Assembly: GCA_963780685.1 (NCBI GenBank)
Contig: CAWACZ010000012.1
Coordinates: forward strand, 195,238 to 259,237
Direction: 5' to 3'
DNA: 64,000 bases
Source of the DNA: an uncultured Acidobacteriota bacterium
Lineage (GTDB): Bacteria; Acidobacteriota; Vicinamibacteria; Vicinamibacterales; CAVVIG01
Shown: positions 1 to 64,000 of the stretch, piece after piece
Layout: every line of letters begins with the position of its first letter
Numbering within the stretch: the first letter of the stretch is position 1
Program-made: the position numbers and the translations under genes
Notes under the pieces: model-generated
What the model saw: only the letters and a program-made list of their open reading frames with translations
Told to the model about the DNA's origin: nothing
Databases searched by the model: none

Positions 1-1573
1 AATCCCAGGGGCGCGCGATCCAGCGCGATGAGCGTGCGAACGAGGACACCGGCGCCGCAGAGCAGGACGACGGTCATGGCGACTTGAACGACGACGAGCG
101 CCTGTCGCACACGGGGCGCGTGACCGGCCTTCGAGCCGCGCGTCCGCAACGCGTCGGCCATCGATCGCCGCGCGAACAGGATCGTCGGTGCGAGGCCGGC
201 GATCGCGCCTGTCGCGAGCGACAGGCCGAACGCGTACATCAGCACGCGTCGATCGATGAACAGCTCGGAGACGCCGAGCAGGTTCGTGGGGGCCACGGCG
301 AGCAGCGCGTCGAGACTCCCGCGCGCGAGCGCGAGGCCGAGCGCGCCGCCGGCGCCGGCGAGCAGCAGGCTTTCGACCAGCAGCGATCGCGCAATCGCCC
401 AGCGTCCCGCCCCGAGTGACGCGCGAATCGCGATCTCGCGCTGGCGCGACGCCGATCGCGCCAGGAGCATGTTGGCGACGTTGAAGCAGGCAATGGCGAG
501 CAGCACGCCCACGCCGGCGAAGAGCACGAGCACCGACGTCCGCACCTGGCCCGTGAGCACCTCGCGGAGAGGCGTCACGGTCACGCTCGTGTTCTTGTTG
601 AACGTGTACGTCGCGGCGAGACGCCGCGCGATGCCCTCCATCTCCGATCGGGCCGTGCCGATCGTCGCGCCGTCGGCGAGGCGTCCGACGACGTGGATGA
701 AACGTCCGTCGGTCGTCTCCCGCCACGGGCGGTTTCGATCGAGCTGCGATGCGGTCCACACGTCGACATCCTGCTGCACGAAGCGAAAGCCGGCGGGCAT
801 CACGCCGACGATCTCGTACGGGCGATCGTCGAGCTGGACCGTGCGGCCGATGGCGCGCCGATCGCCACCCAGCTGGTCCTGCCAGGCGCGGTAGCTGAGC
901 ACGGCGACGCGTGGGCCGTTCGGACGGTCGTCCTCATCGGAGATCGTGCGGCCAAGGAGCGGTGCGACGCCGAGCAGAGGAAAGAATTCCGATGACACCA
1001 GTTGCGCGTTCACGCGTCGCGGCTCGCCGGCGCCGGTCAGCGTGAACGACGCACGCCTCGCCAGGCGGCGAATCGTCGAAACGTGCGGCTCTCGCGCTGC
1101 CAGTCGAGCCAGTTGGCGGGCGAGACGTCGGCGCGCGAGTTGCGACCAGACAACTCGTCGACCATCACGAGCTGGTCGCCGTCTGGGTACGGCAGCGGCC
1201 GCAGCAGGAGCTGATCGACGACGGAGAAGACAGCGGTGTTGCCGCCGATGCCGAGGGCCAGCGTCAGGATCACGGCGAGCGAAAAGCCTGGGCTGCGCCA
1301 GAGACCACGAGCCGCGTGTCTGACGTCTCGCGCGACATCTTCTGCAACGCGCATCGTCCGCTCGTCGTGGCCGCGCTCCTTGAGCCGCGTCAGATTGCCG
1401 AACTGCCGCCGGGCGGCGCGTTGCGCGTCGACGTCGCTCAGCCCGTCACGAGCGTAGTCGCGTGCGAGCGAATCGACATGGAACGCCATCTCGCGCTCCA
1501 TGTCGCGATCCCTCGAGCGCCATTGGAACAATGCGAGTACGCGGCGAATGAAGCGCGGCGGTCGCAGGGCCAT
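1..1573 (-). CDS. ADOP/MacB-like FtsX-family ABC permease (3' end runs off the left edge); apparent frameshift near 1040-1060
   Basis: ORF 1037..1573 starts MALRPPRFIRRVLALFQWRSRDRDMEREMAFHVD...GFSLAVILTLALGIGGNTAVFSVVDQLLLRPLPYPD, a typical acidobacterial orphan-permease N-terminus. In another phase the minus strand continues ASFTLTGAGEP... and reads CGAGVLVRTLIALDRAPLG at positions 59..1. Confidence 0.8.
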
Positions 1574-1574
1574 G

Positions 1575-1919
1575 TCACGCCTCCTGCTCGAGCGCGCGCA
1601 GCACGCGCGCGACGGCGCCGGACAGCCGCAGCCAGCCGTCGAGCTCGGCCTGCGCCGCGCGGCGTCCCTTCCGCGTCAGCGCGTAGAACTTGGCGTTGCG
1701 GTTGTTGCTGGTGGGGCGCCATTCGGCCTCGATCAGGCCCTGTTCTTCCATGCGATAGAGCGCCGGATAGAGCGATCCCTCTTCCACGCGCAGCACATCA
1801 TCGGAGAGCTGATGCAGCCGCGTCGCGATGCCGTAGCCGTGATTTGGTCCCGCCCCCAGCACTTTCAGCACGAGGAGATCCAGCGTGCCCTGCAGCAGAT
1901 CGCCTTTCCGCACCGCCAT
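1575..1919 (-). CDS. PadR-family transcriptional regulator
   Basis: 114-aa ORF with winged-helix PadR signature LLVLKVLGAGPNHGYGIATRL...EGSLYPALYRMEEQGLIEAEW. Its stop abuts the permease start (1575/1573), the usual PadR-permease pair. Confidence 0.9.
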   Translation of the reverse strand: MAVRKGDLLQGTLDLLVLKVLGAGPNHGYGIATRLHQLSDDVLRVEEGSLYPALYRMEEQGLIEAEWRPTSNNRNAKFYALTRKGRRAAQAELDGWLRLSGAVARVLRALEQEA

Positions 1920-2268
1920 CGATCCGACTCCTCCCCGACGCGGCTCACTTAGAGCGTCTTGGTGAGTGTCAGTAGAGCACAGTCTTACTTAGACGGTCAA
2001 GGGAAGACGAGGTGCGCGTCGCCAAAACCGACAGCGTCTTCACAACCGACACGAGCCCTCTCGCGCGATCCGAGGTCTTTTGAACCTGCTGGATGTGCTA
2101 CGAAAACCGAAGATGGTCGAGAGCCGGAAGTCCCTTGGCAAAACCGCCAGGGCCGCTCCTCAGATTTCTTTGAGCCGCCCGGTCGCGTACTTGTGTAGCA
2201 GGCTCGCGATCCATCCATCTGTCTACTGCGATAGACACATCGGACAACCCTCGGCTATCCTGGGTCTC

Positions 2269-2474
2269 GTGACCGGGAAGGACCTTCGGCGCATCCTCAG
2301 GTCCCTCGGTTGCGTCGAGAGCCGGCAACGGGGCTCGCATCGACGCGTCGAATGCGGCCACTGTGTGACGACCGTACGGTTCATGCGGGTGAGGACATCG
2401 GGCCCGGTCTGCTGCGCCGTATCGAGCGCGACTTGGAGCCGTGCCTCGGAAAGGGATGGTTGAAGAAGCCGTGA
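2269..2474 (+). CDS. hicA: HicA-like mRNA interferase toxin, apparent 1-nt deletion near 2377
   Basis: GTG 2269 then TGKDLRRILRSLGCVESRQRGSHRRVECGHCVTTV. After a phase change at gtacggtt it continues VHAGEDIGPGLLRRIERDLEPCLGKGWLKKP* (TGA 2472-2474). Length 206 nt is one short of a multiple of 3. Confidence 0.7.
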
Positions 2475-2866
2475 AGTCTTATCGCGTGGCGTACGAGCGA
2501 GACGAGTCGGGGTGGTGGGTCGCCACCGTGCGCGGTGTGCGAGGTTGCCACACGCAGGGTCGCACCGTCGACGAGGCTCGGCGCCGCATCCGAGAGGCGC
2601 TGGAACTGTTCGTCGACAATGCGCGCAGGGCTCCGATCGTGGACGACGTGAAGCTGCCGCGTGCTGCGACGAGGGCGATTCGGGCCTACGCGACTCTTCG
2701 CAAAAAGGCCGACGAAGAAGACCGGCGGGCGGCCCGCGCGGCTCGACGCGCCGTCCGCGTATTGCGGACCGGAAGACTGAAGATGAGCGCGCGCGATGCG
2801 GCTCGTCTCCTGGGGCTGTCGCATCAGCGCGTGCACCAGCTCACGCAAGAAGAAGGAAGCGAGTAG
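2456..2866 (+). CDS. hicB: HicB-like antitoxin (N-terminal HicB fold plus C-terminal HTH)
   Basis: MVEEAVKSYRVAYERDESGWWVATVRGVRGCHTQGRTVDEARRRIREALELFV... with C-terminal MSARDAARLLGLSHQRVHQL helix-turn-helix. ATG 2456 overlaps the hicA 3' end. Confidence 0.8.
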   Translation: MVEEAVKSYRVAYERDESGWWVATVRGVRGCHTQGRTVDEARRRIREALELFVDNARRAPIVDDVKLPRAATRAIRAYATLRKKADEEDRRAARAARRAVRVLRTGRLKMSARDAARLLGLSHQRVHQLTQEEGSE

Positions 2867-3050
2867 CCTTTCGGCTGCGCTGGCTGCAAGCTGGCACATA
2901 CGACAGATGGCGGTTCTTTCGCGGGTCTCTGAGCGTCAACTTTCATTCGGTCCTGGCGAACGGCGTATACGCTCGCCGTCCACGACTTCTGGAAGTTCAC
3001 ATGGAGTCACAGCACGCTGAAGGCCCAGCTCGCCATTACGGCTGCAGCCG

Positions 3051-3257
3051 GTGTCGCGTATGACCTGTGACACCACTGGGGTGATCAGTCCGCCGACAGT
3101 GACGCGCCGGCCGGCGAGTGGTCGCTGGTTCTACGTCGGTACGGCCGTGTTCATGGTCAGCGTGGCCATGGCGGGCTTTGGCCCTTCGATCATCGACCAG
3201 TCGCGACGGATCGCTCCAGCCACGCCCATGTCGATTGCGCACGGTGTTCTTTGGTAG
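3051..3257 (+). pseudogene. N-terminal relic of a membrane protein (about 65 codons, ends at TAG)
   Basis: RWFYVGTAVFMVSVAMAGFGPSIIDQSRRIAPATPMSIAHGVLW* looks like the first TM helix and loop of a multi-pass protein. It stops abruptly 40 bp before the convergent MarR gene. Confidence 0.3.
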
Positions 3258-3295
3258 TCACAACGCAATCTCGTCTTCGCTGAGCGTGGTCCGCC

Positions 3296-3823
3296 TCATG
3301 GACGAGACCTTCTTCGTGATCTGCGATGAATGGAATCGTCGTGCACCAGCCGCTCGAGTTCCGTTCGAATCAGCTGCATGACTTCAACCGTGTCCTTCAG
3401 CCGCATCGTGGACACTTGTAAGTTCAGGCGCGGGCGCCATTCGACCTCAATCTGTTGAATCCGTTGAACCGCCCTTTCGCCCTTGGCCGTCAGCGCGATG
3501 AGCGGCGATTGCCTGTGCGCGGGGTTCGGCACCGCCTCCAGAAGACCGTCCGCGATCAGGGCGTTGACCAGTGGCTGAAAGCGCTGCCGTGACTGCTCGC
3601 GCTCCCGCGCCATCTGCGCGACCGTGCGCGGCCCCGACCGCGCGAGGCCAAGCAGCACGGTGCGGCGCGGTCCCGACAATGGGCCCTTGCCGTGCATTTT
3701 GGCGGCGAGCGCGCTGAGGCGCAGGTACACCCGCACGTTTTCGTCGAAGAACTCGTAGAGCTGGCGCCACCACTTGTCCCCGTGTCCGTCCCTGCGATTG
3801 GCTCGCTTCCACTGTTGTGTCAT
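3296..3823 (-). CDS. MarR-family transcriptional regulator
   Basis: From ATG 3823: MTQQWKRANRRDGHGDKWWRQLYEFF...LSGPRRTVLLGLARSGPRTVAQMAREREQSRQRFQPLVNALIADGLLE (wHTH). The longer ORF start at 3934 has no RBS logic. Confidence 0.85.
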   Translation of the reverse strand: MTQQWKRANRRDGHGDKWWRQLYEFFDENVRVYLRLSALAAKMHGKGPLSGPRRTVLLGLARSGPRTVAQMAREREQSRQRFQPLVNALIADGLLEAVPNPAHRQSPLIALTAKGERAVQRIQQIEVEWRPRLNLQVSTMRLKDTVEVMQLIRTELERLVHDDSIHRRSRRRSRP

Positions 3824-3852
3824 GACGATCTCGCTGCCGCTGTCACCTAATA

Positions 3853-3870
3853 CTGACAATCTATTGTCAG
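3853..3870. promoter_or_regulatory. Perfect 8-2-8 palindrome CTGACAAT-CT-ATTGTCAG, candidate MarR operator in the divergent MarR/TonB-receptor intergenic region
   Basis: Read directly at 3853-3870. An extra half-site ATTGTC lies at about 3882-3887, 30 bp upstream of the MarR start. Confidence 0.5.
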
Positions 3871-4007
3871 AATGACCATGTATTGTCCATTGGTGGCGAC
3901 ACTGGCGGCCGCCGCCTCGTGCAATTGCCGCCACATTCGGCCCCCTCGTGATGGCACAGGGCGTGCTCGCGGTCGACGCGCACGGTCTGCGAAGGAGGTA
4001 TCACAAG

Positions 4008-6299
4008 ATGAGGTCGATGAACAGTATCTGCTGGGCGGCCGCGTGGCTGGTCTACGCGTCGGCCAACGCCGCCGACGCACAAACCGCGACGATCGAGGGC
4101 CGCGTCGTCGATGCGCGCTCCAACCAGCCGCTGGCCCGGGTCGTGGTCCACGTCGAGCATCAATCGGTGTTTGCGGACACCGACGCAACGGGCGCGTTCA
4201 CGCTGTCGCTGCCACCAGGCCGGCACACGATCTCGGCGTTCTTAATCGGCTACGCCATCGTCCGTCACGTCGTTGACGTCGGCGTCGGTGCGACAGAGGA
4301 GTTGGTGATCGAGCTCTCGGAAGGCGCGGGCCGCTATGAAGAAGTCGTGACCGTCGAGGGCTCGGTCCGCGACGACACGGACGGCGCGCCTGGCGGTTCC
4401 GTCCTGCACGGACGCGATCTGCAGGCGTTGCGCGGGGTGATGCTGGACGATCCGCTGCGCGCGCTGCAGGCGCTCCCCTCCGCAACCTCGACCAACGACT
4501 TCTATAGCGAGTTCGCCGTGCGCGGCAGCAGCTTCCGTCATCTCGGCCTGGCGATCGACGGCATCCCGGCTCCGTACTTGATCCATACGATTCACGCCGT
4601 GCCTGACGGCGGTTCGATTGCGATGGTCAACAGCGAGGCACTCGGTGCAGCGTCGCTGCGGCCGGGCAGTTACCCGCAACGCCTGGGCCGCCGGCTCAGC
4701 GCGCAAATCGATCTGAGTACGCGCGACGGCGACCGCGAGGGCGTCCACGGCCGTGTGGGGCTGAGCGGAACCAGCGCGAATGCGATTGGCGAGGGCCCAT
4801 TCGCAAGCGGCCGCGGGGCGTGGGTCGCCTCCGTGCGGCGCAGCTATCTCGACTTCCTGCTCGATCGCATCGATCCCGAGGGGAGCGTCGGATTCGGATT
4901 CAGTGACGCGCTCGGCAAAGTCACCTTCGACGTGAACCCACGTCACCAGCTGCAGTTGCTGACGGTGATCGGCCGCTCGCTCTTCGACGAAGCGCCGGAG
5001 GATCTCGGCGTGAATGACGAGGTGCAGGCGAGAAGCCGCGCCTGGCTCACGGCCGCCACGTGGCGGTATACGCCGGCCGCGCGGCTTGCGGTATCGCAGC
5101 GTGTGTATGTGACGGGGATGGACTTCAGGAACGTCAACAAGAACGACGTGCTGCTCGATGGCGGCGAGGCGAACGACGTCGGCTGGCGCGCCGACGCGAC
5201 CTACGCGCTCCGCGATGGATGGATCGCCGAGTTCGGCGGCGACGTGCTGCGATCGACTGCGGCCCGCGCGCGGCAACGCACCTTCGACGGCGCGACCGAG
5301 CCGGTGACGCTCAGCAACTACTCGGCGACCGGCGGCGCGGCCTCCGCGTACGCACAACTATCGGCGCGCATGGGCCCGGTCATCATCACTCCGGGAGCTC
5401 GCGTGGATCGCTGGCAGGCCACCGACACGACCACGTCGTCGCCATGGATCACCGGCGAATGGGCGATGACAAGCACGATGCAACTTAGCGGTGGTGCGGG
5501 TATCTACCGACAGTTCCCCGATCTCACGATGCTGAACGGTCTCAACGGCGACCCGCATCTCCGTCCCGAGCGCGCGGCGCACGCGGACCTCGCCATCGTC
5601 CGGACGTTCGCTGATTCAGTGAGTCTGCAGGTAACGGGCTATCGACGCGACGAGCGCGACGTCTTGCGGATCGCGGACTCGGAGCCGCGGCGATTGACCG
5701 ACGGAACGATTGTGCTGGGGCGCGGCGATGCGCGATGGTCGAATCGCCTGAGCGGCCGCGCGGATGGTGTCGAGGTCCTTCTCCGCCGCGACGCACCGGA
5801 TGCCCTGTCAGGCTGGATCGCGTACGCATACTCTCGACATCGTTACGACGATGTGGTGACAGGCGAGCGGTTTTGGAATGACTACGATCAGCGTCACAGC
5901 CTGTCGACCTACGCGCTCTATCGCCTGTCGAACCGCTCGAGCCTTGGCGCGAAGTTTCGTTACGGCAGCAACTATCCGATCACAGGCTATGTTGGACAGC
6001 AAACATTCTCGCCGAATGCTCCCCCGCTGTTCGGCGGCGAGCGACCGCTGTTCTTTGGCCTCACCGATCTGCGCAACACGCTGCGGCTGCCCGTCTATGC
6101 CCGCCTTGACGTCCGCGCCGACCGCGCCGTGTCGTGGTCGGGACGCCGCGTCACGCTGTTCGTGGAAGTCGCCAACGTGCTGAACCGCCGCAACGAGCGG
6201 AACGTGCCGTATTCGGTCGGCCGCAATGGACAACTGAATGGCGTCACCGATTCGCTGTTGCCCATCGTGCCGTCTGCCGGGTTTGTGATTGAGTTCTAG
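4008..6299 (+). CDS. TonB-dependent receptor-like outer-membrane protein with N-terminal CarboxypepD_reg domain
   Basis: SD GAAGGAGG at 3991-3998. Signal peptide MRSMNSICWAAAWLVYASANAADA, then TIEGRVVDARSNQPLARVVVHV...TDATGAFTLSLPPGRHTISAFLIGY. Long beta-rich body ends in the terminal ...PSAGFVIEF. Confidence 0.85.
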   Translation: MRSMNSICWAAAWLVYASANAADAQTATIEGRVVDARSNQPLARVVVHVEHQSVFADTDATGAFTLSLPPGRHTISAFLIGYAIVRHVVDVGVGATEELVIELSEGAGRYEEVVTVEGSVRDDTDGAPGGSVLHGRDLQALRGVMLDDPLRALQALPSATSTNDFYSEFAVRGSSFRHLGLAIDGIPAPYLIHTIHAVPDGGSIAMVNSEALGAASLRPGSYPQRLGRRLSAQIDLSTRDGDREGVHGRVGLSGTSANAIGEGPFASGRGAWVASVRRSYLDFLLDRIDPEGSVGFGFSDALGKVTFDVNPRHQLQLLTVIGRSLFDEAPEDLGVNDEVQARSRAWLTAATWRYTPAARLAVSQRVYVTGMDFRNVNKNDVLLDGGEANDVGWRADATYALRDGWIAEFGGDVLRSTAARARQRTFDGATEPVTLSNYSATGGAASAYAQLSARMGPVIITPGARVDRWQATDTTTSSPWITGEWAMTSTMQLSGGAGIYRQFPDLTMLNGLNGDPHLRPERAAHADLAIVRTFADSVSLQVTGYRRDERDVLRIADSEPRRLTDGTIVLGRGDARWSNRLSGRADGVEVLLRRDAPDALSGWIAYAYSRHRYDDVVTGERFWNDYDQRHSLSTYALYRLSNRSSLGAKFRYGSNYPITGYVGQQTFSPNAPPLFGGERPLFFGLTDLRNTLRLPVYARLDVRADRAVSWSGRRVTLFVEVANVLNRRNERNVPYSVGRNGQLNGVTDSLLPIVPSAGFVIEF

Positions 6300-6338
6300 C
6301 TGCGAATGCCGACAGGAGGTGTGATGTTATTTCTTCTC

Positions 6339-6674
6339 TTACGCTGTTGGTTCACGCAGCATGACCAGGAGCATGCGTGACGCTTCCGCGGCCCGAACAG
6401 CGTGAGGCACGTTCGCGGGCATCAGCACCAGGGATTGCGGGATGGTCCGCACTTCGCGACCGCCGATAGTCAGAACGAGCGCTCCGGACAGGGTGAGCAC
6501 GAGCGCATCAAAAGGTGCGGTGTGCTCTGATAGTTCTTCACCCGCGTCGAAGGCGAAGAGCGTGATATTGCCCGCTGCTGTCCGCGCCAGTACACGGCTT
6601 GCGATGCCTTGTGCGGTCGGCGTGACGAGATCTTCCAACGCCCACAGTTCACCGGGCGGAAGCGTGCTCGCCAT
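6339..6674 (-). CDS. Cupin-domain protein (last gene of the molybdoenzyme operon)
   Basis: 111 aa; GNITLFAFDAGEELSEHTAPFDALVLTLSGALVLTIGGREV...MPANVPHAVRA is a cupin_2-like two-motif pattern. It lies 7 bp after the preceding gene. Confidence 0.8.
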   Translation of the reverse strand: MASTLPPGELWALEDLVTPTAQGIASRVLARTAAGNITLFAFDAGEELSEHTAPFDALVLTLSGALVLTIGGREVRTIPQSLVLMPANVPHAVRAAEASRMLLVMLREPTA

Positions 6675-6681
6675 GACCTTC

Positions 6682-6933
6682 TTAAGCTCCAGCCCTTCTA
6701 GTGCGCTCGATGCGCCGCAGATAGATGAGCAGCCCGACGTTCAGGCCCAACCCACCCGCACTCACTGCAGCTGCCGGCCAGACCACAGAAGCATCTCCAC
6801 CGAGCCAGGCGTTCATGGTCGCGGTGAGCAGCCAGAGTTGAAGAATCACGACGATCAGGACGAAGACCAGCATCCCGTAGACGATGATCGTCCGCTGGTC
6901 GCGGCTGAACGGCCGCTGCGCCGAAGCGCTCAT
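6682..6933 (-). CDS. Small two-TM membrane protein of unknown function
   Basis: MSASAQRPFSRDQRTIIVYGMLVFVLIVVILQLWLLTATMNAWLGGDASVVWPAAAVSAGGLGLNVGLLIYLRRIE. ATGA overlap with the Rieske gene stop (6930-6933). Confidence 0.6.
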   Translation of the reverse strand: MSASAQRPFSRDQRTIIVYGMLVFVLIVVILQLWLLTATMNAWLGGDASVVWPAAAVSAGGLGLNVGLLIYLRRIERTRRAGA

Positions 6934-7577
6934 GTTGTCCTCTCCTCGATCGCGACGGCGTAGATCTCCCGCCCTCTGATGGCGAGCACGATCCGTGTCA
7001 ACGGCCGGCGCGGCGGCCCGGCGGTGGGCGCGCCCGTCCTGAGGTCGAACCGCCCTTCGTGGCAGGGACAGTAGAAGCTGTTCTCGGCCGGCCGGGGAAT
7101 CACGGCACAAGACAAGTGCGTGCACTTCTGGCCGAAGGCGACGAACTCGTTCGTGGTCAGCCGCACCAACAAACAGGGTTCGTGTTCGTCAGGGTAAGTG
7201 AAGACAACCACCCCGCCGACGGCCATATCGTCGATCGAAGCAATCCGCTGCATTGCCGGCTGGCCAGAGCGCTTCCGGTACCAGTTCTGGACGCCAATCC
7301 ACACCTGTCCCAGCGTGAACGCCGCGCTGGTCAGCACGAGGAACTTCATGAAGTCCCGGCGCTCGACATAGAGATCCTGCGGCCAGTCGATCGGGAAGTC
7401 CTGCCGCCAGGCGGGCTGGGCGTCGGCCGGTGCGAAGTTCGGTGCGATGGTGATCTGCTCACGCTCGAGCGGGGGCGCGTAGAGGCTCGCGGGAGCCGTT
7501 CCGGTGAGACCTTCACGTCCCGGCGAGTTGATTGCGGGATCGACCGGGCGACGTGGATCGGGACCGACGTCGGTCAT
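6930..7577 (-). CDS. Membrane-anchored Rieske [2Fe-2S] protein
   Basis: 215 aa; TM/Tat-like ERRDFMKFLVLTSAAFTLGQVWIGV; Rieske ligand boxes CTHLSC and CPCHEGRF. Confidence 0.85.
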   Translation of the reverse strand: MTDVGPDPRRPVDPAINSPGREGLTGTAPASLYAPPLEREQITIAPNFAPADAQPAWRQDFPIDWPQDLYVERRDFMKFLVLTSAAFTLGQVWIGVQNWYRKRSGQPAMQRIASIDDMAVGGVVVFTYPDEHEPCLLVRLTTNEFVAFGQKCTHLSCAVIPRPAENSFYCPCHEGRFDLRTGAPTAGPPRRPLTRIVLAIRGREIYAVAIEERTT

Positions 7578-7579
7578 CG

Positions 7580-8257
7580 CTACACCTCGACCTCGGTGAA
7601 CGGGTCGTACTCAGCGGGCGCCGCGGCGGGTGGGGTCACGACCTTCAGCGCCACTGCCCGGCTCCGGGGCTGCTCTTCCATCGCCGCGGTGACATCGACG
7701 TGCGGCGCCACAGTCGCCAGCTTTCGGGGCACCATCACGTACACCTGCGTGGTGATCGTCTGATGGCCGAACTGGAAGGTGTTGACGGGCGTCGAGAGAG
7801 GCCGCAGCTGTTCGATCTGCTCTCGCGTGCCGAAGAAGAGCGCCTGGCTCGGGCACACGGTCGCGCACATCGGCTTCTTGCCGACGCTCGACCGGTCGTA
7901 ACACATGTCGCACTTCATCATGATCTTGCGGTCTTCGTAGAGCTCGGGCACGCCGAACGGGCAGGCCACCACGCAGTTCCCGCAGGCGATGCAGCGTGGC
8001 TTCCGTGCCGATTGCACCACCCCGTCGCCGGTGCGCTTGATGGCGTCCGCCGGACACACCTCGGCGCAGGTGGGCTGGTCGCAGTGCATGCAGACGACGG
8101 GCACGGTCTGCACGCTCTCCGACCGGTTCACATATTCGAGGTGAATCATCGATTCGCCGCGGTGCGTGTCGCACTCGGAGCATGCCTGCACGCAGGCCTG
8201 GCAGCCGATGCAGCGGTTTGGATCGATGAAGAAGTGCAGGTAGTCCGGTTTGCCCAT
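7580..8257 (-). CDS. 4Fe-4S dicluster (DmsB/PsrB/NrfC-like) electron-transfer subunit
   Basis: 225 aa with four Cys groups: [44 protein letters not shown]...CATVCP. Confidence 0.9.
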
Positions 8258-8275
8258 GGTGATGGTCGTGCCCGT

Positions 8276-10550
8276 CTATTGCTGCGGCTCGAGCACCGCC
8301 GCGTAGTCCGGCGGTCCATCCGCCCTGCGCACGAGGCACCCGCATACCTTGTACTGCGGGATCTTGCTGATCGGGTCCTGGGCGGCTACCGTCAGTTGGT
8401 TCGCGCTCTTCCGGCCGGCCCAGTGATAGGGGATGAAGATCGTGTCCGGACGGATCGTGGTCACTACCTGCGCTTTGAGCGTGATGGTCCCGCGCCGGGT
8501 CTCGGCCGTCGTCCAATCGCCGTCCGCGATCCCGAGCTTCGCTGCCAGCCGCGGATGCATCTCGATTCGCGGCTCGGCGTACTGTTGCACCAACGGTCCG
8601 ATCCGGCGCGTCTGCGTGCCGGAGAGGAACTGGCTGACGACCCGGCCAGTGGTCAGGTAGATCGGATACTCCTCGCTGGCATCGTCAACCGGCGGGCGAT
8701 ACTCCGCGACGTTGAAGCGCGCGCGGCCGTCGGGAAAGTAGAACGGTCCGCTGCCTTTGGCGACTGGGTTGTAGCTGCCGCGCTCGAAGAGGCGCGGCGT
8801 GCCGGGATGGTCATCGATGGCGGCACCGGTGCGCGGGTCCTCGCTGTAGCACGGCCAGAAGACGCCGAGCTGCTCTGTGATCTTCTCGTAGGTCACGCCC
8901 GAGTAGTCCGCAACACCGCCCTTGCTGGCGACGCGAAGTTCCTCGAAGATCTCGCGCGGCTGGCGGAAGGTGAAGCCGCGCGGCCTGCCCAGGGCCTGCG
9001 CGATGTCCTGGATGATGCGCCAGTCCTCGCGCGCGTCGCCCGGGCATTCCACCGCCTTGTTGATCTTGATGATGCGCCCCTCGACCTGCGTGACCGTGCC
9101 CTCATCTTCCTCGTGCAGACTGCCGGGCAGCACGATGTCGGCGTGCCACGCCGTGTCGTTGAGGAAGAAGTCGATGGCGGTGTAGAACTCGAGCTTCTCG
9201 AGACAGCGCGTGATGAACGCGTTGTCCGGAAGCGATACCTTCGGGTTGAAGCAAATCGACAGCAGCCCCTTGATCTCACCGCGATCGATCTTGCGGAACA
9301 GCTCGTAGGCGTCAACACCTGGCCCTGGAAGCTCCTGCTCGTCAATCCCCCAGACGCCAGCGATGTATCGCCGGTGTTCAGGGTTGCTGATGTCCCGCCA
9401 ACCTGGGAGCTGATCGCACTTCTGCCCGTGCTCGCGACCGCCCTGTCCGTTGGCCTGGCCGACGATGGTGCCGTAGCCGCTCTTCGGCTTGCCGATCCGT
9501 CCCGACGCGAGCACGAGGTTGATCGTGCCGAGCGCGTTCTGGACCCCGTTCGAGTGGTGCTCGATGCCGCGGGCGTGGAAGAGGAAGCTCGTCTTCGCCG
9601 TCCCCCACCATTCGGCAGCCTGCATCAGCGCCCGCTTCGGCACGCCGGTCACTTCAGCGGTCCGAGGCAGCGTCCACTCCCGGCAGTACGCCGCCAGCCT
9701 GCTCGAAGCCGACCGTGTGGGCGTCGATGAACGCGTGATCGAGCCAGTCGCGCTCGATCATGATCTGCAGCACGCCGGCAAAGAGCGCCGCGTCACGCCC
9801 TGGCTTCACAGGCAGGTACAAGTCGCAAGTCCGGGCAGCGGGCGTGATGCGCGGATCCTGGACGATGATCTTCGCGCCCTGCTCGCGCGCCTGCCAGATG
9901 TAGTTCGTGGTGATCGGCGAGCACTCGGCCACGTTCGAGCCGGCGACCCAAATCACCTCGGTCCCGACCATGTCGGACCACGGATTCGTGGTGCGGTCGA
10001 TGCCGAACGCCTTCTTGTTCGCGGCGCCGGCGCTGACCATGCACAGCCGTCCGTTGTAGTCGATGAACGGCGTCTTCAGGCAGACGCGCGCGAACTTGCC
10101 GAGCAGATAGGTCTTCTCTGTCGTCAGGCTCGCGCCGCCGAGGAGGCCGATGGCGCCGGCGCCGTGCGTGTGCTGAATGCGGCCGATCTCGGCGGCGACA
10201 CGGCTGATGGCGTCCGCGTACGGCAGCGGACTGAATCCCGACGCCGAGGACGTATCCCGCCGCAACGCCGTCGTCAACCGATCGGGATGCGAGCCCTGGA
10301 GGTAGCGCTTCACGCCCTTCGGGCAGAGCATGCCGCGATTGAACGGGAAGTCTTCCCATGGCTCGAAGCCAATCACCTGATTGTCGCGGACCTTGAGCTG
10401 AATGCCGCATTGCTGCCCGCAGAAACAGCAATGCGTCTTCACGAGCCGATCCGGCTCGACGCTGGTCGACAGCCGAACGCCCGTCATCGCGGACAGGTGC
10501 GGCCCGAACCGTTCGATGATGCGAAGGGGATCGACCGGAACTTCGGCCAC
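8276..10550 (-). CDS. Molybdopterin oxidoreductase, Nas/NarB-type nitrate-reductase-like catalytic subunit; apparent 1-nt insertion at a CCC/GGG run near 9679-9681
   Basis: N-terminal FeS box [10 protein letters not shown]. Cys Mo-ligand context [20 protein letters not shown]-terminal half ...[59 protein letters not shown]. No twin-arginine signal. ORFs 9654..10550 and 8276..9652 are in different phases. Confidence 0.9.
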
Positions 10551-10555
10551 GCCGG

Positions 10556-12885
10556 CTACCCTGCCTCTCGTTCGTCACTTGGCCCGCCGAAGCTATCAGG
10601 CGAAGGCGGCCGAGCGTTCAAGTAGTGCTGCCACAACGCTCCCTGCGCCAGACCGAAGAGTGCGCGGCGGCACTTGGGGCAAACGTCTTGGTAGTGCCCG
10701 CCGCCGGACAACTGGTACTGAAAGCCGAGTTCCTGCTCGACGACGGTGAGATCGCGAACCATCGGCAGCGAGGCATACGGTTGCCCGCAGCGGCGGCAAG
10801 CGGCCTGCTGGCCGCGAGCGCCTGCGTCCTTGTAGAAGCCGACGCCGAGCTGGGCCGGCCGTTGAAAGACGTGGAACAGCTTGCCGAACGGCAGCCAGAG
10901 CAGCGTCACGATCACCGTGGCGGCATGGAGAATCGCGAGGAACTCGTACGCGTAGCCCCGCATCCACGTGTAGCTGGCCGTGAGCATCAGCCCCGTCATG
11001 CTGATCGCGAAGAGCAGCAGCAGCGGCAGGATGTCCTGCCCGAACTGCTGCACGGCGACAGCGCCGTGGTCGATCATGCGGCGCCGGAAGGCGAGCATCA
11101 CGCCAGCGATGACCAGGAACGACGACCAGACCAGCCCATGGAAGATGACGAAGGCGAACGCGGACTCCACGGGAAAGTCCTGCATCGGGATGCCGAACAC
11201 GAAGGTGCGGTACCTGTGCAGGTCACCGGGAACCGTTTCGAAGTGAATCCAGCCCCAGACCAGCGGGAACGTGATCGCAGCAGCAAGCACGCAGCCCCAC
11301 ATGATCAGCCAGTGCGCGAGCCCACGGAGCCGGCCGCGCCGGAAGATGTACGCATTGGCCGCGAACTCCAGCAGCGCGCGGCGACCCGAGGCTGACCGTG
11401 TTGCCGGCCAGCGCGCGCCGTGAGAAGGAAGGCCTGCCATCCGCGACGCCAGTACATGCGCGTCGGCGGACGCTGCAGCCACATCGCGTACCGATAGCTG
11501 ATCCCGAACGCCGCAAAGAGCGTCGCGAACGTGTAGCCGACGAGCGCCGCGTCGAAGTGCTGCAGGTTTCGCGACCCGACGACGATCGCCGCGGCCAACG
11601 TGGCCGTGACGAGCGCTGCCCACGCGCCGGCTCTGACACGCTCGAGCGCCTGACGCGCGGCCACCGGGAGAGACCGCGTCCATTCGACGTCGCCTGGACG
11701 GAAGACACGCTGATTCGCCGCGCGCAGCAACAGTGCGGTCGCGGACAGGAGGAGGAACCCGGGCCAGATGGCGCCGAGTCGATCGCGGAAGACGCCGAGC
11801 AGGAGCGGCGGGAAGAACCCGCCGAGACCGCCGAGGGCGCCGACGAGGCCGGTCACCGTGCCGGTGTCTTTCGGGAAGCGTTCCGGGACCAGCTTGAAGA
11901 CGGCGCCGTTTCCCAGTCCCATCAGCATCGCGCACCCGAGCGCGCCGACCGTGAACGGCACCATCGACGGCCAGGTCAGAAGCAGCGAGAACAGGGCGAC
12001 GCCGCCGAAGACCCACGACAGGACCTGGGCGCCGCCGATCCGGTCCGCCAGCCACCCGCCGACGGGCCGCATGAGCGTGGCGAGCACGACGAATCCAGCC
12101 GCTCGGAATCCGGCGTCCGCAGGGGCCAGGCCGAACTGCGCACGCAGCAGCGTCGGCAGGTAGATCGAGAACGCGACGAATCCCCCGAATGTCAGGAAGT
12201 AGAATGCGCCGAGCAGCCAGGCGGTAGGCGCGCGCCGCAGGACCGCGGTCATCGCGGCGACCGTGGCGGGACGCCCGGCCTGCGGGGGATTCCGCGCGAA
12301 CACGAAGTAGGCGACGGCCCAACCCAGGAGAAGCGCGCTGGTGCCCCGGAACACCACTTCCCAGCCCAGGCGAGCGGCCACCACCGGGCCGGCGAAGACG
12401 GCAAGCGATTGCCCCATCGTCCCCAGACCGTAGACGCCGAGGGCGGTGCCCTGTCGAGCCGCCGGGGTCCAGCGGGACACGAAGGCCGCCCCTACCGCGA
12501 AGGACGACCCAGCCATGCCGATGAGGAAAGCCGCTACGAGCAGCGAGCCGAAGCTGCTCGTCAGCGGAACGAGGAACGCCGCCAGTGAGGAGAAAGCCAG
12601 GAGCGCGGTGAAGACCAGGCGGCCGCCGAATCGATCCGTCAGCATGCCCATCGGCAGCCGCGCCAACGAGCCGAGCAACACCGGCACGGCAACCAACAGC
12701 GCCGTCTGCGACGCCGTCAGCCCATAGAGACTGCTGAAGACAGACGCCAGTCCGCCAATGAGGCCCCACGCAGCGAACGACAGCGTAAAAGAGATCGTCG
12801 CGAGTACCAAGGGACGCGTGGGCGACGTCCCTGCACCGGTCACGTGGGCCACGGATGGCCTGCTCTCGAGAGACGTATCGCGCAT
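10556..12885 (-). CDS. Fusion protein: NarK-type MFS nitrate/nitrite transporter plus NarI-like di-heme cytochrome b domain plus C-terminal Cys4 ribbon; apparent frameshift near 11400
   Basis: ORF 11305..12885 is a 12-TM MFS ([16 protein letters not shown]...[34 protein letters not shown]). The C-terminal 280 aa of ORF 10556..12946 read [24 protein letters not shown]...FHGLVWSS...[20 protein letters not shown] and CRRCGQPY...CPKCRR. Confidence 0.8.
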
Positions 12886-13195
12886 GTCGTCTGTCTAGTC
12901 TGCCGCCACCGTTCGCGAACCTGTCCGGGATGCCGAGTGTGTCCAAGCCGAACAGTTCAGTTCACATGCGAGCGTCCGATTCCTGAAGCGGCCGTCGCTG
13001 TTCTCGACTCGGCTCCAGAAGCCAGCAGCATACCAGCGGTCGTGGCGCCGCTGCACGACACTCGAAACGGGAGGCTGCTATCGATACGACGGACGAGCAC
13101 AGCGATGATCGCGATCCCATCGGTGACTCGCCTTGGAGCAAGCCGAGTACTTGTGGTGCAGCACATTGCAGCTGGCAACGGCTTCGGAGATCACA

Positions 13196-13716
13196 TCACG
13201 CGGACAGGTATCGCTCGCGTAGGATGGCCGATGTGGTGAGCAACGTGCCCGATGCACATGTAAGCGAGCGCCCGAACCGTGAACGGGTTGCCGCTGGCGA
13301 CACCGCGCCGCGCCCACCCATCCGCCGGCAGCGATCGGAAAGAAGGCGATGGTCGCGCCTCGAACCGCCTCGAACTCCACAACGATGTCCGCCCATGGCC
13401 GATTGTCGGCGTGGGCAGCCGATACGGCAACCTCCTGGTCGAAGCTCGGTAGCGGACTCTCGAAACCACGAGCAAACCAGAAGGCGCGAGCCACGAACAG
13501 CCGCTCGCAGTCCGCCAGGTGATTCATCACGTCGCGGATGCTCCACTTCCCTGGCGCATAGCGGTGAAGCGACTGTGTCTCCGTGATGCCGCGCGCGAGT
13601 TGGAGCACCTCAGGGAGCTGCACCACCAGCTGCGCGCAGATATCCCCATCCGGAACTTGATCGATATACGTGAAGTAATACGGCGCGGCCTCGGTGCGAT
13701 CAGGACGCTGCGGCAT
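13196..13716 (-). CDS. DinB-family protein, two apparent frameshifts (near 13330 and 13225)
   Basis: ATG 13716 MPQRPDRTEAAPYYFTYIDQVPDGD...WSIRDVMNHLADCERLFVARAFWFARG. It continues in other phases as RSLPADGWARRGVASGNPFTVRALAYMCIGHVAHH, then ILRERYLSA*. Confidence 0.7.
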
Positions 13717-13968
13717 GGAAATTCCCTTAGAAGCACTCGAAATCTTCGCCGCCAACAGGTCGGCACAATCCAGCCAGCCGGTGTTCGAATCGATCACGCT
13801 GTTTGACAACAAGGCGGTTGCCGCAACATGGTCGCCCGCTCCCGAAAACAAGTATCGCGTGGAACTCACAGTGAATGCGGACAAACTGAAGGCAGACGGT
13901 TCAGGGCGCGCGAACATGGCTCCGACCGAAGTGGCGGCGGGCCGGTCCCGTATACTCGATGCCAACGC

Positions 13969-16192
13969 ATGTCGATTCCCGCCCAGATTGCGCACTACCG
14001 CGTGGTCTCGAAGCTTGGCGAAGGCGGGATGGGCATCGTCTATGAGGCCGACGATCCAAGGTTGGGGCGGCGGGTCGCCATCAAGCTGCTTCGGGCCGAT
14101 GACGCCATCGCCCGAGCCCGCCTCGTGCGGGAGGCGCGCGCCGCGGCCGCGATCTCGCATCCGCTGATTTGTCAGGTTTTCGATCTGGGCGAATGGGACG
14201 GCCGCCCCTACCTCGTGATGGAGCTCGTGCAGGGAGATCCGCTCAGCGCGAGGCTGGGACGGCCGCTTCCACCCGACCAGGCGCTGCGATGGGCGCTGGC
14301 CATCGGTGAAGGGCTCGCCGTCCTTCACCATCACGCCATCGTCCACCGCGATCTGAAGCCGTCGAATGTCTTCGTCACCCGGTCTGGCCTGAAGCTCCTC
14401 GACTTCGGGCTCGCGCGGCCGATCGACACCCACGACAACGAAACGATGGCGGGCGTGACGCAGGCCGGCGTCATCGTCGGCACACCGCAGTATGCCGCGC
14501 CGGAACAGCTATCGGGCGATTCCGTCGACGCACGGGCGGACCTGTTCTCGCTCGGCGTGATGCTGTTCGAGATGGTCACCGGGCGACCGCCCTTCGTGGG
14601 CACGACGCTCGCGGCCCTCATTCATGCCGTGCTCTACGACACGCCTCCCGTGCTGACGGGCTCGCCGGCCATTTCCGCGCTCGACCGCGTGATTCATCGC
14701 GCGCTGGCGAAGAGGGCCGACAATCGCTACCCGACGATCGACCGAATGGCGTCGGAGCTTCAGGCGGCGCTGGCATCCCTCGGTTCGGACCCGCCGATCG
14801 AAACACGAGCCGTCACGCGCCTGGCAGTGCTCCCGTTTCGCCTGCTCAAGGCGGATCCGGATATCGACTACCTGCGGTCGAGTCTGGCGGACGCGATTAC
14901 GACGTCGCTGTCCGGCCTGGAGTCGCTGGTGCTGCGATCGACCATCAAGTCGGCCGCGTACGCGGACGCCTCACCCGATCTGAACCGCATCGCGTCCGAG
15001 CTGGCGGTGGACGCCGTCCTGACCGGCTCGATTCTGTCGTCGAACGATCGCCTGCGTGTCAGCGCCCAGCTGGTGACGGCGCCGGCCGGCGACGTCTTGT
15101 GGTCGGTACGGCACGGTTGTGGACGCCAGTGCGGTGTTCGAGCTCCACGAGACCCTCGCACGGCGTACGGTCGAGGCGCTACCCCTCACGTCACGCGACC
15201 AGGCGCGACGACCGCAGGCTGGCCCGGCGAATCACAAGGCCTTCGATTTGTACCTCCGAGGGATGCAGCTTCGAATGGAGCCGAGCAGCTGGCGGCAGGC
15301 GCGGGCGCTGTTCGAACAATCGGTCGCGCTGGACCCGGCGTTCGCGCCGGCCTGGGCCGAGCGAGGGCGTCTCGATCGCGTCCTGGGCAAGTTCGAGAAT
15401 CGCGCACGACTCGCGGACGCGGAAGCGGCGTTTCAGCGCGCGCTCGAGCTCGATCGCGACAATGGTGCGGCGCACTACTACTACGCGCAACTCGAGATCG
15501 ACGTGGGACGCGCAGACGCGGCGCTCGAACGCCTCCTCGATCGGGCGCGGCAGCGACGCGCCGAGCCGGAAGTGTACGCAGCGCTCGTTCATGCGTGTCG
15601 CTATTGCGGGCTGCTCGACGAGTCGCTCGCCGCACACGACCATGCCCGCCGGCTCGACCCGACGGTCACGACGAGCGTGCTTCATACCTACTACATGCGA
15701 GGCGATTACGGACGGGCGCTCGAGCAGGGCCACCAGAGCACCGATCCCTTGGAAGCTCGCGTCCTGGGTGCGATGGGTCGCACAGGAGAGGCCATCGCCG
15801 CCGCGCGACGCGAGGAGGAACGCTTCAGCGCCGTTCCGACGCTGAAGAGCTTGTGCACCGCGTTTCGCGCCACGTTGGAGGGCCGTCGTGACGAGGCGCA
15901 AACGGCGCTCGCCGGGCTCGCAGGATTCAACGAATTCAACGACGGGGAGGGACTCTTCTATGTCGCCCAGCTCTACGCCATGCTGGGTCTGGTCGACCAG
16001 GCCGTCGTCACGCTCGAGGGATCCGTCGACCTGGGTTTCGTCGCGGTAACCGCCATCGAGAACGACCCGTACCTGAAGCCGCTGCGCCAGCTCACGAGGT
16101 ACGTGGAAGTGGTGGAGCGCGCGAGGACCCGACAAAGCGCCGCCGCCGGGACCTTCGCCCGCGCCGGCGGCTTTCTGGTGTTGCAGAACTAG
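13969..16192 (+). CDS. Hanks-type Ser/Thr protein kinase with TolB-N-like and TPR C-terminal region; apparent frameshift near 15105
   Basis: ATG 13969 MSIPAQIAHYRVVSKLGEGGMGIVYEA...HRDLKPSNVF...DFGLAR...GTPQYAAPE, then RLAVLPFRLLKADPDIDYLRSSLADAI. The TPR part lies in ORF 15119..16192. Confidence 0.85.
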
Positions 16193-16262
16193 TGGTGTAT
16201 CGCCGCTCCCATCGAACAGGGCGGCCTGGGGACCAAGCGCGATCGCCCGATACTCCGGAAGG

Positions 16263-17688
16263 ATGCTGTCCTTACGTCATGCCGTGCTTGGGTTCGTCCT
16301 GCTAGGGGCGGCTGGGGGCACTTTGCCGGCTGCGGCGGCCGAACGGACGGTCGTGCTTTCGACCGCGGAGCGCTCGGCCATCGCCAGAGCATTTGCACCC
16401 GTGCTCGTCTTTCATCCGTTGGAAGAATACTTTCCGACAAGCCCCGTATTCCCGCTCGACTCGTCTCGTGTGTTGGAGGCTGCGGAAGAACACCTGCTCG
16501 ATCTTCGCACACGCCTGGGCAGTCACTCCGAACGTGCGGCGCACTATCGAGCGTTGTCGATTGACGAAAAGGTCCGGCGCAGCGCCGTGCAGTACCGGGT
16601 GTTCTCGCGGCTGGTAGACGGACGTGCGGAGGTCGTCGCCGAGGTCCTGGTGCTACTACGTATTCAACCAGTTCTCGGTCCGTGTACCTGGCTGCCCTAT
16701 CGCGTGCCGATAACCATCCTCACGACCTGGAGCGCGTGTATTCGTGTTGCGACCGCTCGGTACAGGCGGCGCCCCCGACCACCCGGACGAGGAGTGGGCG
16801 ACAAAAGCATTTCGGATCGAGCGAGTGGTCACAAACGCCCACGATGGCAGCATTCCACCGAATCAGTATCTGGCAGGTGACGGCGAAACACTCGCCCCGC
16901 CAATCGCCGTGCTCATCGAGCACGGATCCCACGCAATGGCGCCAGATATCAATCGTGACGGACAGTTCACCCCAAAATCGACAGCACGGCTACGACAAAG
17001 CTGTTGTGGGGCATCCGCGATCGCGGCGCGACGTGGGGTCGATATCGGTCTTTGTACATGGATCTTCGAGGAGAGACTTCGGTGCGACTCTGCGGTCCGG
17101 CTTCACCTCCGCCGGATCGTGAGACGTGTCAGCCTTACGCGCTGTCTCCGGCCATCGAGCTGCAAGACTGGTTCAGCCGCGCCTCGCTGTCGCGCGCCGA
17201 TCGACGCGACATCGTCGGCCATACGCCTTGGCTGAGACGCGCGTTCAGCGACGTCCGCGTCGAACGATTGATGTTCCCCACCGACCCGCCGGACGGTCGA
17301 ATGCTCGACTCGATGCTGCGTCGCCGCTCGAGGACCCATGCAGGATACGTGCTGGGCTGGACCACCACCGGAACGCATGTGCCAACCTTCCTGGTGGGAC
17401 GGCGCTACTTCTGGGAGGTCCAAACACGATACGCACCGGACATCATTGCGGAAGCGATGGCGCTTTTTCCTGTGGGCGACCGACGACTGGGCGAGGCGAC
17501 TATTTTTGGATCCTACGCGGTCGATGCGGTCTCGAGCGTCTTGGTGGGGGCCGGCTGGTTGTCGAATGGGAGGTCGTCCCCGGACGTTCTCGCGGGAGTC
17601 GATCTGCCGAATCGGCTTACTGCGCATCCGTCCCACGTGGGGGTTTCGCGGGGGCGGATTCGACTCCCGCGTAACGGTCACGTTCTGA
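16263..17688 (+). pseudogene. Secreted hypothetical protein (possibly Vps62/DUF946-like), at least 4 phase changes
   Basis: Signal peptide MLSLRHAVLGFVLLGAAGGTLPAAAA, then FAPVLVFHPLEEYFPTSP. Readable pieces are scattered over three phases (DNHPHDLERVY, VLRPLGTGGAPDHPDEEWATKAFRIERVVTNAHDGS, LWGIRDRGATWGRY...). The 3' end is uncertain. Confidence 0.5.
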
Positions 17689-18063
17689 GTGGGCCGCGTG
17701 ACGCACACGCAGCATGCCGCCCGCCCACACGCACGGCAAGGCGGTCACGATTAGAAGAATCGGATACCATCTCGGTCCGAACGCCGGCCCGGCATTCCAA
17801 GTGGCAACGGCGCCAATCGTCGCCGCGAGCATCCCGACCGCGCCGAGCACCATGACATGCCAGATGGGTCGTCGAGGGGCCAGCGCGGCGGTGAGGTAGC
17901 CTCCGAGCACGGTGGAGACGACCCGGTAGACGGTTGCCCACACGAAGAGCCCATCAGTCATCGATTCGCCCCAAGGAGGAAATACACCGCTCGCGTGCAT
18001 GACGGCGTCGGTGCCGACCGAGAGCAGCGCGGTGGCGACCAATCCCGCGGCCACCGCGGCCAC
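17617..18063 (-). CDS. Four-TM membrane protein of unknown function
   Basis: 148 aa, hydrophobic helices VAAGLVATALLSVGTDAV, LFVWATVYRVVSTVLGGYLTAAL, WHVMVLGAVGMLAATIGAVA, WYPILLIVTALPCVWAGGML. Same strand as the ArsR/SRPBCC genes. Confidence 0.6.
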   Translation of the reverse strand: MAAVAAGLVATALLSVGTDAVMHASGVFPPWGESMTDGLFVWATVYRVVSTVLGGYLTAALAPRRPIWHVMVLGAVGMLAATIGAVATWNAGPAFGPRWYPILLIVTALPCVWAGGMLRVRHAAHSERDRYAGVESAPAKPPRGTDAQ

Positions 18064-18099
18064 ACTTCGTCCGGTGTGACGCGAAACGAGAGTCTGCGG

Positions 18100-18639
18100 T
18101 CATGGCTGGCCACCGGTGCGGCGGCTATCAATTGCCTGGACCACGGCCGCCAGCTTGTCGAGCTCGCTCTCCCAGCCCATCTTGGCTCGCTCGGTCCATT
18201 CGTCGCTGTGCATGGCGTCGAATGTCAGGATCATTCGGACGCCGGCGGCGGTCGGCCGCAGTTCGACCACAGTGGCCACATCGTACGGGTCGACGCCGGG
18301 GATGAAATCGGTGAGGTGGAGGTACGCCAGCCGGCGCGGCGGCTCGACCTCGGTGAACGTGATGCGGCATTCCTGCGTGAGCGGCATGCCCGCCTTTTTC
18401 ATAAACTCGATCTGGGGCGGGTGGACGGCAGTCATCGCGTAGAGGAGCTCGCCTCCGGGACGAAGATTGAGCTTCCGAACCGTGACCGCGAATCCACCGG
18501 GACCCCACCACGATTCGATACCGTCCTTGGTGGTCCACAGGTCCCACACGTCTTGAAGCTCGGCTCGATACACCCGTTCGAGCGTGATGCGGTTCCGAGA
18601 GCCGGGCACACCGGCGCTGGTCTTGAGCGTGTCTGTCAT
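18100..18639 (-). CDS. SRPBCC/AHSA1-domain protein
   Basis: From ATG 18639: MTDTLKTSAGVPGSRNRITLERVYRAELQDVWDLWTTKDGIESWWGPGGF...MHSDEWTERAKMGWESELDKLAAVV. ATGA overlap with the ArsR stop. Confidence 0.85.
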   Translation of the reverse strand: MTDTLKTSAGVPGSRNRITLERVYRAELQDVWDLWTTKDGIESWWGPGGFAVTVRKLNLRPGGELLYAMTAVHPPQIEFMKKAGMPLTQECRITFTEVEPPRRLAYLHLTDFIPGVDPYDVATVVELRPTAAGVRMILTFDAMHSDEWTERAKMGWESELDKLAAVVQAIDSRRTGGQP

Positions 18640-18989
18640 GGCGTCCTCCGTGTACGGCGGGAGCGTCGGCGCGCCTGCTGCCTGCGCGCGAGCGCGTCGC
18701 CAAAGGCGTCGAGGCGTGCGATCCACAAGGCGCGGTATTGTGCGACCCAGGTGTCCAGAGCCCGAAACGGTTCGGGCCGCAACGAGTACAGGCGGTGCGG
18801 GCCGTCAGGCCTCACCTGAACGAACCCGGCCTCTTCGAGAATCCGGAGGTGCCGCGACACTCCCGATTGGTGGATGTCCATCCGCGCGACCAGGTCGTTG
18901 ACCGCTTGTTCGCCGCCAAGCAGCGCCTCGACAATCTGGAAGCGGCTCGGATCCGCGAGGGTCTGAAAGACAGCGGCTTGCATCTCCAT
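18636..18989 (-). CDS. ArsR/SmtB-family transcriptional regulator
   Basis: MEMQAAVFQTLADPSRFQIVEALLGGEQAVNDLVARMDIHQSGVSRHLRILEEAGFV, the canonical ArsR wHTH. Confidence 0.9.
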   Translation of the reverse strand: MEMQAAVFQTLADPSRFQIVEALLGGEQAVNDLVARMDIHQSGVSRHLRILEEAGFVQVRPDGPHRLYSLRPEPFRALDTWVAQYRALWIARLDAFGDALARRQQARRRSRRTRRTP

Positions 18990-18990
18990 A

Positions 18991-19026
18991 CATATGCATG
19001 TTACTGCATATGCATGGCGGTGTCAA
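18991..19026 (-). promoter_or_regulatory. Sigma70-like promoter (TTGACA-N17-TAACAT) with two CATATGCATG operator repeats, placing the TSS next to the arsR ATG (leaderless)
   Basis: Minus strand reads TTGACA (19026-19021), a 17-nt spacer, then TAACAT (19003-18998). CATATGCATG occurs at 18991-19000 and 19007-19016. The arsR ATG ends at 18989. Confidence 0.55.
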
Positions 19027-19077
19027 GCAGCCGTGCTGGCTTTTTCAGCAACCGCTGAAACCGCTGCCCAGCTTGGT

Positions 19078-19876
19078 TCAGTGAGTGAGGCCGTAGATCA
19101 AGTAGTTGACGCCGAGCTTATAGGCCTCGTTCGTATCGTCGATCGGGCGCAGGCCGCTGCCCGACCACTCCCAGGACCTGGGACACGTCAGTGTTGTAGT
19201 TGACGATCGCCTGAAGCCGCTTCTCTGGATCGTTGTCCTCGAAGACGCCGCGGAAGATCGGCTTTCCAGCGTTGTAGGCCTGCGGCACGATGTCGAGGTC
19301 GTCAATCTCGAAGAAGGCATGGAAGATTGGATGCGTCGGCTTCATGTCGAAGAAGCGAACATCGGGGAACACCCGTCGCATGTTGGCTTCGAACACCGCC
19401 CAGCCGGGACTGCCGAAGTCGCCTTCCCGCTTGAAGTCGTCGACGATCAGGAAGCCGCCTTTCTGGAGGTACGTCCGCAGCCCTTCGGCTTCGCGATCGG
19501 TCAAGGTCCACCAGCTGGCCTCGATGATGTAGGCGACGGGGTACTTGAAGATCTCCGGGTCGTCCAGCGTCAGCGTGTTGATGGTGTCGTCGTGGGCATC
19601 GAGCAGGCTCACCTCTTTCATGATCTTCATCAGATTCTGCTCGGCGAGCGGATACCCATGCGCCCACGAGGGAAGACCGCGCCACCAGTAGCCGCCGGGC
19701 GCCGTCTCGTACTTGAGGCGGACAAACGTGAATCGGGCATCGTACGCGACGTTCGGATCGGGATGAAACGGCGTGAATCGCCCGCCGAAGAACCCTCGCT
19801 CGCGCTGGGCGAAGGCGGTCAGGCCGGCCAGAAGACAGATGGCGATGATGGCCGAGGCTCCGCGGCGTCTGCTCAC
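19078..19876 (-). CDS. DUF4159-domain protein; apparent frameshift near 19185
   Basis: Signal/anchor MSRRRGASAIIAICLLAGLTAFA, FTFVRLKYETAPGGYWWRGLPSWAHGYPLAEQNLMKIM...FLIVDDF. The tail WEWSGSGLRPIDDTNEAYKLGVNYLIYGLTH* lies in ORF 19078..19320, a different phase. Confidence 0.8.
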
Positions 19877-19952
19877 GCCGAGAGAATAACACTCACGACT
19901 TCGTCACGTTCACTGACCGTGCCTGGGTGCCTCGTGCCGACTTCAGACGCAC

Positions 19953-20110
19953 CTATCGTCGTTGCGGGTACTTCTCGAACCAGGCGACCATTTCCAGATT
20001 GACCCGCTTCGCGTTCGCGCCGAAGAACCCATGCCCTGCGCCTTCCACCGTCAGGAGCTTGGAGGATGCGACGGCAGTGGGTGGCCACGTCATGTAGATG
20101 GTTCGCCCGT
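19953..20110 (-). pseudogene. C-terminal relic of an alpha/beta hydrolase (dienelactone hydrolase/S9-like)
   Basis: Minus strand reads GRTIYMTWPPTAVASSKLLTVEGAGHGFFGANAKRVNLEMVAWFEKYPQRR* (TAG 19953-19955). No upstream catalytic part is present. Confidence 0.3.
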
Positions 20111-20139
20111 CCAGGCGTGAGATACTAAAGGACTGTTCG

Positions 20140-22600
20140 ATGAAGGTTTCATTTGCGGTTGCCCTCGTTTCGGCCGTGTTTTGCTCGACGACTGCCGGGC
20201 TTGGTGTTCCTCAGGCGGCCAGTCAGAGCTCCCAGGGCTCCCAGGGCTCCGGCTCCAGGGCTCCCGCTTTTCCCAGGGCCCTCAGGCCGAAAACAGCGGT
20301 GCCGCCGACCGGGCGCAGCTCGATAGATACTGTGTCGCCTGTCACAATGCGCGGCTGAAAACGGGCGGGTTATCGCTCGACGTCGCCGACCCCGCCAACG
20401 TTGGCAGCAACATCGAACTGTGGGAAAAGGTCGTTCGGAAGGTGCGCTCCGGCATGATGCCGCCGCCGGGCCGGCCCGCGCCGTCCGACGAGCAGCGGCG
20501 GGCGCTGGTGTCGTCGCTCGAGACGTCGCTCGACCGCGTCGCGGCCGCGAACCCGCAGCCGGGCCGGCCGCTCGTGCACCGTCTGAATCGCGCCGAGTAC
20601 GCCAACGCGATCCGCGACCTGCTCGCGCTTGAGATCGATCCGGCCCCGCTGCTCCCCGCCGACGATTCGAGCGCCGGGTTCGACAACATTGCCGACGTGC
20701 TCGGGTTGTCCCCGGTCCTCCTCGAAAGCTACCTGTCTGCGGCGGGCCGGATCAGCGCGCTCGCCATCGGTGATCCCAAGACGCCGCCGATGGGCGAGGT
20801 GTACCGCGTGCGCCAGGACGCCTCGCAGTCGCGCCATGTCGAAGGATTGCCACTCGGCACGGTCGGCGGCTTCGTCATCCGGCGGAACATCCCGCTCGAT
20901 GGCGAGTACCGTTCAAGGTCAAGCTGTTTCGGACCAATCTGGGCACGATGCGCGGCCTCGAGTTTCCGCACCAGCTCGAGATCAGCGTCGACGGCCAGCG
21001 AGTCCATCTGGCCTCGTTCGGCGGCGACCTGGATGTCACGGCGTCGAGCGACAACCCGACAACGACTGGAGACGAGATCGACGAGCGGTTCACGGTTCGT
21101 GTGCCCATGAAGGCGGGTCCGCGCGACATCGCGGTGACGTTCCTCGCGAAGACGCACGGCTACAATTCGCGCCGCCTCCAGTCGTACATCCGCAGCTCCG
21201 CCGACACGATCGACTTCTCGGGTCATCCCCACATCGACCAGTTCTTCATGACCGGTCCGCTCAATCCGACCGGTGTCGGCGATACGCCGAGCCGCCGCGC
21301 GATTTTCGTCTGCCGGCCCGCCGGAGCGGCCGACGAGGTGCCCTGCGCACGCACAATCCTGGCGCGGCTGGCCCGTCGCGCCTACCGCGGCGATCTGACC
21401 GACGGCGACGTGCAGATCCTCGTCGACTTCTTCGAGCGCGGACGACAGCAGGCCGGCACGTTCGACGGCGGCATCGACATGGCCCTGCGGCGGGTGCTCG
21501 CCAGCCCCAAGTTCCTGCTGCGCGTGGAACCGGATCCGGCCGGCATCGCCCCGGGGACGGTCTACCGGCTGTCGACCTGGCGCTCGCGTCGCGCCTGTCG
21601 TTCTTCCTCTGGAGCAGCATCCCGACGACGAGTTGCTCGGCGTCGCGGGGAAGGGGGCAGCTGAGGGATCGGCACGGTGCTCGATCAACAGGTCCGCCGC
21701 ATGCTCGCCGATCCCAAGGCCGAGGCGCTGGTCAGCAACTTCGCCGGCCAGTGGCTCTATCTGCGGAACCTCCGCGACAAGGTGCCGAACTCGTTCCAGT
21801 TCCCTGACTTCGACGACGACCTGCGCCGCGCGATGGTGCGTGAGGTGGAACTGTTCTTCCAGAGCGTCGTCGACGAGGATCGCGGCGTTCTCGATTTGAT
21901 GACTGCGGACTACAGCTTCGTGAATGAGCGGCTCGCCAGGCACTACGGCATGCCGAGGATTTACGGCACTCAGTTTCGCCGCGTGACCGTCAGCGACGAG
22001 CGTCGGGGACTGCTCGGCAAGGGCGCCATTCTGATGGCGACCTCGCACGCTCACCGGACCTCGCCCGTGCTGCGCGGCAAGTGGGTGCTGGAGAACATCA
22101 TCGGCGTGTCGCCCGCGCCGCCGCCCGACGACGTGCCGGCGCTGGACGACGAGGAGCGGCCCGAGAAGCCGCGCTCGGGCCGCGAGTCGCTGGACAGCAC
22201 CGCGCGAACCCCGCGTGCGCATCGTGCCACCGCGTGCTCGATCCGATCGGGTTCGCGCTCGAGAATTTCGACGCCGTCGGCGCCTGGCGCACTCGAGACG
22301 GGGGAACGCTGGGCGACGGATCGACGCCTCGGGACAACTGGTCGACGGCACGAAGGTCGACGGCGCGATGGCGCTGCGTCAGGTCGTCGCGAGCCGGAGA
22401 CGTTTGTTCGGACGTTTACGGAAAAGCTGCTGACTTACGCCGTGGGACGCGGACTGACCGCCGCCGACATGTCCGTCGTCCGGTCGGTTGTCCGTGACGC
22501 GCGTGACGGGAACTATCGCTTTTCGTCGCTCGTGCTCGGCATCGTCCACAGTGCACCTTTCCTGATGCGTACGGCGGGGGACCAGGATCGGTCACGGTAG
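20140..22600 (+). pseudogene. DUF1587/DUF1592/DUF1595/DUF1588/DUF1585-type multi-domain protein with CxxCH motif, at least 9 phase changes
   Basis: ATG 20140 MKVSFAVALVSAVFCSTTAG. Pieces are spread over all three phases: LDRYCVACHNARLKTGGLSL...[121 protein letters not shown]. Confidence 0.8.
20226..20290 (+). repeat. Degenerate 9-bp tandem repeat (GCTCCCAGG-like) inside the 5' end of the DUF1592 gene
   Basis: agctcccagggctcccagggctccggctccagggctcccgcttttcccagggccctcagg encodes SSQGSQGSGSRAPAFPRAL. The first phase change of the gene lies in or just after it. Confidence 0.4.
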
Positions 22601-22657
22601 CCGGCGGGACTTCAGGCTCACAGGAGCGAACGACGATCTTCATCACTAAGACGGTCG

Positions 22658-23937
22658 GTGTCGCGGCGGGCGGTCCTCAAGGCGTGGGCGCGACGCTGGC
22701 GTTCCGTTCCTCGACGCGATGGTGCCCGCGGCGACGGCGCTGGCGAAGACGGCGGCGCAGCCGGCGCTCCGGTTCGGCGCCGTGTTCGTGCCGATGGGCG
22801 AGCTGCCCGAGCACTGGACGCCGTCGACGACGGGCCCGGATTCGAGTTCTCGCCGATCCTGAGCCGCTCGAGACGGTTCCCGATCGCTTGGTCGTTTCGA
22901 ACCTCGATCGTCCGCCCGGCGGCACGCACGCGGTCAGCACTCGACATGGCTCACCGGATCGTCGCCGAAGCGGACCGAAGCCGAAGACTTCTACCGCCGG
23001 CATCTCTCTCGATCAGGTCGCGGCGGGGTCGATCGGCAAGGACACGGTGTTCCCGTCGTCGAGATTGCGACCGAGGATCAGGCCGGCTACATCGGCGCGT
23101 GCGACGTGGGCTACAGCTGCGCCTACATGAGCACCATCGCGTGGAAGGGGCCGACGACGCCGCTGCCGATGGAGATCAATCCGCGTGTCGATCTTCGAGC
23201 GGATGTCGGCCGGCCGGGGACGGCCGGCGGATCGGCTCGCGCGCATGAAGGCCGATCAGAGCATTCTCGATTCGGTGCGCCAGGACGTCGCGTCGCTCGA
23301 GCGCGGCCTCGGCGTCGCGACGCGGCGGTCTGAACGAGTATCTCGAGCACGTCCGGAGATCGAGCAGCGTATTCAGCGGGCCGAGCGTCAGGCGAGCGAA
23401 ACGATCGCGATGCCCAGGCGCCGGTCGGCATGCCGGCGTCGTTCGAGGAGCACGTGAGCGGTGATGTTCGAGCTGATGGCGGTCGCCTACGAAGCCGATC
23501 TGACCCGCGTGTTCACCTTCATGATGAACCGCGAAGCCAGCCAGCTCGTGTTCCCGAACCTCGGGATCAACGAGCCGTGGCATCACATCTCGCATCACGG
23601 GAACGAGCCGGAAAAGCTCGAGCCCTCGTGAAGATCAACACCTCGCAGATCGAGCTGTTCGGCCGGTTCCTCGAGCGGCTGCGGACCACGCCCGATGGCG
23701 ACGGCTCGCTGCTCGATCACTCGGTGATCCTCTGGGGCAGCGGCATGAGCGACAGCAACAGCCACTCGGCGCTCGACGTGCCGCTGCTGCTGGCGGGGAA
23801 GGGCGGCGGCCTCATCAAGGGCAACCGTCACTCGCGGCCCCGAAGGGGACGCAGCTCGCCAACGCCATGCTCGACTGGCGCAGAGTTCGGTGCTGAGATC
23901 GACGCTCGGGGTCAGCACGGGACGGTTGGAGCTGTGA
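22658..23937 (+). pseudogene. DUF1552-domain protein (Tat-signal partner of DUF1592), many phase changes
   Basis: GTG 22658 MSRRAVLK, then GATLAF / LDAMVPAATALAKTAAQPALRFGAVFVPMGELPEHW / GPGFEFSPIL / DRLVVSNLDRPPGGTHAVST / IATEDQAGYIGACDVGYSCAYMSTIAWKGPTTPLPMEINPRV / LMAVAYEADLTRVFTFMMNREASQLVFPNLGINEPWHHISHHGNEPEKL / VILWGSGMSDSNSHSALDVPLLLAG. About 7 phase changes fall in the first 520 nt. Confidence 0.8.
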
Positions 23938-24031
23938 CTGCCGAGGACCCAGGACTCGGACCAGGGCTGTCATCAGGCCTCAAGGCGCAGGATCAGGATC
24001 GTAAGTCGGTCTTTCGGTCGCTCGTGTCTCC

Positions 24032-25569
24032 GTGCCTGCGTGGCGGCGTGGCTGTTTCATGGCGCTCGCCGTCACGCTCGAGCCGCCGGTCGATCGATGC
24101 CGTCATCGCCGCGGTCAAGCACGGCGACCGGCCGCGTCCACGCGCTGCTCGCGCAGCGCGTCGACGTCAACGCCGCCGGAGGCCGACGGCACCACGGCGC
24201 TGCACTGGGCGGTGCGTGCCGACGACCGCGAGATGGTGGCTGCTGCCTCAAGCGCCGGCGCGAGGGCCGGAACGCGGCGAACCGCTACGGCGTCACGCCG
24301 CTCCGGCTGGCCGCCACCAACGGCAGCGCGGCTTCATCGGGACGCTGCTCGAGGCGGGCGCGAGCCCTCAACACCGCCAACGCCGAAGGCGAGACAGCTG
24401 CTGATGACCGCGGCGCGCGCCGGCAGCGTCGACGCCGTGAAGGCTGCTCGCGCGCGCGGCGCCGACGTCAACGCGCGGGAGAACTGGTTCGGCGAGACCG
24501 GCGCTGATGTGGGCGGCCGCCGAGAACCACGCCGAGCGTCGTCCGCGCGCTGGTGTCGCTCGGCGCTGACATCAACGCCGCTCGGCGGACGTCGCGGCGC
24601 CGGAGCTCGAGTTCCCGAAGAGCGGCGGGCCGAATATGCCGTTCCGCGCGGCGGCCGGACGCCGCTGATGTACGCGGCGCGCGAAGGCGCGCTCGACGCG
24701 GCGCGCGCGCTCGTGGACCCGGCGCCGAGATCCAAGCCGTGGCGCTGCCGCAGACGACGTGACGCTCACCGACGACATGCGAAGCGAGCCGAGAACGCGT
24801 CGGCACCACCGCGCTGGTCTACGCGATCATCAACGCGCACTTCGATCTCGCCGCGATGCTGCTCGAGCACGGCGCCGATCCGAATATCGCGGACTACACC
24901 GGCATGGCGGCGCTGTACGCCGCCGTCGAGTGGAACACGCTGCAGTGGGTCAGAGCCGGCCGGCGCCGATCCGCGCGACACGCTCGACGGCGCCGGGCTC
25001 GTCGAACGGCTGCTCGCCCATGGCGCCGACCCGAACGCCAGCTTAAGGCGGCACGCCGCTCAAGATCTCTCGATCCGGCGCGACACTGAATTTCGGCAAA
25101 GGCGCGACGCCGCTGATGCGCGCCGCACGGACGAACGATGTCGGGTCGATGCGCCTGCTGCTCGAGTGGGGCGCCGATCCGTGGGCGGCGTTGCCCGACG
25201 GCACGACGCTGCTGATGATTGCCGCCGGCCAGGGGCTCGGGTCATTGCGCGGCGAAGGGCCGCGAATCCGCGTGCCCACCGAGGAAGGTGCGCTGTCAGG
25301 CGGTCCGCTGCTGCTCGACCGCGGCCTGCCCGTCAACGCGGCAACAAGGCCGGCAACACCGCTCTGCACGCCGCAGTCAGGCGTGGCGATCGCGTGGTGA
25401 AGCTGCTGGCGGAACGCGGCGCCGATCTGCACGCGAAGAACAAGGCGGGTTTCACCCCTCTCGATCTTGCGCTCGGATGGGCGAAGACGCCGTGGCGGTG
25501 ATGCCACGCCGTCGTACGGGAGAGCACCGCGGCGTTGCTTCGCCAGTTGATGGGCGCGCCAGCGCAGTG
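24032..25569 (+). pseudogene. Secreted ankyrin-repeat protein, many phase changes
   Basis: Ankyrin-like pieces in all phases: IDAVIAAVKHGD, VDVNAA..DGTTALHWAVRADDREMV, NRYGVTPLRLAATNGSA, GADVNARENWFGET, GRTPLMYAAREGALDAARALV, MLLEHGADPNIADYTGMAALYAAVEW, ATPLMRAARTNDVGSMRLLLEWGADP, AGNTALHAAVRRGDRVVKLLAERGADLHAKNKAGFTPLDLA. Tail AVVRESTAALLRQLMGAPAQ* ends at TGA 25567-25569. Confidence 0.7.
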
Positions 25570-25780
25570 ACGGCCACCGGCCATGGCCGGCGCTACCTTC
25601 GATCGACGCGCTACGCGCCGAACTCCCCACGGAGCCAGGCTTCCGAAATCGACGAAATCTCCCTCGAAAACGAGAAGGGCTCGGCGTTTCACCGGTCGCA
25701 TCCGTGCGCTGAAGTTCGTTTCACGGCCGACGGACAATTGGCCCTCCAAGTCGCCGGGAGTTCGATGGTGGTCCTCGCGA

Positions 25781-26532
25781 TCACCGCGCCGCACACGGTG
25801 TAGGATTCCAACCTGTCGAATCGGGTTGCTTCTTGAAGTGCGTACTCGTGATGAAGGGACCGTTCAGGTACGTCGGATCGTCGACGATCGCTTTTACGAT
25901 CACCCAGGAATCGCCATTCGCCTCGTTGACGCGATCGTAGTATCGGTCACCTGCGCGTTCGCACTGTACGGCACACCGTTCTTTCGCAGATATCCGGGCT
26001 TCAACCGCGTGGTCGTCACCTTCAGGCCGCCGCCAGGAACTGGCCCTCGCGCGCCGGCCGCCACGTCCCAGGACGCGGTGGAAACGCCCTGCCAGTCGCC
26101 ACCCTTGCCGGCCGGCGTCGTGCCAAACTGCAGCAGACGCGTCTGCGTCCCGCTATCCATCTCCACCTTGAGCGTGTTGGCGTCCTGCCACGTGATGTGC
26201 AAGCGTCCCGGCACGCGCATGATCGCCGCGGCTCCGTAGGCCTTGCATTGATTGCCTGCCGCTTCGTCCTTGCCGGGATCCCACGCGTCGGCGACTTTCC
26301 GCCCCTCGGCGTTGAGCGGCAGGCTCGCGTAGTCGCCCTTGGCCGGCGTCACCATCCGATAGAGCCAGTCTTCGGTCACGACCGACACCCAGTACCCAGT
26401 CAGATCGACCGGCGCCGCGTCCCTCGGAGCTGCGCCCCGCTGTGGCGCGTTGGGCGCCTGGGCGCTCGCTGACCCGGCAACGACGGCCGGGAGAAGGGCG
26501 ACGGCAAGAATGCAAAAACGAACGGTCTTCAT
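25781..26532 (-). CDS. Secreted hypothetical protein; apparent frameshift near 25950
   Basis: Signal peptide MKTVRFCILAVALLPAVVAGSASA; DLTGYWVSVVTEDWLYRMVTPAKGDYASLPLNAEGRKVADAWDP. The tail in another phase reads RYYDRVNEANGDSWVIVKAIVDDPTYLNGPFITSTHFKKQPDSTGWNPTPCAAR*. Confidence 0.65.
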
Positions 26533-27489
26533 TTACCTGTTCGCGGTCAGGCTCTTGTAGACAGCCTCGACAAATCTCTCCGGCGTACCGGAACCAGACT
26601 TCGCGCCATATCGGCCGTCGTAGTCCTTCGTCAGACCGGCCGCTTTCACCTGATCGAGCGTCATGCCCTTGCCGATCGCCGCCTGAATCCGGTCGCGAAT
26701 GATGGTCACCATGTCCCGGTACTCGAGCAGGTCGGGTTGATCGCAGATGCGACCGTGCCCGGGAACGATGTAGGTGCCTCCCTCGTCTTGGAAACCGACC
26801 ACGGTGAGCTCGAGGATCCTGTTCAACGCGTCGATCTCACCTTGGATGCTGCCGCCCCGTTCCAGGTCGATGAAGGGATAGCTCGTCGTCACGAAGATGT
26901 CGCCGGTGGCGACGACGTCGGAGCGGCGAAAAAAGACCAGGCTGTCACCATCAGTGTGCGCCGCAGGCTGGTGGATGATTTCGACAGCCTCACCGTTGAA
27001 GAAGAGCTGCTTGCGTCCCGACCGATAGGTTTCGGTCGGCCACGATCCGAAGGGAATCTCGGCGCGCGCACCGGTCGGCGCGCTCATCCGCTGCAGCACG
27101 TTGTCGTGGGCGTAGATCTGTGCCCCGACGCCCGCGTCCCTGAGATTGCCGGTGATGTTCGCCCCCACATACGTCAAGCCGGCTTTCCGGACGGTATCGT
27201 TGCCGCCCGTGTGATCCGGGTGCATATGCGTGTTGACGATGTACTGAATCGGCTTGTCCGACAGCGTCCGGATCGCGGCGACCACCTGCTCGGCCTTCTC
27301 GGCCACGCCGGTGTCCACCACCAGAACTCCGGTGTCGCCAACCTGCACGGTGACATTCGAGCCGGCGCCCGTCAGAAGGAACACATTCCCCTGGACCCTC
27401 AGGATTTCAATGCCACCCGCGCTCGATTGAGCGAGCGTCGTGACGACCAGGAAGCTGACGAACGCCAACGAGGCAACCAGTGCTTTCAT
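26533..27489 (-). CDS. Secreted MBL-fold metallo-hydrolase
   Basis: From ATG 27489: MKALVASLAFVSFLVVTTLAQS...; metal box NTHMHPDHTGGN, later HQPAAHTDGDSLVFF and VPGHG. ATGA overlap with the upstream gene. Confidence 0.85.
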   Translation of the reverse strand: MKALVASLAFVSFLVVTTLAQSSAGGIEILRVQGNVFLLTGAGSNVTVQVGDTGVLVVDTGVAEKAEQVVAAIRTLSDKPIQYIVNTHMHPDHTGGNDTVRKAGLTYVGANITGNLRDAGVGAQIYAHDNVLQRMSAPTGARAEIPFGSWPTETYRSGRKQLFFNGEAVEIIHQPAAHTDGDSLVFFRRSDVVATGDIFVTTSYPFIDLERGGSIQGEIDALNRILELTVVGFQDEGGTYIVPGHGRICDQPDLLEYRDMVTIIRDRIQAAIGKGMTLDQVKAAGLTKDYDGRYGAKSGSGTPERFVEAVYKSLTANR

Positions 27490-28382
27490 TTGCCACCCGT
27501 CTTCTTCAACGTCGCCTGGTATTCGGGGTAGATGGTCTCCGCCCCGCCCAGGGCCGCTTCCAGCGGAATCTTGTGGAGGTCGGCAAATTCGCGCAGAAAC
27601 GGATTCGCTCCAGGTTGATAGTGGGGCACGGTGCCCGCAGGCCGATCGATCTCGACGACAGACGCGCACGGATACAACCACGTCTGGCCGTTCTGAACTC
27701 GGAGCAGCAAATCCGTCGTTCTGATGAGCGGTTCACTCAGCGTAATCGGATCGCTCAGTACGGAGGTGTGCGTGAGATGGTCGCCGTGGCGGATGAAGTG
27801 TTCGGTCAGCGTCGCCTGGTCGGTGTGTCGCAACCCGTTGCGTCGCAGCCATCCCCATTTGAGGTGCGTGGTGTAGACCGTCAAGATATTGCCTTCCCAC
27901 TTGCCGGTCGAAAAGCCCATCCACGTATGCGGTGCGGCCTCAGAAGGGTGCGGCCGATCGTCCATCCAGATCGTCCGTGTCTGCTGATAGTTGTCGAGGT
28001 ACTGCTTGATGGCGATCAGCTTCTGCGACACTGGATCGCGTTCTTCCCAGATTCGAAGATTGAACGGTCCGCGGTAGATGTACGACACGATGTGAACTTC
28101 GCATTGATGCTCGGGGATGGTGAAACGCGAAGCATCCCACGCCAGCCCATACATCCGCGCCCCGTCAGTGAGCGGAATCCCGAGGTAATTCGCCAGTTCG
28201 GGACCGGGTCCGCGCTCGCGTTGATCTTCGTGGAAGACCGGACCCCAATTGCCGGCGAGAGAAACGCCCGGCCCGATCGGATTGTATCCACCGGGCCCCT
28301 GTGCGACCGAGGCGACACCCGACAGCACAACCGCCGACGCGCTCGTGAGCACTGCCGCCTTGAAGCGTTGAACCCATTTCAT
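27486..28382 (-). CDS. Secreted hypothetical protein (298 aa)
   Basis: Signal peptide MKWVQRFKAAVLTSASAVVLSGVASVAQG. Intact ORF, Trp/Tyr-rich, coupled to the MBL gene. No family recognised. Confidence 0.7.
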   Translation of the reverse strand: MKWVQRFKAAVLTSASAVVLSGVASVAQGPGGYNPIGPGVSLAGNWGPVFHEDQRERGPGPELANYLGIPLTDGARMYGLAWDASRFTIPEHQCEVHIVSYIYRGPFNLRIWEERDPVSQKLIAIKQYLDNYQQTRTIWMDDRPHPSEAAPHTWMGFSTGKWEGNILTVYTTHLKWGWLRRNGLRHTDQATLTEHFIRHGDHLTHTSVLSDPITLSEPLIRTTDLLLRVQNGQTWLYPCASVVEIDRPAGTVPHYQPGANPFLREFADLHKIPLEAALGGAETIYPEYQATLKKTGGK

Positions 28383-28388
28383 AAAGCA

Positions 28389-29506
28389 CTACACCTTGAA
28401 GCGCGGAAACAACCGCTCGGCATTGCCTCGAGCCATCATCTGCATGAACTCCTTCGAGAGTCCCAGATTGGGAAGCTCGTCGACCGTCGTTTCGATGGGC
28501 TCCGGCGAGTAGTCCGTTCCAAAGAGGATGCGGTCGGGAGGCATGAACTTCATCATCGCCGACATCGGGAACGAAAAGCTGGCGTGCGCGATGTCGTAAT
28601 ACCACTTCCTCAATTCGGCCCACAGGCCATTGGGAATGTACTTCAACCGCTCGCCATCGTCCGGATAGCGATCCTTCATGCGTCCAGCCAGCATCGGCAC
28701 CGTTCCACCGGAATGTACGGTGATGAAGCGGATGTTGGGATAGCGGAACATCACGCCGTTGACGACGATGCTCGTGACGGCCCGGGTGACGTCGAAATCG
28801 TACTCGAGCATGTTCGCGGCTGCTCCGTACCGAGGTTGTTGCAGCAGGTAGGAGCCAGCGGATGCACGAACACGACGGCGTTGCGTCGATTGAGCTCCTG
28901 CCACATCGGCTCGAAGTAGTTGTCGCCGGGCCAGCGGCCCTTGTTGTCGTTGGTGTAGATGCCGACGCCGTCGACTCTCAACGTGTCGTAGCAATACTCG
29001 ATTTCCTTCAACGTCCCGTCGAGGTCCGGAAGCGGGACACCACCGAACAGGCCGTATCGCTTCGGGTATTGCTGCACGAGCCTGGCGCCGTATTCGTTGC
29101 CCGTTCTGACGGCGGTCCGCCCGCCTTCGGTGCCGCTGTACAGCAGATCGCCCATCTGCGTCATGGAGAGAATGGCGACGCTGATGCCAAACTTGTCCAT
29201 GGCTTCGAGAGATTGATCGGGCGTCCAGTCGCTCCCCCTCGCCCGGCCTCGGGCGGCTCCCGGAGGTGCTGCACCCCTCGAGCCTACCGCCGCCCCCCGC
29301 CCGCCGTTCAATGCGGGTGGCGCGTGATGATGATGCACGTCGATGGCGCCGCCGCGGACGTTCATCTTTGTCACACGACTCTGTGCAGCACCGGCGGCGC
29401 GGCTCATCACCGCTAAAGCGCCGGCGGCGCCAAGCCGCGCGAGAAACTCTCGACGGGTCGCCGTGGAATCGGCCGCGAACGGAAACCACTGCCGGCGGTC
29501 GGTCAT
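28389..29506 (-). CDS. Tat-exported amidohydrolase-2 (ACMSD-like) family protein; apparent frameshift near 28840
   Basis: Tat motif TRREFLARLGAAGALAV; AIDVHHHH metal site; C-terminal part NMLEYDFDVTRAVTSIVVNGVMFRYPNIRFITVHSGGTVPMLAGR...ILFGTDYSPEP lies in ORF 28389..29489, a different phase. Confidence 0.8.
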
Positions 29507-29704
29507 GGCGTCACCTCGAACGAATGTCCCTGGGGAGCCACCGTCGCTTGGTTGCGGCTGTACAGTCGCCCGCCCGCGACGACGGGATGTGCCCGATCAA
29601 CGTGACCATCTTAATGCGGGCTATCCCCCTCGAGGCGGGCTATCCTCTTCACCGTGCAGGGCGCGCGCCACGTTCGTGATGGCCTGCGCACGAAGGCACG
29701 TCAA

Positions 29705-30300
29705 ATGAGGACGAGATCGGCTCTGAAACGCGCGGCTCCATTGCTGGGAATGCCTCTCCTGTTTCCCCTCTTGTTCGTCGCCGCTCGTGCGGCCTTTCCG
29801 GTTGGAACGTTGGCGATCAGGAGTCAAGGGTACTTCTACGTGGGCGGTCAGTACGACAACCCGGCCAATCCGACGTACATGTCGGGCCAGATGTACGTGC
29901 GGTATCAGATCCCCGTCCGGACCAGCGGTGCGCCGACGACGAGGTACCCGGTGGTGATGATCCACGGGGCCGGTCAGCAGGCGACCACCTACACGGGCAC
30001 GCCCGACGATCGATCGGGCTGGGCGGACTACTTTCTCAACAGCGGCTGGCCGGTCTATACAGTGGATCAGCCCGGGCGCGGCAAGTCGATTTACCTGGAG
30101 CGCGCGTACGGGCCGAGGGGCACCAGCGACATTGCGAATCTGGAGAACCTGTTTACTGCGCCGGCGCGCATGCGCCCGTACCCGCAGGCCAGGCTGCACA
30201 CAGTGGCCGGGACCGGGGATGCATGGCGACCCGGTCTTCGACCAGTTCTTCGCCTCGCAGTTCGAAACAGCCTCGCCATTGCCGCCTCTCTCGAAAAGTG
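29705..30300 (+). pseudogene. N-terminal fragment of a secreted alpha/beta hydrolase (frameshifted and truncated before the nucleophile elbow)
   Basis: MRTRSALKRAAPLLGMPLLFPLLFVAARA...YFYVGGQY...YPVVMIHGAGQQATTYTGTPDDRSGWADYFLNSGWPVYTVDQPGRGKS, then HTQWPG.GMHGDPVFDQFFASQ in another phase. No GxSxG follows before the rhodanese ATG at 30316. Confidence 0.5.
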
Positions 30301-30315
30301 GCTGCGCACGACGCT

Positions 30316-30660
30316 ATGAAGGATGTGGCACACGAGCCCCCGCCGGTTCGCCAGCTGGCGGCGCCGGATCTGAAGGCGCTCCTCTCGAGCGGCGCCGCCA
30401 TCGAGCTCGTCGATGTCCGGACCGTGGACGAACGTGCGATCGCCGCCATCGACGGCTCTCGCTTGCTCGACCGGGCGTATCACGACGAGCTGCTTCTCCG
30501 CGATCGGGATACGGCCATCGTCTTCCAGTGCCACCACGGCGTGCGCAGTCAGGGCGCCGCCGAGTACTTCCGCCGTGAGGGATTCCGGAATCTCTACAAT
30601 TTGCAGGGCGGGATCGACGCATGGTCGTTGCTCGTCGATCCGGCCGTCCCGCGCTACTGA
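30316..30660 (+). CDS. Single-domain rhodanese sulfurtransferase
   Basis: MKDVAHEPPPVRQLAAPDLKALLSSGAAIELVDVRTVDE...IVFQCHHGVRSQGAAEYFRREGFRNLYNLQGGIDAWS, with active-site loop CHHGVRS. Confidence 0.85.
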   Translation: MKDVAHEPPPVRQLAAPDLKALLSSGAAIELVDVRTVDERAIAAIDGSRLLDRAYHDELLLRDRDTAIVFQCHHGVRSQGAAEYFRREGFRNLYNLQGGIDAWSLLVDPAVPRY

Positions 30661-30836
30661 GCGTACGCGCCAGGAGCAAACGCGCCCAGAACGCCAGCCA
30701 GTCGCGAGGCACAGAAACCAGGACGGTGTTCCGGGAGTCGCCGCACCGCCGGTGTTTCACTCGGCGCGAACGACTTCGTCGGCCTGGTCGGCCTGCTCGA
30801 GGCTTCCATTTCAGCTCATCAGGCGATAATCCATCC

Positions 30837-31872
30837 TCATGCGAGCAACTCGCGGACTCTGGGCACCACCTTGGTTCCGTACAGCTCGAGGCTCGTCATC
30901 AATTTGTCGTGCGGCAACGTGCCATTCGGCGTACTTGAGGTCGAATCGAGAGAGACCGAGGCCTTTCATCGTCGCGACGATTTTCTGGGCAACCGTTTCG
31001 GGAGAGCCGACGAACAGCGCGCCGTCGGGCCCGGCCTCTCGCTCGAACCCGGCGCGCGTGATGGGCGGCCACCCGCGCTCGGCGCCGATCCGATTCATCA
31101 AACCCGCGTGGTGCGGCCACAACTCCTCTTTGGCTTGCTCGTCGGTCGCCGCGAGGTGACCCGGTGAATGCGCGCCGATTGGCTGTATCGGCTTCTCGAA
31201 TCGCTCGAGCGACTGATGGTAGAGCTGCGCATATGGCAAAAATCGTAGGGGGTTTCCGCCGATGATCGCCAGAATCAGCGGCAGTCCGTAGTAGGCGGCG
31301 CGGACGACCGATTCCGGGCTGCCGCCGACGCCCACCCACGTGCGGAGCGTGCCCGTTTCGATCGGTGGATACACGACCTGGCCGCTGAGCGACGCGCGCA
31401 GTTGTCCTTTCCACGTCACCGGCTGATTCTTGAGCAGCTCGGCGAAGAGATTGAGCTTTTCCTCGAACAGCGGCTCGTAATGGGCGAGGTCGTAGCCGAA
31501 CAGCGGAAACGACTCCGTGAACGAGCCCCGCCCGACCATCACCTCCGCGCGCCCGCTCGAAATCGCATTGAGCGTCGAAAAACGCTCGAAGACGCGAACC
31601 GGGTCGTCCGTGCTCAACACCGTGACCGCGGTCCCCAGCCGAATGCGCCTGGACCTTGCCGCAATCGCGGCGAGGACCACTTCGGAAGCAGAAATGGAAA
31701 AATCCCTGCGGTGATGTTCGCCGACGCCGAAGGCGTCGAGCCCGACTTGATCCGCGAGCTCTCCTTCGTCTATCACGTGTCGAAGCGTTTCGGCCTGCGA
31801 GAGAGATCGCCCCTCGGAGTCGACAGTGACGTCTCCGAAGGTGTTCACACCCAGTTCAATCGCGGCTGCCAT
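30837..31872 (-). CDS. LLM-class (luciferase-like) flavin-dependent oxidoreductase; apparent frameshift near 30925
   Basis: MAAAIELGVNTFGDVT...GLDAFGVGEHHRRDFSISASEVVLAAIAARSRRIRLGTAVTVLSTDDPVRVFE. The true tail NGTLPHDKLMTSLELYGTKVVPRVRELLA* is in another phase (TGA 30837-30839). Confidence 0.85.
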
Positions 31873-32006
31873 ATTCCTCCATGTCGAGTGATGGCCCCTG
31901 TCAGTCTTGAGTTCGACTTTGTCAGATCGCGTCCGCACCGACGTGAGTGCGAAACATGCTGGTCGATTCGTCGGCGGCGAAGGATTCGCCGCGAAAGCGC
32001 CGATCG

Positions 32007-33170
32007 TTACTTTTTCGCCGCTACCATTTTCGTGATCCGGCCGACGCTCGTGTCGCCTGAATAGAGATTGCCTTGCGAATCCATGGCCATGTAGTTGGAT
32101 TCGACGAACTGGCCGTCCCCTCTCCCCGGTCCGTTGCCGACCGCACCAAGCACGTTGCCATCCCAGTCAATCTTGAAGATTTGACCGTCCTGACCGGTCG
32201 CCAGCCAGAGCTGTTTGTGCGGGTCCACATAGAGCGCGCACGTGAGGTTTCTCATTTGAATCGTTTTGATGAACTTGCCGTCTTTGTCGTAAACGACAAG
32301 GCGATATTCCTCGCGATCGGCGATATACACGTCGCCGTTGTTCGGATTGATGGCAATCCCATGGACCATGCTGAAGTGTCCCTGGCCGGCACGGTTTCCG
32401 AACCACTGATTGATGAACTTGCCGTTCTTGTCGAGGTGCAGGACGCGCGCGGCGCCAATCCTGTTGGTCGGAGACTTGTCGGTGTCGTTGGGACTCTCGT
32501 TCGCATGACCCTGGCCGATATAGACGTCGCCATTCGGGGCGAAGGCGACGTGCAGCGGCTGCCAGAGAAGTCTTTGTCCCTTGGCCTCGTCCCAATCACC
32601 CCGTTGTCCCCTCACACCGATGGTCATCAGGAGCTTTCCCTCGGGACTCAGCTTCATCACGGTGTCGCCATGCTCGTCGCAGATCCAGATGTTGTCCTCT
32701 CGGTCGATGGCCATGCCATGTGCCTTGTTCTGGTGGCCGATCACCTCGTCGCCGATTGCGCGGACCAGCTTCTGGTTCTGATCGAACTCGAACAACTGTG
32801 GCTTTCCGGCGGCGTTGCGCTGAAAAGCGAACAGGTGTCCCTTCGAATTGATCGCGACCGCCGCGACACCACCACCGCCCTCGGGCAACGCGAACGGGTA
32901 GGCGTAGGTGAAACCCATATCGGGCGTGCGCAGTTCATGAGAGATGAGGTTGCGCTCCCTTCCCCAGTTGCAGATGGGCGAATGCGTGCACGGCTCGGCG
33001 CCAGCGTTTCCCTGTATGCCGCCCCCTTGCCCACCGCTCCTCCCGCCGGAGGTCACTTGTGATGTCGAAGCCACGGCCGACGCTTGCGGCCCGGCGGCTG
33101 GCGTGTCCGTTTGTGAGAATGCCAGCGTACAGAGTCCGACCACGACTCCACGGAAAGTACGTCCTCTCAT
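32007..33170 (-). CDS. Secreted NHL-repeat / six-bladed beta-propeller protein
   Basis: 387 aa intact; repeated motifs HGMAIDREDNIWICD, PNGDVYIGQG, HGIAINPNNGDVYIADREEYRLVVYDKDG, MDSQGNLYSGD. Confidence 0.8.
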   Translation of the reverse strand: MRGRTFRGVVVGLCTLAFSQTDTPAAGPQASAVASTSQVTSGGRSGGQGGGIQGNAGAEPCTHSPICNWGRERNLISHELRTPDMGFTYAYPFALPEGGGGVAAVAINSKGHLFAFQRNAAGKPQLFEFDQNQKLVRAIGDEVIGHQNKAHGMAIDREDNIWICDEHGDTVMKLSPEGKLLMTIGVRGQRGDWDEAKGQRLLWQPLHVAFAPNGDVYIGQGHANESPNDTDKSPTNRIGAARVLHLDKNGKFINQWFGNRAGQGHFSMVHGIAINPNNGDVYIADREEYRLVVYDKDGKFIKTIQMRNLTCALYVDPHKQLWLATGQDGQIFKIDWDGNVLGAVGNGPGRGDGQFVESNYMAMDSQGNLYSGDTSVGRITKMVAAKK

Positions 33171-33185
33171 TTCAACCTCCCGGCC

Positions 33186-34830
33186 TCAACGCACCGTCTT
33201 CGCCTTCGCCTCGTCGCGCCGCCACGCGTAGTAACCGTCGAGCGCCTTGAGCTGAGGCATGTTCGGCACCGGTCGAGCGCTCGACCGTCCGTCGAAATGC
33301 ATGGCGTTCTGAGCGGTGGGAGTAAACGCGGGCCAGGCGGGCAGACCCGGCCCATTCGGGTCGCCGTTCTTCGCGAAGTTCACCCAGTAACTGCTCACGA
33401 GATCTGACATCGCGTGGTCCTCAGGGCGGGGCGGGCCGGCCGCACCAAGTGGACCACTCGAGGCGCCAAGCGTGCGAAATACGTAGCCGATTTCCGCGCC
33501 GTGATTGGCACCATTCGGCGACTGCGGCGTCCGATGGTCGAAGTAATAGACGTACGCCTTCCCCTTGCCCTTCTCGGCCTGCAGCATCGCCCACGCCCAC
33601 GTGGGCCACGCGAACGCCGTAGTCGCGGAAGATGTCCTTGCCGGCTTTGGCCGCTTCCGCGTCGGTGGCATGCGGATATGCGGCGAGAATCGCGTCGGCG
33701 TGTTTGCCGTAGCCTTCGCGAATCTGCGATTCGAAGAGCGCCTTTGTCATGCCGGGTTGCGCAAACAAGGCGCCTTCGTCCGAGTTCGTGCCGATGAGCA
33801 CGGGCGTGTCGTAGAAACGCCCCGCCTTGTACAGCTCGTACTGATCGCCCGGCAGCACGTCGCCGTCGAAGACCGGCCAGAAGCCGCCCTGCAAGCCCGG
33901 GCCCTGGGCCGTTTGCAGCTGGTCGACGCTCAGCTCGCGCGCGGCAGCGATGTCCTTCGCGCCGAGCTTGGCGAGAAAGCTCTGCCCCGTTGCCTCCGCC
34001 ACCTTGAGCGGCGGGACGTTCTGTCCGCCTTCGTTGGCGAACCGCGGGGGGCCGAAGTTGCCGCCGCTTTCGGAGATCGCGCGTTGAAACAAGCCTTTTG
34101 CGGCTGGCGACGCGGCCAACATGCTCACGGCGATGCCGCCCGCGGATTCGCCGAAGATCGTGACGCGCGCGGGATCCCCGCCAAACTTCGCGATGTTGGC
34201 CTTCACCCAACGAAGCCCCTCGATCTGATCCTGGAGGCCGTAGTTGCCCGAACCCTTGCCGCTCTCGCGACTGAGCTCGGCGTGGGCGAGGAATCCGAAC
34301 GCACCCACCCTGTAGGCGACGCTGACCAGGACGACACCCTTCTCAGCGAGCCGCGTCCCATCGTAGGCCGGAACACTCGTCTGGCCGCCCACGAAACCGC
34401 CGCCGTAGATCCACACCATCACTGGCAGTGCCTCGCCCGCCGTCTTCGCCGGCGTCCAGACGTTGAGATAGAGGCAGTCCTCGTTGATCTCGGGTGGCGC
34501 GCCGAACAACCTTGCAAAGTTCGGATCCTGCACGCAGCTCGGCCCGAATGCGGCGGCCTGCTTCACGCCCGTCCACGGCCTAACGGGCTGCGGCGCCTTC
34601 CACCGCAGCGGTCCCACCGGTGGAGCGGCAAACGGAATGCCCTTGAACGAGACGATGCCGTTTGCCAGCACGCCGGCGACGCGGCCGCCGGTCACGTCGA
34701 CTTCCTGCACCTGGGCGCTCGCCGACGGAACCAATAGCAGCGCCACCGCGAGACACGCCGCGTCGATCGCGAGCTTCTTCACGCTCTTCGAGTCCAGGAC
34801 ATTGCGCACAGGTCCACCTTTCTTTCGCAC
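33186..34830 (-). CDS. Carboxylesterase type B family; apparent frameshift near 33630
   Basis: FKGIPFAAPPVGPLRWKAPQP, EDCLYLNVWTP, VMVWIYGGGF, nucleophile elbow IFGESAGG. The C-terminal part in ORF 33186..33671 reads FAWPTWAWAML...YVYYFDH...HGAEIGYVF. Confidence 0.85.
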
Positions 34831-34973
34831 TCACCGACCCGGCATGACAGGCGCCGGGTGAGCAGGACGGGGAGGGAAATCTTACTCTCAGCCGCGCTTC
34901 GTCCGCGGGGGGAACCCTTGGGGCATGAAAGGTTCCGGCGTCGACGCTATAGAATCGTTCGACTGGCCCATCA

Positions 34974-37900
34974 ATGGCGTTCGGCGCGGCTGAGCCCCGC
35001 TATGAGATCGTCGAAATCATCGGCCGCGGAGGCATGGGAGAGGTCTGTCTCGCCGACGATGTGATGCTCGACCGCAAGGTTGCGCTCAAGTTCGTCAGCG
35101 AGCCCCGCGAAAGAGACGGCCTGGAGCAACTGCTCAGCGAGGCCCGAGCCGCAGCCGCTCTCGACCATCCGTTCATCTGCTCGATTTACGAAGTCACGAC
35201 GCACAACGGCCGCCCCTGCATCGCCATGGAGTACGTCCGCGGCGAGTCGCTCGAACGGCGGCTGCGCGGCGGGCCGCTGCCGCTTGGAGAGGCGCTCCGG
35301 GTGGCGGAAGAGATCGCCGAGGCGCTCGACGCGGCGCACAAGCGGCTCGTCGTTCACCGCGATCTCAAGCCGGCGAACGTCATGCTCACCGAGGACCAGC
35401 ACATCAAAGTCATGGACTTCGGGTTGGCGACCCGCTTGCCGCGGGCCGCCGCCGTCGACCAGGCGGCGACCGTCACGATTGCGGTGACGGATGCCGTCGT
35501 GAAAGGCACGCCGGCCTACATGGCGCCGGAACAGATCCGCGGCGAACCAGCCGATCGCCGATCCGATATTTTCGCGTTCGGCATTCTGCTGTATGAGGTG
35601 GTCTCGGGAACCAATCCGTTCCATCGCGGGGGGATCACCGCCACTTTCGCGGCCATTCTCGGCGAGCCGGCGCCGACGCTCCGCGGCCGCCTGCCGGCGA
35701 TTCCGCCTGCGCTCGATGCCCTTCTGGCACGGCTGCTGGCGAAGGATCAGGCCGCGCGATATCAGTCCTTCGGCGACGTCCGCAGCGCTCTGCGCGGCCT
35801 TTCGGTCGACATGTCTTCGTCGCTCGCGGCGCCGGCCGTTGTCGAGCGGCCGGCAAGCGATGACAGCGCCACGCTGATTGGGCGCGACGCTGAGGGGGCG
35901 CAGCTGCTGCAAAGCCTTCACCAGGCAAGGTCCGGTCGAGGCAGCCTCGTCCTGCTGGTCGGAGACGCGGGTATCGGAAAAACTCGACTGGCGGAAGATG
36001 CCCTGACGGCGGCGCGGCGGCTCGGATGTCAGACGCTCGTTGGCCGATGCTACGAGCAGGAGGACACGCCTGCGCTCATCCCGTACATCGAAGTGCTCGA
36101 GGAGGCCTCCCGGCTGATGCCCGCCGCACTGTTTCGCGAGGCGGTCGGTGCGAGCGCGCCCGAACTGGCGAAACTGATACCGGAGCTGCATCATCTGTTC
36201 CCCGACATGGCGGCGCCGCTGGAGTTGCCGCCGCAGCTGCAGCAACGATACCTGTTCACGAATGTCCGCGAGTTCCTCACTCGAAGCGGTCGCTCCATGC
36301 CGCTCGTGATCTTCATCGACGATCTGCAGTGGGCAGACGAGTCGACCGTTCAGCTGACGCAGCAGCTGGCGCAGCAGCTCGCCAACCTCCCGATCCTCGT
36401 CATCGCGGCGTACCGCGAGGTGGACGTCGCCCCCACTGGCCCTGGCAGGGGCAGGCTTCACAACCTGCTGGACCGGGTCCGTGGTCAGGGGATTCCCGCA
36501 TCACAGTCGATCAAGGCCGCGCTCGATCAGCTGGTCGGCCAGCGCCACGCCCGTACGATCGCGCTGCGCCCGTTGACACAACCCGAAGTGCAGGGCGTGC
36601 TCGCAGCGCTCGGCCAGCCAAACCCGCCGGCCGCGCTCGTCCGGAAATTCGCCGAGCACACCGGCGGAAATCCGCTGTTCATCGCCGAGCTGTTCCGGCA
36701 CCTGAAGGACGAAGGACGGCTGTTCGACGCCCGCAACCACTGGACGCGCAACATCGACCTCGACGATGTCGAGATTCCCGACACGGTGCGCATCGTGCTG
36801 GAGCGCCGGATTCAGCGCGTCTCGCCCGAAACGCAGAACGTGCTGAAAGCCGCGGCGGTGATTGGCCGTCAGTTCGAGCCCGACCTGCTCGAAGAGGTCG
36901 CCGAAATCGACAGCGATACGCTGCTCTCGGCGCTGGACGAGGCCGAGCAAGCCCGGATCCTGAGAGGCCCTTCGGGGCGCCGCGACACCATGTGGCGCTT
37001 TGCCCATCAGTTCATTTGCCAGATGCTGACCGGCGCGATTCCCCAGCTTCGCCGGCAACGGCTGCACTTGCGCGTCGCCGACGCGATGGCGCGGCTCGAC
37101 CGAGAGTCCCGCGTGTACACATCCGGGATCGCGCATCATCTGTACTGTGCCGGCCGCCTGGCCGACCCCGGTCGAGCCGCCCGCGCGCTGATCACGGCTG
37201 GCGACGCCGCGCACGTCGTGTATGCCACCGAAGAAGCGGTCCAGCATTATCGCCGGGCCCTCGAGGTGTTGAAGGATACGAGCGGCCACGAACGAGAGCG
37301 GCTTTCGGTGCAGGAAACGCTCGCGGACCTGCTGGCACTGCAAGGCGATCGCGCCGCAGCGATGGAACACTACGAAACAGTCAGCGCCGCTTACCGCGCC
37401 GCACAGGCGCCGGTCGATCAGGCGCGCGTCGCCCGCAAGACCGGCACGCTCCATTGGCAGGCCGGCGATCGTGCCGAGGCGATGGCGGCGTATCGTCGGG
37501 CACTGGAGGCCCTCGCCGGAGCAACGGCGCACCTCGAATCGGCCCACCTTTATCAGGAGCTGGGGCTCGCCGCGTTTCGCAGCGGAGACAACGACCAGGC
37601 ACGCGAGTGGGCGGAGCGCGCGCTGCAATCGGCGGAGCTCGCGCTCACCGCGCCTGCGTCCGACGGGTCGCAGGTCCGCAAAGCGGCGACAACGGCGATC
37701 GCGCAGGCCACCAATACGATCGGCGTCGCGCTGGCACGGTCCGGGCAGCTCGACGCCGCCCGCGAGCGCATCGAGCGCAGCCTCGCCGCGTCACGGGATC
37801 TGGGACTGCTCGACGTCGCCTGCCGCGCCTACGCCAATCTCGGAGTCCTCTACAGTTCCGTCGAGCCGCAACGTGCGATCGACGTGTCGCTGACGGGGCT

Positions 37901-38330
37901 CGAGCTGGCGTCGAGGATCGGCGCACCGTCGCTCCAGTCGTATATTTACGCGAACCTCGCGGCCGCGTACTGCGCGTTGACCGAAAGGTGCGAAACAGAA
38001 GGCCTTGAGGCGGCGCAGACGGCCGTCGCGCTCGACCGCGAGCTGGGGCAGCTGGACCATCTCGCCGTTCCGCTCGTCGTCATGGCGCAGATCCATCAAT
38101 GCCGCGGCGAGCTCGAGAAGGCGCAAGAGGAGTATCACGAGGCGCTCGCGCTGGCTGAAAAGATCGGCGAGCCGCAGTTGATCTTCCCCTGCTACGACGG
38201 CCTCGCCACGATCCACCTGGATCGAGGCGACCGCGGTCGTGCGGAAGAATTCATGGTGAAAGCTCAGCAGCTGTGCGAACGGACCGGTCTCGATCCCGAT
38301 GCGCTACTCCTGCTCCCGTTCTTGTGTTGA
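34974..38330 (+). CDS. Ser/Thr protein kinase fused to AAA/STAND-type NTPase and TPR array (1118 aa, intact)
   Basis: RYEIVEIIGRGGMGEV...HRDLKPANVM...DFGLA...GTPAYMAPE; Walker A LVGDAGIGKTRLAE; Walker B-like LVIFIDDLQWADES; long TPR-like C-terminus. Confidence 0.9.
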   Translation: MAFGAAEPRYEIVEIIGRGGMGEVCLADDVMLDRKVALKFVSEPRERDGLEQLLSEARAAAALDHPFICSIYEVTTHNGRPCIAMEYVRGESLERRLRGGPLPLGEALRVAEEIAEALDAAHKRLVVHRDLKPANVMLTEDQHIKVMDFGLATRLPRAAAVDQAATVTIAVTDAVVKGTPAYMAPEQIRGEPADRRSDIFAFGILLYEVVSGTNPFHRGGITATFAAILGEPAPTLRGRLPAIPPALDALLARLLAKDQAARYQSFGDVRSALRGLSVDMSSSLAAPAVVERPASDDSATLIGRDAEGAQLLQSLHQARSGRGSLVLLVGDAGIGKTRLAEDALTAARRLGCQTLVGRCYEQEDTPALIPYIEVLEEASRLMPAALFREAVGASAPELAKLIPELHHLFPDMAAPLELPPQLQQRYLFTNVREFLTRSGRSMPLVIFIDDLQWADESTVQLTQQLAQQLANLPILVIAAYREVDVAPTGPGRGRLHNLLDRVRGQGIPASQSIKAALDQLVGQRHARTIALRPLTQPEVQGVLAALGQPNPPAALVRKFAEHTGGNPLFIAELFRHLKDEGRLFDARNHWTRNIDLDDVEIPDTVRIVLERRIQRVSPETQNVLKAAAVIGRQFEPDLLEEVAEIDSDTLLSALDEAEQARILRGPSGRRDTMWRFAHQFICQMLTGAIPQLRRQRLHLRVADAMARLDRESRVYTSGIAHHLYCAGRLADPGRAARALITAGDAAHVVYATEEAVQHYRRALEVLKDTSGHERERLSVQETLADLLALQGDRAAAMEHYETVSAAYRAAQAPVDQARVARKTGTLHWQAGDRAEAMAAYRRALEALAGATAHLESAHLYQELGLAAFRSGDNDQAREWAERALQSAELALTAPASDGSQVRKAATTAIAQATNTIGVALARSGQLDAARERIERSLAASRDLGLLDVACRAYANLGVLYSSVEPQRAIDVSLTGLELASRIGAPSLQSYIYANLAAAYCALTERCETEGLEAAQTAVALDRELGQLDHLAVPLVVMAQIHQCRGELEKAQEEYHEALALAEKIGEPQLIFPCYDGLATIHLDRGDRGRAEEFMVKAQQLCERTGLDPDALLLLPFLC

Positions 38331-38400
38331 CGTAGAATTGTCAGCTCGCAGGTCGAGAGAAACGTTCAGAGGCCGTTGAATCTTGGAAAAGGTTGATCCC

Positions 38401-39069
38401 ATGTCGCTATCAGGCCAGATGCCGGTTCAGCCCGGAGAGCCCGCGCCCGACTTCGCCGTGTCGGCCGTGCACGAGGATCGGATGATTTCGTTGGCAGACT
38501 ACCGCGGAAGGACGCCGCTGCTGCTCGGCCTGTTCAGGGGCCTGTACTGCCCGTTCTGCCGGCGTGCGCTGGCCCAGATGGCCGTCTCGTCCGACCGCCT
38601 GAAATCGCTCGGCGTCGATTCGCTGGCCGTTGTCGGCACCGACGTGGAGAATGCGCGGCTTTATTTCAAGTTCAGACCGACGCGCATGGCGCTCGGCGCC
38701 GACCCGAATCTCGTCACCCACCGCTCGTACCGTGTGCCGCGGCCGGAGCCTACGTCCGAGTTGATGCAAGCGATGGCGAACACACAGATCAACCCGACTG
38801 GAGAGCTCCCGGCACCGCTGCCGGTGCCCGCCGCAGGGGCCGCCCTCAACGCGCTCGACGGCTATCAGAGCACGCCGGCCGATCAGCGGGACTTCGAGTC
38901 GGCGTTTACGCAGTTGAAAGGCCAGTTCCTGATCGACCGCGGCGGCGTCGTGCGGTGGGCCCACATCGAGGGCCAGGAGGGCCCCTCCGGTCTCGGCAAG
39001 TTCCCTTCGCACGACGAATTGATTGACGCGGCGAGTATCGTCATCGGCGGCACACGGGTCGGCACTTAG
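38401..39069 (+). CDS. AhpC/TSA-type peroxiredoxin-like protein (Cys form)
   Basis: MSLSGQMPVQPGEPAPDFAVSAV...RTPLLLGLFRGLYCPFCRRALAQM...FLIDRGGVVRWAHI. Confidence 0.8.
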   Translation: MSLSGQMPVQPGEPAPDFAVSAVHEDRMISLADYRGRTPLLLGLFRGLYCPFCRRALAQMAVSSDRLKSLGVDSLAVVGTDVENARLYFKFRPTRMALGADPNLVTHRSYRVPRPEPTSELMQAMANTQINPTGELPAPLPVPAAGAALNALDGYQSTPADQRDFESAFTQLKGQFLIDRGGVVRWAHIEGQEGPSGLGKFPSHDELIDAASIVIGGTRVGT

Positions 39070-39190
39070 CGATCCCACCGGTCCAGTTTCGGTCACACAG
39101 TGCGGCTTCGATCCGTCACGAAGGTGACGGCCGACACGGTCACGCCCACGACGGTCACGTGCGTGGCATGCACCGGCATTGCTAAACCTC

Positions 39191-39231
39191 TTGACATGCA
39201 CTAGTCAAGTAATCTATTGATTACTTGACTA
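39191..39231 (+). promoter_or_regulatory. TTGACA -35 box plus 30-bp perfect palindrome (13-4-13) overlapping the -10 region and the start codon of the ArsR-rhodanese gene
   Basis: TTGACA at 39191-39196. TAGTCAAGTAATC-TATT-GATTACTTGACTA spans 39202-39231, and its last base is the A of ATG 39231. Confidence 0.6.
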
Positions 39232-39977
39232 TGACCGATCCCCACCGAACCTTCAAGGACCGCCTCTACGGTCAGTTCGCTCGCCTCGGCAAGGCGCTCG
39301 CCAGCCCGCATCGCATCGAGATGCTCGAACTGCTCGCACAGAGCGAACGCACGGTCGATTCCCTGGCGACGGAGATGGGCTTGTCGCTGGCGAATGCTTC
39401 TCAGCATCTGCAAGCGCTGCGACAAGCCGCGCTGGTCGAAAGCCGCAAACAAGGCCTATTCGTCCACTACCGGCTCGTCGACCCGTCGGTCTTCGACCTC
39501 TGTGCCGCCCTGCACACGGTGGCCGAGCGACGTCTCGCCGACTTGGATCGCCTCGTGCGCGAGCACTTCGGGGACCGTTCCGACGCCGAGCCGGTGCGCA
39601 TGCGCGATCTGCTGGATCGGGCGCGGGCGAGCGACGTCATCATTCTCGACGCCCGGCCCGCAGCCGAGTACCAGGCGGGCCATATCGCCGGCGCGATTTC
39701 GGTTCCCATCGACCAGCTCCAGAAACGTCTGCGGTCGCTGCCAGTCGACAAGGAGTACGTGGCGTACTGCCGTGGCCCCTACTGTGTGTACGCCGATCGA
39801 GCGGTCGAACTCCTTCTAAAGAGTCGCCGCCGCGCCCGGCGTCTGCTCGAGGGATTTCCGGAGTGGCGCGCGGCGGGATTTCCCATTGCACGAGGGAGCG
39901 ACGCGCCGGCGGTGCCAGGACGGCCGCGACGGCGCGGTTCACGCCGTCCTCGAAAGCGCCTGCTGACGTCGGTTTGA
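39231..39977 (+). CDS. ArsR-family HTH regulator fused to a rhodanese domain
   Basis: FARLGKALASPHRIEMLELLAQSERTVDSLATEMGLSLANASQHLQALRQAALV (ArsR wHTH), then VIILDARPAAEYQAGHIAGAISVP...YVAYCRGPYCVYADRAV (rhodanese). Confidence 0.85.
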   Translation: MTDPHRTFKDRLYGQFARLGKALASPHRIEMLELLAQSERTVDSLATEMGLSLANASQHLQALRQAALVESRKQGLFVHYRLVDPSVFDLCAALHTVAERRLADLDRLVREHFGDRSDAEPVRMRDLLDRARASDVIILDARPAAEYQAGHIAGAISVPIDQLQKRLRSLPVDKEYVAYCRGPYCVYADRAVELLLKSRRRARRLLEGFPEWRAAGFPIARGSDAPAVPGRPRRRGSRRPRKRLLTSV

Positions 39978-40041
39978 TTCGCTTGTCGTGGCGACGCTGA
40001 CCGACCGCAGACCCCTCGAGCGCGCACGTGATCGGAGGTGA

Positions 40042-40527
40042 ATGATGGAGAAAGCCGTGATGCGACGACGCCTCGAGGTCCAGGGGTTTCTGCTGGACGA
40101 TGTTGCGCTGCGACAGATCGGCAGGTGGCTGCGGTTCACCCCGGCTCTCTGCGCCACGGGCATCGCCATTGGGACTCTCCTCGCCTCTCCGTCGATGTTG
40201 TGGGCGCTTGCGGCAACCGCTGCTGCCGGCGCGCTGTTTCCCAGACATCCGTTTGATTTCCTCTACAACTTCGCTATTCGGTTCCTGACGAGGACGCAAC
40301 CACTTCCGGTCAATCGAGCTCCAAGACGGTTCGCGTGCGGCGTGGCGGCACTCTGGCTCGCTGGTACGGCGATGGCGTTCGAAGGAGGTCAGCCTGCGCT
40401 TGGCTACATCCTCGGAGGAGCGATAGTCGTCCTCGCCACTCTCGTCAGCTTGACGGATATCTGCATCCCTTCGGTTGTTTACCAGTTCCTGTTCGCGCGG
40501 CGCGACCGGAAGGTCGTACGCGTGTAG
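40042..40527 (+). CDS. DUF4395-like membrane protein
   Basis: 161 aa; VQGFLLDDVALRQIGRWLRFTPALCATGIAIGTLL...PFDFLYNFAIRFL...NRAPRRFACGVAALWLAG...LVSLTDICIPSVVY. Confidence 0.75.
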   Translation: MMEKAVMRRRLEVQGFLLDDVALRQIGRWLRFTPALCATGIAIGTLLASPSMLWALAATAAAGALFPRHPFDFLYNFAIRFLTRTQPLPVNRAPRRFACGVAALWLAGTAMAFEGGQPALGYILGGAIVVLATLVSLTDICIPSVVYQFLFARRDRKVVRV

Positions 40528-40560
40528 ATCGAAGCCCTGCACGAGAGGTGGAGGTGACAT

Positions 40561-41343
40561 GTGGCGATGACGTGCCCCGTTGATTTCGACACCGTGACGC
40601 TACGCGCCGAAATTCAGACGATGTATTCGCAGGTCGCCGCCACGCCCGAAGGCTCGTTCCACTTTCATCGTGGACCAGAGTACGCCGTTACCAGGCTCGG
40701 CTACGACGCGGCGGAGCTCGCCACTCTCCCCATCACGGTCACGTCGTCATTCGCGGGTGTTGGCAATCCTCACGCTATCAGGCCCATCGAGAAGGCAGCC
40801 GTCGTGCTCGACGTCGGCTGTGGATCTGGAACCGATCTACTCCTCGCTGCGCGGCATGTCGGACCTGCCGGCCGCGCGATTGGCGTGGACATGACCGAAG
40901 CAATGCGAGCACGAGCATCAGCGGGAGCCGTGCAATGCGGACTCGCTCATGTCGACGTGCGTGATGGCGATGCAACGCGCCTGCCGCTCGAAGATGCCAG
41001 CGTCGACGTGGTCATTTCGAACGGCGTGCTGAACCTCGTACCCGACAAACACAAAGCCATCGGCGAGATCGCCCGCGTCTTGAAGCGCGGCGGCGGTGTA
41101 CAGATTGCCGACATCGTGATCAAGGAGATCCTGCCGGAAAGCACCCTTCGCGACATCGATCTCTGGACCGGTTGAATCGCCGGCGCTCTGCTGGAAGCAG
41201 AGCTTGTCGACGCCTTTGCGGCGGCCGGCTTCGACGATGTGCGCATCGTCGCCCGATTCGATTGCTTCGCAGGAACGACCAAAGAGCGGACGGCGAGACG
41301 GTACGGCGTCGGCGGTGTGAATCTCGTGGCGTCGCGACGATAG
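40561..41343 (+). CDS. ArsM/UbiE-like SAM-dependent methyltransferase with in-frame UGA (candidate selenocysteine) at 41173-41175
   Basis: FHFHRGPEYA, SFAGVGNP, SAM motif VLDVGCGSGTD, VDVVISNGVLNLVPDK, then DLWTG-TGA-IAGALLEAELVDAFAAAGFDDVRIVARF...YGVGGVNLVASRR* in the same phase (783 nt = 261 codons). Homologs as I recall carry GCIAGA at this spot. Confidence 0.75.
41185..41203 (+). promoter_or_regulatory. Candidate bacterial SECIS hairpin for the methyltransferase UGA
   Basis: GCUCUGC-UGGAA-GCAGAGC: a perfect 7-bp stem with a GG-containing pentaloop, starting 9 nt after the UGA. Confidence 0.5.
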
Positions 41344-41377
41344 GCCCACCCGGCTATCTCGAAAGAGGAGGCTCATC

Positions 41378-41872
41378 ATGACAATGAAGGTAGCGATTCG
41401 ACGGTCCATTGCTCCCGCTCTGATCGTTGTCGTCACGACCATGCTTTCCGCGTGGGCCAGCCAGGCTGCGGCGCAAACGGCTCAGAAGACGCTGTACGAC
41501 CGGCTCGGGGGCGCGTACAGCATCGCGACGGTTGTGGACGACTTCATCGAGCGCTTGCTCGTCAACGCAACACTCAACGCCAATCCCGCCATCAACGCCG
41601 CGCGGGCACGAGTCCCGAAAGCAGGCTTGAAATTCCAAGTTACGGCGCTCGTGTGCGAGGTCACCGGTGGTCCATGCAGGTACACGGGCCGAGCGATGAA
41701 GGAGTCACATGACCATCTCAACATCACGCAGGCTGAGTGGGATGCAATGGTCGCAGATTTCAGACGGACATTAGAACAGTTCAAGGTACCGCAGCAGGAA
41801 CAGCAGGAATTGATCGCGATCGTCGGCAGCACGAAGAAGGACATCGTCAAGTCGGCGACCGCCAGCCGATAG
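41378..41872 (+). CDS. Truncated hemoglobin (group I-like) with an N-terminal signal peptide
   Basis: MTMKVAIRRSIAPALIVVVTTMLSAWASQAAA, then KTLYDRLGGAYSIATVVDDFIERLL...MKESHDHLNITQAEWDAMVADFRRTLEQFKVP. Confidence 0.8.
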   Translation: MTMKVAIRRSIAPALIVVVTTMLSAWASQAAAQTAQKTLYDRLGGAYSIATVVDDFIERLLVNATLNANPAINAARARVPKAGLKFQVTALVCEVTGGPCRYTGRAMKESHDHLNITQAEWDAMVADFRRTLEQFKVPQQEQQELIAIVGSTKKDIVKSATASR

Positions 41873-41885
41873 CACAGGTGCGATC

Positions 41886-42635
41886 ATGATTTTTCGACCT
41901 TTCTACTATTTCGACCTCGGCTGCGCCGCCTACCTCTTCGGCTGCGGCACGCTCGGCAAATGCGCAGTAGTAGACGCGCGCACCGACGACGTGGAGGCCT
42001 ATGCCGCTTTCGCGACCGCCAAGAACATGCACATTACGCACGTCATCGACACGCACGTCCATGCCGATCATCGATCGGGCGGGCCGGAGCTGGCCCGACG
42101 AACCGGAGCCAGCTACTGCCTGCACGAATCGGCGGACGTGAGGCTGCCATTCACGCCTCTGCAAGATGGACAACAGATCGAGTTGGGAAATACAAGGGTC
42201 ACCGTACTGCACACGCCGGGACATTCACCGGAAAGCATCTGCTTGGTCGTCACCGACCTCAGGCGAGGGCCAGCTCCCTGGTTTGTCCTGACGGGTGACA
42301 CGCTGTTTGTGGGAGCCGTCGGACGACCCGATCTTCCCGGCCATGCCGAGGAAAATGCCGGACAGCTGCACGCGAGTATTCACCAGAAGCTGCTGACCCT
42401 GCCCGGCGACGTGGAGATCTACCCGGGGCACTTCTCGGGCTCGGTGTGTGGCACCGGATTGAGCGGCAAACCGACGAGCACGATAGCGTTCGAACGACGC
42501 TGGAACCCGATGTTGTCGCTGGAGCAGAGCGCGTTCATTGCGGCACTCAGCGATGTACCGCCCAAACCCGAGGCCATGGAGCGCATCCTCGCGTCCAATC
42601 GTGGTCTTCGTGAGGAGACAGAGATCTCCGTATGA
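41886..42635 (+). CDS. MBL-fold hydrolase (glyoxalase II / persulfide-dioxygenase-like)
   Basis: YLFGCGTLGKCAVVDA...ITHVIDTHVHADHRSGG...VLHTPGHSPESICLVV...FTGDTLFVGAVGRPDLPG...IYPGHFSGSVCG. Confidence 0.85.
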   Translation: MIFRPFYYFDLGCAAYLFGCGTLGKCAVVDARTDDVEAYAAFATAKNMHITHVIDTHVHADHRSGGPELARRTGASYCLHESADVRLPFTPLQDGQQIELGNTRVTVLHTPGHSPESICLVVTDLRRGPAPWFVLTGDTLFVGAVGRPDLPGHAEENAGQLHASIHQKLLTLPGDVEIYPGHFSGSVCGTGLSGKPTSTIAFERRWNPMLSLEQSAFIAALSDVPPKPEAMERILASNRGLREETEISV

Positions 42636-43912
42636 TCGACGCCGTGGCGGCTCCTATTCAGATCCGCCTTGGCCTGCGCGAGAACGCCGCGCAATTCGCG
42701 CTGCTGGTCCTCGTCAACGCATTCGTTGGCGCGATGGTCGGCCTCGAGCGCAGCCTTCTCCCCGCCATCGCCGAGCACGACTTTCAGCTGGCTGCACGTA
42801 CAGCCGCGCTCTCGTTCATCGTAGTCTTCGGTCTGACCAAGGCGGCGACCAACTACGTCGCCGGCCGCCTCGCCGACCGTCTCGGACGCAAACAGATACT
42901 CATTGCCGGCTGGCTGGTCGCAGTGCCCGTCCCGTTCCTGCTGATGTGGGCGCCGAGTTGGGCGTGGATTCTGGTTGCGAACGGGCTGCTGGGCGTCAGT
43001 CAGGGATTCACCTGGTCGACGACCGTCATCATGAAGATCGATCTGGTTGGTCCGGCTCGCCGCGGCCTGGCGATGGGACTGAACGAGTTCGCCGGCTACG
43101 TCGCCGTCGCCGCGGCTGCGTTCGCCACGGGTGTCATTGCGGCGCGCACCGGTCTGCGGCCGCAACCGTTCTATCTGGGCGTCGCGTTTGTCGCGTTGGG
43201 CCTCGTCCTCTCGGCACTCGTTCGAGAGACGGCGCCGCACGCCGCATTGGAGGCACAGCAGCGCGGTTCGGCCCCAAGCCGCCTCGGCGCCCGAGAAGTC
43301 TTCTGGCGCACGACAGTTTCTGATCGCGACTTGTCTGCAGTGAGCCAGGCGGGTCTGGTGAACAACCTCAATGACGGGATGGCCTGGGGGCTCTTCCCAC
43401 TCTTCTTCGCCGCGGCAAGCATGGACTTCGCGCAAATCGGAGTGCTCGCCGCCATCTATCCGCTGACGTGGGGCGTGGGCCAGCTTGTGACGGGGGCCCT
43501 TTCCGACATGATTGGCCGCAAATGGCTCATCACCGGCGGGATGTGGATTCAGGCCGCAGCGATTGGTCTCGTCAGCGTCTCGACGGGGTTCGCGGGTTGC
43601 GCGGTCGGCGCCATCTTGCTTGGCGCCGGTACGGCGATGGTTTATCCAACGCTGCTCGCAGCGATCGGCGATGTGGCGCACCCGTCATGGCGGGCATCGG
43701 CCGTGGGCGTGTACAGATTGTGGCGAGATCTCGGCTATGCGATCGGCGCACTGTTGGCCGGCATCTGCGCCGACTGGTTGGGGCTGGCCGGCGCGATGCG
43801 AGTCGTGGCTGCCGTGACGCTCATCTCCGGCCTGGTGGTCGCGATCCGAATGGAAGAAACGCTGTCGCTCGGGAACCTCGGACACGCAGAACCCCTGAAC
43901 CCTGAACCTTGA
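42632..43912 (+). CDS. MFS transporter
   Basis: 426 aa, 12 predicted TM helices; GRLADRLGRKQILIAG motif. ATGA-type overlap with the MBL gene stop. Confidence 0.85.
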   Translation: MIDAVAAPIQIRLGLRENAAQFALLVLVNAFVGAMVGLERSLLPAIAEHDFQLAARTAALSFIVVFGLTKAATNYVAGRLADRLGRKQILIAGWLVAVPVPFLLMWAPSWAWILVANGLLGVSQGFTWSTTVIMKIDLVGPARRGLAMGLNEFAGYVAVAAAAFATGVIAARTGLRPQPFYLGVAFVALGLVLSALVRETAPHAALEAQQRGSAPSRLGAREVFWRTTVSDRDLSAVSQAGLVNNLNDGMAWGLFPLFFAAASMDFAQIGVLAAIYPLTWGVGQLVTGALSDMIGRKWLITGGMWIQAAAIGLVSVSTGFAGCAVGAILLGAGTAMVYPTLLAAIGDVAHPSWRASAVGVYRLWRDLGYAIGALLAGICADWLGLAGAMRVVAAVTLISGLVVAIRMEETLSLGNLGHAEPLNPEP

Positions 43913-43928
43913 ACCAGGAACCCGAGAG

Positions 43929-44334
43929 ATGCCCTGTTGCTCGACCTTCCAAGATGCAGCGGAACGGCAGTTCACCGAGAAGATTGCTCAACGAGATCTC
44001 ACCACCTATCGGCGGAACGGCGCGGGAGTCACGACTCGGCTGCTACGCGACGCGCTCGTCACGGCTGGGGCAACGAAACGGATCGCTCTTGGATGTCGGT
44101 GCCGGCATCGGCGCCCTGACGTTTGAGCTCCTCGAACTTGGCGTTGCGCGAGCGATCGCAGTCGAGGCTTCCGCGGCGTATGTAAGAGCGGCGTCCGAAG
44201 AGGCTGCGATCCCCGCAGTGGTACCGCCCGCCACCACCGCGGCCGGTCGCCCGGGCGTGCGGCGCGCGTCGGGGCCACCCGTAGCGGATCGGCCGGAAGC
44301 CTGGGGACGCGACCCGTGGAGCGGCGCGACGTGA
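43929..44334 (+). pseudogene. Class I SAM methyltransferase with N-terminal CC motif, frameshifted near 44075 and apparently truncated after about 44205
   Basis: MPCCSTFQDAAERQFTEKIAQRDLTTYRRNGAGVTTRLLRDALV, then in another phase GSLLDVGAGIGALTFELLELGVARAIAVEASAAYVRAASEEAA. No recognisable C-terminal half in any phase. Confidence 0.55.
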
Positions 44335-44338
44335 TCGG

Positions 44339-44887
44339 TCAACGAGGTGGTCGACGTCTGGCGACGCCGAGTTCGGCCAGCTTGGCTGCGACGGTCCGCC
44401 CGTGCGTCGCGGGGCTCACCTGTTTGTCGATATAGAGGATCCGGCCGTCGACGCCGATGTAGAAGGTCCAACGCGAAGCGAACGGTTGATCTTCATCAAC
44501 GACACCGTATGCCTTCGCGACGCTCTTGTCCGGATCGCTGAGCAGCGGATAGTCCACACCCAGGGACCGCGCGAAGGCCTGGTTGGCGTCCAGCTGGTCG
44601 ACGCTGGCGGCGAAATAGGCCACGTCGAACGCCCGAAAGTCGTCGCCACTCTCACGGAGTGACTTGCACTCGGCCGTTCAAGCGGGAGAGAACGCCTTCG
44701 CAAACCACGCGAGGACGACTGCCTGTTTCCCCTTGTAATCCGCAAGGGTGTACTGCTTCCCGTCAGACCCCCGCAGCGAGAACGAAGGGGCGACGTCACC
44801 CACCTTCAGTCCGCCTGCGGCAGTGACCGCTGTCGCCAACGCTACGGCCAAGGAAATCCAACCGGCCATCTTGGGTAAGACGCGCAT
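44339..44887 (-). CDS. Secreted peroxiredoxin/Bcp-like redoxin with in-frame UGA (candidate selenocysteine) at 44678-44680
   Basis: ORFs 44678..44887 and 44339..44623 share one phase. Joined read: signal peptide, GDVAPSFSLRGSDGKQYTLADYKGKQAVVLAWFAKAFSPA-TGA-TAECKSLRESGDDFRAFDVAYFAASVDQLDANQAFARSLGVDYPLLSDPDKSVAKAYGV. The peroxidatic Cys position (T/S-P-x-C) is the TGA. Confidence 0.8.
44645..44663 (-). promoter_or_regulatory. Candidate SECIS hairpin for the redoxin UGA
   Basis: Minus strand GUCACUC-CGUGA-GAGUGGC: a 7-bp stem including one G-U pair, starting 14 nt after the UGA. Confidence 0.45.
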
Positions 44888-44919
44888 GGGGCGTTACGAT
44901 ACCACTATCCGAGCTAGTC

Positions 44920-47588
44920 ATGTTAGTGGGGCCTGGCTCTCAAATTGGCGCCTATGAGGTGGTCGCTGCGATCGGCGCAGGCGGCATGGGCGAGGTGTAT
45001 CGCGCGCGCGATTCCAGGCTGAACCGCGACGTGGCGTTGAAGATCATCCGTCAGCCCCTGACCGACGCGGAGCACCTCGCCCGATTTCGCCGCGAAGCGC
45101 AGGTACTTGCCGCGCTCAATCACCCGCACGTCGCCAGCATTTACGAACTCGACGAAGCCGACGGCATGCTCTTCCTGGTGATGGAGCTCGTTCCCGGGCA
45201 GACGCTCGGCGATCTGCTGGCCAGCCGGCCCGCTCGATCTCTGGAAGTCACCGAAGCCCTCACAATCGCGCGGCAAATCGCCGAAGCCCTCGAAACAGCG
45301 CACGACAAGGGTATCGTCCACCGCGATCTCAAGCCAGCCAATATCAGGGTCACGCCGGACGGCGTCGTGAAGGTCCTGGACTTTGGTCTCGCGAAAGCGC
45401 TGTCGGGCGAGGCCGCCGAAGTGAATCTGACGAACTCGCCGACCCTTACCGTCGCTGCAACCAGTATCGGCATGATTCTCGGCACTGCGGGGTACATGTC
45501 TCCGGAACAGGCAAAGGGCCAGGTCGTCGACCGACGCACGGACGTCTTCGCATTTGGCTGCGTACTGTTACGAGATGCTCGCAGGACGGCCAGCGTTCAA
45601 GGGTGAGACGCTGGCGGAAATTCTGGCCGGCGTTCTGAAAACGGATCCGGATTGGAGTCGCCTGCCAGCCGGCACCTCGACGAACGTGACGCGCCTCCTG
45701 AACCGCTGTCTCCAAAAGGACATCAAGGCACGGCTGCGAGACATGGGCGATGCCCGGCTCGAGATCGAAGAGGCTCTCAATCGGCCTGCCATGACGACCG
45801 AGCTCGAGGCAAGCCCGACTGCCGCACGCAGCCTGCAAACGGAGTGGCCGCGGATGCTCGCGGTGGCGGCGGCGGGAGCGGTGGCGGGTGCGATTGCGAT
45901 GTGGAGCCTGAGGTCCGAGCCGCAGGTGCCAACGCTCCCCAGCGGACGCTTCGTCATTGCGCTGCCTGCGAACGAGAGACTCGCAGGGTTGGATTTTCCG
46001 TCGGTCGCGATCGCACCCGATGGATCGGTCATGGCGTACGTCGGGTCACGGAGCGGTCAATCACAGTTGTTCCTCCGGCCGATGAACGGCCTGGAGACAA
46101 CCGCCATTGACGGAACGACCAATGCGATTGCCCCGTTCTTCTCGCCGGACGGTCGATGGCTCGCGTTCTTTGCGGACGGCCAGCTCAAGAAAGTGCCGAC
46201 CGCGGGTGGGTCTCCGGTGACGCTCACCGAGGCGCGGGTCGGCGTCGGTGGCAGTTGGGGCGCCGGCGACACGATTGTGTTCGCAGCCGGAACGGGATCG
46301 GCACTTTCACGCGTGTCCGCCAATGGCGGCATGCCGGAGCGCGTGACGACCCTGGCGGCGGACAAAGGAGAGTTCAGCCATCGCTGGCCCGAGCTGCTGC
46401 CGGACGGCAAGACAGTCATCTACACCGTCGGTACCGCTCGGTCACTGGGACGACGCGCAGATCGTCGCGCAGAAGCTGGGCTCGCCAGAGCGTTCGGTGC
46501 TCGTGCAGGGCGGGACGAATCCTCGCTACCTCGCGTCAGGCCATCTGCTCTATGCGCGAGGCGGCGCAATCATGGCCGTGCCTTTCGATCCAGCCAGTCT
46601 CAAAACCTCAGGTACGCCCATCCGACTCCTGGAAAACGTCCTCCAATCGTTCGACGGCGCCGCACAACTGAGCGTGTCGCCATTGGGCACAGCGGTCTAC
46701 GTCACGGGTGAATTCGAATCGAACCGGCGGCGCCTCACAACCGTCGATCGCAGCGGCGTGGCCACGCCGTTTGCCGCTCCTCTTCAAGCTTACCGAGAGC
46801 CGCGACTGTCGCCCGACGGTCGAAAACTCCTGGTGACCATCGAAGGCTCGACCGAAGATCTCTGGGTCTACGACATGACCGCCGGGACGCTGAACCAGCT
46901 GACGTTCGGCGTCAACGCGGCCCTGCCAATTTGGACGCCCGATAGCCAACGCGTGACGTTCAGCTCGAACGCGGGCGGAACGCCAAATCTGTTTTGGACG
47001 ACGATCGGTCAGCAGAGGGCGGCGGAACGGTTGGCGACCAGCGACAACATCCAGTTGCCGGGGTCGTGGTCTCCCGACGGACGTACGCTGGCGTTCGTCG
47101 AACGACACCCCAGCACGGGCCGCGACATCTGGCTTCTGCGGCTGGACGAAGACCGCGAGGCCCGGCCGTTCCTCACTTCGCCATTCGACGAAAGCGCGCC
47201 GCGCTTCTCACCGGATGGCCGTTGGATCGCGCACGTCTCCAACGAATCAGGACGTGACGAAGTGTTCGTTCGGTCTGTGGCTGACTCCGGCCGCAAACTG
47301 CAGCTGTCGGACGGCGGTGGGACCGAGCCGGTCTGGGCGCGAGATGGAAGCGAGATCTTCTATCGTGTCGGCACCAGGCTGATGGCCCTGCTGATGGCCG
47401 ACGGCCGTCCGGCTCGCGGCGCGCAGCCCCGTCAGCTCTTCGAAGGCGAGTTCGAAAAAGGCTCGATGGATGCCGCCGACTACGACGTGACGCCGGACAA
47501 CCAACGCTTCGTGATGATCGGCGGCAGTGGCACATCGACCGATCACGCAACCATTCACGTCCTCATCAATTGGCGTCTTATTCCTTGA
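44920..47588 (+). CDS. Ser/Thr protein kinase with TM segment and TolB-like WD40 beta-propeller repeats; apparent 1-nt insertions near 45568 and 46440
   Basis: GAYEVVAAIGAGGMGEVYRA...HRDLKPANI...DFGLAK...GTAGYMSPEQ. After the TT at 45568-45569 it reads YEMLAGRPAFKG. PD40-like repeats follow: FFSPDGRWLAF, RLSPDGRKLL, WSPDGRTLAF, RFSPDGRWIAHVS. Confidence 0.8.
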
Positions 47589-47925
47589 CCTTTGCCTTAT
47601 ACGGAGAAGGCCCCTGGGGCCCCGGCGCGGTGTCGACCGCGCCAATCAGACTCTGCACCGTGGCCTCGCGCGGGTCGTAGGTCACGACCGCCTCGTGATT
47701 CTCGAGCGTCACCCGGGCGCGCGTGACGCCTTTGACCTCTAACAGTGCGGACCGCACTGCGGCAATGCAGCCCTCTCATATCATTCCGTCAACGACGAGC
47801 GTCACCGTCGCGGACGCCGAATCCGCCGTGGGCTCCTGTTGGGCCGGTGATTGACCGGCCCCGCATCCGGCAACCAGCAGCCCGACGAACACCAACAACT
47901 CTCGCCGTGAAGGTGGCAGTCTCAT
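47578..47925 (-). CDS. HMA (heavy-metal-associated) domain lipoprotein with in-frame UGA replacing the first Cys of GMxCxxC (candidate selenocysteine, tca 47776-47778)
   Basis: SD AGGAGG 8 nt before ATG 47925. MRLPPSRRELLVFVGLLVAGC (lipobox) GAGQSPAQQEPTADSASATVTLVVDGMI-TGA-EGCIAAVRSALLEVKGVTRARVTLENHEAVVTYDPREATVQSLIGAVDTAPGPQGPSPYKAKVKE* = 116 codons in one phase. Both halves are too short or M-less to appear in the ORF track. Confidence 0.75.
47743..47759 (-). promoter_or_regulatory. Candidate SECIS hairpin for the HMA UGA
   Basis: Minus strand CAGUGC-GGUCC-GCACUG: a 6-7 bp perfect stem with a GGU-containing loop, starting 16 nt after the UGA. Confidence 0.5.
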
Positions 47926-48051
47926 GGGGAGCCCTCCTGCGAAAACCGCCGACCGGACGATCGCTCCGGCGTGTCGTCCGTGATGGGGCTAATCCTACTC
48001 AATTCTCGCGACCTACAGGCGCATCGGCTTCAAAAGGATCGTCATTCACGC

Positions 48052-51000
48052 TCAGCCGCCGAGGCGGCCATATTTCAGGTAAAGAGTGGGCACGACGAAC
48101 ATGTTCAGTAACGTCGACGTCACTAGGCCGAATAGGATGACGATCGCCATCGGCGTCTGAATCTCACTACCCGCCCTGCCGCCGCCCACTGCCAGCGGAA
48201 TCAGCGCCAGTCCTGCGGCCATGGCGGTCATGACGATCGGAATGAGACGTTCGCACGTGCCCCGCTCGATAGCTTCGCGGAAGTCGGTCACGCCTTCCTG
48301 CTCCATCAGATGACGAACGTGCGAAACGAGCATGATGCCATTGCGCGTCGCAATCCCGAATAACGTGATGAAACCGATCATCGACGCCACGCTCAGGACG
48401 CCGCCCGACAGGTAAACGCCAACGACCCCGCCAATCAGCGCCAGTGGCAGGTTCACCATCACGAGGAGCGCGTCGCGCGCTTGCCCGAACGCGAGCACGA
48501 GCAGCATGAAGACTCCTACGACGACGCCTGCCCCGAGGACCAGCAGCCGACGTGACGCGCTTTGCTCGCTCTCGAACTGCCCGCCATATTCGACCCGATA
48601 GCCGGCCGGCAGCGAGACGGCAGCGGCAATCGTCGCTCGCATGTCCTCGACGACGCTCCCCAGGTCCCGGCCGGCGACGTTGCTCGAGATCACGATACGA
48701 CGCTGCACGTTTTCCCGCTGGATCATGTTCGGTCCGCGTTCCCGCCGGACATCGGCAAGCACTCGAATAGGGACCGGCCCGCTATTCGGTGTGTCGATGG
48801 GCAACCCTGCCAGACGGTCGAAATCGGCCTGCGCCGCTGGATCAAACTTCACCACGATGTCGAACGCCGTGGCTCGATCGAAGACGCGACCAACACGCGC
48901 TCCGGCAAAGCTCGTCTCTACCGCCTCGGCGACGTCATTGGGCCGCAGTCCGTAGCGGCCGATGGCCGTCCGATTCAGTACGAATCGCACGACCGGGACT
49001 TCTGTCTGCTGCTCCAGCGACACGTCGACGGCGCCCGGGATTCGAACCATGACATCCCGGACCTGCTCGCCGAGCCGTCGCAGCGTCAGCAAATCATCGC
49101 CAAAGATCTTCACCGCGATGTTGGCTCGCGTGCCCGACAGCATGTGGTCGATGCGATGCGAGATAGGCTGACCGATTGTCACGTTCGTGCCTGGGAGAGC
49201 CGAGAATCCCCGGCGGAGCTCCGCCAGCAACACCCCACGCGGGCGGCCGCCCTCCCGCAGTCCGACATCGATCTCGGCTGCTTCGACGCCCTGTACGTGT
49301 TCGTCATACTCGGCCCGGCCGGTACGGCGTGCGGTCGCCACGACCTCCGGCTGTGCCAGCAGGATCTGTTCGACACGGCGGCCAATCTCGTCCGATTTTG
49401 GAAGCGATGTACCCGGGAGTGTATTCGCCTGGACGGTCAACGACCCCTCATTGAATTCGGGAAGAAACGCGCTGCCCATGCGTGTCGTCGCCACGAGGGC
49501 GGCTGCCAGCAGGCTGCCCGCCACGACCACGATCAAACGCGGCCGATCGAGAGCCAGGGGCAGCGCTTTCGCAAACCGCGCCTTGAGCCACCGCGTCAGC
49601 CAGCCGTCGTGCCCCTGCAGGATCGACTTCGCGTTCGGCAAGAACGCGTAGGACAGCGCCGGTGTGACGATGATCGCCACACCCAGTGACGCCAGCAGCG
49701 CCACGATGTACGCGAATGCGAGCGGCGTCAGGAGCCGGCCTTCCACCCCGGACAGCCCGAAGACTGGCATGAATACGAGAACGATGATGACGGTCGCGAA
49801 CACAATCGAGGTCCGGATCTCGAGTGTCGCATCACACACGACGGCAGCAGCGGCCTGCTGCTCGCCCGGCGGCCTAACCGCGTTCTCGCGCAACCGTCGG
49901 ACTACGTTTTCCACATCGATGATCGCATCGTCGACCAACGCACCGATTGCGATGGCCATTCCTCCAAGCGTCATCGTGTTGATGGTCGCATCGAACGCCC
50001 GTAATACGAGAACGGCGGCGGCCAGCGACAACGGCATGGCGGTCAGCGTAATCGCCGCTGCCCGGAGGTTGGCGAGAAACAACACCACGATGAGGATGAC
50101 GAGCAGCGCGCCGTCGCGCAGGGCGTTGACGACGTTGTGGATCGCGACCTCGATGAAGTCAGCTTGCCGGAAGATGCGGCGATCGATCGTCATTCCGCGC
50201 GACAGCTCCCGTTGAATCGCATCGAGCTCGCGATCGAGTCGCGCGGTCAATTCAACAGTGTTGGCTCCTGGCTGTTTCTGTACGCCGACGATGACCGCGG
50301 GCTTCCCGTTGCGTGAACCCTCGCCCCGTTTCAGCGCACCACCTACGCGCACCTCGGCGATATCGCGGACCAACACCGAGCGGTCGCCGTGCAGTGTCAC
50401 GACGGTGTCGCCGATGTCGGCCGGCGTGCGCGCGCGCCCGATCGTCTCCAGCACGTACTCCTGCGGACCCTCCACATATATGCCAGCCGACGTGTTCTGG
50501 CTCGCGCCCCGCACGGCGTTCAGCAGCTCGTTGACACTGATGTTGTTGGCGCGGAGCTGATCTGGATGGACCACGACCTGAAACTGGCGTTCGGACCCGC
50601 CAATGGGTGTCACCTGCGACACACCGGCCACTGCGAGCAGCCGCCGTCGGACCAGGGTGTCCGCCATTGTGCGAAGAGTCAGCGGATCGTCAGCGTCCGA
50701 CGAAATCGCAAAAAACAGAATCTCGCCCATGATCGACGAGATTGGCGCCAGGATGGGCCGCTCGGCTTGTGGGGGGAGGCTACCGCCGACCAGCGCCAGC
50801 TTCTCGGCAACCACCTGACGCGCTCGAAAAATGTCGGTGCCCCAGTCGAATTCCACCCAGACGACCGCAATGCCAACGGCAGTTGCAGAGCGGACGCGCC
50901 GTACGTCGGACGCGCCGTTGATAGCGGCTTCGATCGGAAAGGTCACGAGCGTTTCCATCTCCTCGGGCGCCATGCCGCGTCCTTCGATGAGAATCGTGAC

Positions 51001-51135
51001 CGTCGGCGCCGTCAAATCAGGAAAGACGTCGACCGGCATGGCTCGGGCAGTCCACATACCAGCGCCGGCGAGCACGATCGACAGCGCCAGAACCATCCAG
51101 TGATGATCAATCGACCATTGGATCAGCTTTTTCAT
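48052..51135 (-). CDS. CusA/CzcA-family heavy-metal efflux RND transporter
   Basis: 1027 aa intact; MKKLIQWSIDHHWMVLALSIVLAGAGMW...DVFPDLTAPTV; TM4 motif AIAIGALVDDAIIDVENV; typical 12-TM HME-RND architecture. Confidence 0.95.
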   Translation of the reverse strand: MKKLIQWSIDHHWMVLALSIVLAGAGMWTARAMPVDVFPDLTAPTVTILIEGRGMAPEEMETLVTFPIEAAINGASDVRRVRSATAVGIAVVWVEFDWGTDIFRARQVVAEKLALVGGSLPPQAERPILAPISSIMGEILFFAISSDADDPLTLRTMADTLVRRRLLAVAGVSQVTPIGGSERQFQVVVHPDQLRANNISVNELLNAVRGASQNTSAGIYVEGPQEYVLETIGRARTPADIGDTVVTLHGDRSVLVRDIAEVRVGGALKRGEGSRNGKPAVIVGVQKQPGANTVELTARLDRELDAIQRELSRGMTIDRRIFRQADFIEVAIHNVVNALRDGALLVILIVVLFLANLRAAAITLTAMPLSLAAAVLVLRAFDATINTMTLGGMAIAIGALVDDAIIDVENVVRRLRENAVRPPGEQQAAAAVVCDATLEIRTSIVFATVIIVLVFMPVFGLSGVEGRLLTPLAFAYIVALLASLGVAIIVTPALSYAFLPNAKSILQGHDGWLTRWLKARFAKALPLALDRPRLIVVVAGSLLAAALVATTRMGSAFLPEFNEGSLTVQANTLPGTSLPKSDEIGRRVEQILLAQPEVVATARRTGRAEYDEHVQGVEAAEIDVGLREGGRPRGVLLAELRRGFSALPGTNVTIGQPISHRIDHMLSGTRANIAVKIFGDDLLTLRRLGEQVRDVMVRIPGAVDVSLEQQTEVPVVRFVLNRTAIGRYGLRPNDVAEAVETSFAGARVGRVFDRATAFDIVVKFDPAAQADFDRLAGLPIDTPNSGPVPIRVLADVRRERGPNMIQRENVQRRIVISSNVAGRDLGSVVEDMRATIAAAVSLPAGYRVEYGGQFESEQSASRRLLVLGAGVVVGVFMLLVLAFGQARDALLVMVNLPLALIGGVVGVYLSGGVLSVASMIGFITLFGIATRNGIMLVSHVRHLMEQEGVTDFREAIERGTCERLIPIVMTAMAAGLALIPLAVGGGRAGSEIQTPMAIVILFGLVTSTLLNMFVVPTLYLKYGRLGG

Positions 51136-51159
51136 TGATTACTCCGGGGCCCTGCCCAT

Positions 51160-52704
51160 CTAGTGAACATGGCCTTCGGCGGGCAGCCCAGACGCCGCGG
51201 ACGCTAAGTGCACCTCGTATGCGCCCCGGGTGACGACCCGCTCCCCGGACTTCACACCGCTGGTGATTCCCACCAGGTCGCCATCTTTCGCGGCAATCTC
51301 GATGAACCGGCGCACAAACTTCTCACCTCCAACCTGTACGAACACGTATGGACGGCCGGCCTCCATCAGCACCGCCGCACTCGGGACGCCTGGGACTCGC
51401 TGACGCTCGCGCGCGTACAGGACTGCCGTGCCAGCCTGACCGACCAGCAATTGCTCTCCGGGATTTTCGATCTCCATCTGAAGCCCGAGCGCCTGGGTTC
51501 CTGGATGGATGACGCCGGAATCATGCAGGTGGCGCGGCTCGAGCATGAACGGCGAGGCGATTCCCGGAATTTCGAGCGCGAGTCCGCCGGCCTGGCGCGC
51601 CACTACCACCTCGGCCGACGGAACCTGGACTTCCAACTCGACGCGGTCCGTCCGCACGATCTTGAAGAGCGGAGTCCCTTCATCATAAGAAGCGCCCAGC
51701 GTCGCGTTTACCTCCGCCAATCGACCAGCGATTGGCGCACGCAGCACGAACGCGTTGCCGGCGGCCGCACCGCCACCCGCACGGAGCGTTTCGTCACGTT
51801 GCGCGAGCCGCGCCTCGGCCGCTCGCAGCCGGGCCTCTGCCACAGTGATGGTGCGGCGTGCGTCGTCCACTCGGCGAGCCGGCACCGCCCGCTCGGCGAG
51901 GAGCCGCTCCGCCCGCGCCAGCTCGACGCGCGCGGCTTCGAACGCAGCGCGCGCCTCTGCAACGTCCGCCTCGAGCGTGGCGCGGTCGGCACCCGTGGCG
52001 AGCCGCGGCTCCAGACGTCCAAGGACCTGCCCCGCGCGGACGCGCGTGCCAATCGACAGCAACACGTCGGTGGTGAACCGGCCGGCCGCCGGCGCCGCCA
52101 CCATCGCCTCACCGCCCGGCAGCGGATGCACCGTCGCCGGGACCCGGATTGACGCACGTACCTCCACCTCCTGCACAGGCGTCGTCGCGAATGGATTGGT
52201 CCATTGCTGTTCCTTGAGATACGCGATCGCTGTAGCCGCTTCCGGGGCTGCCTGCTCGCCGCTGGCTCTGGCGGCCCGCTCATCGGCAAAGACCGTGACC
52301 GACCCAAGGTCATGTCGATCGACGAGTCCCGGCACCTCGAGAATCAGCGTCCACCGGTACCGGCCGGCTGGAGGCGGAACGGCTTCAATGCGAAACGCTC
52401 CGGGCCGGGACGGTCGCGGACCCGTCAAGACTGTCGGCTGACCGCCAGCCTCCGGTGTGAACTCGACCCTGGCCTGGCCGTCGGCGACGGGCGCAAAGTC
52501 GGCGAGCCTCGTCAAGTGCACCGCGAAAAGCGCGGAGCGGCCCGCGACGAGCGGTGGGTATTCCATGAACAGCTCGGTCTTGTCGGTCCAATGCGTCACG
52601 TCAAGCGTCGTTACAGCTCCAGGACTCTGAACCGGTGCGGCCCGTCCGCAACCGGCGAAACCAAGCGCACCGAGCAACAGGAGAGCCGTCAGTTTTGCGG
52701 TCAT
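51160..52704 (-). CDS. Efflux RND periplasmic adaptor (CusB/CzcB-like) lipoprotein with long N-terminal extension
   Basis: MTAKLTALLLLGALGFAGCG lipobox; coiled-coil LEADVAEARAAFEAARVELARAERLLAERAVPARRVDDARRTITVAEARLRAAEARL; barrel/MP domains. ATGA overlap with the TolC stop. Confidence 0.9.
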   Translation of the reverse strand: MTAKLTALLLLGALGFAGCGRAAPVQSPGAVTTLDVTHWTDKTELFMEYPPLVAGRSALFAVHLTRLADFAPVADGQARVEFTPEAGGQPTVLTGPRPSRPGAFRIEAVPPPAGRYRWTLILEVPGLVDRHDLGSVTVFADERAARASGEQAAPEAATAIAYLKEQQWTNPFATTPVQEVEVRASIRVPATVHPLPGGEAMVAAPAAGRFTTDVLLSIGTRVRAGQVLGRLEPRLATGADRATLEADVAEARAAFEAARVELARAERLLAERAVPARRVDDARRTITVAEARLRAAEARLAQRDETLRAGGGAAAGNAFVLRAPIAGRLAEVNATLGASYDEGTPLFKIVRTDRVELEVQVPSAEVVVARQAGGLALEIPGIASPFMLEPRHLHDSGVIHPGTQALGLQMEIENPGEQLLVGQAGTAVLYARERQRVPGVPSAAVLMEAGRPYVFVQVGGEKFVRRFIEIAAKDGDLVGITSGVKSGERVVTRGAYEVHLASAASGLPAEGHVH

Positions 52705-53927
52705 TGTGGAATCTCCCAACCACTCGCAAATGTCAGCTCGATCTCAGCTCGTCGTACCGCGAGGTCGAGGGTTGCCTGACGCACGCGCGCGGAGGCACCA
52801 ATCCGATAGGCGTCGAGCAACTCCAAGATGCCCCGTTCACCGGCGTCGTAGCTCACCTGCGCAATCCGTTCAATCTGGGCGGCGCTGTTCAAGGCGTCGG
52901 ACCGATACCGCTCGGCCACCATGCGTCGCTGAATGACCGCCTCGCGAAGCGCGGCCACCTCTCCGCGAAGGACGAGACGAAATGACGAAGCACGCGAGTT
53001 CGCCTGAGCCATCCGTGCCTGGGCGAGCGCGCGTTCCGCTGCCGATCGATCGAACAGCGGGATCGTCGCGCGGACGGTGATGACGCTGCCGACATCTCCA
53101 CCGCCGAGGTTCGACGACTTGGTGCCGGCGACGATCTCCGGCTCGGGCACGCGCCGACGGTCGGCGGCCTGAGCCGCGAACTCCGCCGACTCGAGGTCGT
53201 GCCGCAGCGCGACGAGCTCACCGCGCGTCGATTCCGCGTGCCCGAGTAGTGTCTCGAGTGCCGGGATCGCGGCCGCGGACGGCCCGCCGGGCAGCGCCAC
53301 GAGCAGAGAGGCGTCCGTGCCGTCGCCGAAGTAGCTCGCCAGCCTCGCCTGGGCGCTTGCTCGTTCGATGACCACCAGCGCCCGGTCGGCCTCGATGTCG
53401 AGCGCCTCGCGCTCGGCACGAAGACGATCGAATCCCGCGGCATCACCAGCGTTCTCACGTTTCGCCAGGGCGTCCGCCAGTTCGCGAAGACAATCCCATG
53501 CGCTCGTCAGCTCACGCTCCCGCGCCTGGGCCGCCACGAGGTCTGCGAAGGCGAGTCGCAGCTCCGTGCGAAGGCGCCGGACCCCATCATCGGCACGGCT
53601 CGAGCTGGCCGACACCAGCGCCTCCGCTGAATGCACGTCCAGCCCGCGGCGTCCGGTGATGGGCAGCACCTGCGACACCGTCGTGAGGTACTCGGTGACT
53701 CCCGCCACCGACTCGCGTGTCAGGCCCGGTTGCGGATTTGGCCATCGCCCTGCAGTCAGGACATCAACCCGCGCCATGTCAACAGCCGTGCGGATTGCCC
53801 GCACGCGAGGACTGTCTGACGAGAGTCGCGCCAAGGCATCGGACTCGGTCAACGTCAACGTTTGCGCGCCGACACCGAGCGGCATCCACACCACCGCCAG
53901 GGCGGCGCAGAGCACATCTCTGCGCAT
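52701..53927 (-). CDS. TolC-family outer-membrane efflux protein
   Basis: 408 aa; signal peptide MRRDVLCAALAVVWMPLGVGAQ; two repeats of a coiled-coil/beta pattern typical of OEP. Confidence 0.9.
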   Translation of the reverse strand: MRRDVLCAALAVVWMPLGVGAQTLTLTESDALARLSSDSPRVRAIRTAVDMARVDVLTAGRWPNPQPGLTRESVAGVTEYLTTVSQVLPITGRRGLDVHSAEALVSASSSRADDGVRRLRTELRLAFADLVAAQARERELTSAWDCLRELADALAKRENAGDAAGFDRLRAEREALDIEADRALVVIERASAQARLASYFGDGTDASLLVALPGGPSAAAIPALETLLGHAESTRGELVALRHDLESAEFAAQAADRRRVPEPEIVAGTKSSNLGGGDVGSVITVRATIPLFDRSAAERALAQARMAQANSRASSFRLVLRGEVAALREAVIQRRMVAERYRSDALNSAAQIERIAQVSYDAGERGILELLDAYRIGASARVRQATLDLAVRRAEIELTFASGWEIPQ

Positions 53928-53983
53928 AACACCTCGAATGAACGGATCACGAGATAGACGACGGAAAGGTCCGTCAGATCAGA

Positions 53984-54373
53984 TCAGGCGGATAAACGAG
54001 GAGGGCCGCGGAGGGAAAGACAGGCTCTCGGAGGACCGTGTGGGGGCGCCGTATCGTAATCAGGTGGCGATGCCCACTCGGCCAACGCAGGGACCGATTC
54101 AGGCCATGCGGTCGCCGGCAAGGCCGGGACCGTCAACTGGTAACCGGGCTGGAACCTTGCCACCCCATCCAGCCAGACGACGTGGTCATCGTCGTCGGCA
54201 AGCTCGGGGTGGTCGCGGTCGTGCGCCGCGATTGAATGAAGCTGCACATGTCGATGCACAGCCGCCGGTGCATGGTCGTCATGCTCGTGAAGGTGCGCGG
54301 GTGCCATCGCGGAGAGCGCGATGTATGGAGCCAGAAGCACGCTCACGGCGAGCCGGCCGAAGGAAGGTTTCAC
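53984..54373 (-). CDS. His/Asp-rich exported hypothetical protein (possible metal-binding accessory)
   Basis: GTG 54373 VKPSFGRLAVSVLLAPYIALSAMAPAHLHEHDDHAPAAVHRHVQLHSIAAHDRDHPELADDDDHVVW...PPHGPPRACLSLRGPP. Sits directly upstream of the TolC gene. Confidence 0.5.
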   Translation of the reverse strand: MKPSFGRLAVSVLLAPYIALSAMAPAHLHEHDDHAPAAVHRHVQLHSIAAHDRDHPELADDDDHVVWLDGVARFQPGYQLTVPALPATAWPESVPALAEWASPPDYDTAPPHGPPRACLSLRGPPRLSA

Positions 54374-54443
54374 GCTTCCGTGATTATCGCCACCGGGCGA
54401 ACGCCTCGTCAAATGGCGCTGCTTTGTCAGGCGCCGAGCCGAA

Positions 54444-54908
54444 TCACCGAAGTGAACGCTCGACGGTGAAGTTCCGCATCGTCCCTCGGGCGTCCACGTA
54501 CGCAATGTCCGCTGACACCGAGCGCGGATACACACCGCACGGGAACTGCGGCTGAAAACTGAACGGCCTCGACGTCCCGGCTACGACGAGCGTCGAACCG
54601 AACTGGCGCGTCAACCCCGGCTTGGGCACGGACACCATCGGCCCGCCCAAAGACGAGCCGTCGATCAATTGGATGGTGACTCGATCGACGTCCACGGTTT
54701 CGAATGCCGAGATGACGATGGTAAACGGGAACGTCACGTTCGGATTGCCGACACAGTCGTTGGGCGAAAAGAAAGGCGGCTGACTGATGGTGGCCGCGAC
54801 GGCCGGCGATGGCGCAAAGACGACAGGCACGCCCGTGCGCACGGCATCGTCATCGCACGCGGACAGGGCGAACGCGAGCACGGCACACGCGATTGTCGGA
54901 CGGAGCAT
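54444..54908 (-). CDS. Hypothetical lipoprotein, first gene of the RND operon
   Basis: MLRPTIACAVLAFALSACDDD lipobox, followed by a beta-rich 150-aa body. No family recognised. Confidence 0.55.
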   Translation of the reverse strand: MLRPTIACAVLAFALSACDDDAVRTGVPVVFAPSPAVAATISQPPFFSPNDCVGNPNVTFPFTIVISAFETVDVDRVTIQLIDGSSLGGPMVSVPKPGLTRQFGSTLVVAGTSRPFSFQPQFPCGVYPRSVSADIAYVDARGTMRNFTVERSLR

Positions 54909-55280
54909 CGGCTTGGTCTGCAATTGGTCGGCTGGCATGAGTGCTCTTCCTTTCTGCATTTGCGTGCGCGATCAGCGTCGACGTTTGTCGCGGGCGCTGA
55001 TTGTGCAGCAATTTGCACTCATGCGCTAAACAATAAATTCACGGGAAATGAGGAGTGAACTCGTCGCCGAGCTTCCGGCGATTGCAGAAATGTATTTTTG
55101 AGATCGCGACGGACCGGAGCTTTTCCGATGTCGAGTGGAATACTTCGTGGCTGTGGATTATGTGGCGACGAACGCGTCGGGACGGCCATCTGTTTGCCGC
55201 TCGCAGGTAGAACATCTCCGCGGAGTGGCAGCTGACATTTTCGTCAGCGTCTCATCGATGGCGTTTCAAACGGATTGAAT

Positions 55281-55311
55281 CCCGCACGGACCGCGAAGCG
55301 GCCCGTGCGGG
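55281..55311. terminator. Strong GC hairpin (about 13 bp stem, GAA loop), probable intrinsic terminator of the 55360-57524 gene
   Basis: CCCGCACGGaCCGC-GAA-GCGGcCCGTGCGGG, 49 nt downstream of the minus-strand stop at 55360. No clean U-tract. Confidence 0.5.
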
Positions 55312-55359
55312 AGTAGGATGAGTCGTGACCGTGGATTATATGGCGGGAATCGAGCGCGT

Positions 55360-57524
55360 CTACTTCGCCAGTGGATCCGGTCGCAACTGGAAGTGCGCGG
55401 CCAGCGGGCGCGTACCCTTCCCGCCTTCGACGAGCCACGGCGTACGGTCGCCGTTGGCGGCCCACAACCCACGTCCTTTCCAGCCCGCGTTCGGATCGTC
55501 GATGCGTCCGTCGAAGCCCTTCGCATAGAAGCCAAGCGGATACGGCACGCGGAGCACGACCATGCGGCCGCCCGCGTACGCGATGATGCCGTCGTTCAGA
55601 TTTCCTGTAGACATCGGCACATCATTCCCCAGCCCGAACGTGTTGTGCTGGTCGACCCACGAGTAGTAGCTCGACTCGGCGCTGTTCTCGCCGATGCCCC
55701 GGAACCCTGGACCGGGTACTGATGGAACGACCAGCCTTCGGGGCAGTGATCGCCGGTGGCATTGGGTCCGTTGAGCGGCGCCTTGCACTTGCGGCGATCG
55801 AAGCTGCCGATGTGGCCGCTGCCGAGCGACACCCACACCACGCCCTGGCGGTCGATGTCCGCGCCACGCGCGCCGAAGCCCGGCATCGGCACGCGATAAA
55901 TCTCGGCCAGCGCAGTGCTGGGCGGGTTCGAACCGGGCGCGAGCCTCACGACGGCGCCCGGAACGCCAAGAGTCGAGCCCCACACGGAACCGTCAGCCGG
56001 GCTCGGCATCACGGCATAGAACGGGGAAATGAGGCGCGTGTCCTTGGTCGGGTCGGGCGGATCGTTGCCCTCGACATAGGCATCGCGTTTGCCGTTGCCG
56101 TTGGTGTCGAGGACGAGCACCGTCCAGCCCTGTGATTTCGCGGCATCGCCGGTCTCGAGGAACATCTTCGAGTTCAACCACCCGACGACCGGGCCACCGC
56201 CACTCGTCCAGAGCGTGTCGTTGCCGTCGTAACCAAACTGGAGATGATGCGTCGAGAAGCAGGTATCGACGTACGAGTATTTCTGCGTCTTCGGATCGAA
56301 CACTGCCAGATGACGGACCGCGCGGTCCATCGGAAACGCCTTCGCCGATGGATGATCCGAGCCCTGCTTACAGAAGGCCGGGTTGTCCGCGCCACGAACC
56401 GAGGCGGCCAGCCAGAGCTTTCCGTCGCGGCCGAACATCGAGTTGTGGTTGTTGACCCGCGTTTCCCAGATCCGCTCGTTACCCCAGTACGGCGACGGCA
56501 TCGTCGGATCGAGCCCGGCGGCGTGGCCCGGCCCAAGGTTGAGCGGCATCTCCGGGTCGCGCACGGGCGCCTTGAACGTCGTGGCGACATTCTTCACTGG
56601 GTCGAGGATCGGGATGAGATCGGAGCTGTACTCCGGCGATCCGTACACCGGTCCGTAAGCGTTCACATTGGGATGGCGCCGGTCGCTCGCGATCAAGTCG
56701 TGGAGGTACTGCTTGTCGTTCATCCAGTCGCGCAGCGTGACGACGATGTTCCGCTCCACGCCTTGCGGTCGAGGAGGCTTGGCGAACGGCAGCTCACCCT
56801 TGGCGATGCGATCGGTCCAGTCGCCGTAGCTCGCGAACGACACGTCGCCGAGGCCCGTCAGCTGTCCGAGCATCATCTGGCCCGCCTGACCCGACTGCAC
56901 GCGCCGGCGCCAGGCGTCGGCCGGGGACGTGAAGTTGCCGAGGGCAGCCGGAATCGTGCGCGTAGACTCCTGACCGAGCTGATGACACCCGATGCAGCCG
57001 GTGTTCTTCATCGCGCTGATCCAGTTCGTCTGCGTCAGACGAGCCGGAATGCTGCTCGTGCCGCCAAACTGGTCCGCGGCAGGAATCTTGAGCATCGAGT
57101 ACCAATAGATTGCGGGATAGTAGTGGGCCGCGGCCGCCTCGTTGGGCGCCACCGTCGCCGTGATGTTCAGCTGTTGTCCAGGCTTCGCGGTCGCTTTCGC
57201 ACTGTCGACGAGGCCGTACCCTCGCGCCCACACCTGGTAGGCCGCCTGTGGCAGATCCGGCAAGACGTAGCGGCCGCGGTCGTCTGTGACGACGCTCTTG
57301 ATGTAGCGGACCGGCAGATCGCGCGTCTCGGCGATCACCCAGACCCCGGCCTCCGGACCTTTCGGCCCGCTGACCACGCCGCCGATGTCATCGCGATCGA
57401 TCGCGACCTCGCTCGCCGGCTGCTGCGCCTGGGAAGTGGTCAGAAAAAGGAATGAGCTCAGAACGGTGCCGACGCCGAGGCCTCCAAGGCCGATGAGCGA
57501 GCGGATGAGTCGACTGCTTGGCAT
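55360..57524 (-). CDS. Secreted CarboxypepD_reg-like domain protein with a CxxCH heme-binding motif; apparent frameshift near 55720
   Basis: MPSSRLIRSLIGLGGLGVGTVLSSFLFL; GGVVSGPKGPEAGVWVIAETRDLPVRYIKSVVTDDRGRYVLPDLPQAAYQVWARGYG; NTGCIGCHQLG. The C-terminal 120 aa (PGFRGIGENSAESSYYSWVDQHN...HFQLRPDPLAK*) lie in ORF 55360..55983, another phase. Confidence 0.8.
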
Positions 57525-57590
57525 GGCTGACGCTCCTGATGCGATATGACGGGCCGATGGTAGCACGGGCCGGGAAGGCGCACTCGAAGG

Positions 57591-57830
57591 TCAGGACTGG
57601 TTCCGAAGCTCGTTTTCCAGCGCCTGAATGGCCTGATCCAGCATCCGGCGATGATGCAGATTCCTCGCGGCTTCGCGTTCCACCCGCGCCTTCGAAAGCG
57701 CCAGCTCAACGCTGCGACGTTTCGCTTCCGCCTCCCGCTCCGCCGGGGTGAGGGATCGTCCCGTCGCTTTCGAGCGGCTTGCTTCGGCCTGCTGGAATTC
57801 GACGTCTTTGCTCTCGAACCCACGTGCCAT
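57591..57830 (-). CDS. Small charged coiled-coil hypothetical protein (79 aa)
   Basis: MARGFESKDVEFQQAEASRSKATGRSLTPAEREAEAKRRSVELALSKARVEREAARNLHHRRMLDQAIQALENELRNQS. Only ORF logic supports this call. Confidence 0.45.
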   Translation of the reverse strand: MARGFESKDVEFQQAEASRSKATGRSLTPAEREAEAKRRSVELALSKARVEREAARNLHHRRMLDQAIQALENELRNQS

Positions 57831-57903
57831 TCGGACCAGCCTAAAGAGTGCAATGCAGTAAAGCCCTATGCAAGACGACCGATTGTAGTGCGATCATCTG
57901 CCC

Positions 57904-58644
57904 GTGCCCATGACGCTCGACCCACAGGACGTCCGCGTCCACTACAGCCTCACCGGGGAAGTCGATGCGGAAGGCCGTGACGCCGCGATGCAGACGCTCT
58001 CGTCAACCGAGCGCGATCGTGCAAACCGCCTTGTTTTCGAGCGCGATCGGCTGCAGTTCATCGTCGCGCACGGGCTGCTTCGACGAGCGCTGTCGACGTA
58101 CGCAGCCGTGGAGCCGAAGGCCTGGCGGTTCGTCGCAAATCAGTTCGGAAAGCCCGCGCTCGCCGATGACTTCGCGTCAACGAACATCGCGTTCAATCTG
58201 GCTCATACCGACGGGTTGGCGGCGTGTGTCATCACTCGAGGTGACGATGTGGGGATTGACGTCGAAGCGACCGACAGACGCACTCAGCCACTTGAACTAG
58301 CCACTCGGTACTTCTCGCCGCTCGAGGTCGCCGACCTCCACGCGTGTCCCGAGAGCGAGCGCCAGGTTCGCTTCATCGAGATCTGGACGCTCAAAGAAGC
58401 GTACGTGAAGGCCGTCGGCATGGGACTCTCGCACCCCCTGCAAACGTTCAGCTTCCGATTCGACGGGGAATCGTCCATTTGCTTCGAGCCTTCGACACCG
58501 AGCGAATCGCCGTGGGGGTTCAGGCTATTCGCGCCATCCGGCCGACACCGGTTGGCAGTTGCCGTCCGCGGCAGATCCCATCGCATCATCCCCACACCCA
58601 GCTCCGACGGGCCACCCGCCGCGCTTCTTCGTACGTCGGTGTGA
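57904..58644 (+). CDS. Sfp-type 4'-phosphopantetheinyl transferase
   Basis: FIVAHGLLRRALS...GKPAL...FNLAHTDGLAACVI..GIDVE...FIEIWTLKEAYVKAVGMGL, the classic PPTase motifs. Confidence 0.85.
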   Translation: MPMTLDPQDVRVHYSLTGEVDAEGRDAAMQTLSSTERDRANRLVFERDRLQFIVAHGLLRRALSTYAAVEPKAWRFVANQFGKPALADDFASTNIAFNLAHTDGLAACVITRGDDVGIDVEATDRRTQPLELATRYFSPLEVADLHACPESERQVRFIEIWTLKEAYVKAVGMGLSHPLQTFSFRFDGESSICFEPSTPSESPWGFRLFAPSGRHRLAVAVRGRSHRIIPTPSSDGPPAALLRTSV

Positions 58645-58792
58645 CTTCGACGTCGTGCGTTCAACCAATCGCGGTTCGCCGGGTCGTATTTATCGCGAAC
58701 CGCGGCGCGTATAATTTCAACGTCTTCACCATGCCGCTCGCTCCGGGCAGCCGTCTTGCCCCGTACGAGATCGTGGTCCGAAGGAGGGCTCG

Positions 58793-60202
58793 ATGCGACG
58801 GCAGGCGCTGATGATCGGGTATGCGGTGGCCGCTTCGATCATCGTGCAAGGATCGGCACAGCGGACGACGACGCCTGCCGTTGCAACGCTCTATGAGGGC
58901 GCCAGACTCATCACGGGCGACGGGACAGCGCCCACCGAACGCTCGGCTTTCCTCGTCGAAAGCGGGCACTTCACTCGCGTCGGACGTCGCGGCGAACTAC
59001 AAGCCCCAGCGGACGCGGTCCGCATCGACCTGACAGGCAAGACCGTCATTCCAGCGCTTGTCGATGGCCACTCGCACATCGGTTACATGAACAACATGAC
59101 GAGCGGGGCCATGAACTACACCCGCGAGAACATCCTCGACCACATGCACCGCTTCGCGTACTTCGGCGTCGCGGCCAGCCAGGCCATGGGCACGGACTTC
59201 GGCGAGCTGCCGTTCCAACTGCGCGACGAAATCATGGCGGGGAAACATCCCGATGCTGCCCGCTTCCTGACAGCTGGCCGAGGCCTCTCGCCACTCGAGG
59301 AGATCAGCCCTGACAACATGCGACAGGCGGCATTTCCGATCACAACGGTCGCAGGCGCTCGCGCGTCGGTGCAGGAGCTGGTGCCTCGAAGGGTCAGGTT
59401 GATCAAAACGTGGGTCGACGACCGCGGTGGCGCCGTGAAAACGTTGACCCCCGATCTCTACACCGCCATCCTTGACGAAGCACACAAGAATGGCCTGCGC
59501 GTGGCCGTCCACGCAACCGACCCCAGAGTCGCGAAAGATCTGCTGCGCGCCGGCATCGACGTCTTCGCCCACATGATCAGTGAAGTGGACAACGAACTGG
59601 TGGCGCTGTTCAAGCAGCGTCCGAACGTCGCCGTGCTGTCGGCCCTCGGCGGGCCCCACCGCGCCGTCTACGCACCGTGGCTGGACCCGGTGCATCCGCT
59701 CATCCTCGAGACGGTGCGGCCGGAGCAGATCAAGCGGCTGCAGGGGCGGTTTCCGATCAGGAATCCCGAGCAGCTCGCGCGGTCGCAAGCCGCGTGGGAG
59801 CGGCTGGCCAGCGGCATCAAGCGGCTGAGCGACGCCGGAGTCAAGATCGGCGTCGGCACCGACGGCGGCGGTCAACAGGGCGACCAGTTCATCGGCTGGA
59901 CGATGCATGCGGAGCTGGAGAACTTGGTGATGGCGGGCATCAGCCCGGCCAAGGCGATCGTGGCAGCGACCAGCACGGCGGCCGAGATTCTCGGACAAGA
60001 CGATCTCGGCATGATTGCCGCGGGCAAGAGCGCAGACTTCGTGGTCCTCGACGCCAACCCGCTTGACGACATCAGAAGCACTCGCAGGATTTCTCAGGTG
60101 TTTTTGCGAGGGCGACAGGTCGATCGAGAGCGGCTGAAAAGAGGTTGGGCGACACCGGGCAGCCAGGGCCACGGCTTGAACCCCTCTTCAGTGGACCGCT
60201 GA
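58793..60202 (+). CDS. Secreted amidohydrolase-family (imidazolonepropionase/prolidase-like) protein
   Basis: SD GAAGGAGG at 58780-58787; signal peptide; TVIPALVDGHSHIG; VAVHA; GVGTDGGG; ADFVVLDANPLDDI. Confidence 0.85.
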   Translation: MRRQALMIGYAVAASIIVQGSAQRTTTPAVATLYEGARLITGDGTAPTERSAFLVESGHFTRVGRRGELQAPADAVRIDLTGKTVIPALVDGHSHIGYMNNMTSGAMNYTRENILDHMHRFAYFGVAASQAMGTDFGELPFQLRDEIMAGKHPDAARFLTAGRGLSPLEEISPDNMRQAAFPITTVAGARASVQELVPRRVRLIKTWVDDRGGAVKTLTPDLYTAILDEAHKNGLRVAVHATDPRVAKDLLRAGIDVFAHMISEVDNELVALFKQRPNVAVLSALGGPHRAVYAPWLDPVHPLILETVRPEQIKRLQGRFPIRNPEQLARSQAAWERLASGIKRLSDAGVKIGVGTDGGGQQGDQFIGWTMHAELENLVMAGISPAKAIVAATSTAAEILGQDDLGMIAAGKSADFVVLDANPLDDIRSTRRISQVFLRGRQVDRERLKRGWATPGSQGHGLNPSSVDR

Positions 60203-60225
60203 TACCGAGACGCCGAACGCCATCG

Positions 60226-60345
60226 CTATCGTTTGTCGATCGTGCCGTTGTAGACCTTGCGGGCGGAATCGTACGCGGCGTCACCAGGTTGGATGATGGC
60301 GCCGCGCACGCGGGATTGCAGCCGAACAAGTTTCGCTCGAGTTGG
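60226..60345 (-). pseudogene. N-terminal relic of an FAD-binding (FAD_binding_4 / BBE-like) oxidoreductase
   Basis: Minus strand reads RAKLVRLQSRVRGAIIQPGDAAYDSARKVYNGTIDKR* (TAG 60226-60228). It resembles the LxGxVIxPGDxxYDxARxVxNGxIDRRP start of FAD-linked oxidases. No start codon, and nothing follows. Confidence 0.3.
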
Positions 60346-60425
60346 CGCTGGCCCGCTCTGGTAGCGCAGCCCTTCAGGGCTGCTTTCGGCGGGCGCTGGC
60401 CGGCCAACTCAAGTCGGCTCCTGGA

Positions 60426-60914
60426 TTAGCGCTTGGTCAACGGCTGTTGCGGCGCGTCGGCCGGGTTGACATAGAAGATGTCGAACGGGCCTTCCAGATT
60501 GATCTGGACCACCGTCGGCTCTGCGGTCCATGCGAAGTGATGCATCCTTGCCGGGAGCGAGACGAACCCGCCCGGCTCCAGGGTCTGCGAGGCTTGACGG
60601 TCCAGCTTGTCGCCCATTCCGACGTGAAGGGCCCCGGACAGCACTGTCACGCGCTCGGTCATGCTGTGCCAGTGCGGCGGAATGGCGTAATTCGCCGGGA
60701 ACTTCAGGCGCAGCGTCACCGCGCCCTTTTCCGACGGATTTCCCTCCAGGACACTGATCTGCGCCCCGGCGGGCAGATGGGGCGGAGCCGGCCCCCACTG
60801 CACCTTGTCCGCCGGCACCAAGACATGCGTGGACTGGGCGACCCCCGGTGCGATCGTGACGATGAGGCCCAAGGCAACTGACCCGAGACAGACGGCACGG
60901 CGTGTGATGCTCAT
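60426..60914 (-). CDS. Secreted cupin-domain protein
   Basis: Signal peptide MSITRRAVCLGSVALGLIVTIAPGVAQS; KFPANYAIPPHWHSMTERVTVLSGALHVGMGD...GGFVSLPARMHHFAWT. Confidence 0.8.
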   Translation of the reverse strand: MSITRRAVCLGSVALGLIVTIAPGVAQSTHVLVPADKVQWGPAPPHLPAGAQISVLEGNPSEKGAVTLRLKFPANYAIPPHWHSMTERVTVLSGALHVGMGDKLDRQASQTLEPGGFVSLPARMHHFAWTAEPTVVQINLEGPFDIFYVNPADAPQQPLTKR

Positions 60915-61030
60915 AAGCTTCCTCCTGAAGGGGACAGCCTATGAGGCCGAGCGTTCCCAAAGCGTTCGTGAGATCGTTCTGCCGTAACTGCAGTTTTTTA
61001 CTGGGGAGTCCGGGGACGCGTCACGAATGC

Positions 61031-64000
61031 TCAAATCGATCCTGCAAACGACGAAGCGAGAATTCGCCGCTCCAGGCTTCGGCTGTTCTGCGCGCGTGCC
61101 AGCTCGAGCCCCCGTCGCAGCATTCCTTCGCGATCCGGTGTCGACTCGAGCTCGCTCCTCTGGAGATACAGCGCGGGAAGCCACCACACGTCAGCCCGCT
61201 CGAGTGCCATGGTAATGGCGAGATCCAGAACGGAGGCCGTCCGATCCCGATTCCCGCCGAGGCTGTGCGTCTCGGCGAGCAACGACAGGTAGTACGGCCG
61301 GCGCGCCTGCGCGCGCTTTGCATCGAGCCGTTCGAGCGCCGACTCGATCGTCGCGATGCCGTCGGCGGGCCGTTCCTGTCCCTGCGCCCATCCAATAAGT
61401 ACCTGGGCCCAGTCGCCGTAATAGGCGAATCCGCACCGTTCGCACAGCGCCACAACCGATTCGGCGCAATCACGCACCCGGTCCACGTCGCGACGCATCT
61501 GATGAAGGAGACCGGCGTAGGCGAGCGCGAGCGTCTGGCTATATAGATGATCCAGTCGCCGAGCGAGCGCGACGCCCTCCTCGGCGTGCGCGAGGGCGGC
61601 GTCCTCGTCGCCGAGCAGCCACAGAGCGTGCGCGTACCAGGCGTGCGCGAACACACCAAGGTCCGATCCCAGGGCTGAGCGCTGCGGATGCCGCTCGTCA
61701 TACGCCGTCAGAGCCGCCTCGAAATGCTCGCGCGAGGCGTCGAGCTCGCCGACACTCGACAGGGTGCCGCCCATGGCGTGGTGCGCCTCGCAGCGGCACG
61801 ACGGATCCGCGCTGCTGCGCGCGAGCGCCTGCTCCGACACCTCGCGAGTGCCTTTCAAATCGCCGAGCATGTAGCGCATCGTGAACGCGACCCAGAGCCA
61901 ACGCACGGGCACGTCCCCGCGCCCGTCGGCGCGCGACAACGTGAACACGCGATTGAGATTCTCCTCGACCTCCGGCGCCGCATAGCCGCGCGCGGAATTC
62001 AGGGCCACCGAAAGGCTCGATCGCAGAGCCAGCTCCCGCTCGTCGCGATCCCGGCCCGCCGGGAGTCTCTCGAGCAGCGACAGCGCGTGCGTCAGACAAC
62101 GAATGGCTTCCTCGTTGGCCGACACGCGGGTCGCCACCGCGGCGGCACGCTCGAGAAATGGAACCGCGCGCGCCGGCTGACCGCCGCGATCGAGGTGCAC
62201 GGCGATCGAGGCGCTGACCTCGTCCAGACGATTGGCAAACAGCAATTCCATCCCTTGCGCGATTCGCCGGTGAATCAGGCGCCGGCGCGCGGGCCCGATT
62301 GCGCCGTACGCGACCTCGCGGATCCGGTCGTGGCTGAAATCCCACCGCTCTTCAGCCTGAACGCGGACGATATGACGCCGCCAGAGCTCGTCGAGCGCGC
62401 GGACGAGCGCGTCCTCCTCGAGGTCGCTGGCTTGCGCGAGAATGTCGAACCGGAAATCGCGCCCCAGCGCTGCCGCGACCTCGGCGGCCGCGCGCGCCTC
62501 GTCCGAGAGGAGCGCCAGTCGCGCGGCGACAACCGATTGGACTCGTGGCGGCGCGTTGTCAGCCGGGGCGGCCGGCTGCCTCGCCGGCTCCATGCGTCCG
62601 AGCTCCACGATGAACAGCGGATGACCTTCGGTCTCGCGAAAAGTGGTCGCCAGCGCCGCCTCGTCCAGCGGATGCTCGGCGACTGCTCCGGCCAATTCGG
62701 CAGTCGCCGACCGGTCGAGCGGGCCGAGTGTGATCGCGGTCATCAGGTCGTCTCGGTCGAGATGCACGAGCAGCCGTTCGAGTTGGGGATTGTCCTGCTC
62801 CTCTTCGGCGCGCACCGTGCCGACAACGAGGCAGCGGGGGTCGGCCGTCGACCTCAGGAAATACTGCAGCCATTCGATGGTGTCCGCGTCCACCCATTGC
62901 AGGTCGTCGACGACCAGGACGAGCGGCGCCGCCGAGCGGAATGTCTGCGCCAGCGCCTCGAAAAAGCGCACGCGCTGCCAGCTCTCGAGCTGGCGGTCGG
63001 GTTCCGGGACCTCGGGGCGTGCAGCAATCACCTCGGGACAAAGCCTGGCGACGTCCGTCAGCCAGGAGGCGTCGAGCCTCGTCAGCGTCGACTGCAGCGC
63101 CTCGCTCTTCAGCCAGGCAGCAATGGGTGCGTACGCCAGGCGTCCTTCGCCGGCATAACAACGGGCCGTCATCGCGCTGATGCTCTTGAGGCGGCACCAG
63201 TCGACCAGTTCTTCAGCGAGCCTGGTCTTGCCGATGCCTGCTTCACCGCGAATCAAGAAAAGCTGCGGCCTGCCGGTCGCGGCGTCGCGCCATGCGTCGA
63301 GCAGCGCGTGCCATTCGTCGTGGCGGCCGACGAGCGGATACACGGCCGTGCGCGGCAGTGCCGGGACGACAGGCGCCGCATCGTCGAGGTCGAGAATCTC
63401 TCTGTAGGTCATGCGCGTCGCCGCGCTTGGCTGGATTCCGAGTTCCTTCTTCAACAATGCGGCGCACTGCTGATAGAGGTGAAGTGCAGTGGGACGCTCG
63501 CCGCGGCGCGCGTGACACCGCATCAGCGCACACCAGGCCGGTTCGTCGAGCGCGTCGAGGCGCAGCAGCTGCTGCGCATGCTCGATCGCCTCCCCAAAGG
63601 CCCGATCTCGCTCCAGTACCTCGACAAGGCGCGTCAGGACTGCCCTTGCGCGCTGGCGGAGACGTTCCCGGTCGGCCTCAATCCATTCGCCCGTGCAGTC
63701 GGGCAGGAGATCGCCTTTGTACACATCGGCGGCTTGCTCGAGCGACGCACGATCTCCCTGGAGGCCGCGGTCGGCGGCGGCCTCGAAGGTAACCACATCC
63801 ACGGACGCGAGGGCCTCTCCGCACCACCTGAGTGTCCGCGAGCCTGCATCGACGAGGGCGTCGAGCTCGGGCCATCCTTCCCGCAGATGGTGCAGCTCGC
63901 GGCGGAGGTTGGTCAGCGCCTGTGGATTGCTCGATTCCGGCCAGAATGAACCTGCGATCTGCTGGCGTTGGATCGGAGCGCTGCGGGCATGGAGAACCAG
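61031..64000 (-). CDS. SARP/BTAD-type regulator fused to AAA ATPase and TPR array (5' end beyond right edge)
   Basis: The minus-strand phase is open from 64000: ...SFWPESSNPQALTNLRRELHHLRE (wHTH tail). BTAD: DVYKGDLLPDCTGEWIEADRERLRQ...AWCALMRCHARRGERPTALHLYQQCAALLKKELGIQPS. Walker A IRGEAGIGKTRLAEEL; LVVDDLQWVDADT; TPR-rich C-terminus. Confidence 0.85.
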   Translation of the reverse strand: MVLHARSAPIQRQQIAGSFWPESSNPQALTNLRRELHHLREGWPELDALVDAGSRTLRWCGEALASVDVVTFEAAADRGLQGDRASLEQAADVYKGDLLPDCTGEWIEADRERLRQRARAVLTRLVEVLERDRAFGEAIEHAQQLLRLDALDEPAWCALMRCHARRGERPTALHLYQQCAALLKKELGIQPSAATRMTYREILDLDDAAPVVPALPRTAVYPLVGRHDEWHALLDAWRDAATGRPQLFLIRGEAGIGKTRLAEELVDWCRLKSISAMTARCYAGEGRLAYAPIAAWLKSEALQSTLTRLDASWLTDVARLCPEVIAARPEVPEPDRQLESWQRVRFFEALAQTFRSAAPLVLVVDDLQWVDADTIEWLQYFLRSTADPRCLVVGTVRAEEEQDNPQLERLLVHLDRDDLMTAITLGPLDRSATAELAGAVAEHPLDEAALATTFRETEGHPLFIVELGRMEPARQPAAPADNAPPRVQSVVAARLALLSDEARAAAEVAAALGRDFRFDILAQASDLEEDALVRALDELWRRHIVRVQAEERWDFSHDRIREVAYGAIGPARRRLIHRRIAQGMELLFANRLDEVSASIAVHLDRGGQPARAVPFLERAAAVATRVSANEEAIRCLTHALSLLERLPAGRDRDERELALRSSLSVALNSARGYAAPEVEENLNRVFTLSRADGRGDVPVRWLWVAFTMRYMLGDLKGTREVSEQALARSSADPSCRCEAHHAMGGTLSSVGELDASREHFEAALTAYDERHPQRSALGSDLGVFAHAWYAHALWLLGDEDAALAHAEEGVALARRLDHLYSQTLALAYAGLLHQMRRDVDRVRDCAESVVALCERCGFAYYGDWAQVLIGWAQGQERPADGIATIESALERLDAKRAQARRPYYLSLLAETHSLGGNRDRTASVLDLAITMALERADVWWLPALYLQRSELESTPDREGMLRRGLELARAQNSRSLERRILASSFAGSI

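What the first reader, a model, noticed from the sequence alone, without database searches (positions are those of the whole stretch)
6339..12885. Nas-type molybdoenzyme embedded in a Nar-like membrane electron chain, with the NarI-like cytochrome b fused to a NarK transporter
One tightly packed minus-strand operon encodes six proteins:
- A 12-TM NarK-like MFS fused to a NarI-like 5-TM domain with conserved His pairs and a C-terminal CxxC...CxxC ribbon.
- A signal-less molybdopterin oxidoreductase with nitrate-reductase-type features (CxxCxxxC FeS box, RLCMVSA Cys ligand, [16 protein letters not shown]).
- A four-cluster DmsB-like ferredoxin.
- A membrane-anchored Rieske protein.
- An 83-aa two-TM protein.
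- A cupin.

Assimilatory Nas/NarB enzymes normally take electrons from NADH or ferredoxin partners. Respiratory NarGHI uses NarI. I do not recognise a Nas-like catalytic subunit wired through Rieske, ferredoxin and a transporter-fused cytochrome b as a described nitrate reductase type. Fusing the substrate porter to the quinol-oxidising subunit would physically couple import and reduction.
Basis: partly seen in the sequence, partly recalled or inferred. Interest (0 to 1): 0.6.

Follow-up and report, generated by a model that had tools for sequence, protein, structure and literature searches.

The report
Membrane nitrate reductase with transporter-fused anchor
This operon encodes an apparently unstudied but very widespread membrane-bound nitrate reductase, built from an "assimilatory-type" catalytic subunit, a four-cluster ferredoxin, a haem-b membrane anchor (here fused to a nitrate transporter), an export-tagged Rieske protein and a tiny membrane protein, which soil surveys currently count as ordinary assimilatory nitrate reductase.

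Summary
Six tightly packed minus-strand genes lie at 6339-12885.

Two of them are broken by three single extra bases, at about 9697, 11388 and 11424-11427. Relatives, short-read soil contigs and RNA contigs all lack these bases. The assembly shows indel errors elsewhere, so the breaks are almost certainly assembly errors.

Relatives carry one intact 765-aa NarK-type MFS fused to a haem-b anchor.

The core cassette (anchor, Mo subunit, 4-cluster ferredoxin, Rieske, DUF6755) keeps the same order in 65 of 83 loci. Another 17 are cut by contig ends. The loci come from at least 9 phyla, and at least 574 species genomes hold the anchor.

The Mo subunit forms its own clade. It is sister to a nirBD-linked NasA, lies outside the formate dehydrogenases, and has Nas/Nap-type active-site residues.

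NarK or SLAC1-type anion channels, and NO-stress genes, travel with the cassette. Nitrite reductase genes do not. The MFS-anchor fusion arose at least twice.

The Rieske protein has a universal Tat motif, disulfide-type cluster boxes and an AioB-like head.

I found no description of this system. Best reading: a quinol-linked nitrate reductase with a cytoplasmic active site and an outward-facing Rieske centre. Topology, electron path and physiological role are inferred, not shown.

The parts
11641..12885 (-). NarK-type (NNP family) 12-TM MFS domain; N-terminal half of the fusion gene
   Evidence: MFS_1 163 bits. TIGR00886 NarK subfamily 215 bits, below its 311.7 cutoff. 27% identity to E. coli NarK (E 4e-18), with both substrate arginines aligned: R89 to R76 and R305 to the R of LMRPVGG.
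10556..11640 (-). Haem-b membrane anchor (CYB module). Six predicted TM helices, four conserved His, and a cytoplasmic CxxC...CxxC tail. It is fused in frame to the MFS in relatives. In the window two extra bases break it, near 11424-11427 and 11384-11388.
   Evidence: Relatives read ...[32 protein letters not shown]... across the two breaks. Short-read DNA and RNA contigs lack one base at 11388 and at 11424/11427. H110, H168, H239, H257 and four Cys are invariant in 35 sequences. AF2 pLDDT is 85.7; the best PDB fold is NarI 1y5i_C, E 0.1, prob 1.0, TM 0.48. Pfam Nitrate_red_gam scores 18.8 bits against a gathering score of 22.9.
8276..10550 (-). Mo-bisPGD catalytic subunit of NasC type, with no Tat signal. 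In the window one extra base near 9697 splits it into 9654-10550 and 8276-9652.
   Evidence: NCBIfam NasC NF047855 scores 237.5 + 506 bits for the two halves, against a cutoff of 1100. It is intact at 757 aa in relatives. One base is left out at 9697 in soil contigs. Tree and active-site columns. No RRxFL motif in 67 family N-termini.
7580..8257 (-). Four-cluster [4Fe-4S] ferredoxin of DmsB/FdnH/NarH type, with no signal peptide and no TM helix
   Evidence: Fer4_11 72 bits; DmsB TIGR02951 95.6 bits, below cutoff. Four Cys groups are visible in the sequence. It lies next to the Mo gene in every locus that reaches that far, 65 of 83.
6930..7577 (-). Membrane-anchored Rieske [2Fe-2S] protein. It has a conserved N-terminal segment, a twin-arginine motif (ERRDFMKF), one TM helix and an AioB-like head with disulfide-type boxes CTHLSC...CPCHEG.
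   Evidence: Rieske PF00355 36 bits; best NCBIfam hit is the arsenite oxidase small subunit, 43 bits. The RR[DE][FY]xKF motif was seen in every sequence printed, and R73/R74 are invariant in the 31-sequence alignment. Both cluster boxes were found in all 67 loci. AF2 head pLDDT is above 90; the best PDB match is AioB 8cgs_B, E 3e-8, TM 0.74, rmsd 1.6.
6682..6933 (-). DUF6755, an 83-aa protein with two TM helices. Its start overlaps the Rieske stop (ATGA).
   Evidence: PF20540 121 bits. It follows the Rieske gene in all 65 complete loci.
6339..6674 (-). Cupin_2 protein of 111 aa, an accessory gene
   Evidence: Cupin_2 32.8 bits. At 80-89% identity it sits directly after DUF6755 in L008, L009 and L012, and at 58% in L062. 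Weaker cupins lie next to the cassette in 7 other loci. It is absent from L001-L003.

Best explanation
The operon encodes a five-subunit, membrane-bound nitrate reductase of a build that I could not find described.

Proposed mechanism:
- Nitrate enters through the NarK-type domain. In other lineages a separate NarK or a SLAC1/TehA-type channel encoded beside the cassette would do this.
- Nitrate is reduced to nitrite in the cytoplasm at the Cys-ligated Mo-bisPGD site of a NasC-type subunit.
- Electrons come from membrane quinol. They are oxidised at the outer face of a NarI-like di-haem anchor.
- They cross the membrane through two b haems: H168/H239 on the outer side and H110/H257 on the inner side.
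- They then reach the Mo subunit through the anchor's cytoplasmic face (loops plus the Cys4 tail) and the four [4Fe-4S] clusters of the ferredoxin. The enzyme would thus work like NarGHI.
- The Tat-tagged, disulfide-type Rieske head and DUF6755 sit at the outer face. They form part of the quinol-oxidising site or a side branch to periplasmic carriers.

In Vicinamibacterales the transporter is fused to the anchor, which ties import physically to reduction.

Shown: gene content, conservation, clade, active-site residues, motifs, folds, and transcription in soils.

Inferred: substrate, sidedness, haem binding, electron path, and physiological role. The role is probably dissimilatory or redox-balancing rather than classical assimilation.

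The three frame breaks in the window are assembly errors.
For: - Cassette order is conserved in 65 of 83 loci, with 17 more cut by contig ends, across Acidobacteriota, Myxococcota, Planctomycetota, Chloroflexota, Gemmatimonadota, Verrucomicrobiota, Rhodothermota, Abditibacteriota and Deinococcota.
- The Mo subunit clade has 100/99 support and is sister to D. grandis NasA, which lies beside nirBD and narK1 (100/98). It is outside the FDH clade.
- RLCMVSA and I[TV]GQ match Nas/Nap and not FDH.
- NarK-type MFS is fused in 16 loci and sits directly downstream in at least 12. A SLAC1 channel sits directly downstream in 23.
- The fusion arose at least twice. One distant fused clade (L105) carries the same cassette.
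- NarK R89 and R305 are conserved.
- The Mo subunit (0 of 67) and the ferredoxin (0 of 48) have no Tat motif.
- The anchor has four invariant His at NarI-like depths. H239 and H257 align with NarI H187 and H205. NarI is the best fold match.
- Both the cytoplasmic loops with the Cys4 tail and a periplasmic sheet are conserved.
- The Rieske protein has the Tat motif in every sequence inspected and disulfide-type cluster boxes in all 67 loci.
- Recurrent neighbours are RIC/ScdA, Rrf2, and NnrS+DUF1858. NirB-like genes are near only 2 of 83 loci.
- Relative L002 has a separate classical nas-like cluster.
- Rhizosphere RNA contigs cover 6990-12700 and stop at the operon start.
- Frame breaks. Other split genes in the window.
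Against: - No biochemical or genetic data exist for any member.
- NarI membership of the anchor is below Pfam's threshold. hhalign gives only 6.8% probability, and the Foldseek E-value is 0.1.
- Haem binding is inferred from His positions only.
- The Rieske head most resembles AioB, which binds its Mo subunit directly and carries it through Tat. The Mo and ferredoxin subunits could therefore be periplasmic.
- The strongly basic stretch after the Rieske TM helix would, by the positive-inside rule, favour a cytoplasmic head.
- The role of a high-potential-type Rieske centre in a quinol-to-nitrate chain is unexplained.
- No NarJ-like chaperone is in the cassette.
- The RNA evidence comes from contigs of relatives and may include DNA.
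Confidence: 0.6

Rival explanations
1. AioAB-like periplasmic enzyme. The signal-less Mo subunit and the ferredoxin fold in the cytoplasm and are exported by hitchhiking on the Rieske protein's Tat signal. Nitrate is reduced outside the cell. The linked NarK, SLAC1 or HPP transporters take up the nitrite product (or do something else). The anchor passes quinol electrons to the Rieske and ferredoxin chain on the outer face.
For: The Rieske head is structurally closest to AioB (E 3e-8, TM 0.74-0.78). The distribution of signals is exactly that of arsenite oxidase: Tat motif on the Rieske protein, none on the Mo subunit. The disulfide-type boxes argue for an exported head.
Against: - Nitrate/nitrite porters are linked recurrently, and NarK has fused to the anchor independently. 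This is typical of cytoplasm-facing Nar and not of Nap or pNar operons.
- The anchor has conserved cytoplasmic loops and an invariant cytoplasmic Cys4 tail that would have no partner.
- A di-haem transmembrane wire is unnecessary if donor site and acceptor are on the same side.
- The nearest relative of the Mo subunit is a cytoplasmic NasA.
- The n-region before the RR motif is long and highly conserved.
Confidence: 0.15
2. The complex is an assimilatory nitrate reductase after all. It would be a Nas variant that draws electrons from the quinone pool instead of NADH or ferredoxin, supplying nitrite to a nitrite reductase encoded elsewhere.
For: The Mo subunit is NasC-like and sister to an assimilatory NasA. 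Pipelines call it an assimilatory nitrate reductase catalytic subunit. Vicinamibacterales are aerobic soil heterotrophs (my own knowledge). An NO-detoxifying partner is also known for assimilatory NasC in Bradyrhizobium (PMC4724949 abstract).
Against: - NirB-like genes lie within 8 kb in only 2 of 83 loci. Classical nas genes sit beside nirBD or cobA.
- Relative L002 carries a separate classical nas-like cluster as well.
- The architecture (membrane anchor, 4-cluster FeS subunit, transmembrane haems) is that of energy-conserving respiratory enzymes.
- Neighbours are NO-stress genes, not nitrogen-regulation genes.
Confidence: 0.2
3. The enzyme acts on another substrate (chlorate, selenate, tellurite, iodate, formate and the like) and the nitrate context is misleading.
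For: No assay exists. NasC and NarK model scores are below the curated cutoffs. SLAC1/TehA relatives are linked to tellurite resistance (family name only).
Against: - The active site is of Nas/Nap type and lacks the FDH His and Arg.
- The NarK arginines are conserved.
- Two NarK/NasA-annotated genes flank the cassette in Deinococcus.
- RIC, Rrf2 and NnrS neighbours point to nitrite and NO.
Confidence: 0.07
4. In this genome the operon is a decaying pseudogene cluster, and the three frameshifts are real mutations.
For: Three frame breaks in 6.5 kb. I could not lay reads of the source sample itself.
Against: - There are no in-frame stops or other lesions. The proteins remain about 90% identical to intact relatives.
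- All three breaks are single extra bases.
- Unrelated neighbouring genes (kinase, DinB-like, hicA, the DUF1592 region) show the same kind of break.
- ENA long-read relatives show similar local frame errors (P0002, P0003, L001).
Confidence: 0.08

Closest known systems
Respiratory nitrate reductase NarGHI with NarK (E. coli type)
   Same: Overall logic. There is a nitrate/nitrite porter, a catalytic subunit without an export signal, a four-cluster FeS subunit, and a membrane haem-b anchor with NarI-like His spacing in its last helix. NarI is the anchor's best fold match.
   Different: - The catalytic subunit is a 757-aa Cys-ligated NasC-type enzyme, not the 1,200-aa Asp-ligated NarG (narG model about 21-29 bits).
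- The ferredoxin is half the size of NarH.
- The anchor has six TM helices, a Cys4 tail, and its outer haem ligand on a different helix.
- No NarJ is present.
- Rieske and DUF6755 subunits are added.
- The transporter is fused to the anchor.
Assimilatory nitrate reductases NasC/NasA/NarB (e.g. Deinococcus grandis nasA beside nirBD-narK1; Paracoccus NasC with the Rieske ferredoxin NasG)
   Same: Closest sequence family of the catalytic subunit (NF047855 is the best model). The clade is sister to NasA in the tree. It shares the Cys-Met active site and the N-terminal [4Fe-4S] box. A Rieske-type partner exists in Paracoccus Nas (PMC3475470 text).
   Different: - The score is below the NasC equivalog cutoff.
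- No NADH or ferredoxin-reductase partner and no nirBD linkage are present.
- The partners are membrane proteins.
- The Rieske protein is Tat-tagged, TM-anchored and of disulfide type, unlike the soluble NasG/NirD.
Haloarchaeal pNar (Haloferax mediterranei narB-narC-narG-narH)
   Same: A nitrate reductase operon that includes a Rieske protein and a cytochrome b, for which a Q-cycle-like coupling was proposed (PMC2483277).
   Different: There the catalytic subunit is a Tat-exported NarG facing outward, and the cytochrome b is annotated as a 486-aa cytochrome b (NarC). Here the Mo subunit is of Nas type without a signal, and the cytochrome is NarI-like.
Arsenite oxidase AioAB (and the related iodate reductase IdrAB)
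   Same: A Mo-bisPGD subunit without a signal is paired with a Tat-tagged Rieske subunit. The Rieske head here is structurally closest to AioB.
   Different: AioA has no Cys ligand, and its model scores far below cutoff here. AioAB has no four-cluster ferredoxin, no haem-b anchor and no transporter, and it is an oxidase of a periplasmic substrate.

Membership tests
NasC-type assimilatory nitrate reductase (NCBIfam NF047855 equivalog) | Whole-protein score at or above the curated cutoff (1100 bits) | tested here: not met
   The two halves score 237.5 + 506 bits. NasC is still the best-scoring model. NCBI annotates relatives only as 'molybdopterin oxidoreductase family protein'.
NasC-type assimilatory nitrate reductase (NCBIfam NF047855 equivalog) | Cys Mo ligand followed by Met, no FDH-type His/Arg, and an N-terminal CxxCxxxC...C [4Fe-4S] box | tested here: met
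   RLCMVSA, I[TV]GQ and HCCFCGQQC are conserved in all 12 family rows.
NasC-type assimilatory nitrate reductase (NCBIfam NF047855 equivalog) | Genomic linkage to an assimilatory nitrite reductase (nirBD/nirA) and a soluble NAD(P)H or ferredoxin electron donor | tested here: not met
   A NirB-like match lies near only 2 of 83 loci. The partners are a membrane anchor, a 4-cluster ferredoxin and a Rieske protein.
Respiratory nitrate reductase NarGHI | NarG-type catalytic subunit (TIGR01580) | tested here: not met
   20.9 and 28.6 bits against a cutoff of 1084.
Respiratory nitrate reductase NarGHI | NarI gamma subunit (Pfam PF02665; di-haem, His pairs on two helices) | tested here: inconclusive
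   PF02665 scores 18.8 bits against a gathering score of 22.9. hhalign probability is 6.8%, but it aligns H239/H257 with NarI H187/H205. The best Foldseek hit is NarI, E 0.1, prob 1.0, TM 0.48. Four invariant His are present, but the outer pair uses a different helix.
Respiratory nitrate reductase NarGHI | NarH beta subunit (TIGR01660) and NarJ chaperone in the operon | tested here: not met
   The narH model scores 31.5 bits against a cutoff of 524. No NarJ-like gene appears among the cassette genes or the recurrent neighbours.
NarK/NNP nitrate-nitrite porter family (TIGR00886) | Subfamily model score and the two substrate-binding arginines of E. coli NarK (R89, R305) | tested here: inconclusive
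   215 bits is below the 311.7 cutoff. However, this is the only strong family hit, and both arginines align. JGI names relatives NarK/NNP.
Rieske/cytochrome b complexes (bc1, b6f) | Tat-anchored Rieske protein with disulfide-type boxes CTHLGC...CPCHGS | tested here: met
   The RR[DE][FY]xKF motif followed by a TM helix was seen in every sequence inspected, and R73/R74 are invariant in 31 aligned sequences. CTHL.C...CPCH.G is present in all 67 loci.
Rieske/cytochrome b complexes (bc1, b6f) | Cytochrome b of the bc type | tested here: not met
   The anchor has no bc-type cytochrome b Pfam hit, and no such fold appears among the PDB matches.
Arsenite oxidase AioAB | AioB-like Rieske small subunit | tested here: met
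   By fold: 8cgs_B and 1g8k_B, E 3e-8 to 6e-8, TM 0.74-0.78, rmsd about 1.5 A. By sequence, TIGR02694 scores only 43 bits against a cutoff of 95.65.
Arsenite oxidase AioAB | AioA-type large subunit (no Cys ligand, TIGR02693) | tested here: not met
   34 and 59 bits against a cutoff of 359. The Cys ligand is present where AioA has Ala.
DUF6755 (PF20540) | Pfam model above the gathering score | tested here: met
   121 bits against a gathering score of 27.

The most novel reading that the evidence does not exclude
The Tat-anchored Rieske head, the conserved outer sheet of a NarI-fold (not bc-type) di-haem cytochrome, and DUF6755 together form a new, independently evolved Qo-like quinol-oxidising site.

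One electron of each quinol would cross the membrane through the haems to reduce nitrate in the cytoplasm. The other would leave through the Rieske centre to periplasmic carriers, for example towards nitrite, NO or N2O reductases or an oxidase.

This would be a further lineage of 'Rieske/cytochrome b' enzymes and a fourth architectural class of bacterial nitrate reductase beside Nar, Nap and Nas.
Probability: 0.25. Interest if true: 0.9.

Novelty: new variant of a known kind. Interest (0 to 1): 0.7.

Why it matters
Nitrate reductases are sorted into Nar (respiratory, membrane), Nap (periplasmic) and Nas (assimilatory, soluble). Gene surveys use these labels to infer what soils do with nitrate.

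This cassette joins a Nas-type catalytic subunit to respiratory-style membrane wiring. It occurs in at least 574 species genomes of dominant soil, sludge and freshwater phyla. Its Mo subunit forms very large metagenome clusters, with up to 1,470 member sequences per 90% cluster. IMG labels it 'assimilatory nitrate reductase'.

If the enzyme is quinol-linked and energy-conserving, part of the 'assimilatory' nitrate-reduction potential reported for Acidobacteriota, Planctomycetota, Gemmatimonadota, Chloroflexota and Myxococcota is really dissimilatory. That would affect nitrite, NO and N2O budgets.

Mechanistically, a Rieske centre placed across the membrane from the catalytic site, and the repeated fusion of the substrate porter to the electron-input subunit, are both unusual and can be tested directly.

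Tried and rejected
I could not survey the window's own genome or co-occurrence with narG, napA or nir genes.
- Eight literature searches found no description of the cassette. 'DUF6755' occurs in no paper.
- The M. smegmatis narB knock-out paper (PMC7816997) is only a lead. I could not check whether that narB belongs to this cassette.
- A PDB sequence search with the anchor gave nothing at E <= 10.
- Rfam found nothing in the window, so the upstream 310 nt hold no known riboswitch or leader.
- The consensus promoter and terminator scan found nothing above chance.
- The 'ferredoxin-Rieske fusion' called in relative L001 is an indel artefact, not a real fusion.
- I rejected formate dehydrogenase. 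It gives the best PDB sequence hits, but the tree and the missing His and Arg exclude it.
- I rejected the idea that the fusion is a mis-joined pair of genes.
- No multimer prediction was available.

Full report
**Observation**

The minus strand of 6339-12885 carries six tightly packed ORFs.
- an MFS transporter (MFS_1 163 bits; NarK subfamily TIGR00886 215 bits);
- a membrane domain with a weak NarI-family signal (PF02665, 18.8 bits);
- a molybdopterin oxidoreductase whose best curated model is NasC (NF047855, 237.5 + 506 bits);
- a DmsB-like four-cluster ferredoxin;
- a Rieske protein;
- DUF6755 (121 bits);
- a cupin.

Junctions are 5, 18, 2 and 7 nt, with an ATGA overlap between the Rieske and DUF6755 genes.

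**Frame breaks**

Two genes are broken.
- The fusion gene changes frame twice within 45 nt. Relatives read [32 protein letters not shown] straight through. The window needs one base removed near 11424-11427 and one near 11384-11388.
- The Mo gene needs one base removed near 9697.

Short-read soil metagenome contigs of relatives (at least 90% identical) show 'one letter left out' at 9697, 11388 and 11424/11427. The only other indel reported in this stretch, at 10594, lies in the anchor's variable C-terminal tail and appears in a single contig of one run. Rhizosphere RNA contigs show the same at 9697 and 11427.

Other genes in the window are split in the same way:
- the Ser/Thr kinase (13828-16192);
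- a DinB-like gene (13191 to about 13760);
- hicA and the 20-25 kb hot spot noted by earlier readers.

The sister long-read assemblies also show local frame errors (P0002, P0003, L001). I therefore read the three breaks as assembly errors (about 0.9) and not as decay.

**The fusion is real**

A search with the joined protein returned hundreds of single ORFs of about 765 aa that are 88-95% identical. Many come from short-read JGI assemblies. In L002-L005 the five genes are intact: 765, 757, 226-228, 215 and 82-83 aa. In L001 four are intact, and its ferredoxin-Rieske 'fusion' is an indel artefact.

**The cassette**

The anchor module (about 340 aa) also exists as a stand-alone protein of about 360 aa in many lineages.

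I examined 83 non-redundant loci:
- 65 carry anchor, Mo, ferredoxin, Rieske and DUF6755 in that order;
- 17 are cut by contig ends;
- one is rearranged.

Carriers include Vicinamibacteria, Blastocatellia, Thermoanaerobaculia, Myxococcota, Planctomycetota, Chloroflexota (including the isolate Herpetosiphon sp. NSE202), Gemmatimonadota, Verrucomicrobiota, Rhodothermota and Abditibacteriota. There is also a plasmid of Deinococcus sp. D7000. There the genes are annotated 'MFS transporter' (really the anchor), 'molybdopterin oxidoreductase family protein', '4Fe-4S binding protein', 'Rieske 2Fe-2S domain-containing protein' and 'hypothetical protein', flanked by two NarK/NasA genes.

**Neighbours**

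- NarK-type MFS is fused to the anchor in 16 loci (the Vicinamibacterales clade).
- It is encoded directly after DUF6755 in at least 12 loci.
- A SLAC1/TehA anion channel (PF03595, 181 bits) occupies that position in 23 loci.
- Recurrent upstream genes are ScdA/RIC di-iron proteins (15 loci), Rrf2 regulators (10), NnrS+DUF1858 (7), PAS histidine kinases (11) and small cupins. In Herpetosiphon the upstream gene is a DUF1858/DUF2249 protein.
- NirB-like genes are near only 2 of 83 loci.
- Relative L002 has a separate classical nas-like cluster 7-10 kb away.
- The window's cupin is conserved right after DUF6755 only in L008, L009 and L012. It is an accessory gene.

**Catalytic subunit**

I built a maximum-likelihood tree (LG+C20, 739 columns) with annotated NasA, NapA, FdhF, YdeP and AioA references.
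- The cassette subunits form one clade (100/99).
- That clade is sister to Deinococcus grandis NasA, which lies between nirBD and narK1 (100/98).
- The FDH clade (100/100) and the proteobacterial Nas + Nap clade (98/95) are separate.

Active-site columns agree. All members have RLCMVSA, with Cys-Met as in Nas and Nap. FDHs have Cys/Sec-His or Gln. All members have Thr or Val where FDHs have the catalytic Arg (I[TV]GQ against [VFML]RG[QH]).

None of 67 Mo N-termini and none of 48 ferredoxin N-termini has a twin-arginine motif.

**Anchor**

In 35 cassette-linked sequences, H110, H168, H239, H257 and the four Cys of the C-terminal CxxC...CxxC are invariant. In more distant homologues H168 is Asn.

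AF2 (pLDDT 85.7) predicts:
- six TM helices;
- cytoplasmic helices between TM2 and TM3;
- a three-strand periplasmic sheet between TM3 and TM4;
- a cytoplasmic Cys4 hairpin followed by a long helix.

The MFS C-terminus is cytoplasmic, and the loops follow the positive-inside pattern. H110 and H257 therefore lie near the cytoplasm, and H168 and H239 near the outer face. That is a di-haem wire like NarI, though the outer ligand sits on a different helix.

The NarI relationship is weak but specific:
- PF02665 is below its gathering score;
- hhalign gives 6.8% probability but pairs H239/H257 with NarI H187/H205;
- NarI chains (1y5i_C, 3ir5_C) are the only specific hits in Foldseek, at E 0.1-0.25, prob 0.98-1.0, TM 0.47-0.48.

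**Rieske subunit**

- All 67 sequences have CTHL.C...CPCH.G, including the two extra Cys that form the disulfide of bc-type and periplasmic Rieske proteins.
- Every sequence inspected has RR[DE][FY]xKF followed by one hydrophobic helix, and R73/R74 are invariant in the 31-sequence alignment.
- The motif is preceded by a highly conserved QPxWRxDFPIDWPxDxYV segment.
- It is followed by a basic stretch.
- The head (pLDDT above 90) is closest to the arsenite oxidase small subunit AioB: E 3e-8, TM 0.74-0.78, rmsd about 1.5 A.

This creates a compartment puzzle. The Tat motif and the disulfide argue for an exported head. The AioB likeness and the signal-less Mo subunit recall Tat hitchhiking. The basic C-flank would favour a cytoplasmic head.

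I weigh the following towards 'Rieske out, Mo and ferredoxin in' (about 0.55-0.6):
- the transporter linkage and repeated fusion;
- the conserved cytoplasmic surfaces and Cys4 tail of the anchor;
- the transmembrane di-haem design;
- the NasA sister relationship.

I give 'all outside' about 0.15 and 'all inside' about 0.15.

**Fusion history**

On a tree of 93 anchor modules the Vicinamibacterales fusions form one clade (support 99). L016 and L018, scored 'free' by my script, are also in frame with the MFS. The fused proteins P0181 and P0193 form a distant clade (97), and P0134 sits elsewhere. Starred branches force at least two origins.

P0181 lies in a locus with the same cassette (L105).

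The MFS domain aligns with E. coli NarK (27%, E 4e-18), with R89 and R305 conserved. Repeated fusion of a nitrate porter to this subunit is strong evidence of functional coupling.

**Expression and annotation**

Rhizosphere metatranscriptome contigs of relatives (at least 92% identical) cover 6990-12700. They fall to near zero over DUF6755 and the cupin, and to zero beyond 12916. This is weak evidence, because these are contigs and could include DNA.

IMG names the Mo subunit 'assimilatory nitrate reductase catalytic subunit'. NCBI names it 'molybdopterin oxidoreductase family protein'. Clusters hold up to 1,470 members.

**Comparison and novelty**

The system works most like NarGHI plus NarK, but it fails membership for NarG and NarH. 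Membership for NarI is inconclusive.

The catalytic subunit is nearest to NasC. It falls below the equivalog cutoff and lacks Nas partners and nirBD linkage.

A Rieske protein and a cytochrome b accompany the outward-facing NarG of haloarchaea (PMC2483277). A soluble Rieske ferredoxin serves Paracoccus Nas. Neither matches this build.

I found no paper or structure describing this cassette. Earlier notes of this scan describe the same cassette in other genomes and reach similar readings. I treated them as leads and re-derived the census, tree, motifs and folds here.

I file the system as a new variant of a known kind. The transporter-anchor fusion is the special feature of this window.

Noticed in passing
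window 12897-12927 (-), just upstream of the ATG at 12885: A promoter-like element, CGGACA-N19-CAGACT, ends about 11 nt before the start codon. Relatives L001, L003, L008, L011 and L012 have TTGACA at the same place and share a conserved spacer (CGCGAACGGTGGCG-like). The operon mRNA is probably nearly leaderless. The 310-nt 'structured leader' noted earlier is more likely plain intergenic DNA. The whole window has no Rfam match.
   Followed up: partly
window 13191-13760 (-): A DinB_2-like gene upstream of the operon is split by a frame break near 13470. Its C-terminal part (13191-13472) matches DinB_2, and its N-terminal part lies in another frame of ORF 13078-14433.
   Followed up: partly
window 13828-16192 (+): A Ser/Thr protein kinase with a TPR tail is split near 15100 into a kinase ORF and a TPR ORF. 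The homologue in relative L001 is one gene of 923-959 aa. This is another sign of indel errors in the assembly.
   Followed up: partly
L001 14602-15939: The gene caller's 445-aa 'ferredoxin-Rieske fusion' in this long-read relative is an artefact. The same DNA read two bases off gives GRGVAM where the window has EVEV-stop followed by ATG. All other loci keep two genes.
   Followed up: yes
L002 1-4800: A close relative on a 2.7-Mb contig has a second, classical nas-like cluster 7-10 kb upstream of the cassette. It comprises a NIR_SIR/Rieske nitrite reductase, a (frame-broken) Mo enzyme and a TP_methylase. The two systems therefore coexist.
   Followed up: no
L086 (Deinococcus sp. D7000 plasmid p_2, CP058536.1 275646-282083): A cultured Deinococcus carries the whole cassette on a plasmid between two NarK/NasA genes. 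The stand-alone anchor is mis-annotated there as 'MFS transporter'. This is a convenient experimental entry point.
   Followed up: partly
L059 7075-7851 (Herpetosiphon sp. NSE202): Directly upstream of the anchor lies a 258-aa DUF1858 + DUF2249 protein with a TusA-like end. DUF1858 also flanks NnrS in other loci. These look like NO or nitrite-stress accessories of the cassette.
   Followed up: no
window 3948-6299 (+): A 783-aa CarboxypepD_reg-domain protein, a TonB-dependent-receptor-like outer-membrane protein, ends 40 nt from the cupin gene and converges on it. It is unrelated to the operon.
   Followed up: no

Follow-up and report, generated by a model that had tools for sequence, protein, structure and literature searches.

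In the bigR-blh type operons of BigR and SqrR, the promoter of the ArsR-fold repressor contains an AT-rich inverted repeat on which the repressor itself sits, and the genes under its control encode a membrane transporter along with a beta-lactamase-like persulfide dioxygenase (PMC9774590). ArsR-family persulfide sensors have also been described in a sequence-similarity network (PMC10054925). A further described system, the S. aureus cst operon, contains CstR, CstA, CstB, SQR and TauE, and the S-methyltransferases MddA, MddH and MddM1/MddM2 act on H2S and methanethiol in a SAM-dependent manner and are proposed detoxifiers (PMC11445057, PMC12904073), with MddM-type genes reported to be induced by oxidative stress, H2S and MeSH (PMC12904073). 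Here, we compare these systems with an operon from soil Acidobacteria which, judging from its sequence and its relatives, is probably self-repressed and responds to reactive sulfur species (sulfide, persulfide or polysulfide).

Within the window, the whole stretch of 64,000 nucleotides that was analyzed, seven closely spaced plus-strand genes (39231-44334) lie behind a TTGACA box (Table 1). The intergenic gaps are, in order, 64, 33, 33, 13, −4 and 16 nt; this packing agrees throughout with the original prediction except for a trivial difference in the third gap, given there as 34 nt. All of the predicted domain identities were borne out by Pfam and NCBIfam searches. No terminator-like sites above chance were found inside the operon, and Sec is used twice within 4 kb at the locus.

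Table 1 Features of the operon and its flanks, in positions of the window.
Feature	Position	Strand	Remarks
Peroxiredoxin gene upstream of cassette	38383-39069		
−35 box TTGACA	39191-39196	+	Read directly
Operator, 13-4-13 inverted repeat	39202-39231		Arms TAGTCAAGTAATC / GATTACTTGACTA, perfect
Regulator gene	39231-39977	+	
DUF4395 gene	40042-40527	+	Pfam PF14340, 67.8 bits
ArsM-like methyltransferase gene	40561-41344	+	Readthrough of UGA at 41173-41175
SECIS-like hairpin	41185-41203	+	8-bp stem, GGA loop, starts 12 nt after U of UGA
Truncated haemoglobin gene	41378-41872	+	Pfam Bac_globin, 46.3 bits
MBL gene	41886-42635	+	PDB best matches 3tp9, 3r2u
MFS gene	42632-43912	+	Pfam MFS_1, 145 bits
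Second methyltransferase remnant	43929-44334	+	Alignment with intact L004 orthologue; Pfam fragments weak
Sec-peroxiredoxin gene downstream of cassette	44339-44887		

The TTGACA claimed upstream of the regulator gene is present as an exact hexamer, a conserved −35 box of sigma-70-like type, and the palindrome behind it has perfect arms (39202-39214 and 39219-39231). It had been called a perfect 30-bp palindrome, but only 26 of the 30 bp are symmetric, the 4-nt centre TATT being non-palindromic. Broadly as proposed, it overlaps the putative −10 (TCTATT) and the start codon, its right arm ending on the A of the ATG. Among inverted repeats with perfect arms of at least 11 nt and a spacer of at most 8 nt, it is the sole example in the window, where block shuffles give a chance expectation of 0.03, and its G+C content is 27% compared to 65% for the window. 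TCTATT (39213-39218, 16-nt spacer) is the best −10 candidate and a weak element, a point we count against a sulfur response; because it lacks an A at position 2, a consensus promoter scan found no site at the operon. In 41 of 83 loci an exact TTGACA precedes the regulator gene by 70 nt or less, standing a few nt upstream of the operator in close relatives, and TCAAGTAATCTATTGA / TATTCAA-N8-TTGAATA-type repeats occupy the equivalent place in most related loci. The order TTGACA-operator-ATG recurs in Acidobacteriota, Myxococcota, Gemmatimonadota, Actinomycetota and other loci. This conservation of promoter and operator across phyla (82 related loci) supports the palindrome as an operator, to which we infer that the regulator binds. 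The regulator mRNA probably has little or no leader, and in relatives the ATG directly follows the operator.

The regulator itself joins an ArsR/SmtB winged helix-turn-helix (wHTH) domain (Pfam HTH_5, 39.9 bits) to a C-terminal rhodanese domain (Pfam Rhodanese, 53 bits) with the loop C180-R-G-P-Y-C185, confirming the fusion and CRGPYC loop recognized at the outset. The surrounding VAYCRGPYC is near-invariant among the 82 related loci, which span several phyla: C180 is found in 82/82 sequences and C185 in 81/82, and the only further Cys, C91, lies early in helix 85-113 and is kept in 32% (alignment A1). A BigR/SqrR-type sensor was ruled out, as the wHTH has no conserved Cys across the 82 aligned sequences and the regulator reaches only 42.5 of the 155 bits that the BigR model requires; the likeness earlier drawn to persulfide-sensing ArsR repressors therefore fails for the type of sensor. 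AlphaFold (mean pLDDT 90.5, pTM 0.57) models both domains confidently but leaves their relative orientation uncertain. The family is large, with at least 7,862 matches at E ≤ 1e-3 among 8,000 candidates scored, the best 120 of which are 74-91% identical, and 430 representative clusters (50% identity) reach E ≤ 1e-30. We found no functional study of this common regulator type in the literature.

To which genes this regulator belongs can be read from a regulon survey of the 82 loci. MFS genes were present in 45, MBL genes in 40, ArsM-like methyltransferases in 32, DsrE in 24, SQR in 17, the second methyltransferase in 11, TauE in 8 and MddA in 2. In close relatives the core consists of MBL and MFS (24/31 and 28/31 loci), and in farther branches the same regulator heads SQR and DsrE, TauE or MddA genes, providing an independent pointer to reactive sulfur. 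DsrE and TauE were identified by Pfam matches; MddA next to the regulator scores 368.7 bits (cut-off 270), and the SQR-like flavoprotein, at 214 bits, stays under the 525-bit cut-off of the type III SQR model. SQR, DsrE and TauE are not encoded in the present operon, so that its own link to sulfur rests on the MBL enzyme and on these relatives. As for the neighbourhood, the arrangement regulator-(methyltransferase)-MBL-MFS-(methyltransferase 2) is kept in relatives, but the seven-gene set is not kept as a unit; the closest relative, L004, is without DUF4395 and globin.

The MBL protein finds its best PDB matches in the CstB-type structures 3tp9 (4.4e-40) and 3r2u (5.9e-38), with which its motifs HVHADH, HTPGH, GD and PGH..GSVCG align. 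The position of CstB Cys201 is retained, in keeping with the persulfide-dioxygenase-like enzyme originally suggested, and the protein stands alone without a rhodanese domain. The MFS gene overlaps the MBL gene by ATGA, through which it is predicted to be translationally coupled, and its product is 60-86% identical in close relatives.

The ArsM-like SAM methyltransferase is a selenoprotein with U205 at the in-frame UGA, and Sec serves as its catalytic residue. In 16 homologues, which come from Acidobacteriota, Actinomycetota (including Rubrobacteraceae) and Chloroflexota loci, UGA stands at this very codon and the coding sequence 3′ of it is also conserved. The SECIS-like hairpin keeps its consensus structure in 15 sequences, with compensatory double changes at 2 of 8 pairs, and this covariation, together with the in-frame UGA, bears out the UGA-containing methyltransferase as first read. 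Across the 32 loci with such a gene, the ArsM-like enzymes keep one Sec or Cys. The seventh gene, described earlier as a broken second methyltransferase, is indeed the remnant of a class I SAM methyltransferase with an N-terminal CC motif and a lost 3′ half: aligned with the intact 219-aa orthologue in L004 (11501-12157), it shows one extra base, a +1 frameshift near 44075, and similarity stops after about 44205.

DUF4395 and the exported globin recur as rare additions, in 4 and 2 of the 82 loci, respectively, a scarcity that we count against a sulfur role. The DUF4395 membrane protein has an invariant Cys, C141, in the motif C-I-P-S (alignment A2), and in the contexts seen the family mostly adjoins methyltransferase genes (S-methyltransferase-type). 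A rhodanese-DUF4395 fusion adjoins a divergent homologue of the regulator and an MFS gene, and L097 offers a second full example (regulator | methyltransferase - DUF4395 - Sec-methyltransferase - MFS - MBL-rhodanese). The globin carries an N-terminal signal peptide and belongs to the group 1 truncated haemoglobins, among which its best solved relatives fall; its proximal His aligns (MKESH). In L025 and L055 the homologues likewise have a signal-peptide-like N-terminus, and they retain the Cys pair VC..GGPC. A haem protein behind a Sec-type signal peptide would need haem insertion outside the cytoplasm, which also counts against sulfur.

ArsM ancestry and Sec make metalloid or selenium substrates possible, again to the detriment of a sulfur role. 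An operon for methylation of and resistance to metalloids or chalcogens (As, Sb, Se or Te), in which the CX4C loop binds As(III) or bridges Se as a selenotrisulfide, the ArsM-like enzyme methylates and the MFS protein exports the product, would suit the ArsR-family regulator, a methyltransferase nearest to ArsM and the paired use of Sec. Arsenical MFS pumps exist (ArsK, ArsJ), and rhodanese domains are able to carry selenium. We nevertheless consider such an operon unlikely. With 202.5 bits, the methyltransferase stays under the cut-off of 263 set for the arsenite methyltransferase model, and it is missing the equivalents of ArsM Cys72 and Cys174 (VGNP and SNGV instead of CGNP and SNCV); the regulator has neither a CXC nor an alpha-5 Cys site; arsB, acr3, arsC and arsH are absent from the families recurring beside it in the 82 loci; and the SQR, DsrE, TauE and MddA genes headed by its relatives belong to sulfur metabolism. 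Of the reactive sulfur/selenium detoxification module in the original prediction, the sulfur half is upheld by the MBL enzyme and by these genes in relatives, while selenium, like arsenic, finds no support beyond Sec usage.

It is also improbable, in our estimate, that the regulator is a general thiol-oxidation sensor (of peroxide, hypochlorite or disulfide stress) whose CX4C loop forms a disulfide on oxidation and which governs an antioxidant island. Peroxiredoxin genes flank the cassette here, and a 1-Cys peroxiredoxin or Sec-peroxiredoxin adjoins it in several relatives, so an oxidant signal would fit too, to the disadvantage of sulfur; the reported oxidative-stress induction of MddM-type genes (PMC12904073) points the same way. 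However, a catalytic rhodanese is a sulfur-transfer module and its whole active-site loop is near-invariant, beyond the two Cys; the conserved partners (persulfide-dioxygenase-like MBL, SQR, DsrE, TauE, MddA) act on reduced sulfur rather than peroxides; and the upstream peroxiredoxin-like gene is not conserved beside the regulator. Finally, although the 64 nt that separate the regulator gene from the next, and the DUF4395/globin insertion relative to the closest relative, show a mosaic array, it is very hard to believe that the palindrome controls the regulator gene only and that the six downstream genes are a separately transcribed chance string, given a single strand, gaps of at most 64 nt, one 4-nt overlap, no terminator signal above chance, and the same families directly downstream of the regulator, in varying order, in dozens of species-level genomes.

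For the response to reactive sulfur that we favor, a simple scheme can be proposed. A thiol-state regulator dimer on the operator would block RNA polymerase; the catalytic rhodanese Cys180 would take up sulfane sulfur, Cys185 would resolve the resulting persulfide, leaving a di- or trisulfide within the loop, and the change may be relayed via the long helix 85-113 to lower DNA affinity. The CstB-like MBL enzyme would then oxidize low-molecular-weight persulfides to sulfite or thiosulfate, with the coupled MFS protein transporting either this product or a thiol carrier across the membrane. DUF4395 and the single-Sec ArsM-derived enzyme could form a methylation branch that makes volatile methylated products from sulfide or sulfane sulfur, in parallel to mycobacterial loci, where an MddA-DUF4395 pair follows the same regulator. 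The exported haemoglobin may bind or oxidize sulfide outside the cytoplasm, and the seventh gene would be a pseudogene. Related genomes suggest that the regulator switches on oxidation, export and probably methylation of toxic reactive sulfur.

Like BigR and SqrR, the regulator has an AT-rich inverted repeat in the promoter of its own gene, with a persulfide-dioxygenase-like enzyme and a transporter downstream. Whereas sensing by BigR and SqrR relies on two cysteines in helices alpha-2 and alpha-5, its near-invariant cysteines are those of the fused rhodanese loop; the transporter is MFS rather than the TauE of bigR-blh type operons, and the nearest relatives of the wHTH are Mb0332 and Rv0081 rather than BigR or SqrR. 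Among solved structures, the nearest to the wHTH is that of Mycobacterium bovis Mb0332 (PDB 2kko, 3gw2), which covers residues 1-100 of a longer protein and has 45% identity over about 94 residues and a TM of 0.9 to target. We take Mb0332 to be the orthologue of M. tuberculosis Rv0324, and both may carry the same rhodanese loop. In the papers that we found, Rv0324 is treated only as a regulator in hypoxia-linked expression networks (PMC4916473), and several papers on it deal, at least in part, with drug tolerance. We found no literature joining 'Rv0324' with 'rhodanese'. In E. coli, the ArsR-type repressor YgaV is functionally paired with the rhodanese protein YgaP; these are separate proteins, the rhodanese being membrane-anchored, whereas the present regulator is one polypeptide with a CX4C loop. 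The YgaV structure 3cuo matches the regulator weakly.

With the cst operon the locus shares an MBL enzyme nearest to the CstB type (3r2u) and, at the level of the regulator family, a regulon including SQR, a TauE-like exporter and rhodanese functions. The cst repressor, however, is of the CsoR family and ours of the ArsR family, CstB has two rhodanese domains while the dioxygenase-like MBL protein here stands alone, and the methyltransferases, DUF4395 and globin are additions. ArsM and the Sec ArsM-fusion families (NF041537, NF041536, NF047649) have the same fold and N-terminal domain as the methyltransferase here, whose Sec takes the place of the last As(III)-binding Cys of ArsM (G-[C/U]-[IL]-AGAL), but which has no AhpD, DUF2284 or UXPK extension and falls under every curated cut-off. 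The methyltransferases of the window are not MddA; in the ArsM-like enzymes a Sec or Cys nucleophile is conserved, a residue not required by thiol S-methyltransferases. In the Mycolicibacterium locus L047, the same regulator is followed by a true MddA and then by DUF4395.

The seven plus-strand genes placed by the original prediction in a single array were confirmed, with tight gaps of 64, 33, 33, 13, −4, and 16 nt separating the regulator, DUF4395 protein, selenocysteine (Sec) methyltransferase, truncated hemoglobin, MBL-fold enzyme, MFS transporter, and second methyltransferase, which establishes the anatomy of the predicted operon. The perfect 30-bp palindrome described ahead of them held up as two perfect 13-nt arms, but these are separated by a 4-nt center. 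The right arm terminates at the A of the first gene's ATG, and the repeat has a G+C content of 27%, compared with 65% for the window. No other perfect inverted repeat with arms of at least 11 nt was found in the 64-kb window, and block shuffles led us to expect 0.03 repeats of that kind. The best −10 candidate, TCTATT, lies within the repeat, 16 nt past the −35 box; a consensus promoter scan did not accept it. We consider the repeat a putative operator overlapping the promoter, for which phylogenetic footprinting across phyla is the main support: most loci carry TCAAGTAATCTATTGA(T/A)TACTTGA-type or TATTCAA-N8-TTGAATA-type repeats right before the regulator start codon, close relatives have the repeat a few bases 3′ of a (C)TTGACA box, and an exact TTGACA lies no more than 70 nt away in 41 of 83 loci. 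Because the ATG of related loci also directly follows the repeat, the regulator mRNA is probably leaderless or nearly so. Among the sequencing runs searched, no RNA run contained this stretch, and the DNA runs contained just 5–9% of the words sampled from it.

Coordinates of features in the window and in loci retrieved from related genomes (L numbers)
Feature	Locus	Position	Strand	Remark
AhpC/TSA-like, SelL-related redox protein gene	window	38383–39069	+	CPFC motif; 155 nt 5′ of the regulator promoter
TTGACA box	window	39191–39196	+	5′ of the inverted repeat
Inverted repeat, two arms	window	39202–39214 and 39219–39231		upstream of the regulator gene
Regulator gene	window	39231–39977	+	ArsR–rhodanese fusion
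Seven-gene array	window	39231–44334	+	
(M/V)A(L/M)TCPV segment	window	40561–40580		Sec methyltransferase
Recoded UGA	window	41173		Sec methyltransferase (gene 3)
Globin with VC..GGPC pair	window	41378–41872		gene 4
Globin with VC..GGPC pair	L025	12147–12632		Lysobacterales
Globin with VC..GGPC pair	L055	4226–4954		Acidobacteriota
Secreted Sec-peroxiredoxin-like gene	window	44339–44887	−	Sec at peroxidatic position (FSPA-U-TAEC); convergent
Tandem SAM methyltransferase genes	L003	11626–13960		
Methyltransferase–DUF4395 pair	L087	~4211–5483		
Rhodanese–DUF4395 fusion	L092	4392–5183		
Rhodanese–DUF4395 fusion	L093	387–1178		
Regulator, MddA, DUF4395	L046	8669–9920		Mycobacterium
Regulator, MddA, DUF4395	L047	8618–9963		Mycolicibacterium

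The regulator joins an ArsR/SmtB HTH_5-type winged helix-turn-helix (wHTH; PF01022, 39.9 bits, cut-off 22; NF033788, 79.7 bits, cut-off 55), which matches structure 3gw2 with an rmsd of 1.0, to a rhodanese domain (PF00581, 53 bits). Its AlphaFold model (mean pLDDT 90.5, pTM 0.57) consists of a canonical wHTH, a long helix at 85–113, a less confident linker, and the rhodanese domain; a structure search found no solved structure spanning both domains. In this model, C180 falls at the end of strand 175–179 and ahead of helix 182–197, with C185 in the first turn of that helix, so that the predicted rhodanese fold opens its active-site loop with a catalytic-position cysteine and the protein is a putative sulfurtransferase. 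The motif VAYCRGPYC, with its CX4C loop, is near-invariant across the 82 aligned sequences, C180 being kept in all 82 and C185 in 81. Besides these two the regulator has a single cysteine, C91, which just 32% of the sequences share, and the DNA-binding domain therefore lacks a conserved thiol.

These observations bear on how the repressor might sense its signal. BigR/SqrR repressors use a cysteine pair in α2 and α5 that forms a polysulfide bridge, and As(III)-responsive ArsR proteins use a CXC in α3 or a cysteine triad in α5. The BigR/SqrR-type pair is absent from the wHTH across the 82 sequences, and the score on the BigR model NF040642 falls far short of its cut-off (42.5 bits versus 155); the original prediction had likened the regulator to persulfide-sensing ArsR-family repressors, and on both counts sensing of the BigR/SqrR type is rejected. 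A check of the wHTH for As(III) sites likewise found no CXC and no cysteine cluster. The nearest solved wHTHs are those of Rv0081 and of a fragment (residues 1–100) of Mycobacterium bovis Mb0332, the latter at 45% identity. The Rv0081 group forms SSN cluster 3, which is largely uncharacterized and distinct from the BigR/SqrR cluster, and Mb0332 is not placed in that network (PMC10054925).

The regulator family is very large. A search of a 90%-identity cluster library gave at least 7,862 matches at E ≤ 1e-3 among 8,000 scored candidates, the best 120 at 74–91% identity. At 50% identity, 430 cluster representatives reach E ≤ 1e-30, and among the best 150 of these matches listed most are full-length two-domain proteins of ~220–235 aa. 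The 80 species-level genome loci that we retrieved come from Vicinamibacterales, other Acidobacteriota, Myxococcota, Gemmatimonadota, Mycobacterium, Mycolicibacterium, Rubrobacteraceae, Chloroflexota, Thiobacillus, and others.

To count the cargo of 82 loci we used tblastn with a protein panel, in preference to crude GC3-based ORF calls, which missed many genes. MFS (45/82) and MBL (40/82) genes are the most frequent, followed by DsrE-like (24), SQR (17), Sec-type and Cys-type ArsM-like methyltransferase (16 each), methyltransferase 2 (11), TauE (8), and MddA (2) genes. DsrE and TauE were matched by Pfam; the type III SQR model gives the SQR-like flavoprotein 214 bits, short of its 525-bit cut-off, and the MddA partner, the gene after the regulator in the Mycolicibacterium locus L047, scores 368.7 bits on NF045656 (cut-off 270), a model to which no window protein matched. 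The family's regulon is thus a sulfur-handling one, and the sulfur/selenium hypothesis of the original prediction was largely right for sulfur. The neighborhood conservation it called for was borne out for the MFS and MBL genes, present in 28 and 24, respectively, of 31 close relatives (≥68% identity, ≥3 kb downstream), but DUF4395 recurs in only 4 and the globin in only 2 of the 82 loci. Some relatives have tandem SAM methyltransferase genes after the MFS gene, as many as four different ones.

The closest locus, L004 (88% identity), has the order regulator, Sec methyltransferase, MBL, MFS, and methyltransferase 2, followed by a convergent Sec-peroxiredoxin gene. The window therefore departs from L004 in having DUF4395 and the globin inserted and gene 7 decayed. 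Gene 7 consists of two out-of-frame fragments of another methyltransferase, and against the intact 219-aa L004 orthologue it shows one extra base near 44075 and no similarity after ~44205. Assembly error is a possible explanation of the frameshift as far as the single extra base is concerned, but no base-calling error can account for the absence of the 3′ half that L004 retains; the gene has therefore decayed, beyond a base-calling slip. The Sec-peroxiredoxin gene, which gene callers broke into two ORFs in the window, adjoins the cassette convergently in L004 and upstream in two other related loci (L001 and L007). On the other side, the AhpC/TSA-like gene was not found beside the regulator in other loci.

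The best matches of the MBL enzyme are the CstB-type MBL-rhodanese proteins 3tp9 (E = 4e-40) and 3r2u (6e-38), ETHE1-type dioxygenases and glyoxalase II being more distant matches. Its HVHADH, HTPGH, TGD, and GSVCG motifs align with those of 3tp9 and 3r2u, and both the metal motifs and the cysteine aligned to CstB Cys201 are kept, so that the features of an ETHE1/CstB-type persulfide dioxygenase (HxHxDH, the His and Asp ligands, and a Cys201 equivalent) are predicted to be in place. Scores on curated models stay below the cut-offs (Blh, 55.7 bits versus 625; GloB, 74 versus 200.8), and the assignment is therefore one of family-level similarity only. The window enzyme lacks a rhodanese domain, and some relatives, such as L097, encode an MBL-rhodanese fusion. 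Gene 6, an MFS_1 transporter, shares an ATGA overlap with the MBL gene.

Gene 3, read through a UGA, encodes an ArsM-like class I methyltransferase, and it has the features of a bacterial selenoprotein gene: the in-frame UGA lies at a Cys position, at an identical codon in 16 homologues and with Cys in paralogues; coding conservation continues downstream; and the UGA is followed by a SECIS hairpin of 8 bp with a GGA loop, in which two pairs show compensatory double changes (15 sequences). Another Sec gene is located 3 kb away, and no tRNA genes were found in the 64-kb window. Two ArsM-like subfamilies are linked to the regulator, the first with the segment DLWTG-U-IAGALLE, in loci from three phyla, and the second with DLWAACIGGAAQ, which has Cys at the Sec position. 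Vicinamibacterales-group Sec methyltransferases carry an extra N-terminal cysteine, in (M/V)A(L/M)TCPV, that is missing from Actinomycetota and Chloroflexota homologues and that could pair with Sec as its resolving residue.

Aligned to solved ArsM structures, the window enzyme reads FAGVGNP where these have (W/Y)G(C/A)GNP, and ISNGVLNL where they have ISNCVINL. The As(III)-binding cysteines that mark ArsM (CmArsM C44, C72, C174, and C224) are not present as a set: of the three aligned positions just the last is preserved, by Sec, with C72 replaced by Val and C174 by Gly, and GSFHFHRG presumably corresponds to the C44 site, a position outside the alignment. The ArsM model NF008823 scores the enzyme at 202.5 bits (cut-off 263). 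Because no more than one aligned As(III)-binding position is kept, ArsM-like arsenite methylation is unlikely, judging from the published ArsM mechanism. An arsenic-resistance reading of the operon, which does pair an ArsR-type regulator with an ArsM-like enzyme, has a low probability.

DUF4395 has an invariant cysteine in a C-I-P-S motif, together with HPFD and YN motifs. In L092 and L093, a 263-aa rhodanese-DUF4395 fusion followed by an MFS gene is divergent from an ArsR-rhodanese gene with 47% identity to the window regulator, which gives a domain-fusion link of DUF4395 to predicted sulfur transfer. DUF4395 also adjoins methyltransferase genes in L087–L090, L095/L096, L097, L025, and L028. 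Its partner in L087–L090 is a Cys-type ArsM-like enzyme with 39% identity to the window enzyme, and the two seem to form a mobile two-gene module; there, the pair stands beside a sigma-54 activator and a histidine kinase, not an ArsR-rhodanese gene. In the mycobacterial L046 and L047, the regulator precedes a genuine MddA (methanethiol S-methyltransferase) and then the adjoining DUF4395, with MBL and MFS genes coming next in L046. L097 has the window's content reordered (regulator; methyltransferase–DUF4395–Sec methyltransferase–MFS–MBL-rhodanese), its Sec methyltransferase being called at 204 aa, ending at the UGA. A metagenome scan with DUF4395 gave three short loci only, and our literature search found only passing mentions of the domain, in two papers.

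Gene 4 carries a Bac_globin domain after a signal-peptide-like N-terminus, with a score (PF01152, 46.3 bits) and a full-length alignment that place it among group 1 truncated hemoglobins, its proximal His in MKESH standing opposite MPEAH. It is a putative heme-binding globin, and its N-terminal sequence points to export. The homologues in L025 and L055 keep both the signal-peptide-like N-terminus and the Cys pair, and lie near an ArsM-like methyltransferase gene, with DUF4395 in between in L025. The pair, VC..GGPC, is placed around the conserved GGP motif and possibly forms a disulfide, fitting a location outside the cytoplasm. Given their recurrence in other loci, DUF4395 and the globin are rare, recurrent add-ons and not chance neighbors.

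We conclude that a widespread cassette, predicted to be under the control of a rhodanese-fused ArsR repressor, is present here in one elaborated copy, and consider it fairly probable that the locus is a reactive-sulfur detoxification operon. In the mechanism that we propose, the regulator would repress by promoter occlusion and be switched by persulfidation of C180 and resolution by C185; the MBL enzyme would oxidize persulfide, the MFS transporter would act in export, and DUF4395 and the Sec enzyme would form a methylation branch. Truncated hemoglobins bind sulfide tightly, and the putatively exported globin may do so here. A more ambitious joint reading, which we regard as rather doubtful, is that single-Sec/Cys ArsM-derived methyltransferases and the Cys-bearing DUF4395 constitute a new enzyme system that turns sulfane sulfur, or rhodanese-delivered sulfide or selenide, into volatile methanethiol- or DMS-type products, and that is induced via a new class of one-component sensor whose signal is received by the catalytic rhodanese loop CRGPYC and not by the ArsR fold. 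If this reading is true, the sulfur-methylating enzymes of soil bacteria would include one more family, and a testable hypothesis on the ligand would be available for ArsR-rhodanese proteins as a whole, mycobacterial members included. A detoxifying role has recently been proposed for the MddA, MddH, and MddM1/2 H2S/MeSH S-methyltransferases, which have homologues in Acidobacteriota (PMC11445057, PMC12904073), and Rv0324 is treated as a regulator in hypoxia co-expression networks (PMC4916473). Full-text literature searches turned up nothing on a regulator that fuses ArsR to rhodanese, and no paper that links mddA with ArsR or Rv0324 with rhodanese.

The ArsR-rhodanese repressor is very common, in soil Acidobacteriota, Myxococcota, Gemmatimonadota, Actinomycetota, Chloroflexota, and Thiobacillus. 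The locus ties three poorly understood parts, namely DUF4395, ArsM-like enzymes without arsenic-binding cysteines, and apparently exported truncated hemoglobins, to probable sulfur detoxification, and the methylation branch, if real, bears on the sources of volatile sulfur (methanethiol, DMS) in soil. Known bacterial sensors of reactive sulfur include CstR, SqrR/BigR, and FisR, from which sensing via a fused sulfurtransferase domain would differ mechanistically. The locus is probably a variation on known reactive-sulfur detoxification operons, distinct in its proposed sensor mechanism, its probably arsenic-blind ArsM-like selenoenzyme, and its DUF4395 link.

Follow-up and report, generated by a model that had tools for sequence, protein, structure and literature searches.

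Three genes in the window, a 64-kb stretch of a soil Acidobacteriota contig, each contain exactly one in-frame TGA, and all three of these codons very probably specify selenocysteine (Sec). The genes encode an ArsM-like methyltransferase, a secreted BCP-type peroxiredoxin (Prx), and an HMA lipoprotein (Table 1). The alignment of the TGAs with Cys columns, their conservation, the purifying selection acting downstream, the RNA structure, and the normal use of TGA as a stop support UGA recoding rather than truncation. All three kinds of protein belong to known prokaryotic selenoprotein families (PMC13188914; PMC2398784); a Sec methyltransferase clade lacking the other ArsM cysteines and a conserved gene module of Sec-Prx, Ser/Thr kinase, and Sec-HMA may be new.

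Table 1. Features of the region, in window coordinates.
Feature	Position	Strand	Basis
ArsR-family HTH and rhodanese regulator, upstream of the methyltransferase cassette	39225-39977	+	Pfam
Predicted selenoprotein gene 1, SAM-dependent methyltransferase, ArsM lineage	40561-41343	+	translation, Pfam, NCBIfam
Methyltransferase UGA (predicted Sec), DLWTG-TGA-IAGAL	41173-41175	+	CmArsM Cys224 position by PDB alignment
Methyltransferase putative SECIS hairpin, 8-bp stem GCUCUGCU/AGCAGAGC, GGA loop	41185-41203	+	fold; 9 nt after UGA
MBL-fold hydrolase	41886-42635	+	Pfam
MFS transporter	42632-43912	+	Pfam
Methyltransferase remnant	43929-44334		Pfam
Predicted selenoprotein gene 2, secreted BCP/PrxQ-type peroxiredoxin	44339-44887	-	translation; AhpC-TSA E 6e-31
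Prx putative SECIS element, lower helix takes in UGA	44626-44680	-	fold, z = -2.0
Prx upper hairpin GUCACUC-CGUGA-GAGUGGC	44645-44663	-	fold; 14 nt after UGA
Prx UGA (predicted Sec), peroxidatic-Cys position	44678-44680	-	alignment, Cys homologues FTPGCTAEC
Ser/Thr protein kinase with TolB/Tricorn-like beta-propeller, between Prx and HMA genes	44920-47588	+	ORFs
Predicted selenoprotein gene 3, exported HMA lipoprotein	47578-47925	-	translation; HMA E 2.8e-12
HMA putative SECIS hairpin GCAGUGC-GGUCC-GCACUGU (alternatively G-CAGUGCG-GUC-CGCACUG-U)	47742-47760	-	15 nt after UGA
HMA UGA (predicted Sec), first Cys of GMxCxxC	47776-47778	-	alignment to ATP7B metal-binding domains
CusCBA-like efflux operon, directly upstream of HMA gene, same strand	48052-53927	-	Pfam
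RND pump	48052-51135	-	Pfam ACR_tran
Membrane-fusion protein	51160-52719	-	Pfam HlyD_3/HlyD_D23
OEP	52701-53927	-	Pfam OEP

The coordinates and translations that a first-pass annotation had given for the three TGAs were verified, and alignment against Cys homologues placed U on a functional Cys in all three proteins, consistent with its proposal that each TGA occupies an essential Cys position. The methyltransferase has 260 residues, with U at residue 205, a GTG start at 40561 (alternatively an ATG at 40567), and a TAG stop at 41341-41343; the U column is TGC or TGT in 38 more distant ArsM-type sequences. The Prx (182 aa) carries an N-terminal signal peptide and has U as residue 70 in the motif SPA-U-TAEC (AFSPA-TGA-TAEC), a column occupied by Cys in 11/12 full-length homologues. 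The HMA protein (115 aa), which also matches MerP, has an RR motif and the lipobox LVAGC in its leader, both read by eye, and the metal site GMI-U-EGC (DGMI-TGA-EGC). TGA stands at this metal-site position in every relative recovered, and no Cys-form HMA orthologue was found among them.

In a profile search, the methyltransferase matches Pfam Methyltransf_31/11/25, and its best NCBIfam matches are ArsM-type selenoprotein models, each below its cut-off. Its earlier description as ArsM-like holds for the lineage and the Cys224 position but should not be extended to arsenite methyltransferase function. Of the three ArsM Cys positions checked, the window protein has Val and Gly at the equivalents of Cys72 and Cys174, both of which are absent as Cys throughout the Sec clade, while all three are kept in the Cys clade. 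Since the Sec clade lacks these other cysteines, its members are probably not canonical arsenite methyltransferases. As an ArsM descendant, the enzyme would hold a single selenol at the former Cys224 substrate-binding position, beside the methyl donor. With the other cysteines gone, it probably acts on a soft metalloid or chalcogen compound bound through a single Se-X linkage, which need not be arsenite.

If the TGAs were genuine stops, created by nonsense mutations or sequencing errors, the three genes would be pseudogenes or yield truncated products. Damaged genes do occur in the window: besides the methyltransferase remnant, the kinase is broken by two frameshifts into three ORFs (44920-45606, 45554-46711, and 46497-47588), and this indel damage indicates a degree of local gene decay or misassembly. 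Truncated products are also what gene callers and public databases report. As anticipated for ORF callers, public protein sets hold only fragments, with methyltransferase products of 202-204 aa (nearly all of the nearest 120 database homologues have 204 aa and end at the same codon), Prx pieces of 68-69 aa and 89 aa, and HMA pieces of 43-46 aa and 68-69 aa. However, dozens of independent assemblies, drawn from different projects (NCBI MAGs, JGI, ENA, and Logan) and phyla, also have TGA at this codon. Counted as distinct sequences, the retained TGA is present in about 30 methyltransferases spanning several phyla, 10 Prx coding sequences, and 21 HMA coding sequences. For the Prx, loci that keep it include L001, L006, L007, L009, L019, L037, L091, L092, and L096. 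The read-through methyltransferase protein is itself conserved among relatives. In all three genes, the sequence after the TGA continues in frame and is under purifying selection, with a dN/dS of about 0.06-0.46 (dN of 0.05-0.42 vs dS of 0.47-1.6). Furthermore, what the TGA replaces is always the functional Cys, and the indel error mode cannot produce an in-frame TGA. The phase breaks claimed elsewhere in the window are real, as the kinase orthologue is a single intact ORF of 879-895 aa in relatives. Owing to the conservation of the TGA, the genuine-stop explanation is effectively refuted, and we regard it as extremely improbable.

The same sites might instead separate two independently translated ORFs, with the downstream part initiated at an internal start codon, and public annotations of HMA relatives do contain downstream fragments whose called start is an ATG or GTG just past the TGA. 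The called starts nevertheless vary among relatives and lie inside the metal-binding motif or the first helix, and the two halves always share the same frame with no spacer, as had been noted for the reading phase. Neither half alone would be a complete fold, because the split would divide the CxxC site, the Prx active site, or the C-terminal lobe of the methyltransferase. We therefore consider split genes hardly credible, and continuous translation through the UGA remains the preferred reading.

The RNA downstream of the TGAs is consistent with recoding. Each is followed, after 9-15 nt, by a hairpin with a 7-8 bp stem and a G-containing loop, largely as first described. Such a hairpin follows 44 of the 1619 TGA trinucleotides of the window (2.7%) but 3/3 of the candidates, which corresponds to p of about 2e-5 with window TGAs as background and the three assumed independent. 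Together with the TGA conservation and the selection downstream, the conservation of these hairpins upholds the original call of recoding over truncation.

Covariation is seen for the methyltransferase hairpin, in which 96% of cells are paired and 3/8 pairs show compensatory double changes, values reached by 0/500 shuffles; synonymous-codon identity is 77% within the hairpin vs 46% elsewhere. In the Prx gene, the upper hairpin does not vary among 8 distinct sequences and therefore gives a conservation but no covariation signal, with one compensatory pair in the lower helix and a synonymous-codon identity of 100% within the hairpin vs 59% elsewhere. Across 12 distinct sequences the HMA hairpin is conserved, and 94% of its cells are paired; A-U replaces the closing G-C pair in 4 sequences, one A-U pair becomes G-U, and only one pair clearly covaries. 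A subgroup of HMA loci (L006, L007, L008, L019, and L037) has a different, weaker hairpin. In a single-sequence 60-nt fold, the window HMA sequence prefers a competing hairpin and folds no better than shuffles (z = -0.4).

The type example of the bacterial SECIS element is that of E. coli fdhF, whose upper stem-loop is GGUUGCAGGUCUGCACC. Like bacterial SECIS elements, the window hairpins lie within the coding sequence immediately 3' of the UGA, with a G opening the loop and a UGA-to-loop distance of 17-23 nt. The fdhF apical stem-loop is resembled by the HMA hairpin (GUGC[G/A]GUC[C/U]GCAC) and by the methyltransferase sub-branch of L043 and L049 (loop GGUC). Unlike the fdhF element, the window stems are gene-specific and have no evident bulged U, and the loop of the main methyltransferase element is 3 nt long. 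Rfam holds no bacterial SECIS family with which the hairpins could be compared.

By analogy with the established bacterial pathway, the hairpin 9-15 nt downstream would serve as the SECIS element for a ribosome at the UGA, where SelB-GTP-Sec-tRNA(Sec) would bind it and deliver Sec in place of termination, and translation would run on to the normal stop. The 64-kb window contains none of selA, selB, selC, and selD. Direct evidence of such machinery comes only from locus L033 of a related Acidobacteriota MAG, where a tRNA-Sec (anticodon tca) and a 643-aa SelB carrying SelB winged-helix domains are encoded 3.6-4 kb away from the homologue of the Sec-methyltransferase gene. Read-through could in principle insert another residue, either Trp, Cys, or Gly through a suppressor or near-cognate tRNA, or Cys carried by tRNA(Sec) when selenium is scarce. 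We infer Sec insertion itself from sequence, and single homologues have Trp (P0121, GGWTAEC) or Arg (P0004, TGRIAG) in the U column, indicating that one-nucleotide neighbours of TGA occur. Yet most ordinary ORFs of the window terminate on TGA, so UGA is not reassigned genome-wide. The recoded sites are specifically Cys positions, each with a conserved hairpin that general suppression would not need, and in the relative a tRNA-Sec and a SelB dedicated to Sec are encoded next to the corresponding gene. Read-through without Sec thus appears very unlikely, if slightly less so than genuine stops or split genes, and Sec remains by far the favored residue.

Comparison with known selenoproteins places the window proteins near described families, but none of the three reaches a curated NCBIfam selenoprotein cut-off. 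The arsenite methyltransferase selenoprotein (UxxG motif, NF008823-type) was found in GOS metagenomes and, according to a 2026 review, has been verified experimentally (PMC13188914). The window methyltransferase shares its fold and lineage, with Sec in U-x-x-G (U-I-A-G) at the CmArsM Cys224 position. Related NCBIfam selenoprotein models are NF047649, NF041537, and NF041536. The best NCBIfam matches of the window protein are to these models, but it scores below every curated cut-off (210 vs 510, 202.5 vs 263, and 183 vs 460) and has one Sec with no AhpD, DUF2284, or UXPK extension. Like peroxiredoxin selenoproteins (TxxU; PrxU type), the window Prx combines an AhpC/TSA fold with a predicted Sec in the peroxidatic Cys position. 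It differs in its BCP/PrxQ-like subfamily, signal peptide, and U-x3-C arrangement, has S-x-x-U in place of TxxU, and scores 47.9 against the PrxU cut-off of 270. Its peroxidatic residue would be Sec, and the Cys four positions further on (U-T-A-E-C) probably acts as the resolving residue.

The HMA protein was compared with the stand-alone UxxU form (NF041115), the UxxC HMA domain of cation-transporting ATPases, and the MerT/CopZ fusion (NF045683), with which it shares the HMA fold and a Sec in the GMxCxxC metal site. In contrast to NF041115, it has a single Sec (UxxC; score of 58.5 vs a cut-off of 95), and in contrast to the ATPase-domain and MerT-fusion forms it is a stand-alone exported lipoprotein. 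In such a lipid-anchored metallochaperone, Sec and Cys (U-x-x-C) would together bind a soft metal, e.g. Cu(I), Ag(I), or Hg(II). Its gene would here form the end of the CusCBA-like efflux operon, an arrangement not seen in the relatives examined.

Selenoprotein genes are known to cluster, as in frhA-frhD-hdrA and in metagenomic Prx/SelW or Prx-like/AhpD-like pairs (PMC13188914, PMC2398784), and related genomes likewise have several of the present genes side by side. The difference lies in the partners, since here Sec-Prx and Sec-HMA flank or adjoin a Ser/Thr kinase, sometimes with the Sec-methyltransferase cassette nearby; no description of the Prx/kinase/HMA combination was found in the literature. 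The intact kinase of relatives adjoins Sec-HMA and/or Sec-Prx. Because relatives show the same linkage of these genes, their clustering, pointed out in the first-pass annotation, is no accident of the contig. The order methyltransferase, MBL-fold hydrolase, and MFS transporter is common to L001 and L003-L005, and in L001 and L003 the regulator gene and the Sec-methyltransferase gene overlap, the end of the former with the start of the latter.

Translation bore out the proposal of the first-pass annotation that the ArsM-like methyltransferase, the BCP-type peroxiredoxin (Prx) and the HMA lipoprotein each contain one in-frame TGA followed by family-typical sequence in the same frame. Together, the cysteine alignments, the conservation of the TGA, the selection on the downstream sequence and the hairpins support its reading of these codons as recoded rather than truncating. 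The three TGAs very probably specify selenocysteine (Sec, written U); recoding as such and all three family types are already known. The methyltransferase reads …DIDLWTG-*-IAGALLEAEL… around the codon, with DIDLWTG-U-IAGALLEAELVDAFAAAGFDDVR as the predicted read-through peptide, while the corresponding regions are …AWFAKAFSPA-*-TAECKSLRESGD… in the Prx and …VTLVVDGMI-*-EGCIAAVRS… in the HMA protein. As had been claimed, alignment of the U column with Cys-containing homologues places each TGA at the functional Cys of its family. In the methyltransferase it occupies the position of Cys224 of the reference enzyme CmArsM (alignment to two ArsM crystal structures, 5evj and 4fr0). In the Prx, the column holds Cys in 11 of 12 full-length homologues (57-74% identity), within …FTPGCTAEC…. 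In the HMA protein, the TGA corresponds to the first Cys of GMxCxxC and the second Cys is kept, as seen from alignment to metal-binding domains of ATP7B, with MerP another of the matches.

Coordinates of the three TGA-containing genes, their candidate SECIS hairpins and neighboring features (window positions)
Feature	Position	Strand	Description
Second AhpC/TSA-family gene	38383-39066	+	228 aa; domain match drawn out across residues 17-192; immediately precedes the ArsR-rhodanese regulator
Methyltransferase	40561-41343	+	260 residues; sole TGA 41173-41175; stop TAG 41341-41343
Methyltransferase SECIS hairpin	41185-41203	+	GCUCUGCU-GGA-AGCAGAGC; starts 9 nt past UGA
Bac_globin gene	41378-41872	+	apparent N-terminal signal peptide; between the Sec-methyltransferase and the MBL gene
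Apparent remnant of second methyltransferase gene	43929-44334	+	frameshift near 44085; first 65 aa without Pfam match
Peroxiredoxin	44339-44887	-	182 residues; sole TGA = complement of 44678-44680
Prx SECIS hairpin	44645-44663	-	GUCACUC-CGUGA-GAGUGGC; 14 nt past UGA
Ser/Thr kinase-beta-propeller gene	44920-47588	+	in three frames: 44920-45606, 45554-46711, 46497-47588
HMA protein	47578-47925	-	115 residues; sole TGA = complement of 47776-47778
HMA SECIS hairpin	47742-47760	-	CAGUGC[G/A]-GUC-[C/U]GCACUG; 15 nt past UGA
CusCBA-like genes	48052-53927	-	OEP, membrane-fusion protein, RND pump; immediately upstream of the HMA gene

The sequence beyond the codon is maintained in relatives, with dN of 0.05-0.42 against dS of 0.47-1.6 downstream of the TGA across the three genes, so that dN/dS lies well below 1 for the read-through proteins. 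Nearly all of the best 120 database matches of the methyltransferase are 204-residue products (72-85% identity) that end in …DLWTG at the same stop codon. In the DNA of relatives from independent projects (ENA long-read MAGs, NCBI GCA_003222675.1 and JGI), the TGA is followed by a conserved in-frame UIAGALLEAEL…FDCFAGT.KE… that runs to a normal stop. A wider scan with a single genome for each species yielded 80 loci, and 30 distinct sequences among them have TGA at this codon; they come from Acidobacteriota, Myxococcota, Gemmatimonadota, Chloroflexota/Dehalococcoidia, Acidimicrobiia, Planctomycetota and one Alcaligenaceae MAG. TGC or TGT stands there in 38 more distant ArsM-type sequences, including those of archaea, Bipolaricaulota, Bacteroidota and Desulfobacteraceae. 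The Prx TGA is present in nine homologous loci from relatives' assemblies (L001, L006, L007, L009, L019, L037, L091, L092 and L096). All 63 protein matches of the HMA gene are C-terminal fragments, and every relative with available DNA has TGA at the codon in the context GM[TIV]-U-xx-C (L001, L006-L010, L019, L037 and 13 soil-metagenome loci with 45-64% identity); no Cys form was found among these loci. A genome-wide reassignment of TGA is excluded by TGA being the commonest ordinary stop codon in the window, where it terminates the majority of ordinary ORFs.

Two database homologues depart from the Sec column: a methyltransferase (P0004) has Arg (…LWTGRIAG…) and a Prx (P0121) has Trp (…GGWTAEC…), CGA and TGG each being one nucleotide away from TGA. 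Both come from short contigs and may be real substitutions or errors. Pairing adjacent coding-like segments across in-frame TGAs in a hunt for further selenoprotein genes of the window returned 3-995, 17617-18804, 52986-53819, 53996-54469 and 55596-57893, all of which were rejected as two separate genes or antisense noise.

The hairpin that the first-pass annotation had placed shortly after each TGA was recovered in all three genes, as a stem-loop with a G in the apical loop directly 3' of the UGA and with comparative support that differs in kind from gene to gene. As a chance control, a SECIS-type hairpin at such a distance follows no more than 2.7% of the window's TGA trinucleotides. Covariation is clear in the methyltransferase, where 96% of cells are paired over 20 distinct sequences and double compensatory substitutions are present in three of the eight stem pairs (U-A to G-C, G-C to C-G and U-A to C-G), one of them coupling a Leu-to-Pro change with a synonymous GAA-to-GAG. 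This covariation was reached by none of 500 shuffles, and pairing drops to 29-54% in shifted registers. A side branch (L043 and L049) instead has GGAAC-GGUC-GUUCC or GGAGC-GGUC-GCUCC slightly further downstream, the two copies differing by a compensatory pair; this divergent Sec branch (…AWSD-U-IAGAVWER…) belongs to an Alcaligenaceae MAG and a Planctomycetota MAG. For the Prx, support comes from invariance and frozen synonymous sites only: the hairpin is identical in all eight distinct sequences, and codon identity where the amino acid is the same reaches 100% over the hairpin versus 59% elsewhere in the gene. The lower helix, which includes the UGA, contains one compensatory pair.

The HMA SECIS is the weakest of the three. 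Its cells are paired at 94%, with one A-U becoming G-U, and the single covarying pair is the closing one, which changes from G-C to A-U in four sequences through an Arg-to-Gln substitution together with a synonymous TCC-to-TCT. The minimum-free-energy fold of the window sequence is no better than shuffles and favors a competing hairpin (stem 47749-47773), rejected here in favor of the one conserved across relatives. In L006, L007, L008, L019 and L037 the hairpin is shorter and shifted (CCCG-GUC-CGGG). Both the HMA hairpin and the variants with a GGUC loop bear a resemblance to the apical part of the SECIS in E. coli fdhF (GGUUGCAGGUCUGCACC). Rfam returned nothing relevant at gathering thresholds over the window or at E values up to 10 over 40500-48000; there is no general Rfam model of bacterial SECIS.

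The 64-kb window contains no selA, selB, selC or selD, no tRNA detectable with ARAGORN and no Rfam family. In 1.47 Mb of relatives' loci, ARAGORN and tblastn with the SelB of L033 located tRNA-Sec and SelB solely in L033, from the Acidobacteriota MAG MFD02242.bin.2.257. This locus carries a tRNA-SeC with anticodon tca (14349-14444, minus strand) and a selB gene (14579-16507, plus strand) encoding a 643-aa SelB with GTP_EFTU, SelB beta-barrel and SelB winged-helix domains, both 3.6-4 kb from the TGA-containing methyltransferase copy of that genome. From L033 it follows that phylum members with this methyltransferase gene decode Sec, which falls short of proof for the organism of the window. A DUF169 gene adjoins tRNA-SeC and selB (L033 13534-16507).

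The description of the first gene as ArsM-like holds for its lineage and fails for the cysteines that define ArsM. Pfam assigns it to the SAM methyltransferases (Methyltransf_31/11/25), and with the alignment to 5evj and 4fr0 this identifies an ArsM/UbiE-type SAM-binding Rossmann domain. ArsM enzymes are recognized by at least three of four conserved cysteines (CmArsM Cys44, 72, 174 and 224; PMC5552862), of which the window protein retains only the Cys224 position, as Sec. In the structure alignment it has Val at Cys72 and Gly at Cys174, its ISNGVLN lying on ISNCVxN and its FAGVGNP on the Cys72 segment, which is FWGCGNP in the Chlamydomonas ArsM structure 5evj. Since its score against NF008823 is also only 202.5 bits, for a cut-off of 263, assignment to ArsM was rejected on these features. 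The best NCBIfam models for this gene and for the HMA gene are built from selenoproteins (ArsM_AhpD_UU, ArsM_DUF2284_UU, MTase_UXPK_star and UxxU_metal_bind), all scoring below the curated cut-off.

The same loss extends over the Sec clade, the relatives with TGA at the Cys224 codon. The Cys72 and Cys174 equivalents are lost in its 30 distinct sequences (FAG[VIT]GNP, ISNGV[LI]N) whereas both are present in Cys-containing relatives; Cys columns other than the Sec column reach at most 73% in the Sec clade, and GCGNP, SNCVIN and Cys224 are kept at 97-100% in the Cys clade. This loss makes the annotation of the 204-aa fragments as arsenite methyltransferase doubtful, which matters for the use of arsM counts as a proxy for arsenic methylation, given the size of the clade. 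The Sec clade, which is widespread, may have exchanged a three-cysteine As(III) site for one selenol, and we infer that the window protein is a selenol-dependent methyltransferase acting on a soft metalloid or a chalcogen compound, with arsenite as a possible substrate. The surrounding cassette, in which a regulator (ArsR-rhodanese or LysR) stands with an MBL-fold enzyme and with transporters of the MFS or YeeE type, suggests methylation of sulfur or selenium species, or of another soft substrate. In relatives, an ArsR-HTH/rhodanese regulator overlaps the methyltransferase start and an MBL-fold enzyme followed by an MFS transporter lies on the other side; in the window, a DUF4395 gene stands between regulator and methyltransferase. 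In L002 the methyltransferase is accompanied by LysR, an MBL gene and two Sulf_transp genes of the YeeE/YedE type.

The second gene matches AhpC-TSA/Redoxin in Pfam (PF00578, E 6e-31), and its AhpC/TSA thioredoxin fold places the peroxidatic residue within (P)xxx(T/S)xxC, the motif of BCP/PrxQ-type enzymes. A signal peptide identified by eye marks the product as a putatively secreted BCP/PrxQ-like enzyme, in which Sec takes the peroxidatic place and a Cys follows four residues later. It differs from PrxU, the selenoperoxiredoxin equivalog NF040737, scoring 47.9 bits against a cut-off of 270. The HMA protein (PF00403, E 2.8e-12) has the ferredoxin-like domain with the GMxCxxC site of CopZ/MerP-type proteins, and a leader that combines a lipobox (LVAGC) with an RR motif; it is predicted to be exported and to carry a U-x-x-C metal site. 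NF041115, the UxxU metal-binding (seleno)protein, was rejected as its family: the window motif is U-E-G-C, with a single Sec and TGC at the second position, and the score of 58.5 falls below the cut-off of 95. In the window, the HMA gene is the last of the CusCBA-like operon, an adjacency not seen in the relatives examined.

Wherever the flank is available, the HMA gene converges on an orthologous gene for a Ser/Thr kinase-beta-propeller protein (window, L001, L006-L010, L019, L037, L091-L094, L096 and L098), the C-terminal half of the kinase having 47-81% identity over these loci. The Sec-Prx lies across the kinase from the HMA gene in the window, L001, L006, L007, L009, L019, L037, L091 and L096. 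In L010 (gap of about 40 nt) and L092 it immediately precedes the HMA gene, both lying on one strand, which suggests co-transcription there; these tandems span 1-605 in L010 and 1333-2505 in L092. A Sec-methyltransferase lies no more than 10 kb away in the window, L001, L006, L007, L019, L037 and L095, and not in most other relatives. The selenoprotein island postulated in the first-pass annotation is conserved: because the Prx and HMA genes stay beside the kinase across relatives while the methyltransferase is near in only some, the Prx-HMA-kinase linkage looks functional and that of the methyltransferase is looser. The exported Sec-Prx may work in the periplasm as a pair with the Sec-HMA lipoprotein, the two being kept beside one orthologous kinase in every relative that has sufficient flank.

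Both 'Arsenite methyltransferase, UxxG' and 'Peroxiredoxin, TxxU' count as experimentally verified families in a 2026 review of the prokaryotic selenoproteome (PMC13188914). Its predicted families include 'Metal-binding protein NF041115, UxxU', several ArsM-fusion selenoproteins and 'Cation-transporting ATPase, UxxC', and selenoprotein operons have a section of their own. ArsM-type selenoproteins had been detected in GOS metagenomes (PMC2398784), and a 2016 count put them in 39 bacterial genomes (PMC5029168). The three genes leave the understanding of Sec decoding unchanged and will not surprise a specialist. In the literature, no description was found of a single-Sec UxxC HMA lipoprotein, of the Prx-kinase-HMA module or of a Sec clade that systematically lacks the remaining ArsM cysteines. 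It is conceivable, though on balance doubtful, that two linked readings hold, namely that the Sec-clade 'arsenite methyltransferases' are not such and that the Prx and HMA proteins constitute an undescribed periplasmic selenium-based module for envelope redox and metal handling. The case is well supported, useful for annotation and raises two testable hypotheses, the conserved Prx-kinase-HMA arrangement providing that of a functional link. It implies selenium use in exported peroxide- and metal-handling proteins by abundant soil Vicinamibacteria-like bacteria, and exposes a systematic mis-annotation: thousands of '204-aa methyltransferases' and 60-70-aa 'CopZ' fragments in public protein sets are selenoprotein halves, for the correction of which in soil Acidobacteriota MAGs the window is a clean example.

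Further observations concern the neighboring genes. The Bac_globin gene, for a bacterial-like globin, is an insertion not seen at the corresponding position in L001 and L003-L005. The remnant methyltransferase gene seems to have lost its 3' part before the end of the Prx gene, and its counterpart in L003-L005, after the MFS transporter, encodes an intact 225-aa Methyltransf_25 protein. The orthologues of the kinase in relatives are single ORFs of 879-895 aa; one break of the window copy resembles an extra T in 'ctgttacgag' near 45570, and the breaks point to long-read indel error or a recent pseudogene.

Follow-up and report, generated by a model that had tools for sequence, protein, structure and literature searches.

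The question raised by this locus is whether an in-frame TGA in a gene whose product resembles arsenite methyltransferase (ArsM) is a stop codon or a selenocysteine (Sec) codon, and what an enzyme with the resulting active site might do. The window analysed here, a stretch of 64,000 nucleotides, contains the gene at positions 40561..41343 of the plus strand, where it encodes 260 amino acids plus a stop. A Shine-Dalgarno sequence, GGAGG (40550..40554, plus strand, read from the sequence), lies 6 nt upstream of its GTG start, and the N-termini of the orthologues (MA[LM]TCP...) align with the start at 40561. Translation gives 204 codons, a TGA at 41173..41175 (plus strand; UGA205, in the context WTG-*-IAGAL), 55 further sense codons (41176..41340, plus strand) and a TAG at 41341..41343. 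It also contains the methyltransferase motifs FHFHRG (residues 33–38), SFAGVGNP, VLDVGCGSGTD and VDVVISNGVLNL. All of the motifs quoted in the first-pass annotation (FHFHxG, SFAGVGNP, VLDVGCGSGTD and VDVVISN-x-VLNL) are present, and its description of an in-frame TGA followed by 55 codons and a perfect 7-bp hairpin is confirmed.

The column of UGA205 was compared across 80 orthologous loci, drawn from different species-level genomes: it holds TGA in 74 and a Cys codon (TGC or TGT) in six. These loci are spread over Acidobacteriota, Myxococcota, Beta- and Gammaproteobacteria, Gemmatimonadota, Planctomycetota, Verrucomicrobiota, Binatia and others, and TGA at the same column in so many of them is well beyond chance. 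When the clade is reduced to 50%-identity representatives, about 32 end at the Sec codon and 30 have Cys. The 55-codon extension, which supplies the last strands of the fold, has a median identity of 57% to the orthologues, compared with 62% for residues 1–204, and in nearly every locus the tblastn alignments to the orthologues extend to around residue 259. Close homologues thus continue in frame, and do not end at the TGA as the first-pass annotation had allowed they might. TGA is a genuine terminator in 42 of the 80 orthologues, which rules out a genome-wide reassignment of UGA.

A bacterial SECIS (bSECIS) hairpin, GCUCUGC-UGGAA-GCAGAGC, is found at 41185..41203 on the plus strand, with a stem of 7–8 bp and the loop UGGAA. 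It begins about 9–10 nt past the TGA, the UGA-to-loop spacing is 16 nt, and the isolated hairpin has an MFE of −11.7 kcal/mol. The bSECIS consensus taken from PMC13188914 (loop N1-G-[G/U]-N-N2, 16-nt spacing, MFE of −7.5 or lower) fits 72 of 75 TGA sequences, this one among them. Pairing is 94.7% in register against 24–47% in slid registers, and there are compensatory stem changes, from G:C to C:G in six loci and from U:A to C:G in one. At least six of the seven stem pairs are present in 72 of the 74 TGA loci, and the Cys loci retain two to five; the Ala codon in the 5' arm is the rare GCT (8% background) in 69/74 TGA loci compared with 0/6 Cys loci. The hairpin cannot be a by-product of peptide conservation, because it is absent in the Cys orthologues and the TGA forms spend rare codons on it. 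The local fold z-score at the hairpin is −1.65, and an Rfam scan of the whole window at gathering thresholds returned zero families, so that no curated SECIS model is matched. Within the 64-kb window none of selA, selB, selC and selD was seen, and ARAGORN found neither a tRNA nor a tRNA-Sec there. We note that a PrxQ-type peroxiredoxin gene with a TGA at its active site is present 3 kb away (44339..44887, minus strand); as a second candidate selenoprotein it would lend indirect support to the existence of Sec machinery in this genome.

The reading of the TGA as a true stop, a pseudogene lesion or a sequencing error, with a 204-amino-acid product and a frame and hairpin that reflect a terminator or coincidence, could appeal to the public gene calls of close relatives, all of which end at the TGA, to a relative (P0004) that reads CGA at the Sec column and to the low z-score of −1.65, but it is exceedingly improbable and effectively refuted by the comparative data, since the identical codon recurs in 74 independent genomes and is Cys in six, the downstream frame is conserved as protein, the hairpin is upheld in the TGA forms only, through compensatory changes and the use of rare synonymous codons, and the short form would lose helix H212-220 and strands E224-233 and E251-259 of the model. 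At the level of sequence, these comparisons show a real selenoprotein gene, in which UGA205 would be decoded as Sec with the aid of the downstream SECIS hairpin, and its predicted product is the 260-amino-acid enzyme, not the 204-amino-acid form of the databases. There, the top homologues are almost all 201–204 amino acids long, ending at the Sec codon, compared with about 260.

The encoded protein adopts the ArsM/AS3MT fold, its SAM site is intact, and its clade (here the "V-G-U/C" clade) is separate and widespread. SAM-binding motif I, VLDVGCGSG (40804..40830, plus strand), is recognised by Pfam Methyltransf_31, _11 and _25, and its D84, G88 and G90 are invariant. The AF2 model of P0004, which is 68% identical to the window protein and has Arg at the Sec column, has a pLDDT of 96.1 (mean 64 for the N-terminal decapeptide that holds Cys5), and its best PDB matches are ArsM/AS3MT structures (TM 0.72 with an rmsd of 2.5 Å; across the canonical structures TM 0.68–0.73 and about 30–34% identity). 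By Pfam and by the AF2/PDB comparison the protein has a class I SAM-binding Rossmann fold with an ArsM-type N-terminal lid. In a neighbour-joining tree all 67 of the canonical C-C-C ArsMs group perfectly into one clade, apart from the V-G proteins, among which relatives with Cys at the UGA column exist; the window protein separates cleanly from canonical ArsM. The clade is present in 405 species-level genomes, and soil Acidobacteriota dominate among the best matches.

Alignment with solved ArsM structures, the other check suggested there, maps the Cys columns of CmArsM directly. In it, SNGV aligns with SNCV, which holds CmArsM Cys174; the TGA aligns with the Cys in GEC(L)GGAL (Cys224), and FAGVG with FYGCG (Cys72). 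Gly155 (41023..41025, plus strand) thus occupies the Cys174 column, which is Gly in 80/80 loci, and Val67 (40759..40761, plus strand) the Cys72 column, where 62 of the 80 loci have V, 17 have I and one has M. The FHFHRGP motif (40657..40677, plus strand; conservation at least 95%) aligns at or next to the Cys or CC of the Cys44 region wherever a canonical ArsM row has residues in these columns. The Sec or Cys at the Cys224-equivalent is the sole ArsM active-site position to survive in this clade. The proposal that the two As(III)-binding Cys positions are Gly and UGA holds, as does the assignment of the TGA to the GC(I/V)(A/G)GA Cys column, where six of the 80 loci do carry Cys. The N-terminus contains a further candidate ligand or resolving Cys in Cys5-Pro6 (40573..40578, plus strand), which is invariant in this sub-clade: it is found in 79 of 81 sequences, and the alignments of the remaining two begin downstream of that position. 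The overall interpretation of the first-pass annotation stands with respect to the TGA column, the non-canonical ArsM and the operon (see below), but its "single-selenol" enzyme is wrong for this group, in which every one of the 79 sequences that reach the position has Cys5-Pro6, and the two His of FHFH fall on or beside the Cys region of the canonical N-terminus.

The methyltransferase gene lies in an apparent operon. An ArsR/SmtB HTH-rhodanese fusion with the loop CRGPYC (39225..39977, plus strand; Pfam HTH_5 and Rhodanese, and NCBIfam) is the probable operon regulator, and a DUF4395 membrane protein (40042..40527, plus strand; Pfam PF14340, 67.8 bits) is encoded next. Downstream are genes for a truncated (bacterial-like) globin whose N-terminal hydrophobic stretch is a putative signal peptide (41378..41872, plus strand; Pfam Bac_globin), an MBL-fold hydrolase/dioxygenase that is glyoxalase II- or persulfide dioxygenase (PDO)-like (41886..42635, plus strand; Pfam Lactamase_B; NCBIfam GSH_gloB 74 bits and Blh 55.7 bits, both under cut-off), and an MFS transporter whose start overlaps the MBL stop by 4 nt (42632..43912, plus strand; Pfam MFS_1). 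The ArsR-rhodanese gene that heads the operon, as had been described before, is paired with the methyltransferase gene in 16 of the 80 related loci as well as in the window; outside the window an MFS gene is nearby in 17 related loci, an MBL gene in 14, and an adjoining globin gene in five. Genes that recur beside the methyltransferase gene encode MBL, MFS and globin proteins and a second methyltransferase; DUF4395 is present in the window operon and absent from the recurrent neighbour clusters. This module is conserved in about a quarter of the loci, and elsewhere the gene is accompanied by LysR, cupin, tandem methyltransferase paralogues or nothing recognisable. CoA-disulfide-reductase-rhodanese fusions are close by in four loci, and fusions to TusA, DsbA-like and MerC domains occur in V-G-C relatives. 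Cultured relatives adjoin OsmC or, in other cases, an ECF sigma factor paired with a zf-HC2 anti-sigma factor, and a plasmid search gave distant Cys-type relatives only (identity at most 43%), in OsmC or ECF sigma factor contexts.

The best overall explanation, which we consider probable, is that the gene encodes a SECIS-decoded selenoprotein of ArsM fold that methylates sulfane sulfur or selenium held on its Sec, within an operon for reactive sulfur/selenium stress. As far as gene context can indicate, the operon and the domain fusions of the relatives favour methylation of Sec-bound reactive sulfur or selenium over that of arsenite. Of the substrates suggested in the first-pass annotation (selenide, persulfide and tellurite), those of sulfur and selenium would thus be the likelier candidates. 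The selenol would lie at the As(III) site of ArsM, beside the SAM methyl group, and could capture a soft substrate covalently. The most likely substrate would be sulfane sulfur or selenium from a persulfide, polysulfide or selenotrisulfide, giving Enz-Se-S(e)-, whose terminal chalcogen would attack SAM to form Enz-Se-S(e)-CH3. Methanethiol or methaneselenol would then be released by Cys5, or by an external thiol in sub-clades without Cys5, leaving a selenenylsulfide to be re-reduced. Several Sec-containing sub-clades do lack Cys5, so it is not essential for the general mechanism. The ArsR-rhodanese sensor, the PDO/glyoxalase-II-like MBL protein, the MFS exporter and the globin would together constitute the reactive sulfur/selenium stress module. 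The more general statement, that this is a widespread non-arsenic clade of Sec methyltransferases that re-uses the ArsM scaffold to methylate enzyme-bound sulfane sulfur or selenium by way of a perselenosulfide or diselenide intermediate, thereby volatilising reactive sulfur and selenium, is a doubtful proposition that we offer tentatively. An ArsR-family regulator, a methyltransferase and an MFS transporter also make up an arsenic-style layout, and this counts against the chalcogen reading.

It is rather improbable that Sec205 and Cys5 instead form a redox switch, in which a selenenylsulfide gates a methyltransferase whose ordinary small-molecule substrate is not bound to Sec. Such a switch would account for the invariance of Cys5 along with U/C205 in the clade and for the peroxiredoxin-like proteins, globin and OsmC among the neighbours, and known bacterial selenoproteins are mostly redox proteins (PMC13188914). 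Against it, the Sec takes the place of a substrate ligand in the active site of ArsM, Cys5 is missing from the Sec-containing sub-clades mentioned above, and no pathway for a candidate organic substrate is conserved beside the gene.

The main alternative to Sec-bound chalcogen methylation is that the protein is a genuine arsenite or methylarsenite methyltransferase whose remodelled site binds As(III) through Sec205 together with Cys5 and/or His34/His36 in place of Cys174/Cys72/Cys44, and that the MFS transporter of an arsenic-resistance operon exports the product; we judge this unlikely. It is consistent with the ArsM fold, with the residue retained at a known As(III) ligand position, with the ArsR-family regulator and MFS pump of the operon, and with the name arsenite methyltransferase that JGI pipelines give to such proteins. 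As(III) would also be expected to bind selenols strongly. A two-Cys ArsM was reportedly described by Huang et al. (2018, a title cited in PMC8649762). The presumed minimal As(III)/MAs(III)-binding pair is C174 and C224, and this protein lacks even that pair, since Gly155 at the C174 column is invariant in the 80 loci. By the criterion applied in PMC5552862 an ArsM has at least three of the four conserved Cys (CmArsM C44, C72, C174 and C224), and here C224 is the one column retained, in the form of Sec, with Val at C72, Gly at C174 and FHFH in the C44 region. The score against NF008823 is 202.5 bits, below the cut-off of 263, and the protein falls under every curated NCBIfam cut-off; with one of the four ArsM Cys positions kept, the earlier judgement that it is not a canonical ArsM is borne out. 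NCBI names the cultured V-G-C relatives only "methyltransferase domain-containing protein". The surroundings also argue against arsenic: the annotated recurrent neighbour clusters, surveyed for about 8 kb on each side, include none of the arsC, acr3 and arsB families, and the ars-operon context of an As-sensing ArsR with arsC and acr3/arsB is not seen within that distance. The HTH part of the ArsR-rhodanese protein, read from its translation, lacks the classical CVC As(III) site, and the TusA and DsbA fusions and rhodanese context point to sulfur or selenium. The Thermus thermophilus enzyme TtArsM also speaks for arsenite: it methylates As(III) using a single active-site Cys plus two His predicted to act as ligands (PMC8649762), so that As(III) methylation can persist when the set of Cys is reduced.

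The distinction bears on annotation. Many records of the clade are named arsenite methyltransferase or UbiE, the curated NCBIfam models miss it, and public records of close relatives omit the C-terminal extension. Homology-based arsM counts from soil and groundwater metagenomes probably include genes of this clade, which lack the residues that define arsenic binding; if the clade does not act on arsenic, these UGA-shortened genes labelled "arsenite methyltransferase" would inflate the arsenic methylation potential of soils estimated from arsM. The ArsM scaffold here retains a single chalcogen nucleophile (Sec by preference) and carries conserved His and Cys motifs that are new, and the clade is a testable candidate for covalent Sec-mediated methylation of chalcogens or metalloids. 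Sec-bound chalcogen methylation would constitute a selenium-dependent route in sulfur/selenium (or arsenic) volatilisation by abundant soil bacteria.

Comparison with known enzymes places the protein as follows. It has the fold, the SAM motifs and the Cys224-equivalent position of canonical ArsM/AS3MT (CmArsM 4fr0/6cx6, CrArsM 5evj and human AS3MT 8xt7), but lacks three of their four catalytic/As-binding Cys and is on a branch of its own. TtArsM, likened here by its description, is similarly non-canonical, with one active-site Cys, two His and an ArsR/SmtB regulator; unlike the window protein it has no Sec, and its sole retained conserved ArsM Cys is Cys77 (its own numbering) in a sequence distant from other ArsMs (PMC8649762). 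The SAM-dependent methylation of H2S and MeSH for disposal by the UbiE-family MddH, the H2S/methanethiol S-methylation by the membrane enzyme MddA (both as outlined in PMC11445057), and TPMT-type chalcogen methylation (as outlined in PMC13089183) are precedents for methylating away reactive sulfur/selenium species as volatile or excretable methyl compounds. The likeness is one of functional analogy and not of homology, and passages of PMC11445057 on MddH and MddA mention neither Sec nor a catalytic Cys.

Among selenoproteins, the best NCBIfam scores over the whole methyltransferase domain are to NF041537 (ArsM/AhpD; 210.2 bits), NF041536 (ArsM/DUF2284; 186 bits) and NF047649 (methyltransferase/UXPK-star double selenoprotein; 183 bits), each far below its cut-off (510, 575 and 460 bits, respectively). 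These Sec "exception" families are said to come from Haft and Tolstoy in 2025. They have UxxG in common with the window protein, which differs in being a single domain of 260 amino acids with one Sec, an ordinary TAG end and no AhpD or DUF2284; the UXPK-star C-terminal tail with its second Sec is absent from 80/80 orthologues. The selenoproteome papers BSepDB, deep-Sep, GOS and Peng 2016 do not mention this methyltransferase clade. Another close relation in kind is the selenoprotein arsenite methyltransferase of Fomenko et al. (2007, Science), given in the relevant entry of PMC13188914 as UxxG, NF008823 and WP_011987699.1. Like the window protein, it is an ArsM-fold SAM methyltransferase with a UGA-encoded Sec in UxxG and a bSECIS directly downstream, and its UxxG fits the Cys224/Cys206-equivalent GEC(L)GG, the position of U-I-A-G here. 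Compared by that listed description, the window protein differs in scoring below the NF008823 cut-off, in its FHFHRGP and Cys5-Pro6 motifs and in belonging to a different clade; it also lacks the Cys72 and Cys174 equivalents by which ArsM is defined, and which the listed enzyme may retain. Sec in an ArsM-like enzyme (UxxG) is thus already known, and the clade described here is a new variant, unrecognised in annotation, rather than a new idea.

MT-U, the ArsM-like methyltransferase gene at 40561-41343 on the + strand, begins with a GTG codon that has GGAGG 6 nt to its 5' side, and runs for 204 codons to an in-frame TGA (41173-41175), which is followed by 55 sense codons and a TAG stop (41341-41343). 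A perfect 7-bp hairpin, GCUCUGC-UGGAA-GCAGAGC, lies 3' of the TGA (41185-41203, + strand), and the first-pass annotation was accurate in its description of the gene, as the motifs that it quoted, the TGA, the 55 codons and the hairpin are all present. In phmmer alignments with arsenite methyltransferases in the PDB, FAGVG of MT-U pairs with FYGCG (CmArsM Cys72), SNGV pairs with SNCV (Cys174), and the TGA falls on the Cys of GEC(L)GGAL (Cys224); the last two placements are those originally claimed.

When 5.8 billion proteins were searched, nearly all of the best 120 matches were found to be 201-204 amino acids long, ending exactly at the MT-U TGA codon. In the single close full-length sequence among the matches listed, the metagenomic homologue P0004, the Sec column is occupied by Arg (presumably CGA). 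P0004 lies on a 1.5 kb ENA metagenome contig and its presumed CGA is one base from TGA; this codon may reflect an error in sequencing, or else a mutation of the inactivating or escape type. A scan of genomes, one per species, found MT-U relatives in 405 genomes, and 80 loci were retained. In almost all of these tblastn alignments cross the MT-U stop and reach about residue 259, and the Sec column is TGA in 74/80 and TGC or TGT in 6/80, so that homologous frames run past the TGA and some relatives carry Cys there. The C-terminal extension is conserved to the same degree as the rest of the protein (median identity to the window 57%, versus 62% for the protein body). TGA is the terminal stop in 42 of the 80 orthologues, so these lineages have not reassigned UGA. 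Judged by this comparison, the MT-U UGA is predicted with confidence to be decoded as Sec. A genuine stop or pseudogene at this position is effectively excluded.

The hairpin arms pair in register in 94.7% of cells in an alignment of 75 TGA sequences, versus 24-47% when slid, and two pairs show compensatory changes, the first from G:C to C:G (six loci) and the second from U:A to C:G (one locus). At least six of the seven pairs form in 72/74 TGA loci, and only 2-5 in the six Cys loci. The Ala codon GCT, only 8% of Ala codons in MT-U genes, forms the 5' arm in 69/74 TGA loci and 0/6 Cys loci. The bacterial SECIS model calls for a stem of 4-16 bp, a loop of 3-9 nt with G within its first two positions (pattern N1-G-[G/U]-N-N2), a UGA-loop spacing of 16-37 nt and an MFE of -7.5 or below (PMC13188914); the window hairpin (7-8 bp, loop UGGAA, 16 nt, -11.7 kcal/mol) fits it, as do 72/75 TGA sequences. 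The hairpin evidence also supports the Sec reading.

A second candidate selenoprotein gene, encoding a putative BCP/PrxQ-type thiol peroxidase, lies 3 kb from MT-U (44339-44887, - strand). Its in-frame TGA (44678-44680) is at the expected Cys of the AhpC/TSA-type active-site motif (AWFAKAFSPA-U-TAEC), 113 in-frame codons lie beyond it, and a 7-bp hairpin, GUCACUC-CGUGA-GAGUGGC, begins 17 nt past the UGA; the gene appears as two ORFs in the ORF listing, and the protein has a hydrophobic, signal-peptide-like N-terminus. This second nearby gene with a TGA at its active site and a hairpin suggests that the source organism makes selenoproteins. A tRNA scan found none within the 64-kb window. We note that an AhpC/TSA-fold protein with a CPFC motif, encoded just 5' of the MT-U operon (38383-39069, + strand), has as its top NCBIfam match "SelL-related redox protein" (46 bits, under cut-off), and is a further thiol or selenol redox family adjoining the module.

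Pfam finds only generic class I methyltransferase domains in MT-U, and all NCBIfam matches are far under curated cut-offs. The AlphaFold model of P0004, which is 68% identical to MT-U, has a pLDDT of 96.1 and as top structural matches CmArsM, CrArsM and human AS3MT (TM ~0.7, rmsd ~2.5 Å); on this model MT-U is firmly predicted to have the ArsM fold. Among 150 representatives at 50% identity, read at three Cys columns, 64 are canonical C-C-C. A second group, the only one in which Sec was seen among these representatives, reads Val, Thr or Ile where canonical ArsM has Cys72 and Gly where it has Cys174, with Cys at the Cys224 column in 27-30 representatives and truncation exactly before it in ~32. 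This group carries an FHF[HPN] motif which, wherever a canonical sequence has residues in the same columns, coincides with or adjoins the N-terminal Cys/CC of that sequence. The proposal of a non-canonical ArsM is borne out, as a neighbor-joining tree sets the canonical proteins apart in a perfect clade (67/67) and MT-U retains one of the four ArsM Cys positions. Cys5-Pro6 is present in 79/81 sequences of the 80-locus sub-clade plus the window, the other two alignments beginning after that site, and it is at least 95% conserved in the sub-clade, as are F33-H-F-H-R-G-P39, Gly155 and U/C205-I-x-G-A-L. The Sec would therefore not be the lone selenol of the "single-selenol" enzyme first proposed, since this Cys and two His are conserved; the non-canonical, Sec-dependent part of that proposal stands. 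By alignment the predicted Sec occupies a former As(III) ligand position, the other As(III) ligands of ArsM evidently having been lost, and it probably adjoins the SAM site.

MT-U lies within a tight array of + strand genes that encode an ArsR-rhodanese fusion (39225-39977), DUF4395 (40042-40527), a truncated globin (41378-41872), an MBL-fold protein that is glyoxalase II- or persulfide dioxygenase-like (41886-42635) and an MFS transporter (42632-43912). Clustering the ORFs of the 80 related loci gave ArsR-rhodanese at 16, MBL at 14, MFS at 17, globin at 5 and a second methyltransferase with N-terminal Cys-Cys at 20, in permuted orders, with LysR, cupins or tandem paralogues at other loci. The window has a remnant of this second methyltransferase (43929-44208, + strand; N-terminal M-P-C-C, weakly BchM-like), which is a pseudogene or assembly error, given its frameshift (between 44069 and 44083) and missing 3' half; the intact counterpart lies near MT-U, often directly 3' of it. 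Four loci (L016, L038, L041 and L042) have, less than ~5 kb from MT-U, a flavoprotein that resembles CoA-disulfide reductase and ends in a rhodanese domain (Pyr_redox_2 + Rhodanese), a domain layout known from NADH-dependent persulfide reductases. Fusion to TusA, a DsbA-like thioredoxin or MerC is seen in Cys-type relatives further removed from MT-U, and cultured relatives adjoin OsmC or an ECF sigma factor and zf-HC2 anti-sigma factor pair. A conserved ~330-aa protein with no Pfam or NCBIfam match (loci L054, L056, L057, L061, L062, L066, L070 and L078), whose E-x-x-H-like motifs suggest a ferritin-like di-iron protein, accompanies MT-U in Myxococcota, Thermodesulfobacteriota, Methylomirabilis and others, often with an EamA transporter. 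The regions 34974-38330, 44920-46711 and 48052-51135 (- strand) hold large Ser/Thr kinase genes that flank the module, the first with an AAA/TPR-like tail and the second region apparently split into two ORFs, and a nearby CusA/CzcA-type RND efflux pump.

The MT-U selenol may capture a soft substrate covalently and present it to the SAM methyl, and sulfane sulfur or selenium is the favoured substrate because of the sulfur-trafficking gene context. Enz-Se-S(e)- would attack SAM to give Enz-Se-S(e)-CH3, and either Cys5 or an external thiol would then free the product. There are precedents for getting rid of H2S, MeSH and reactive sulfur with SAM as methyl donor, namely MddH (PMC11445057) and TPMT (PMC13089183). 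The main rival, methylation of arsenite through a Sec/Cys5/His site, is improbable, though viable because TtArsM, a one-Cys two-His enzyme, methylates As(III) (PMC8649762); the window ArsR domain lacks a CVC-type arsenite site, its paired Cys being only in the rhodanese loop CRGPYC, and no arsC or acr3/arsB family is among the annotated recurrent neighbour clusters of the 80 loci. It is less likely again that Sec and Cys5 form a purely regulatory redox switch, and Cys5 is absent from more distant Sec-containing sub-clades.

The Cys174/Cys224 pair is reportedly the known minimum for ArsM, a finding attributed to Huang et al. in 2018. To be counted in one arsM survey, a sequence needed the SAM motifs and three or more of the four Cys (PMC5552862). 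With one Cys position kept, MT-U is ArsM-like by fold and is not to be filed as ArsM. Haft and Tolstoy are said to have added, in 2025, fusion families of Sec-containing ArsM-type enzymes. The selenoprotein nature of MT-U has precedent, since Sec at the same ArsM-type position, in a UxxG motif, is credited to Fomenko et al. 2007 in PMC13188914. What appears to be new is that the Sec codon is read through in no close public record among the matches listed, the abundance of the MT-U clade among Acidobacteriota of soil and in many further phyla, and the clade itself, with its stripped and re-equipped active site (V-G-U/C where canonical ArsM has C-C-C).
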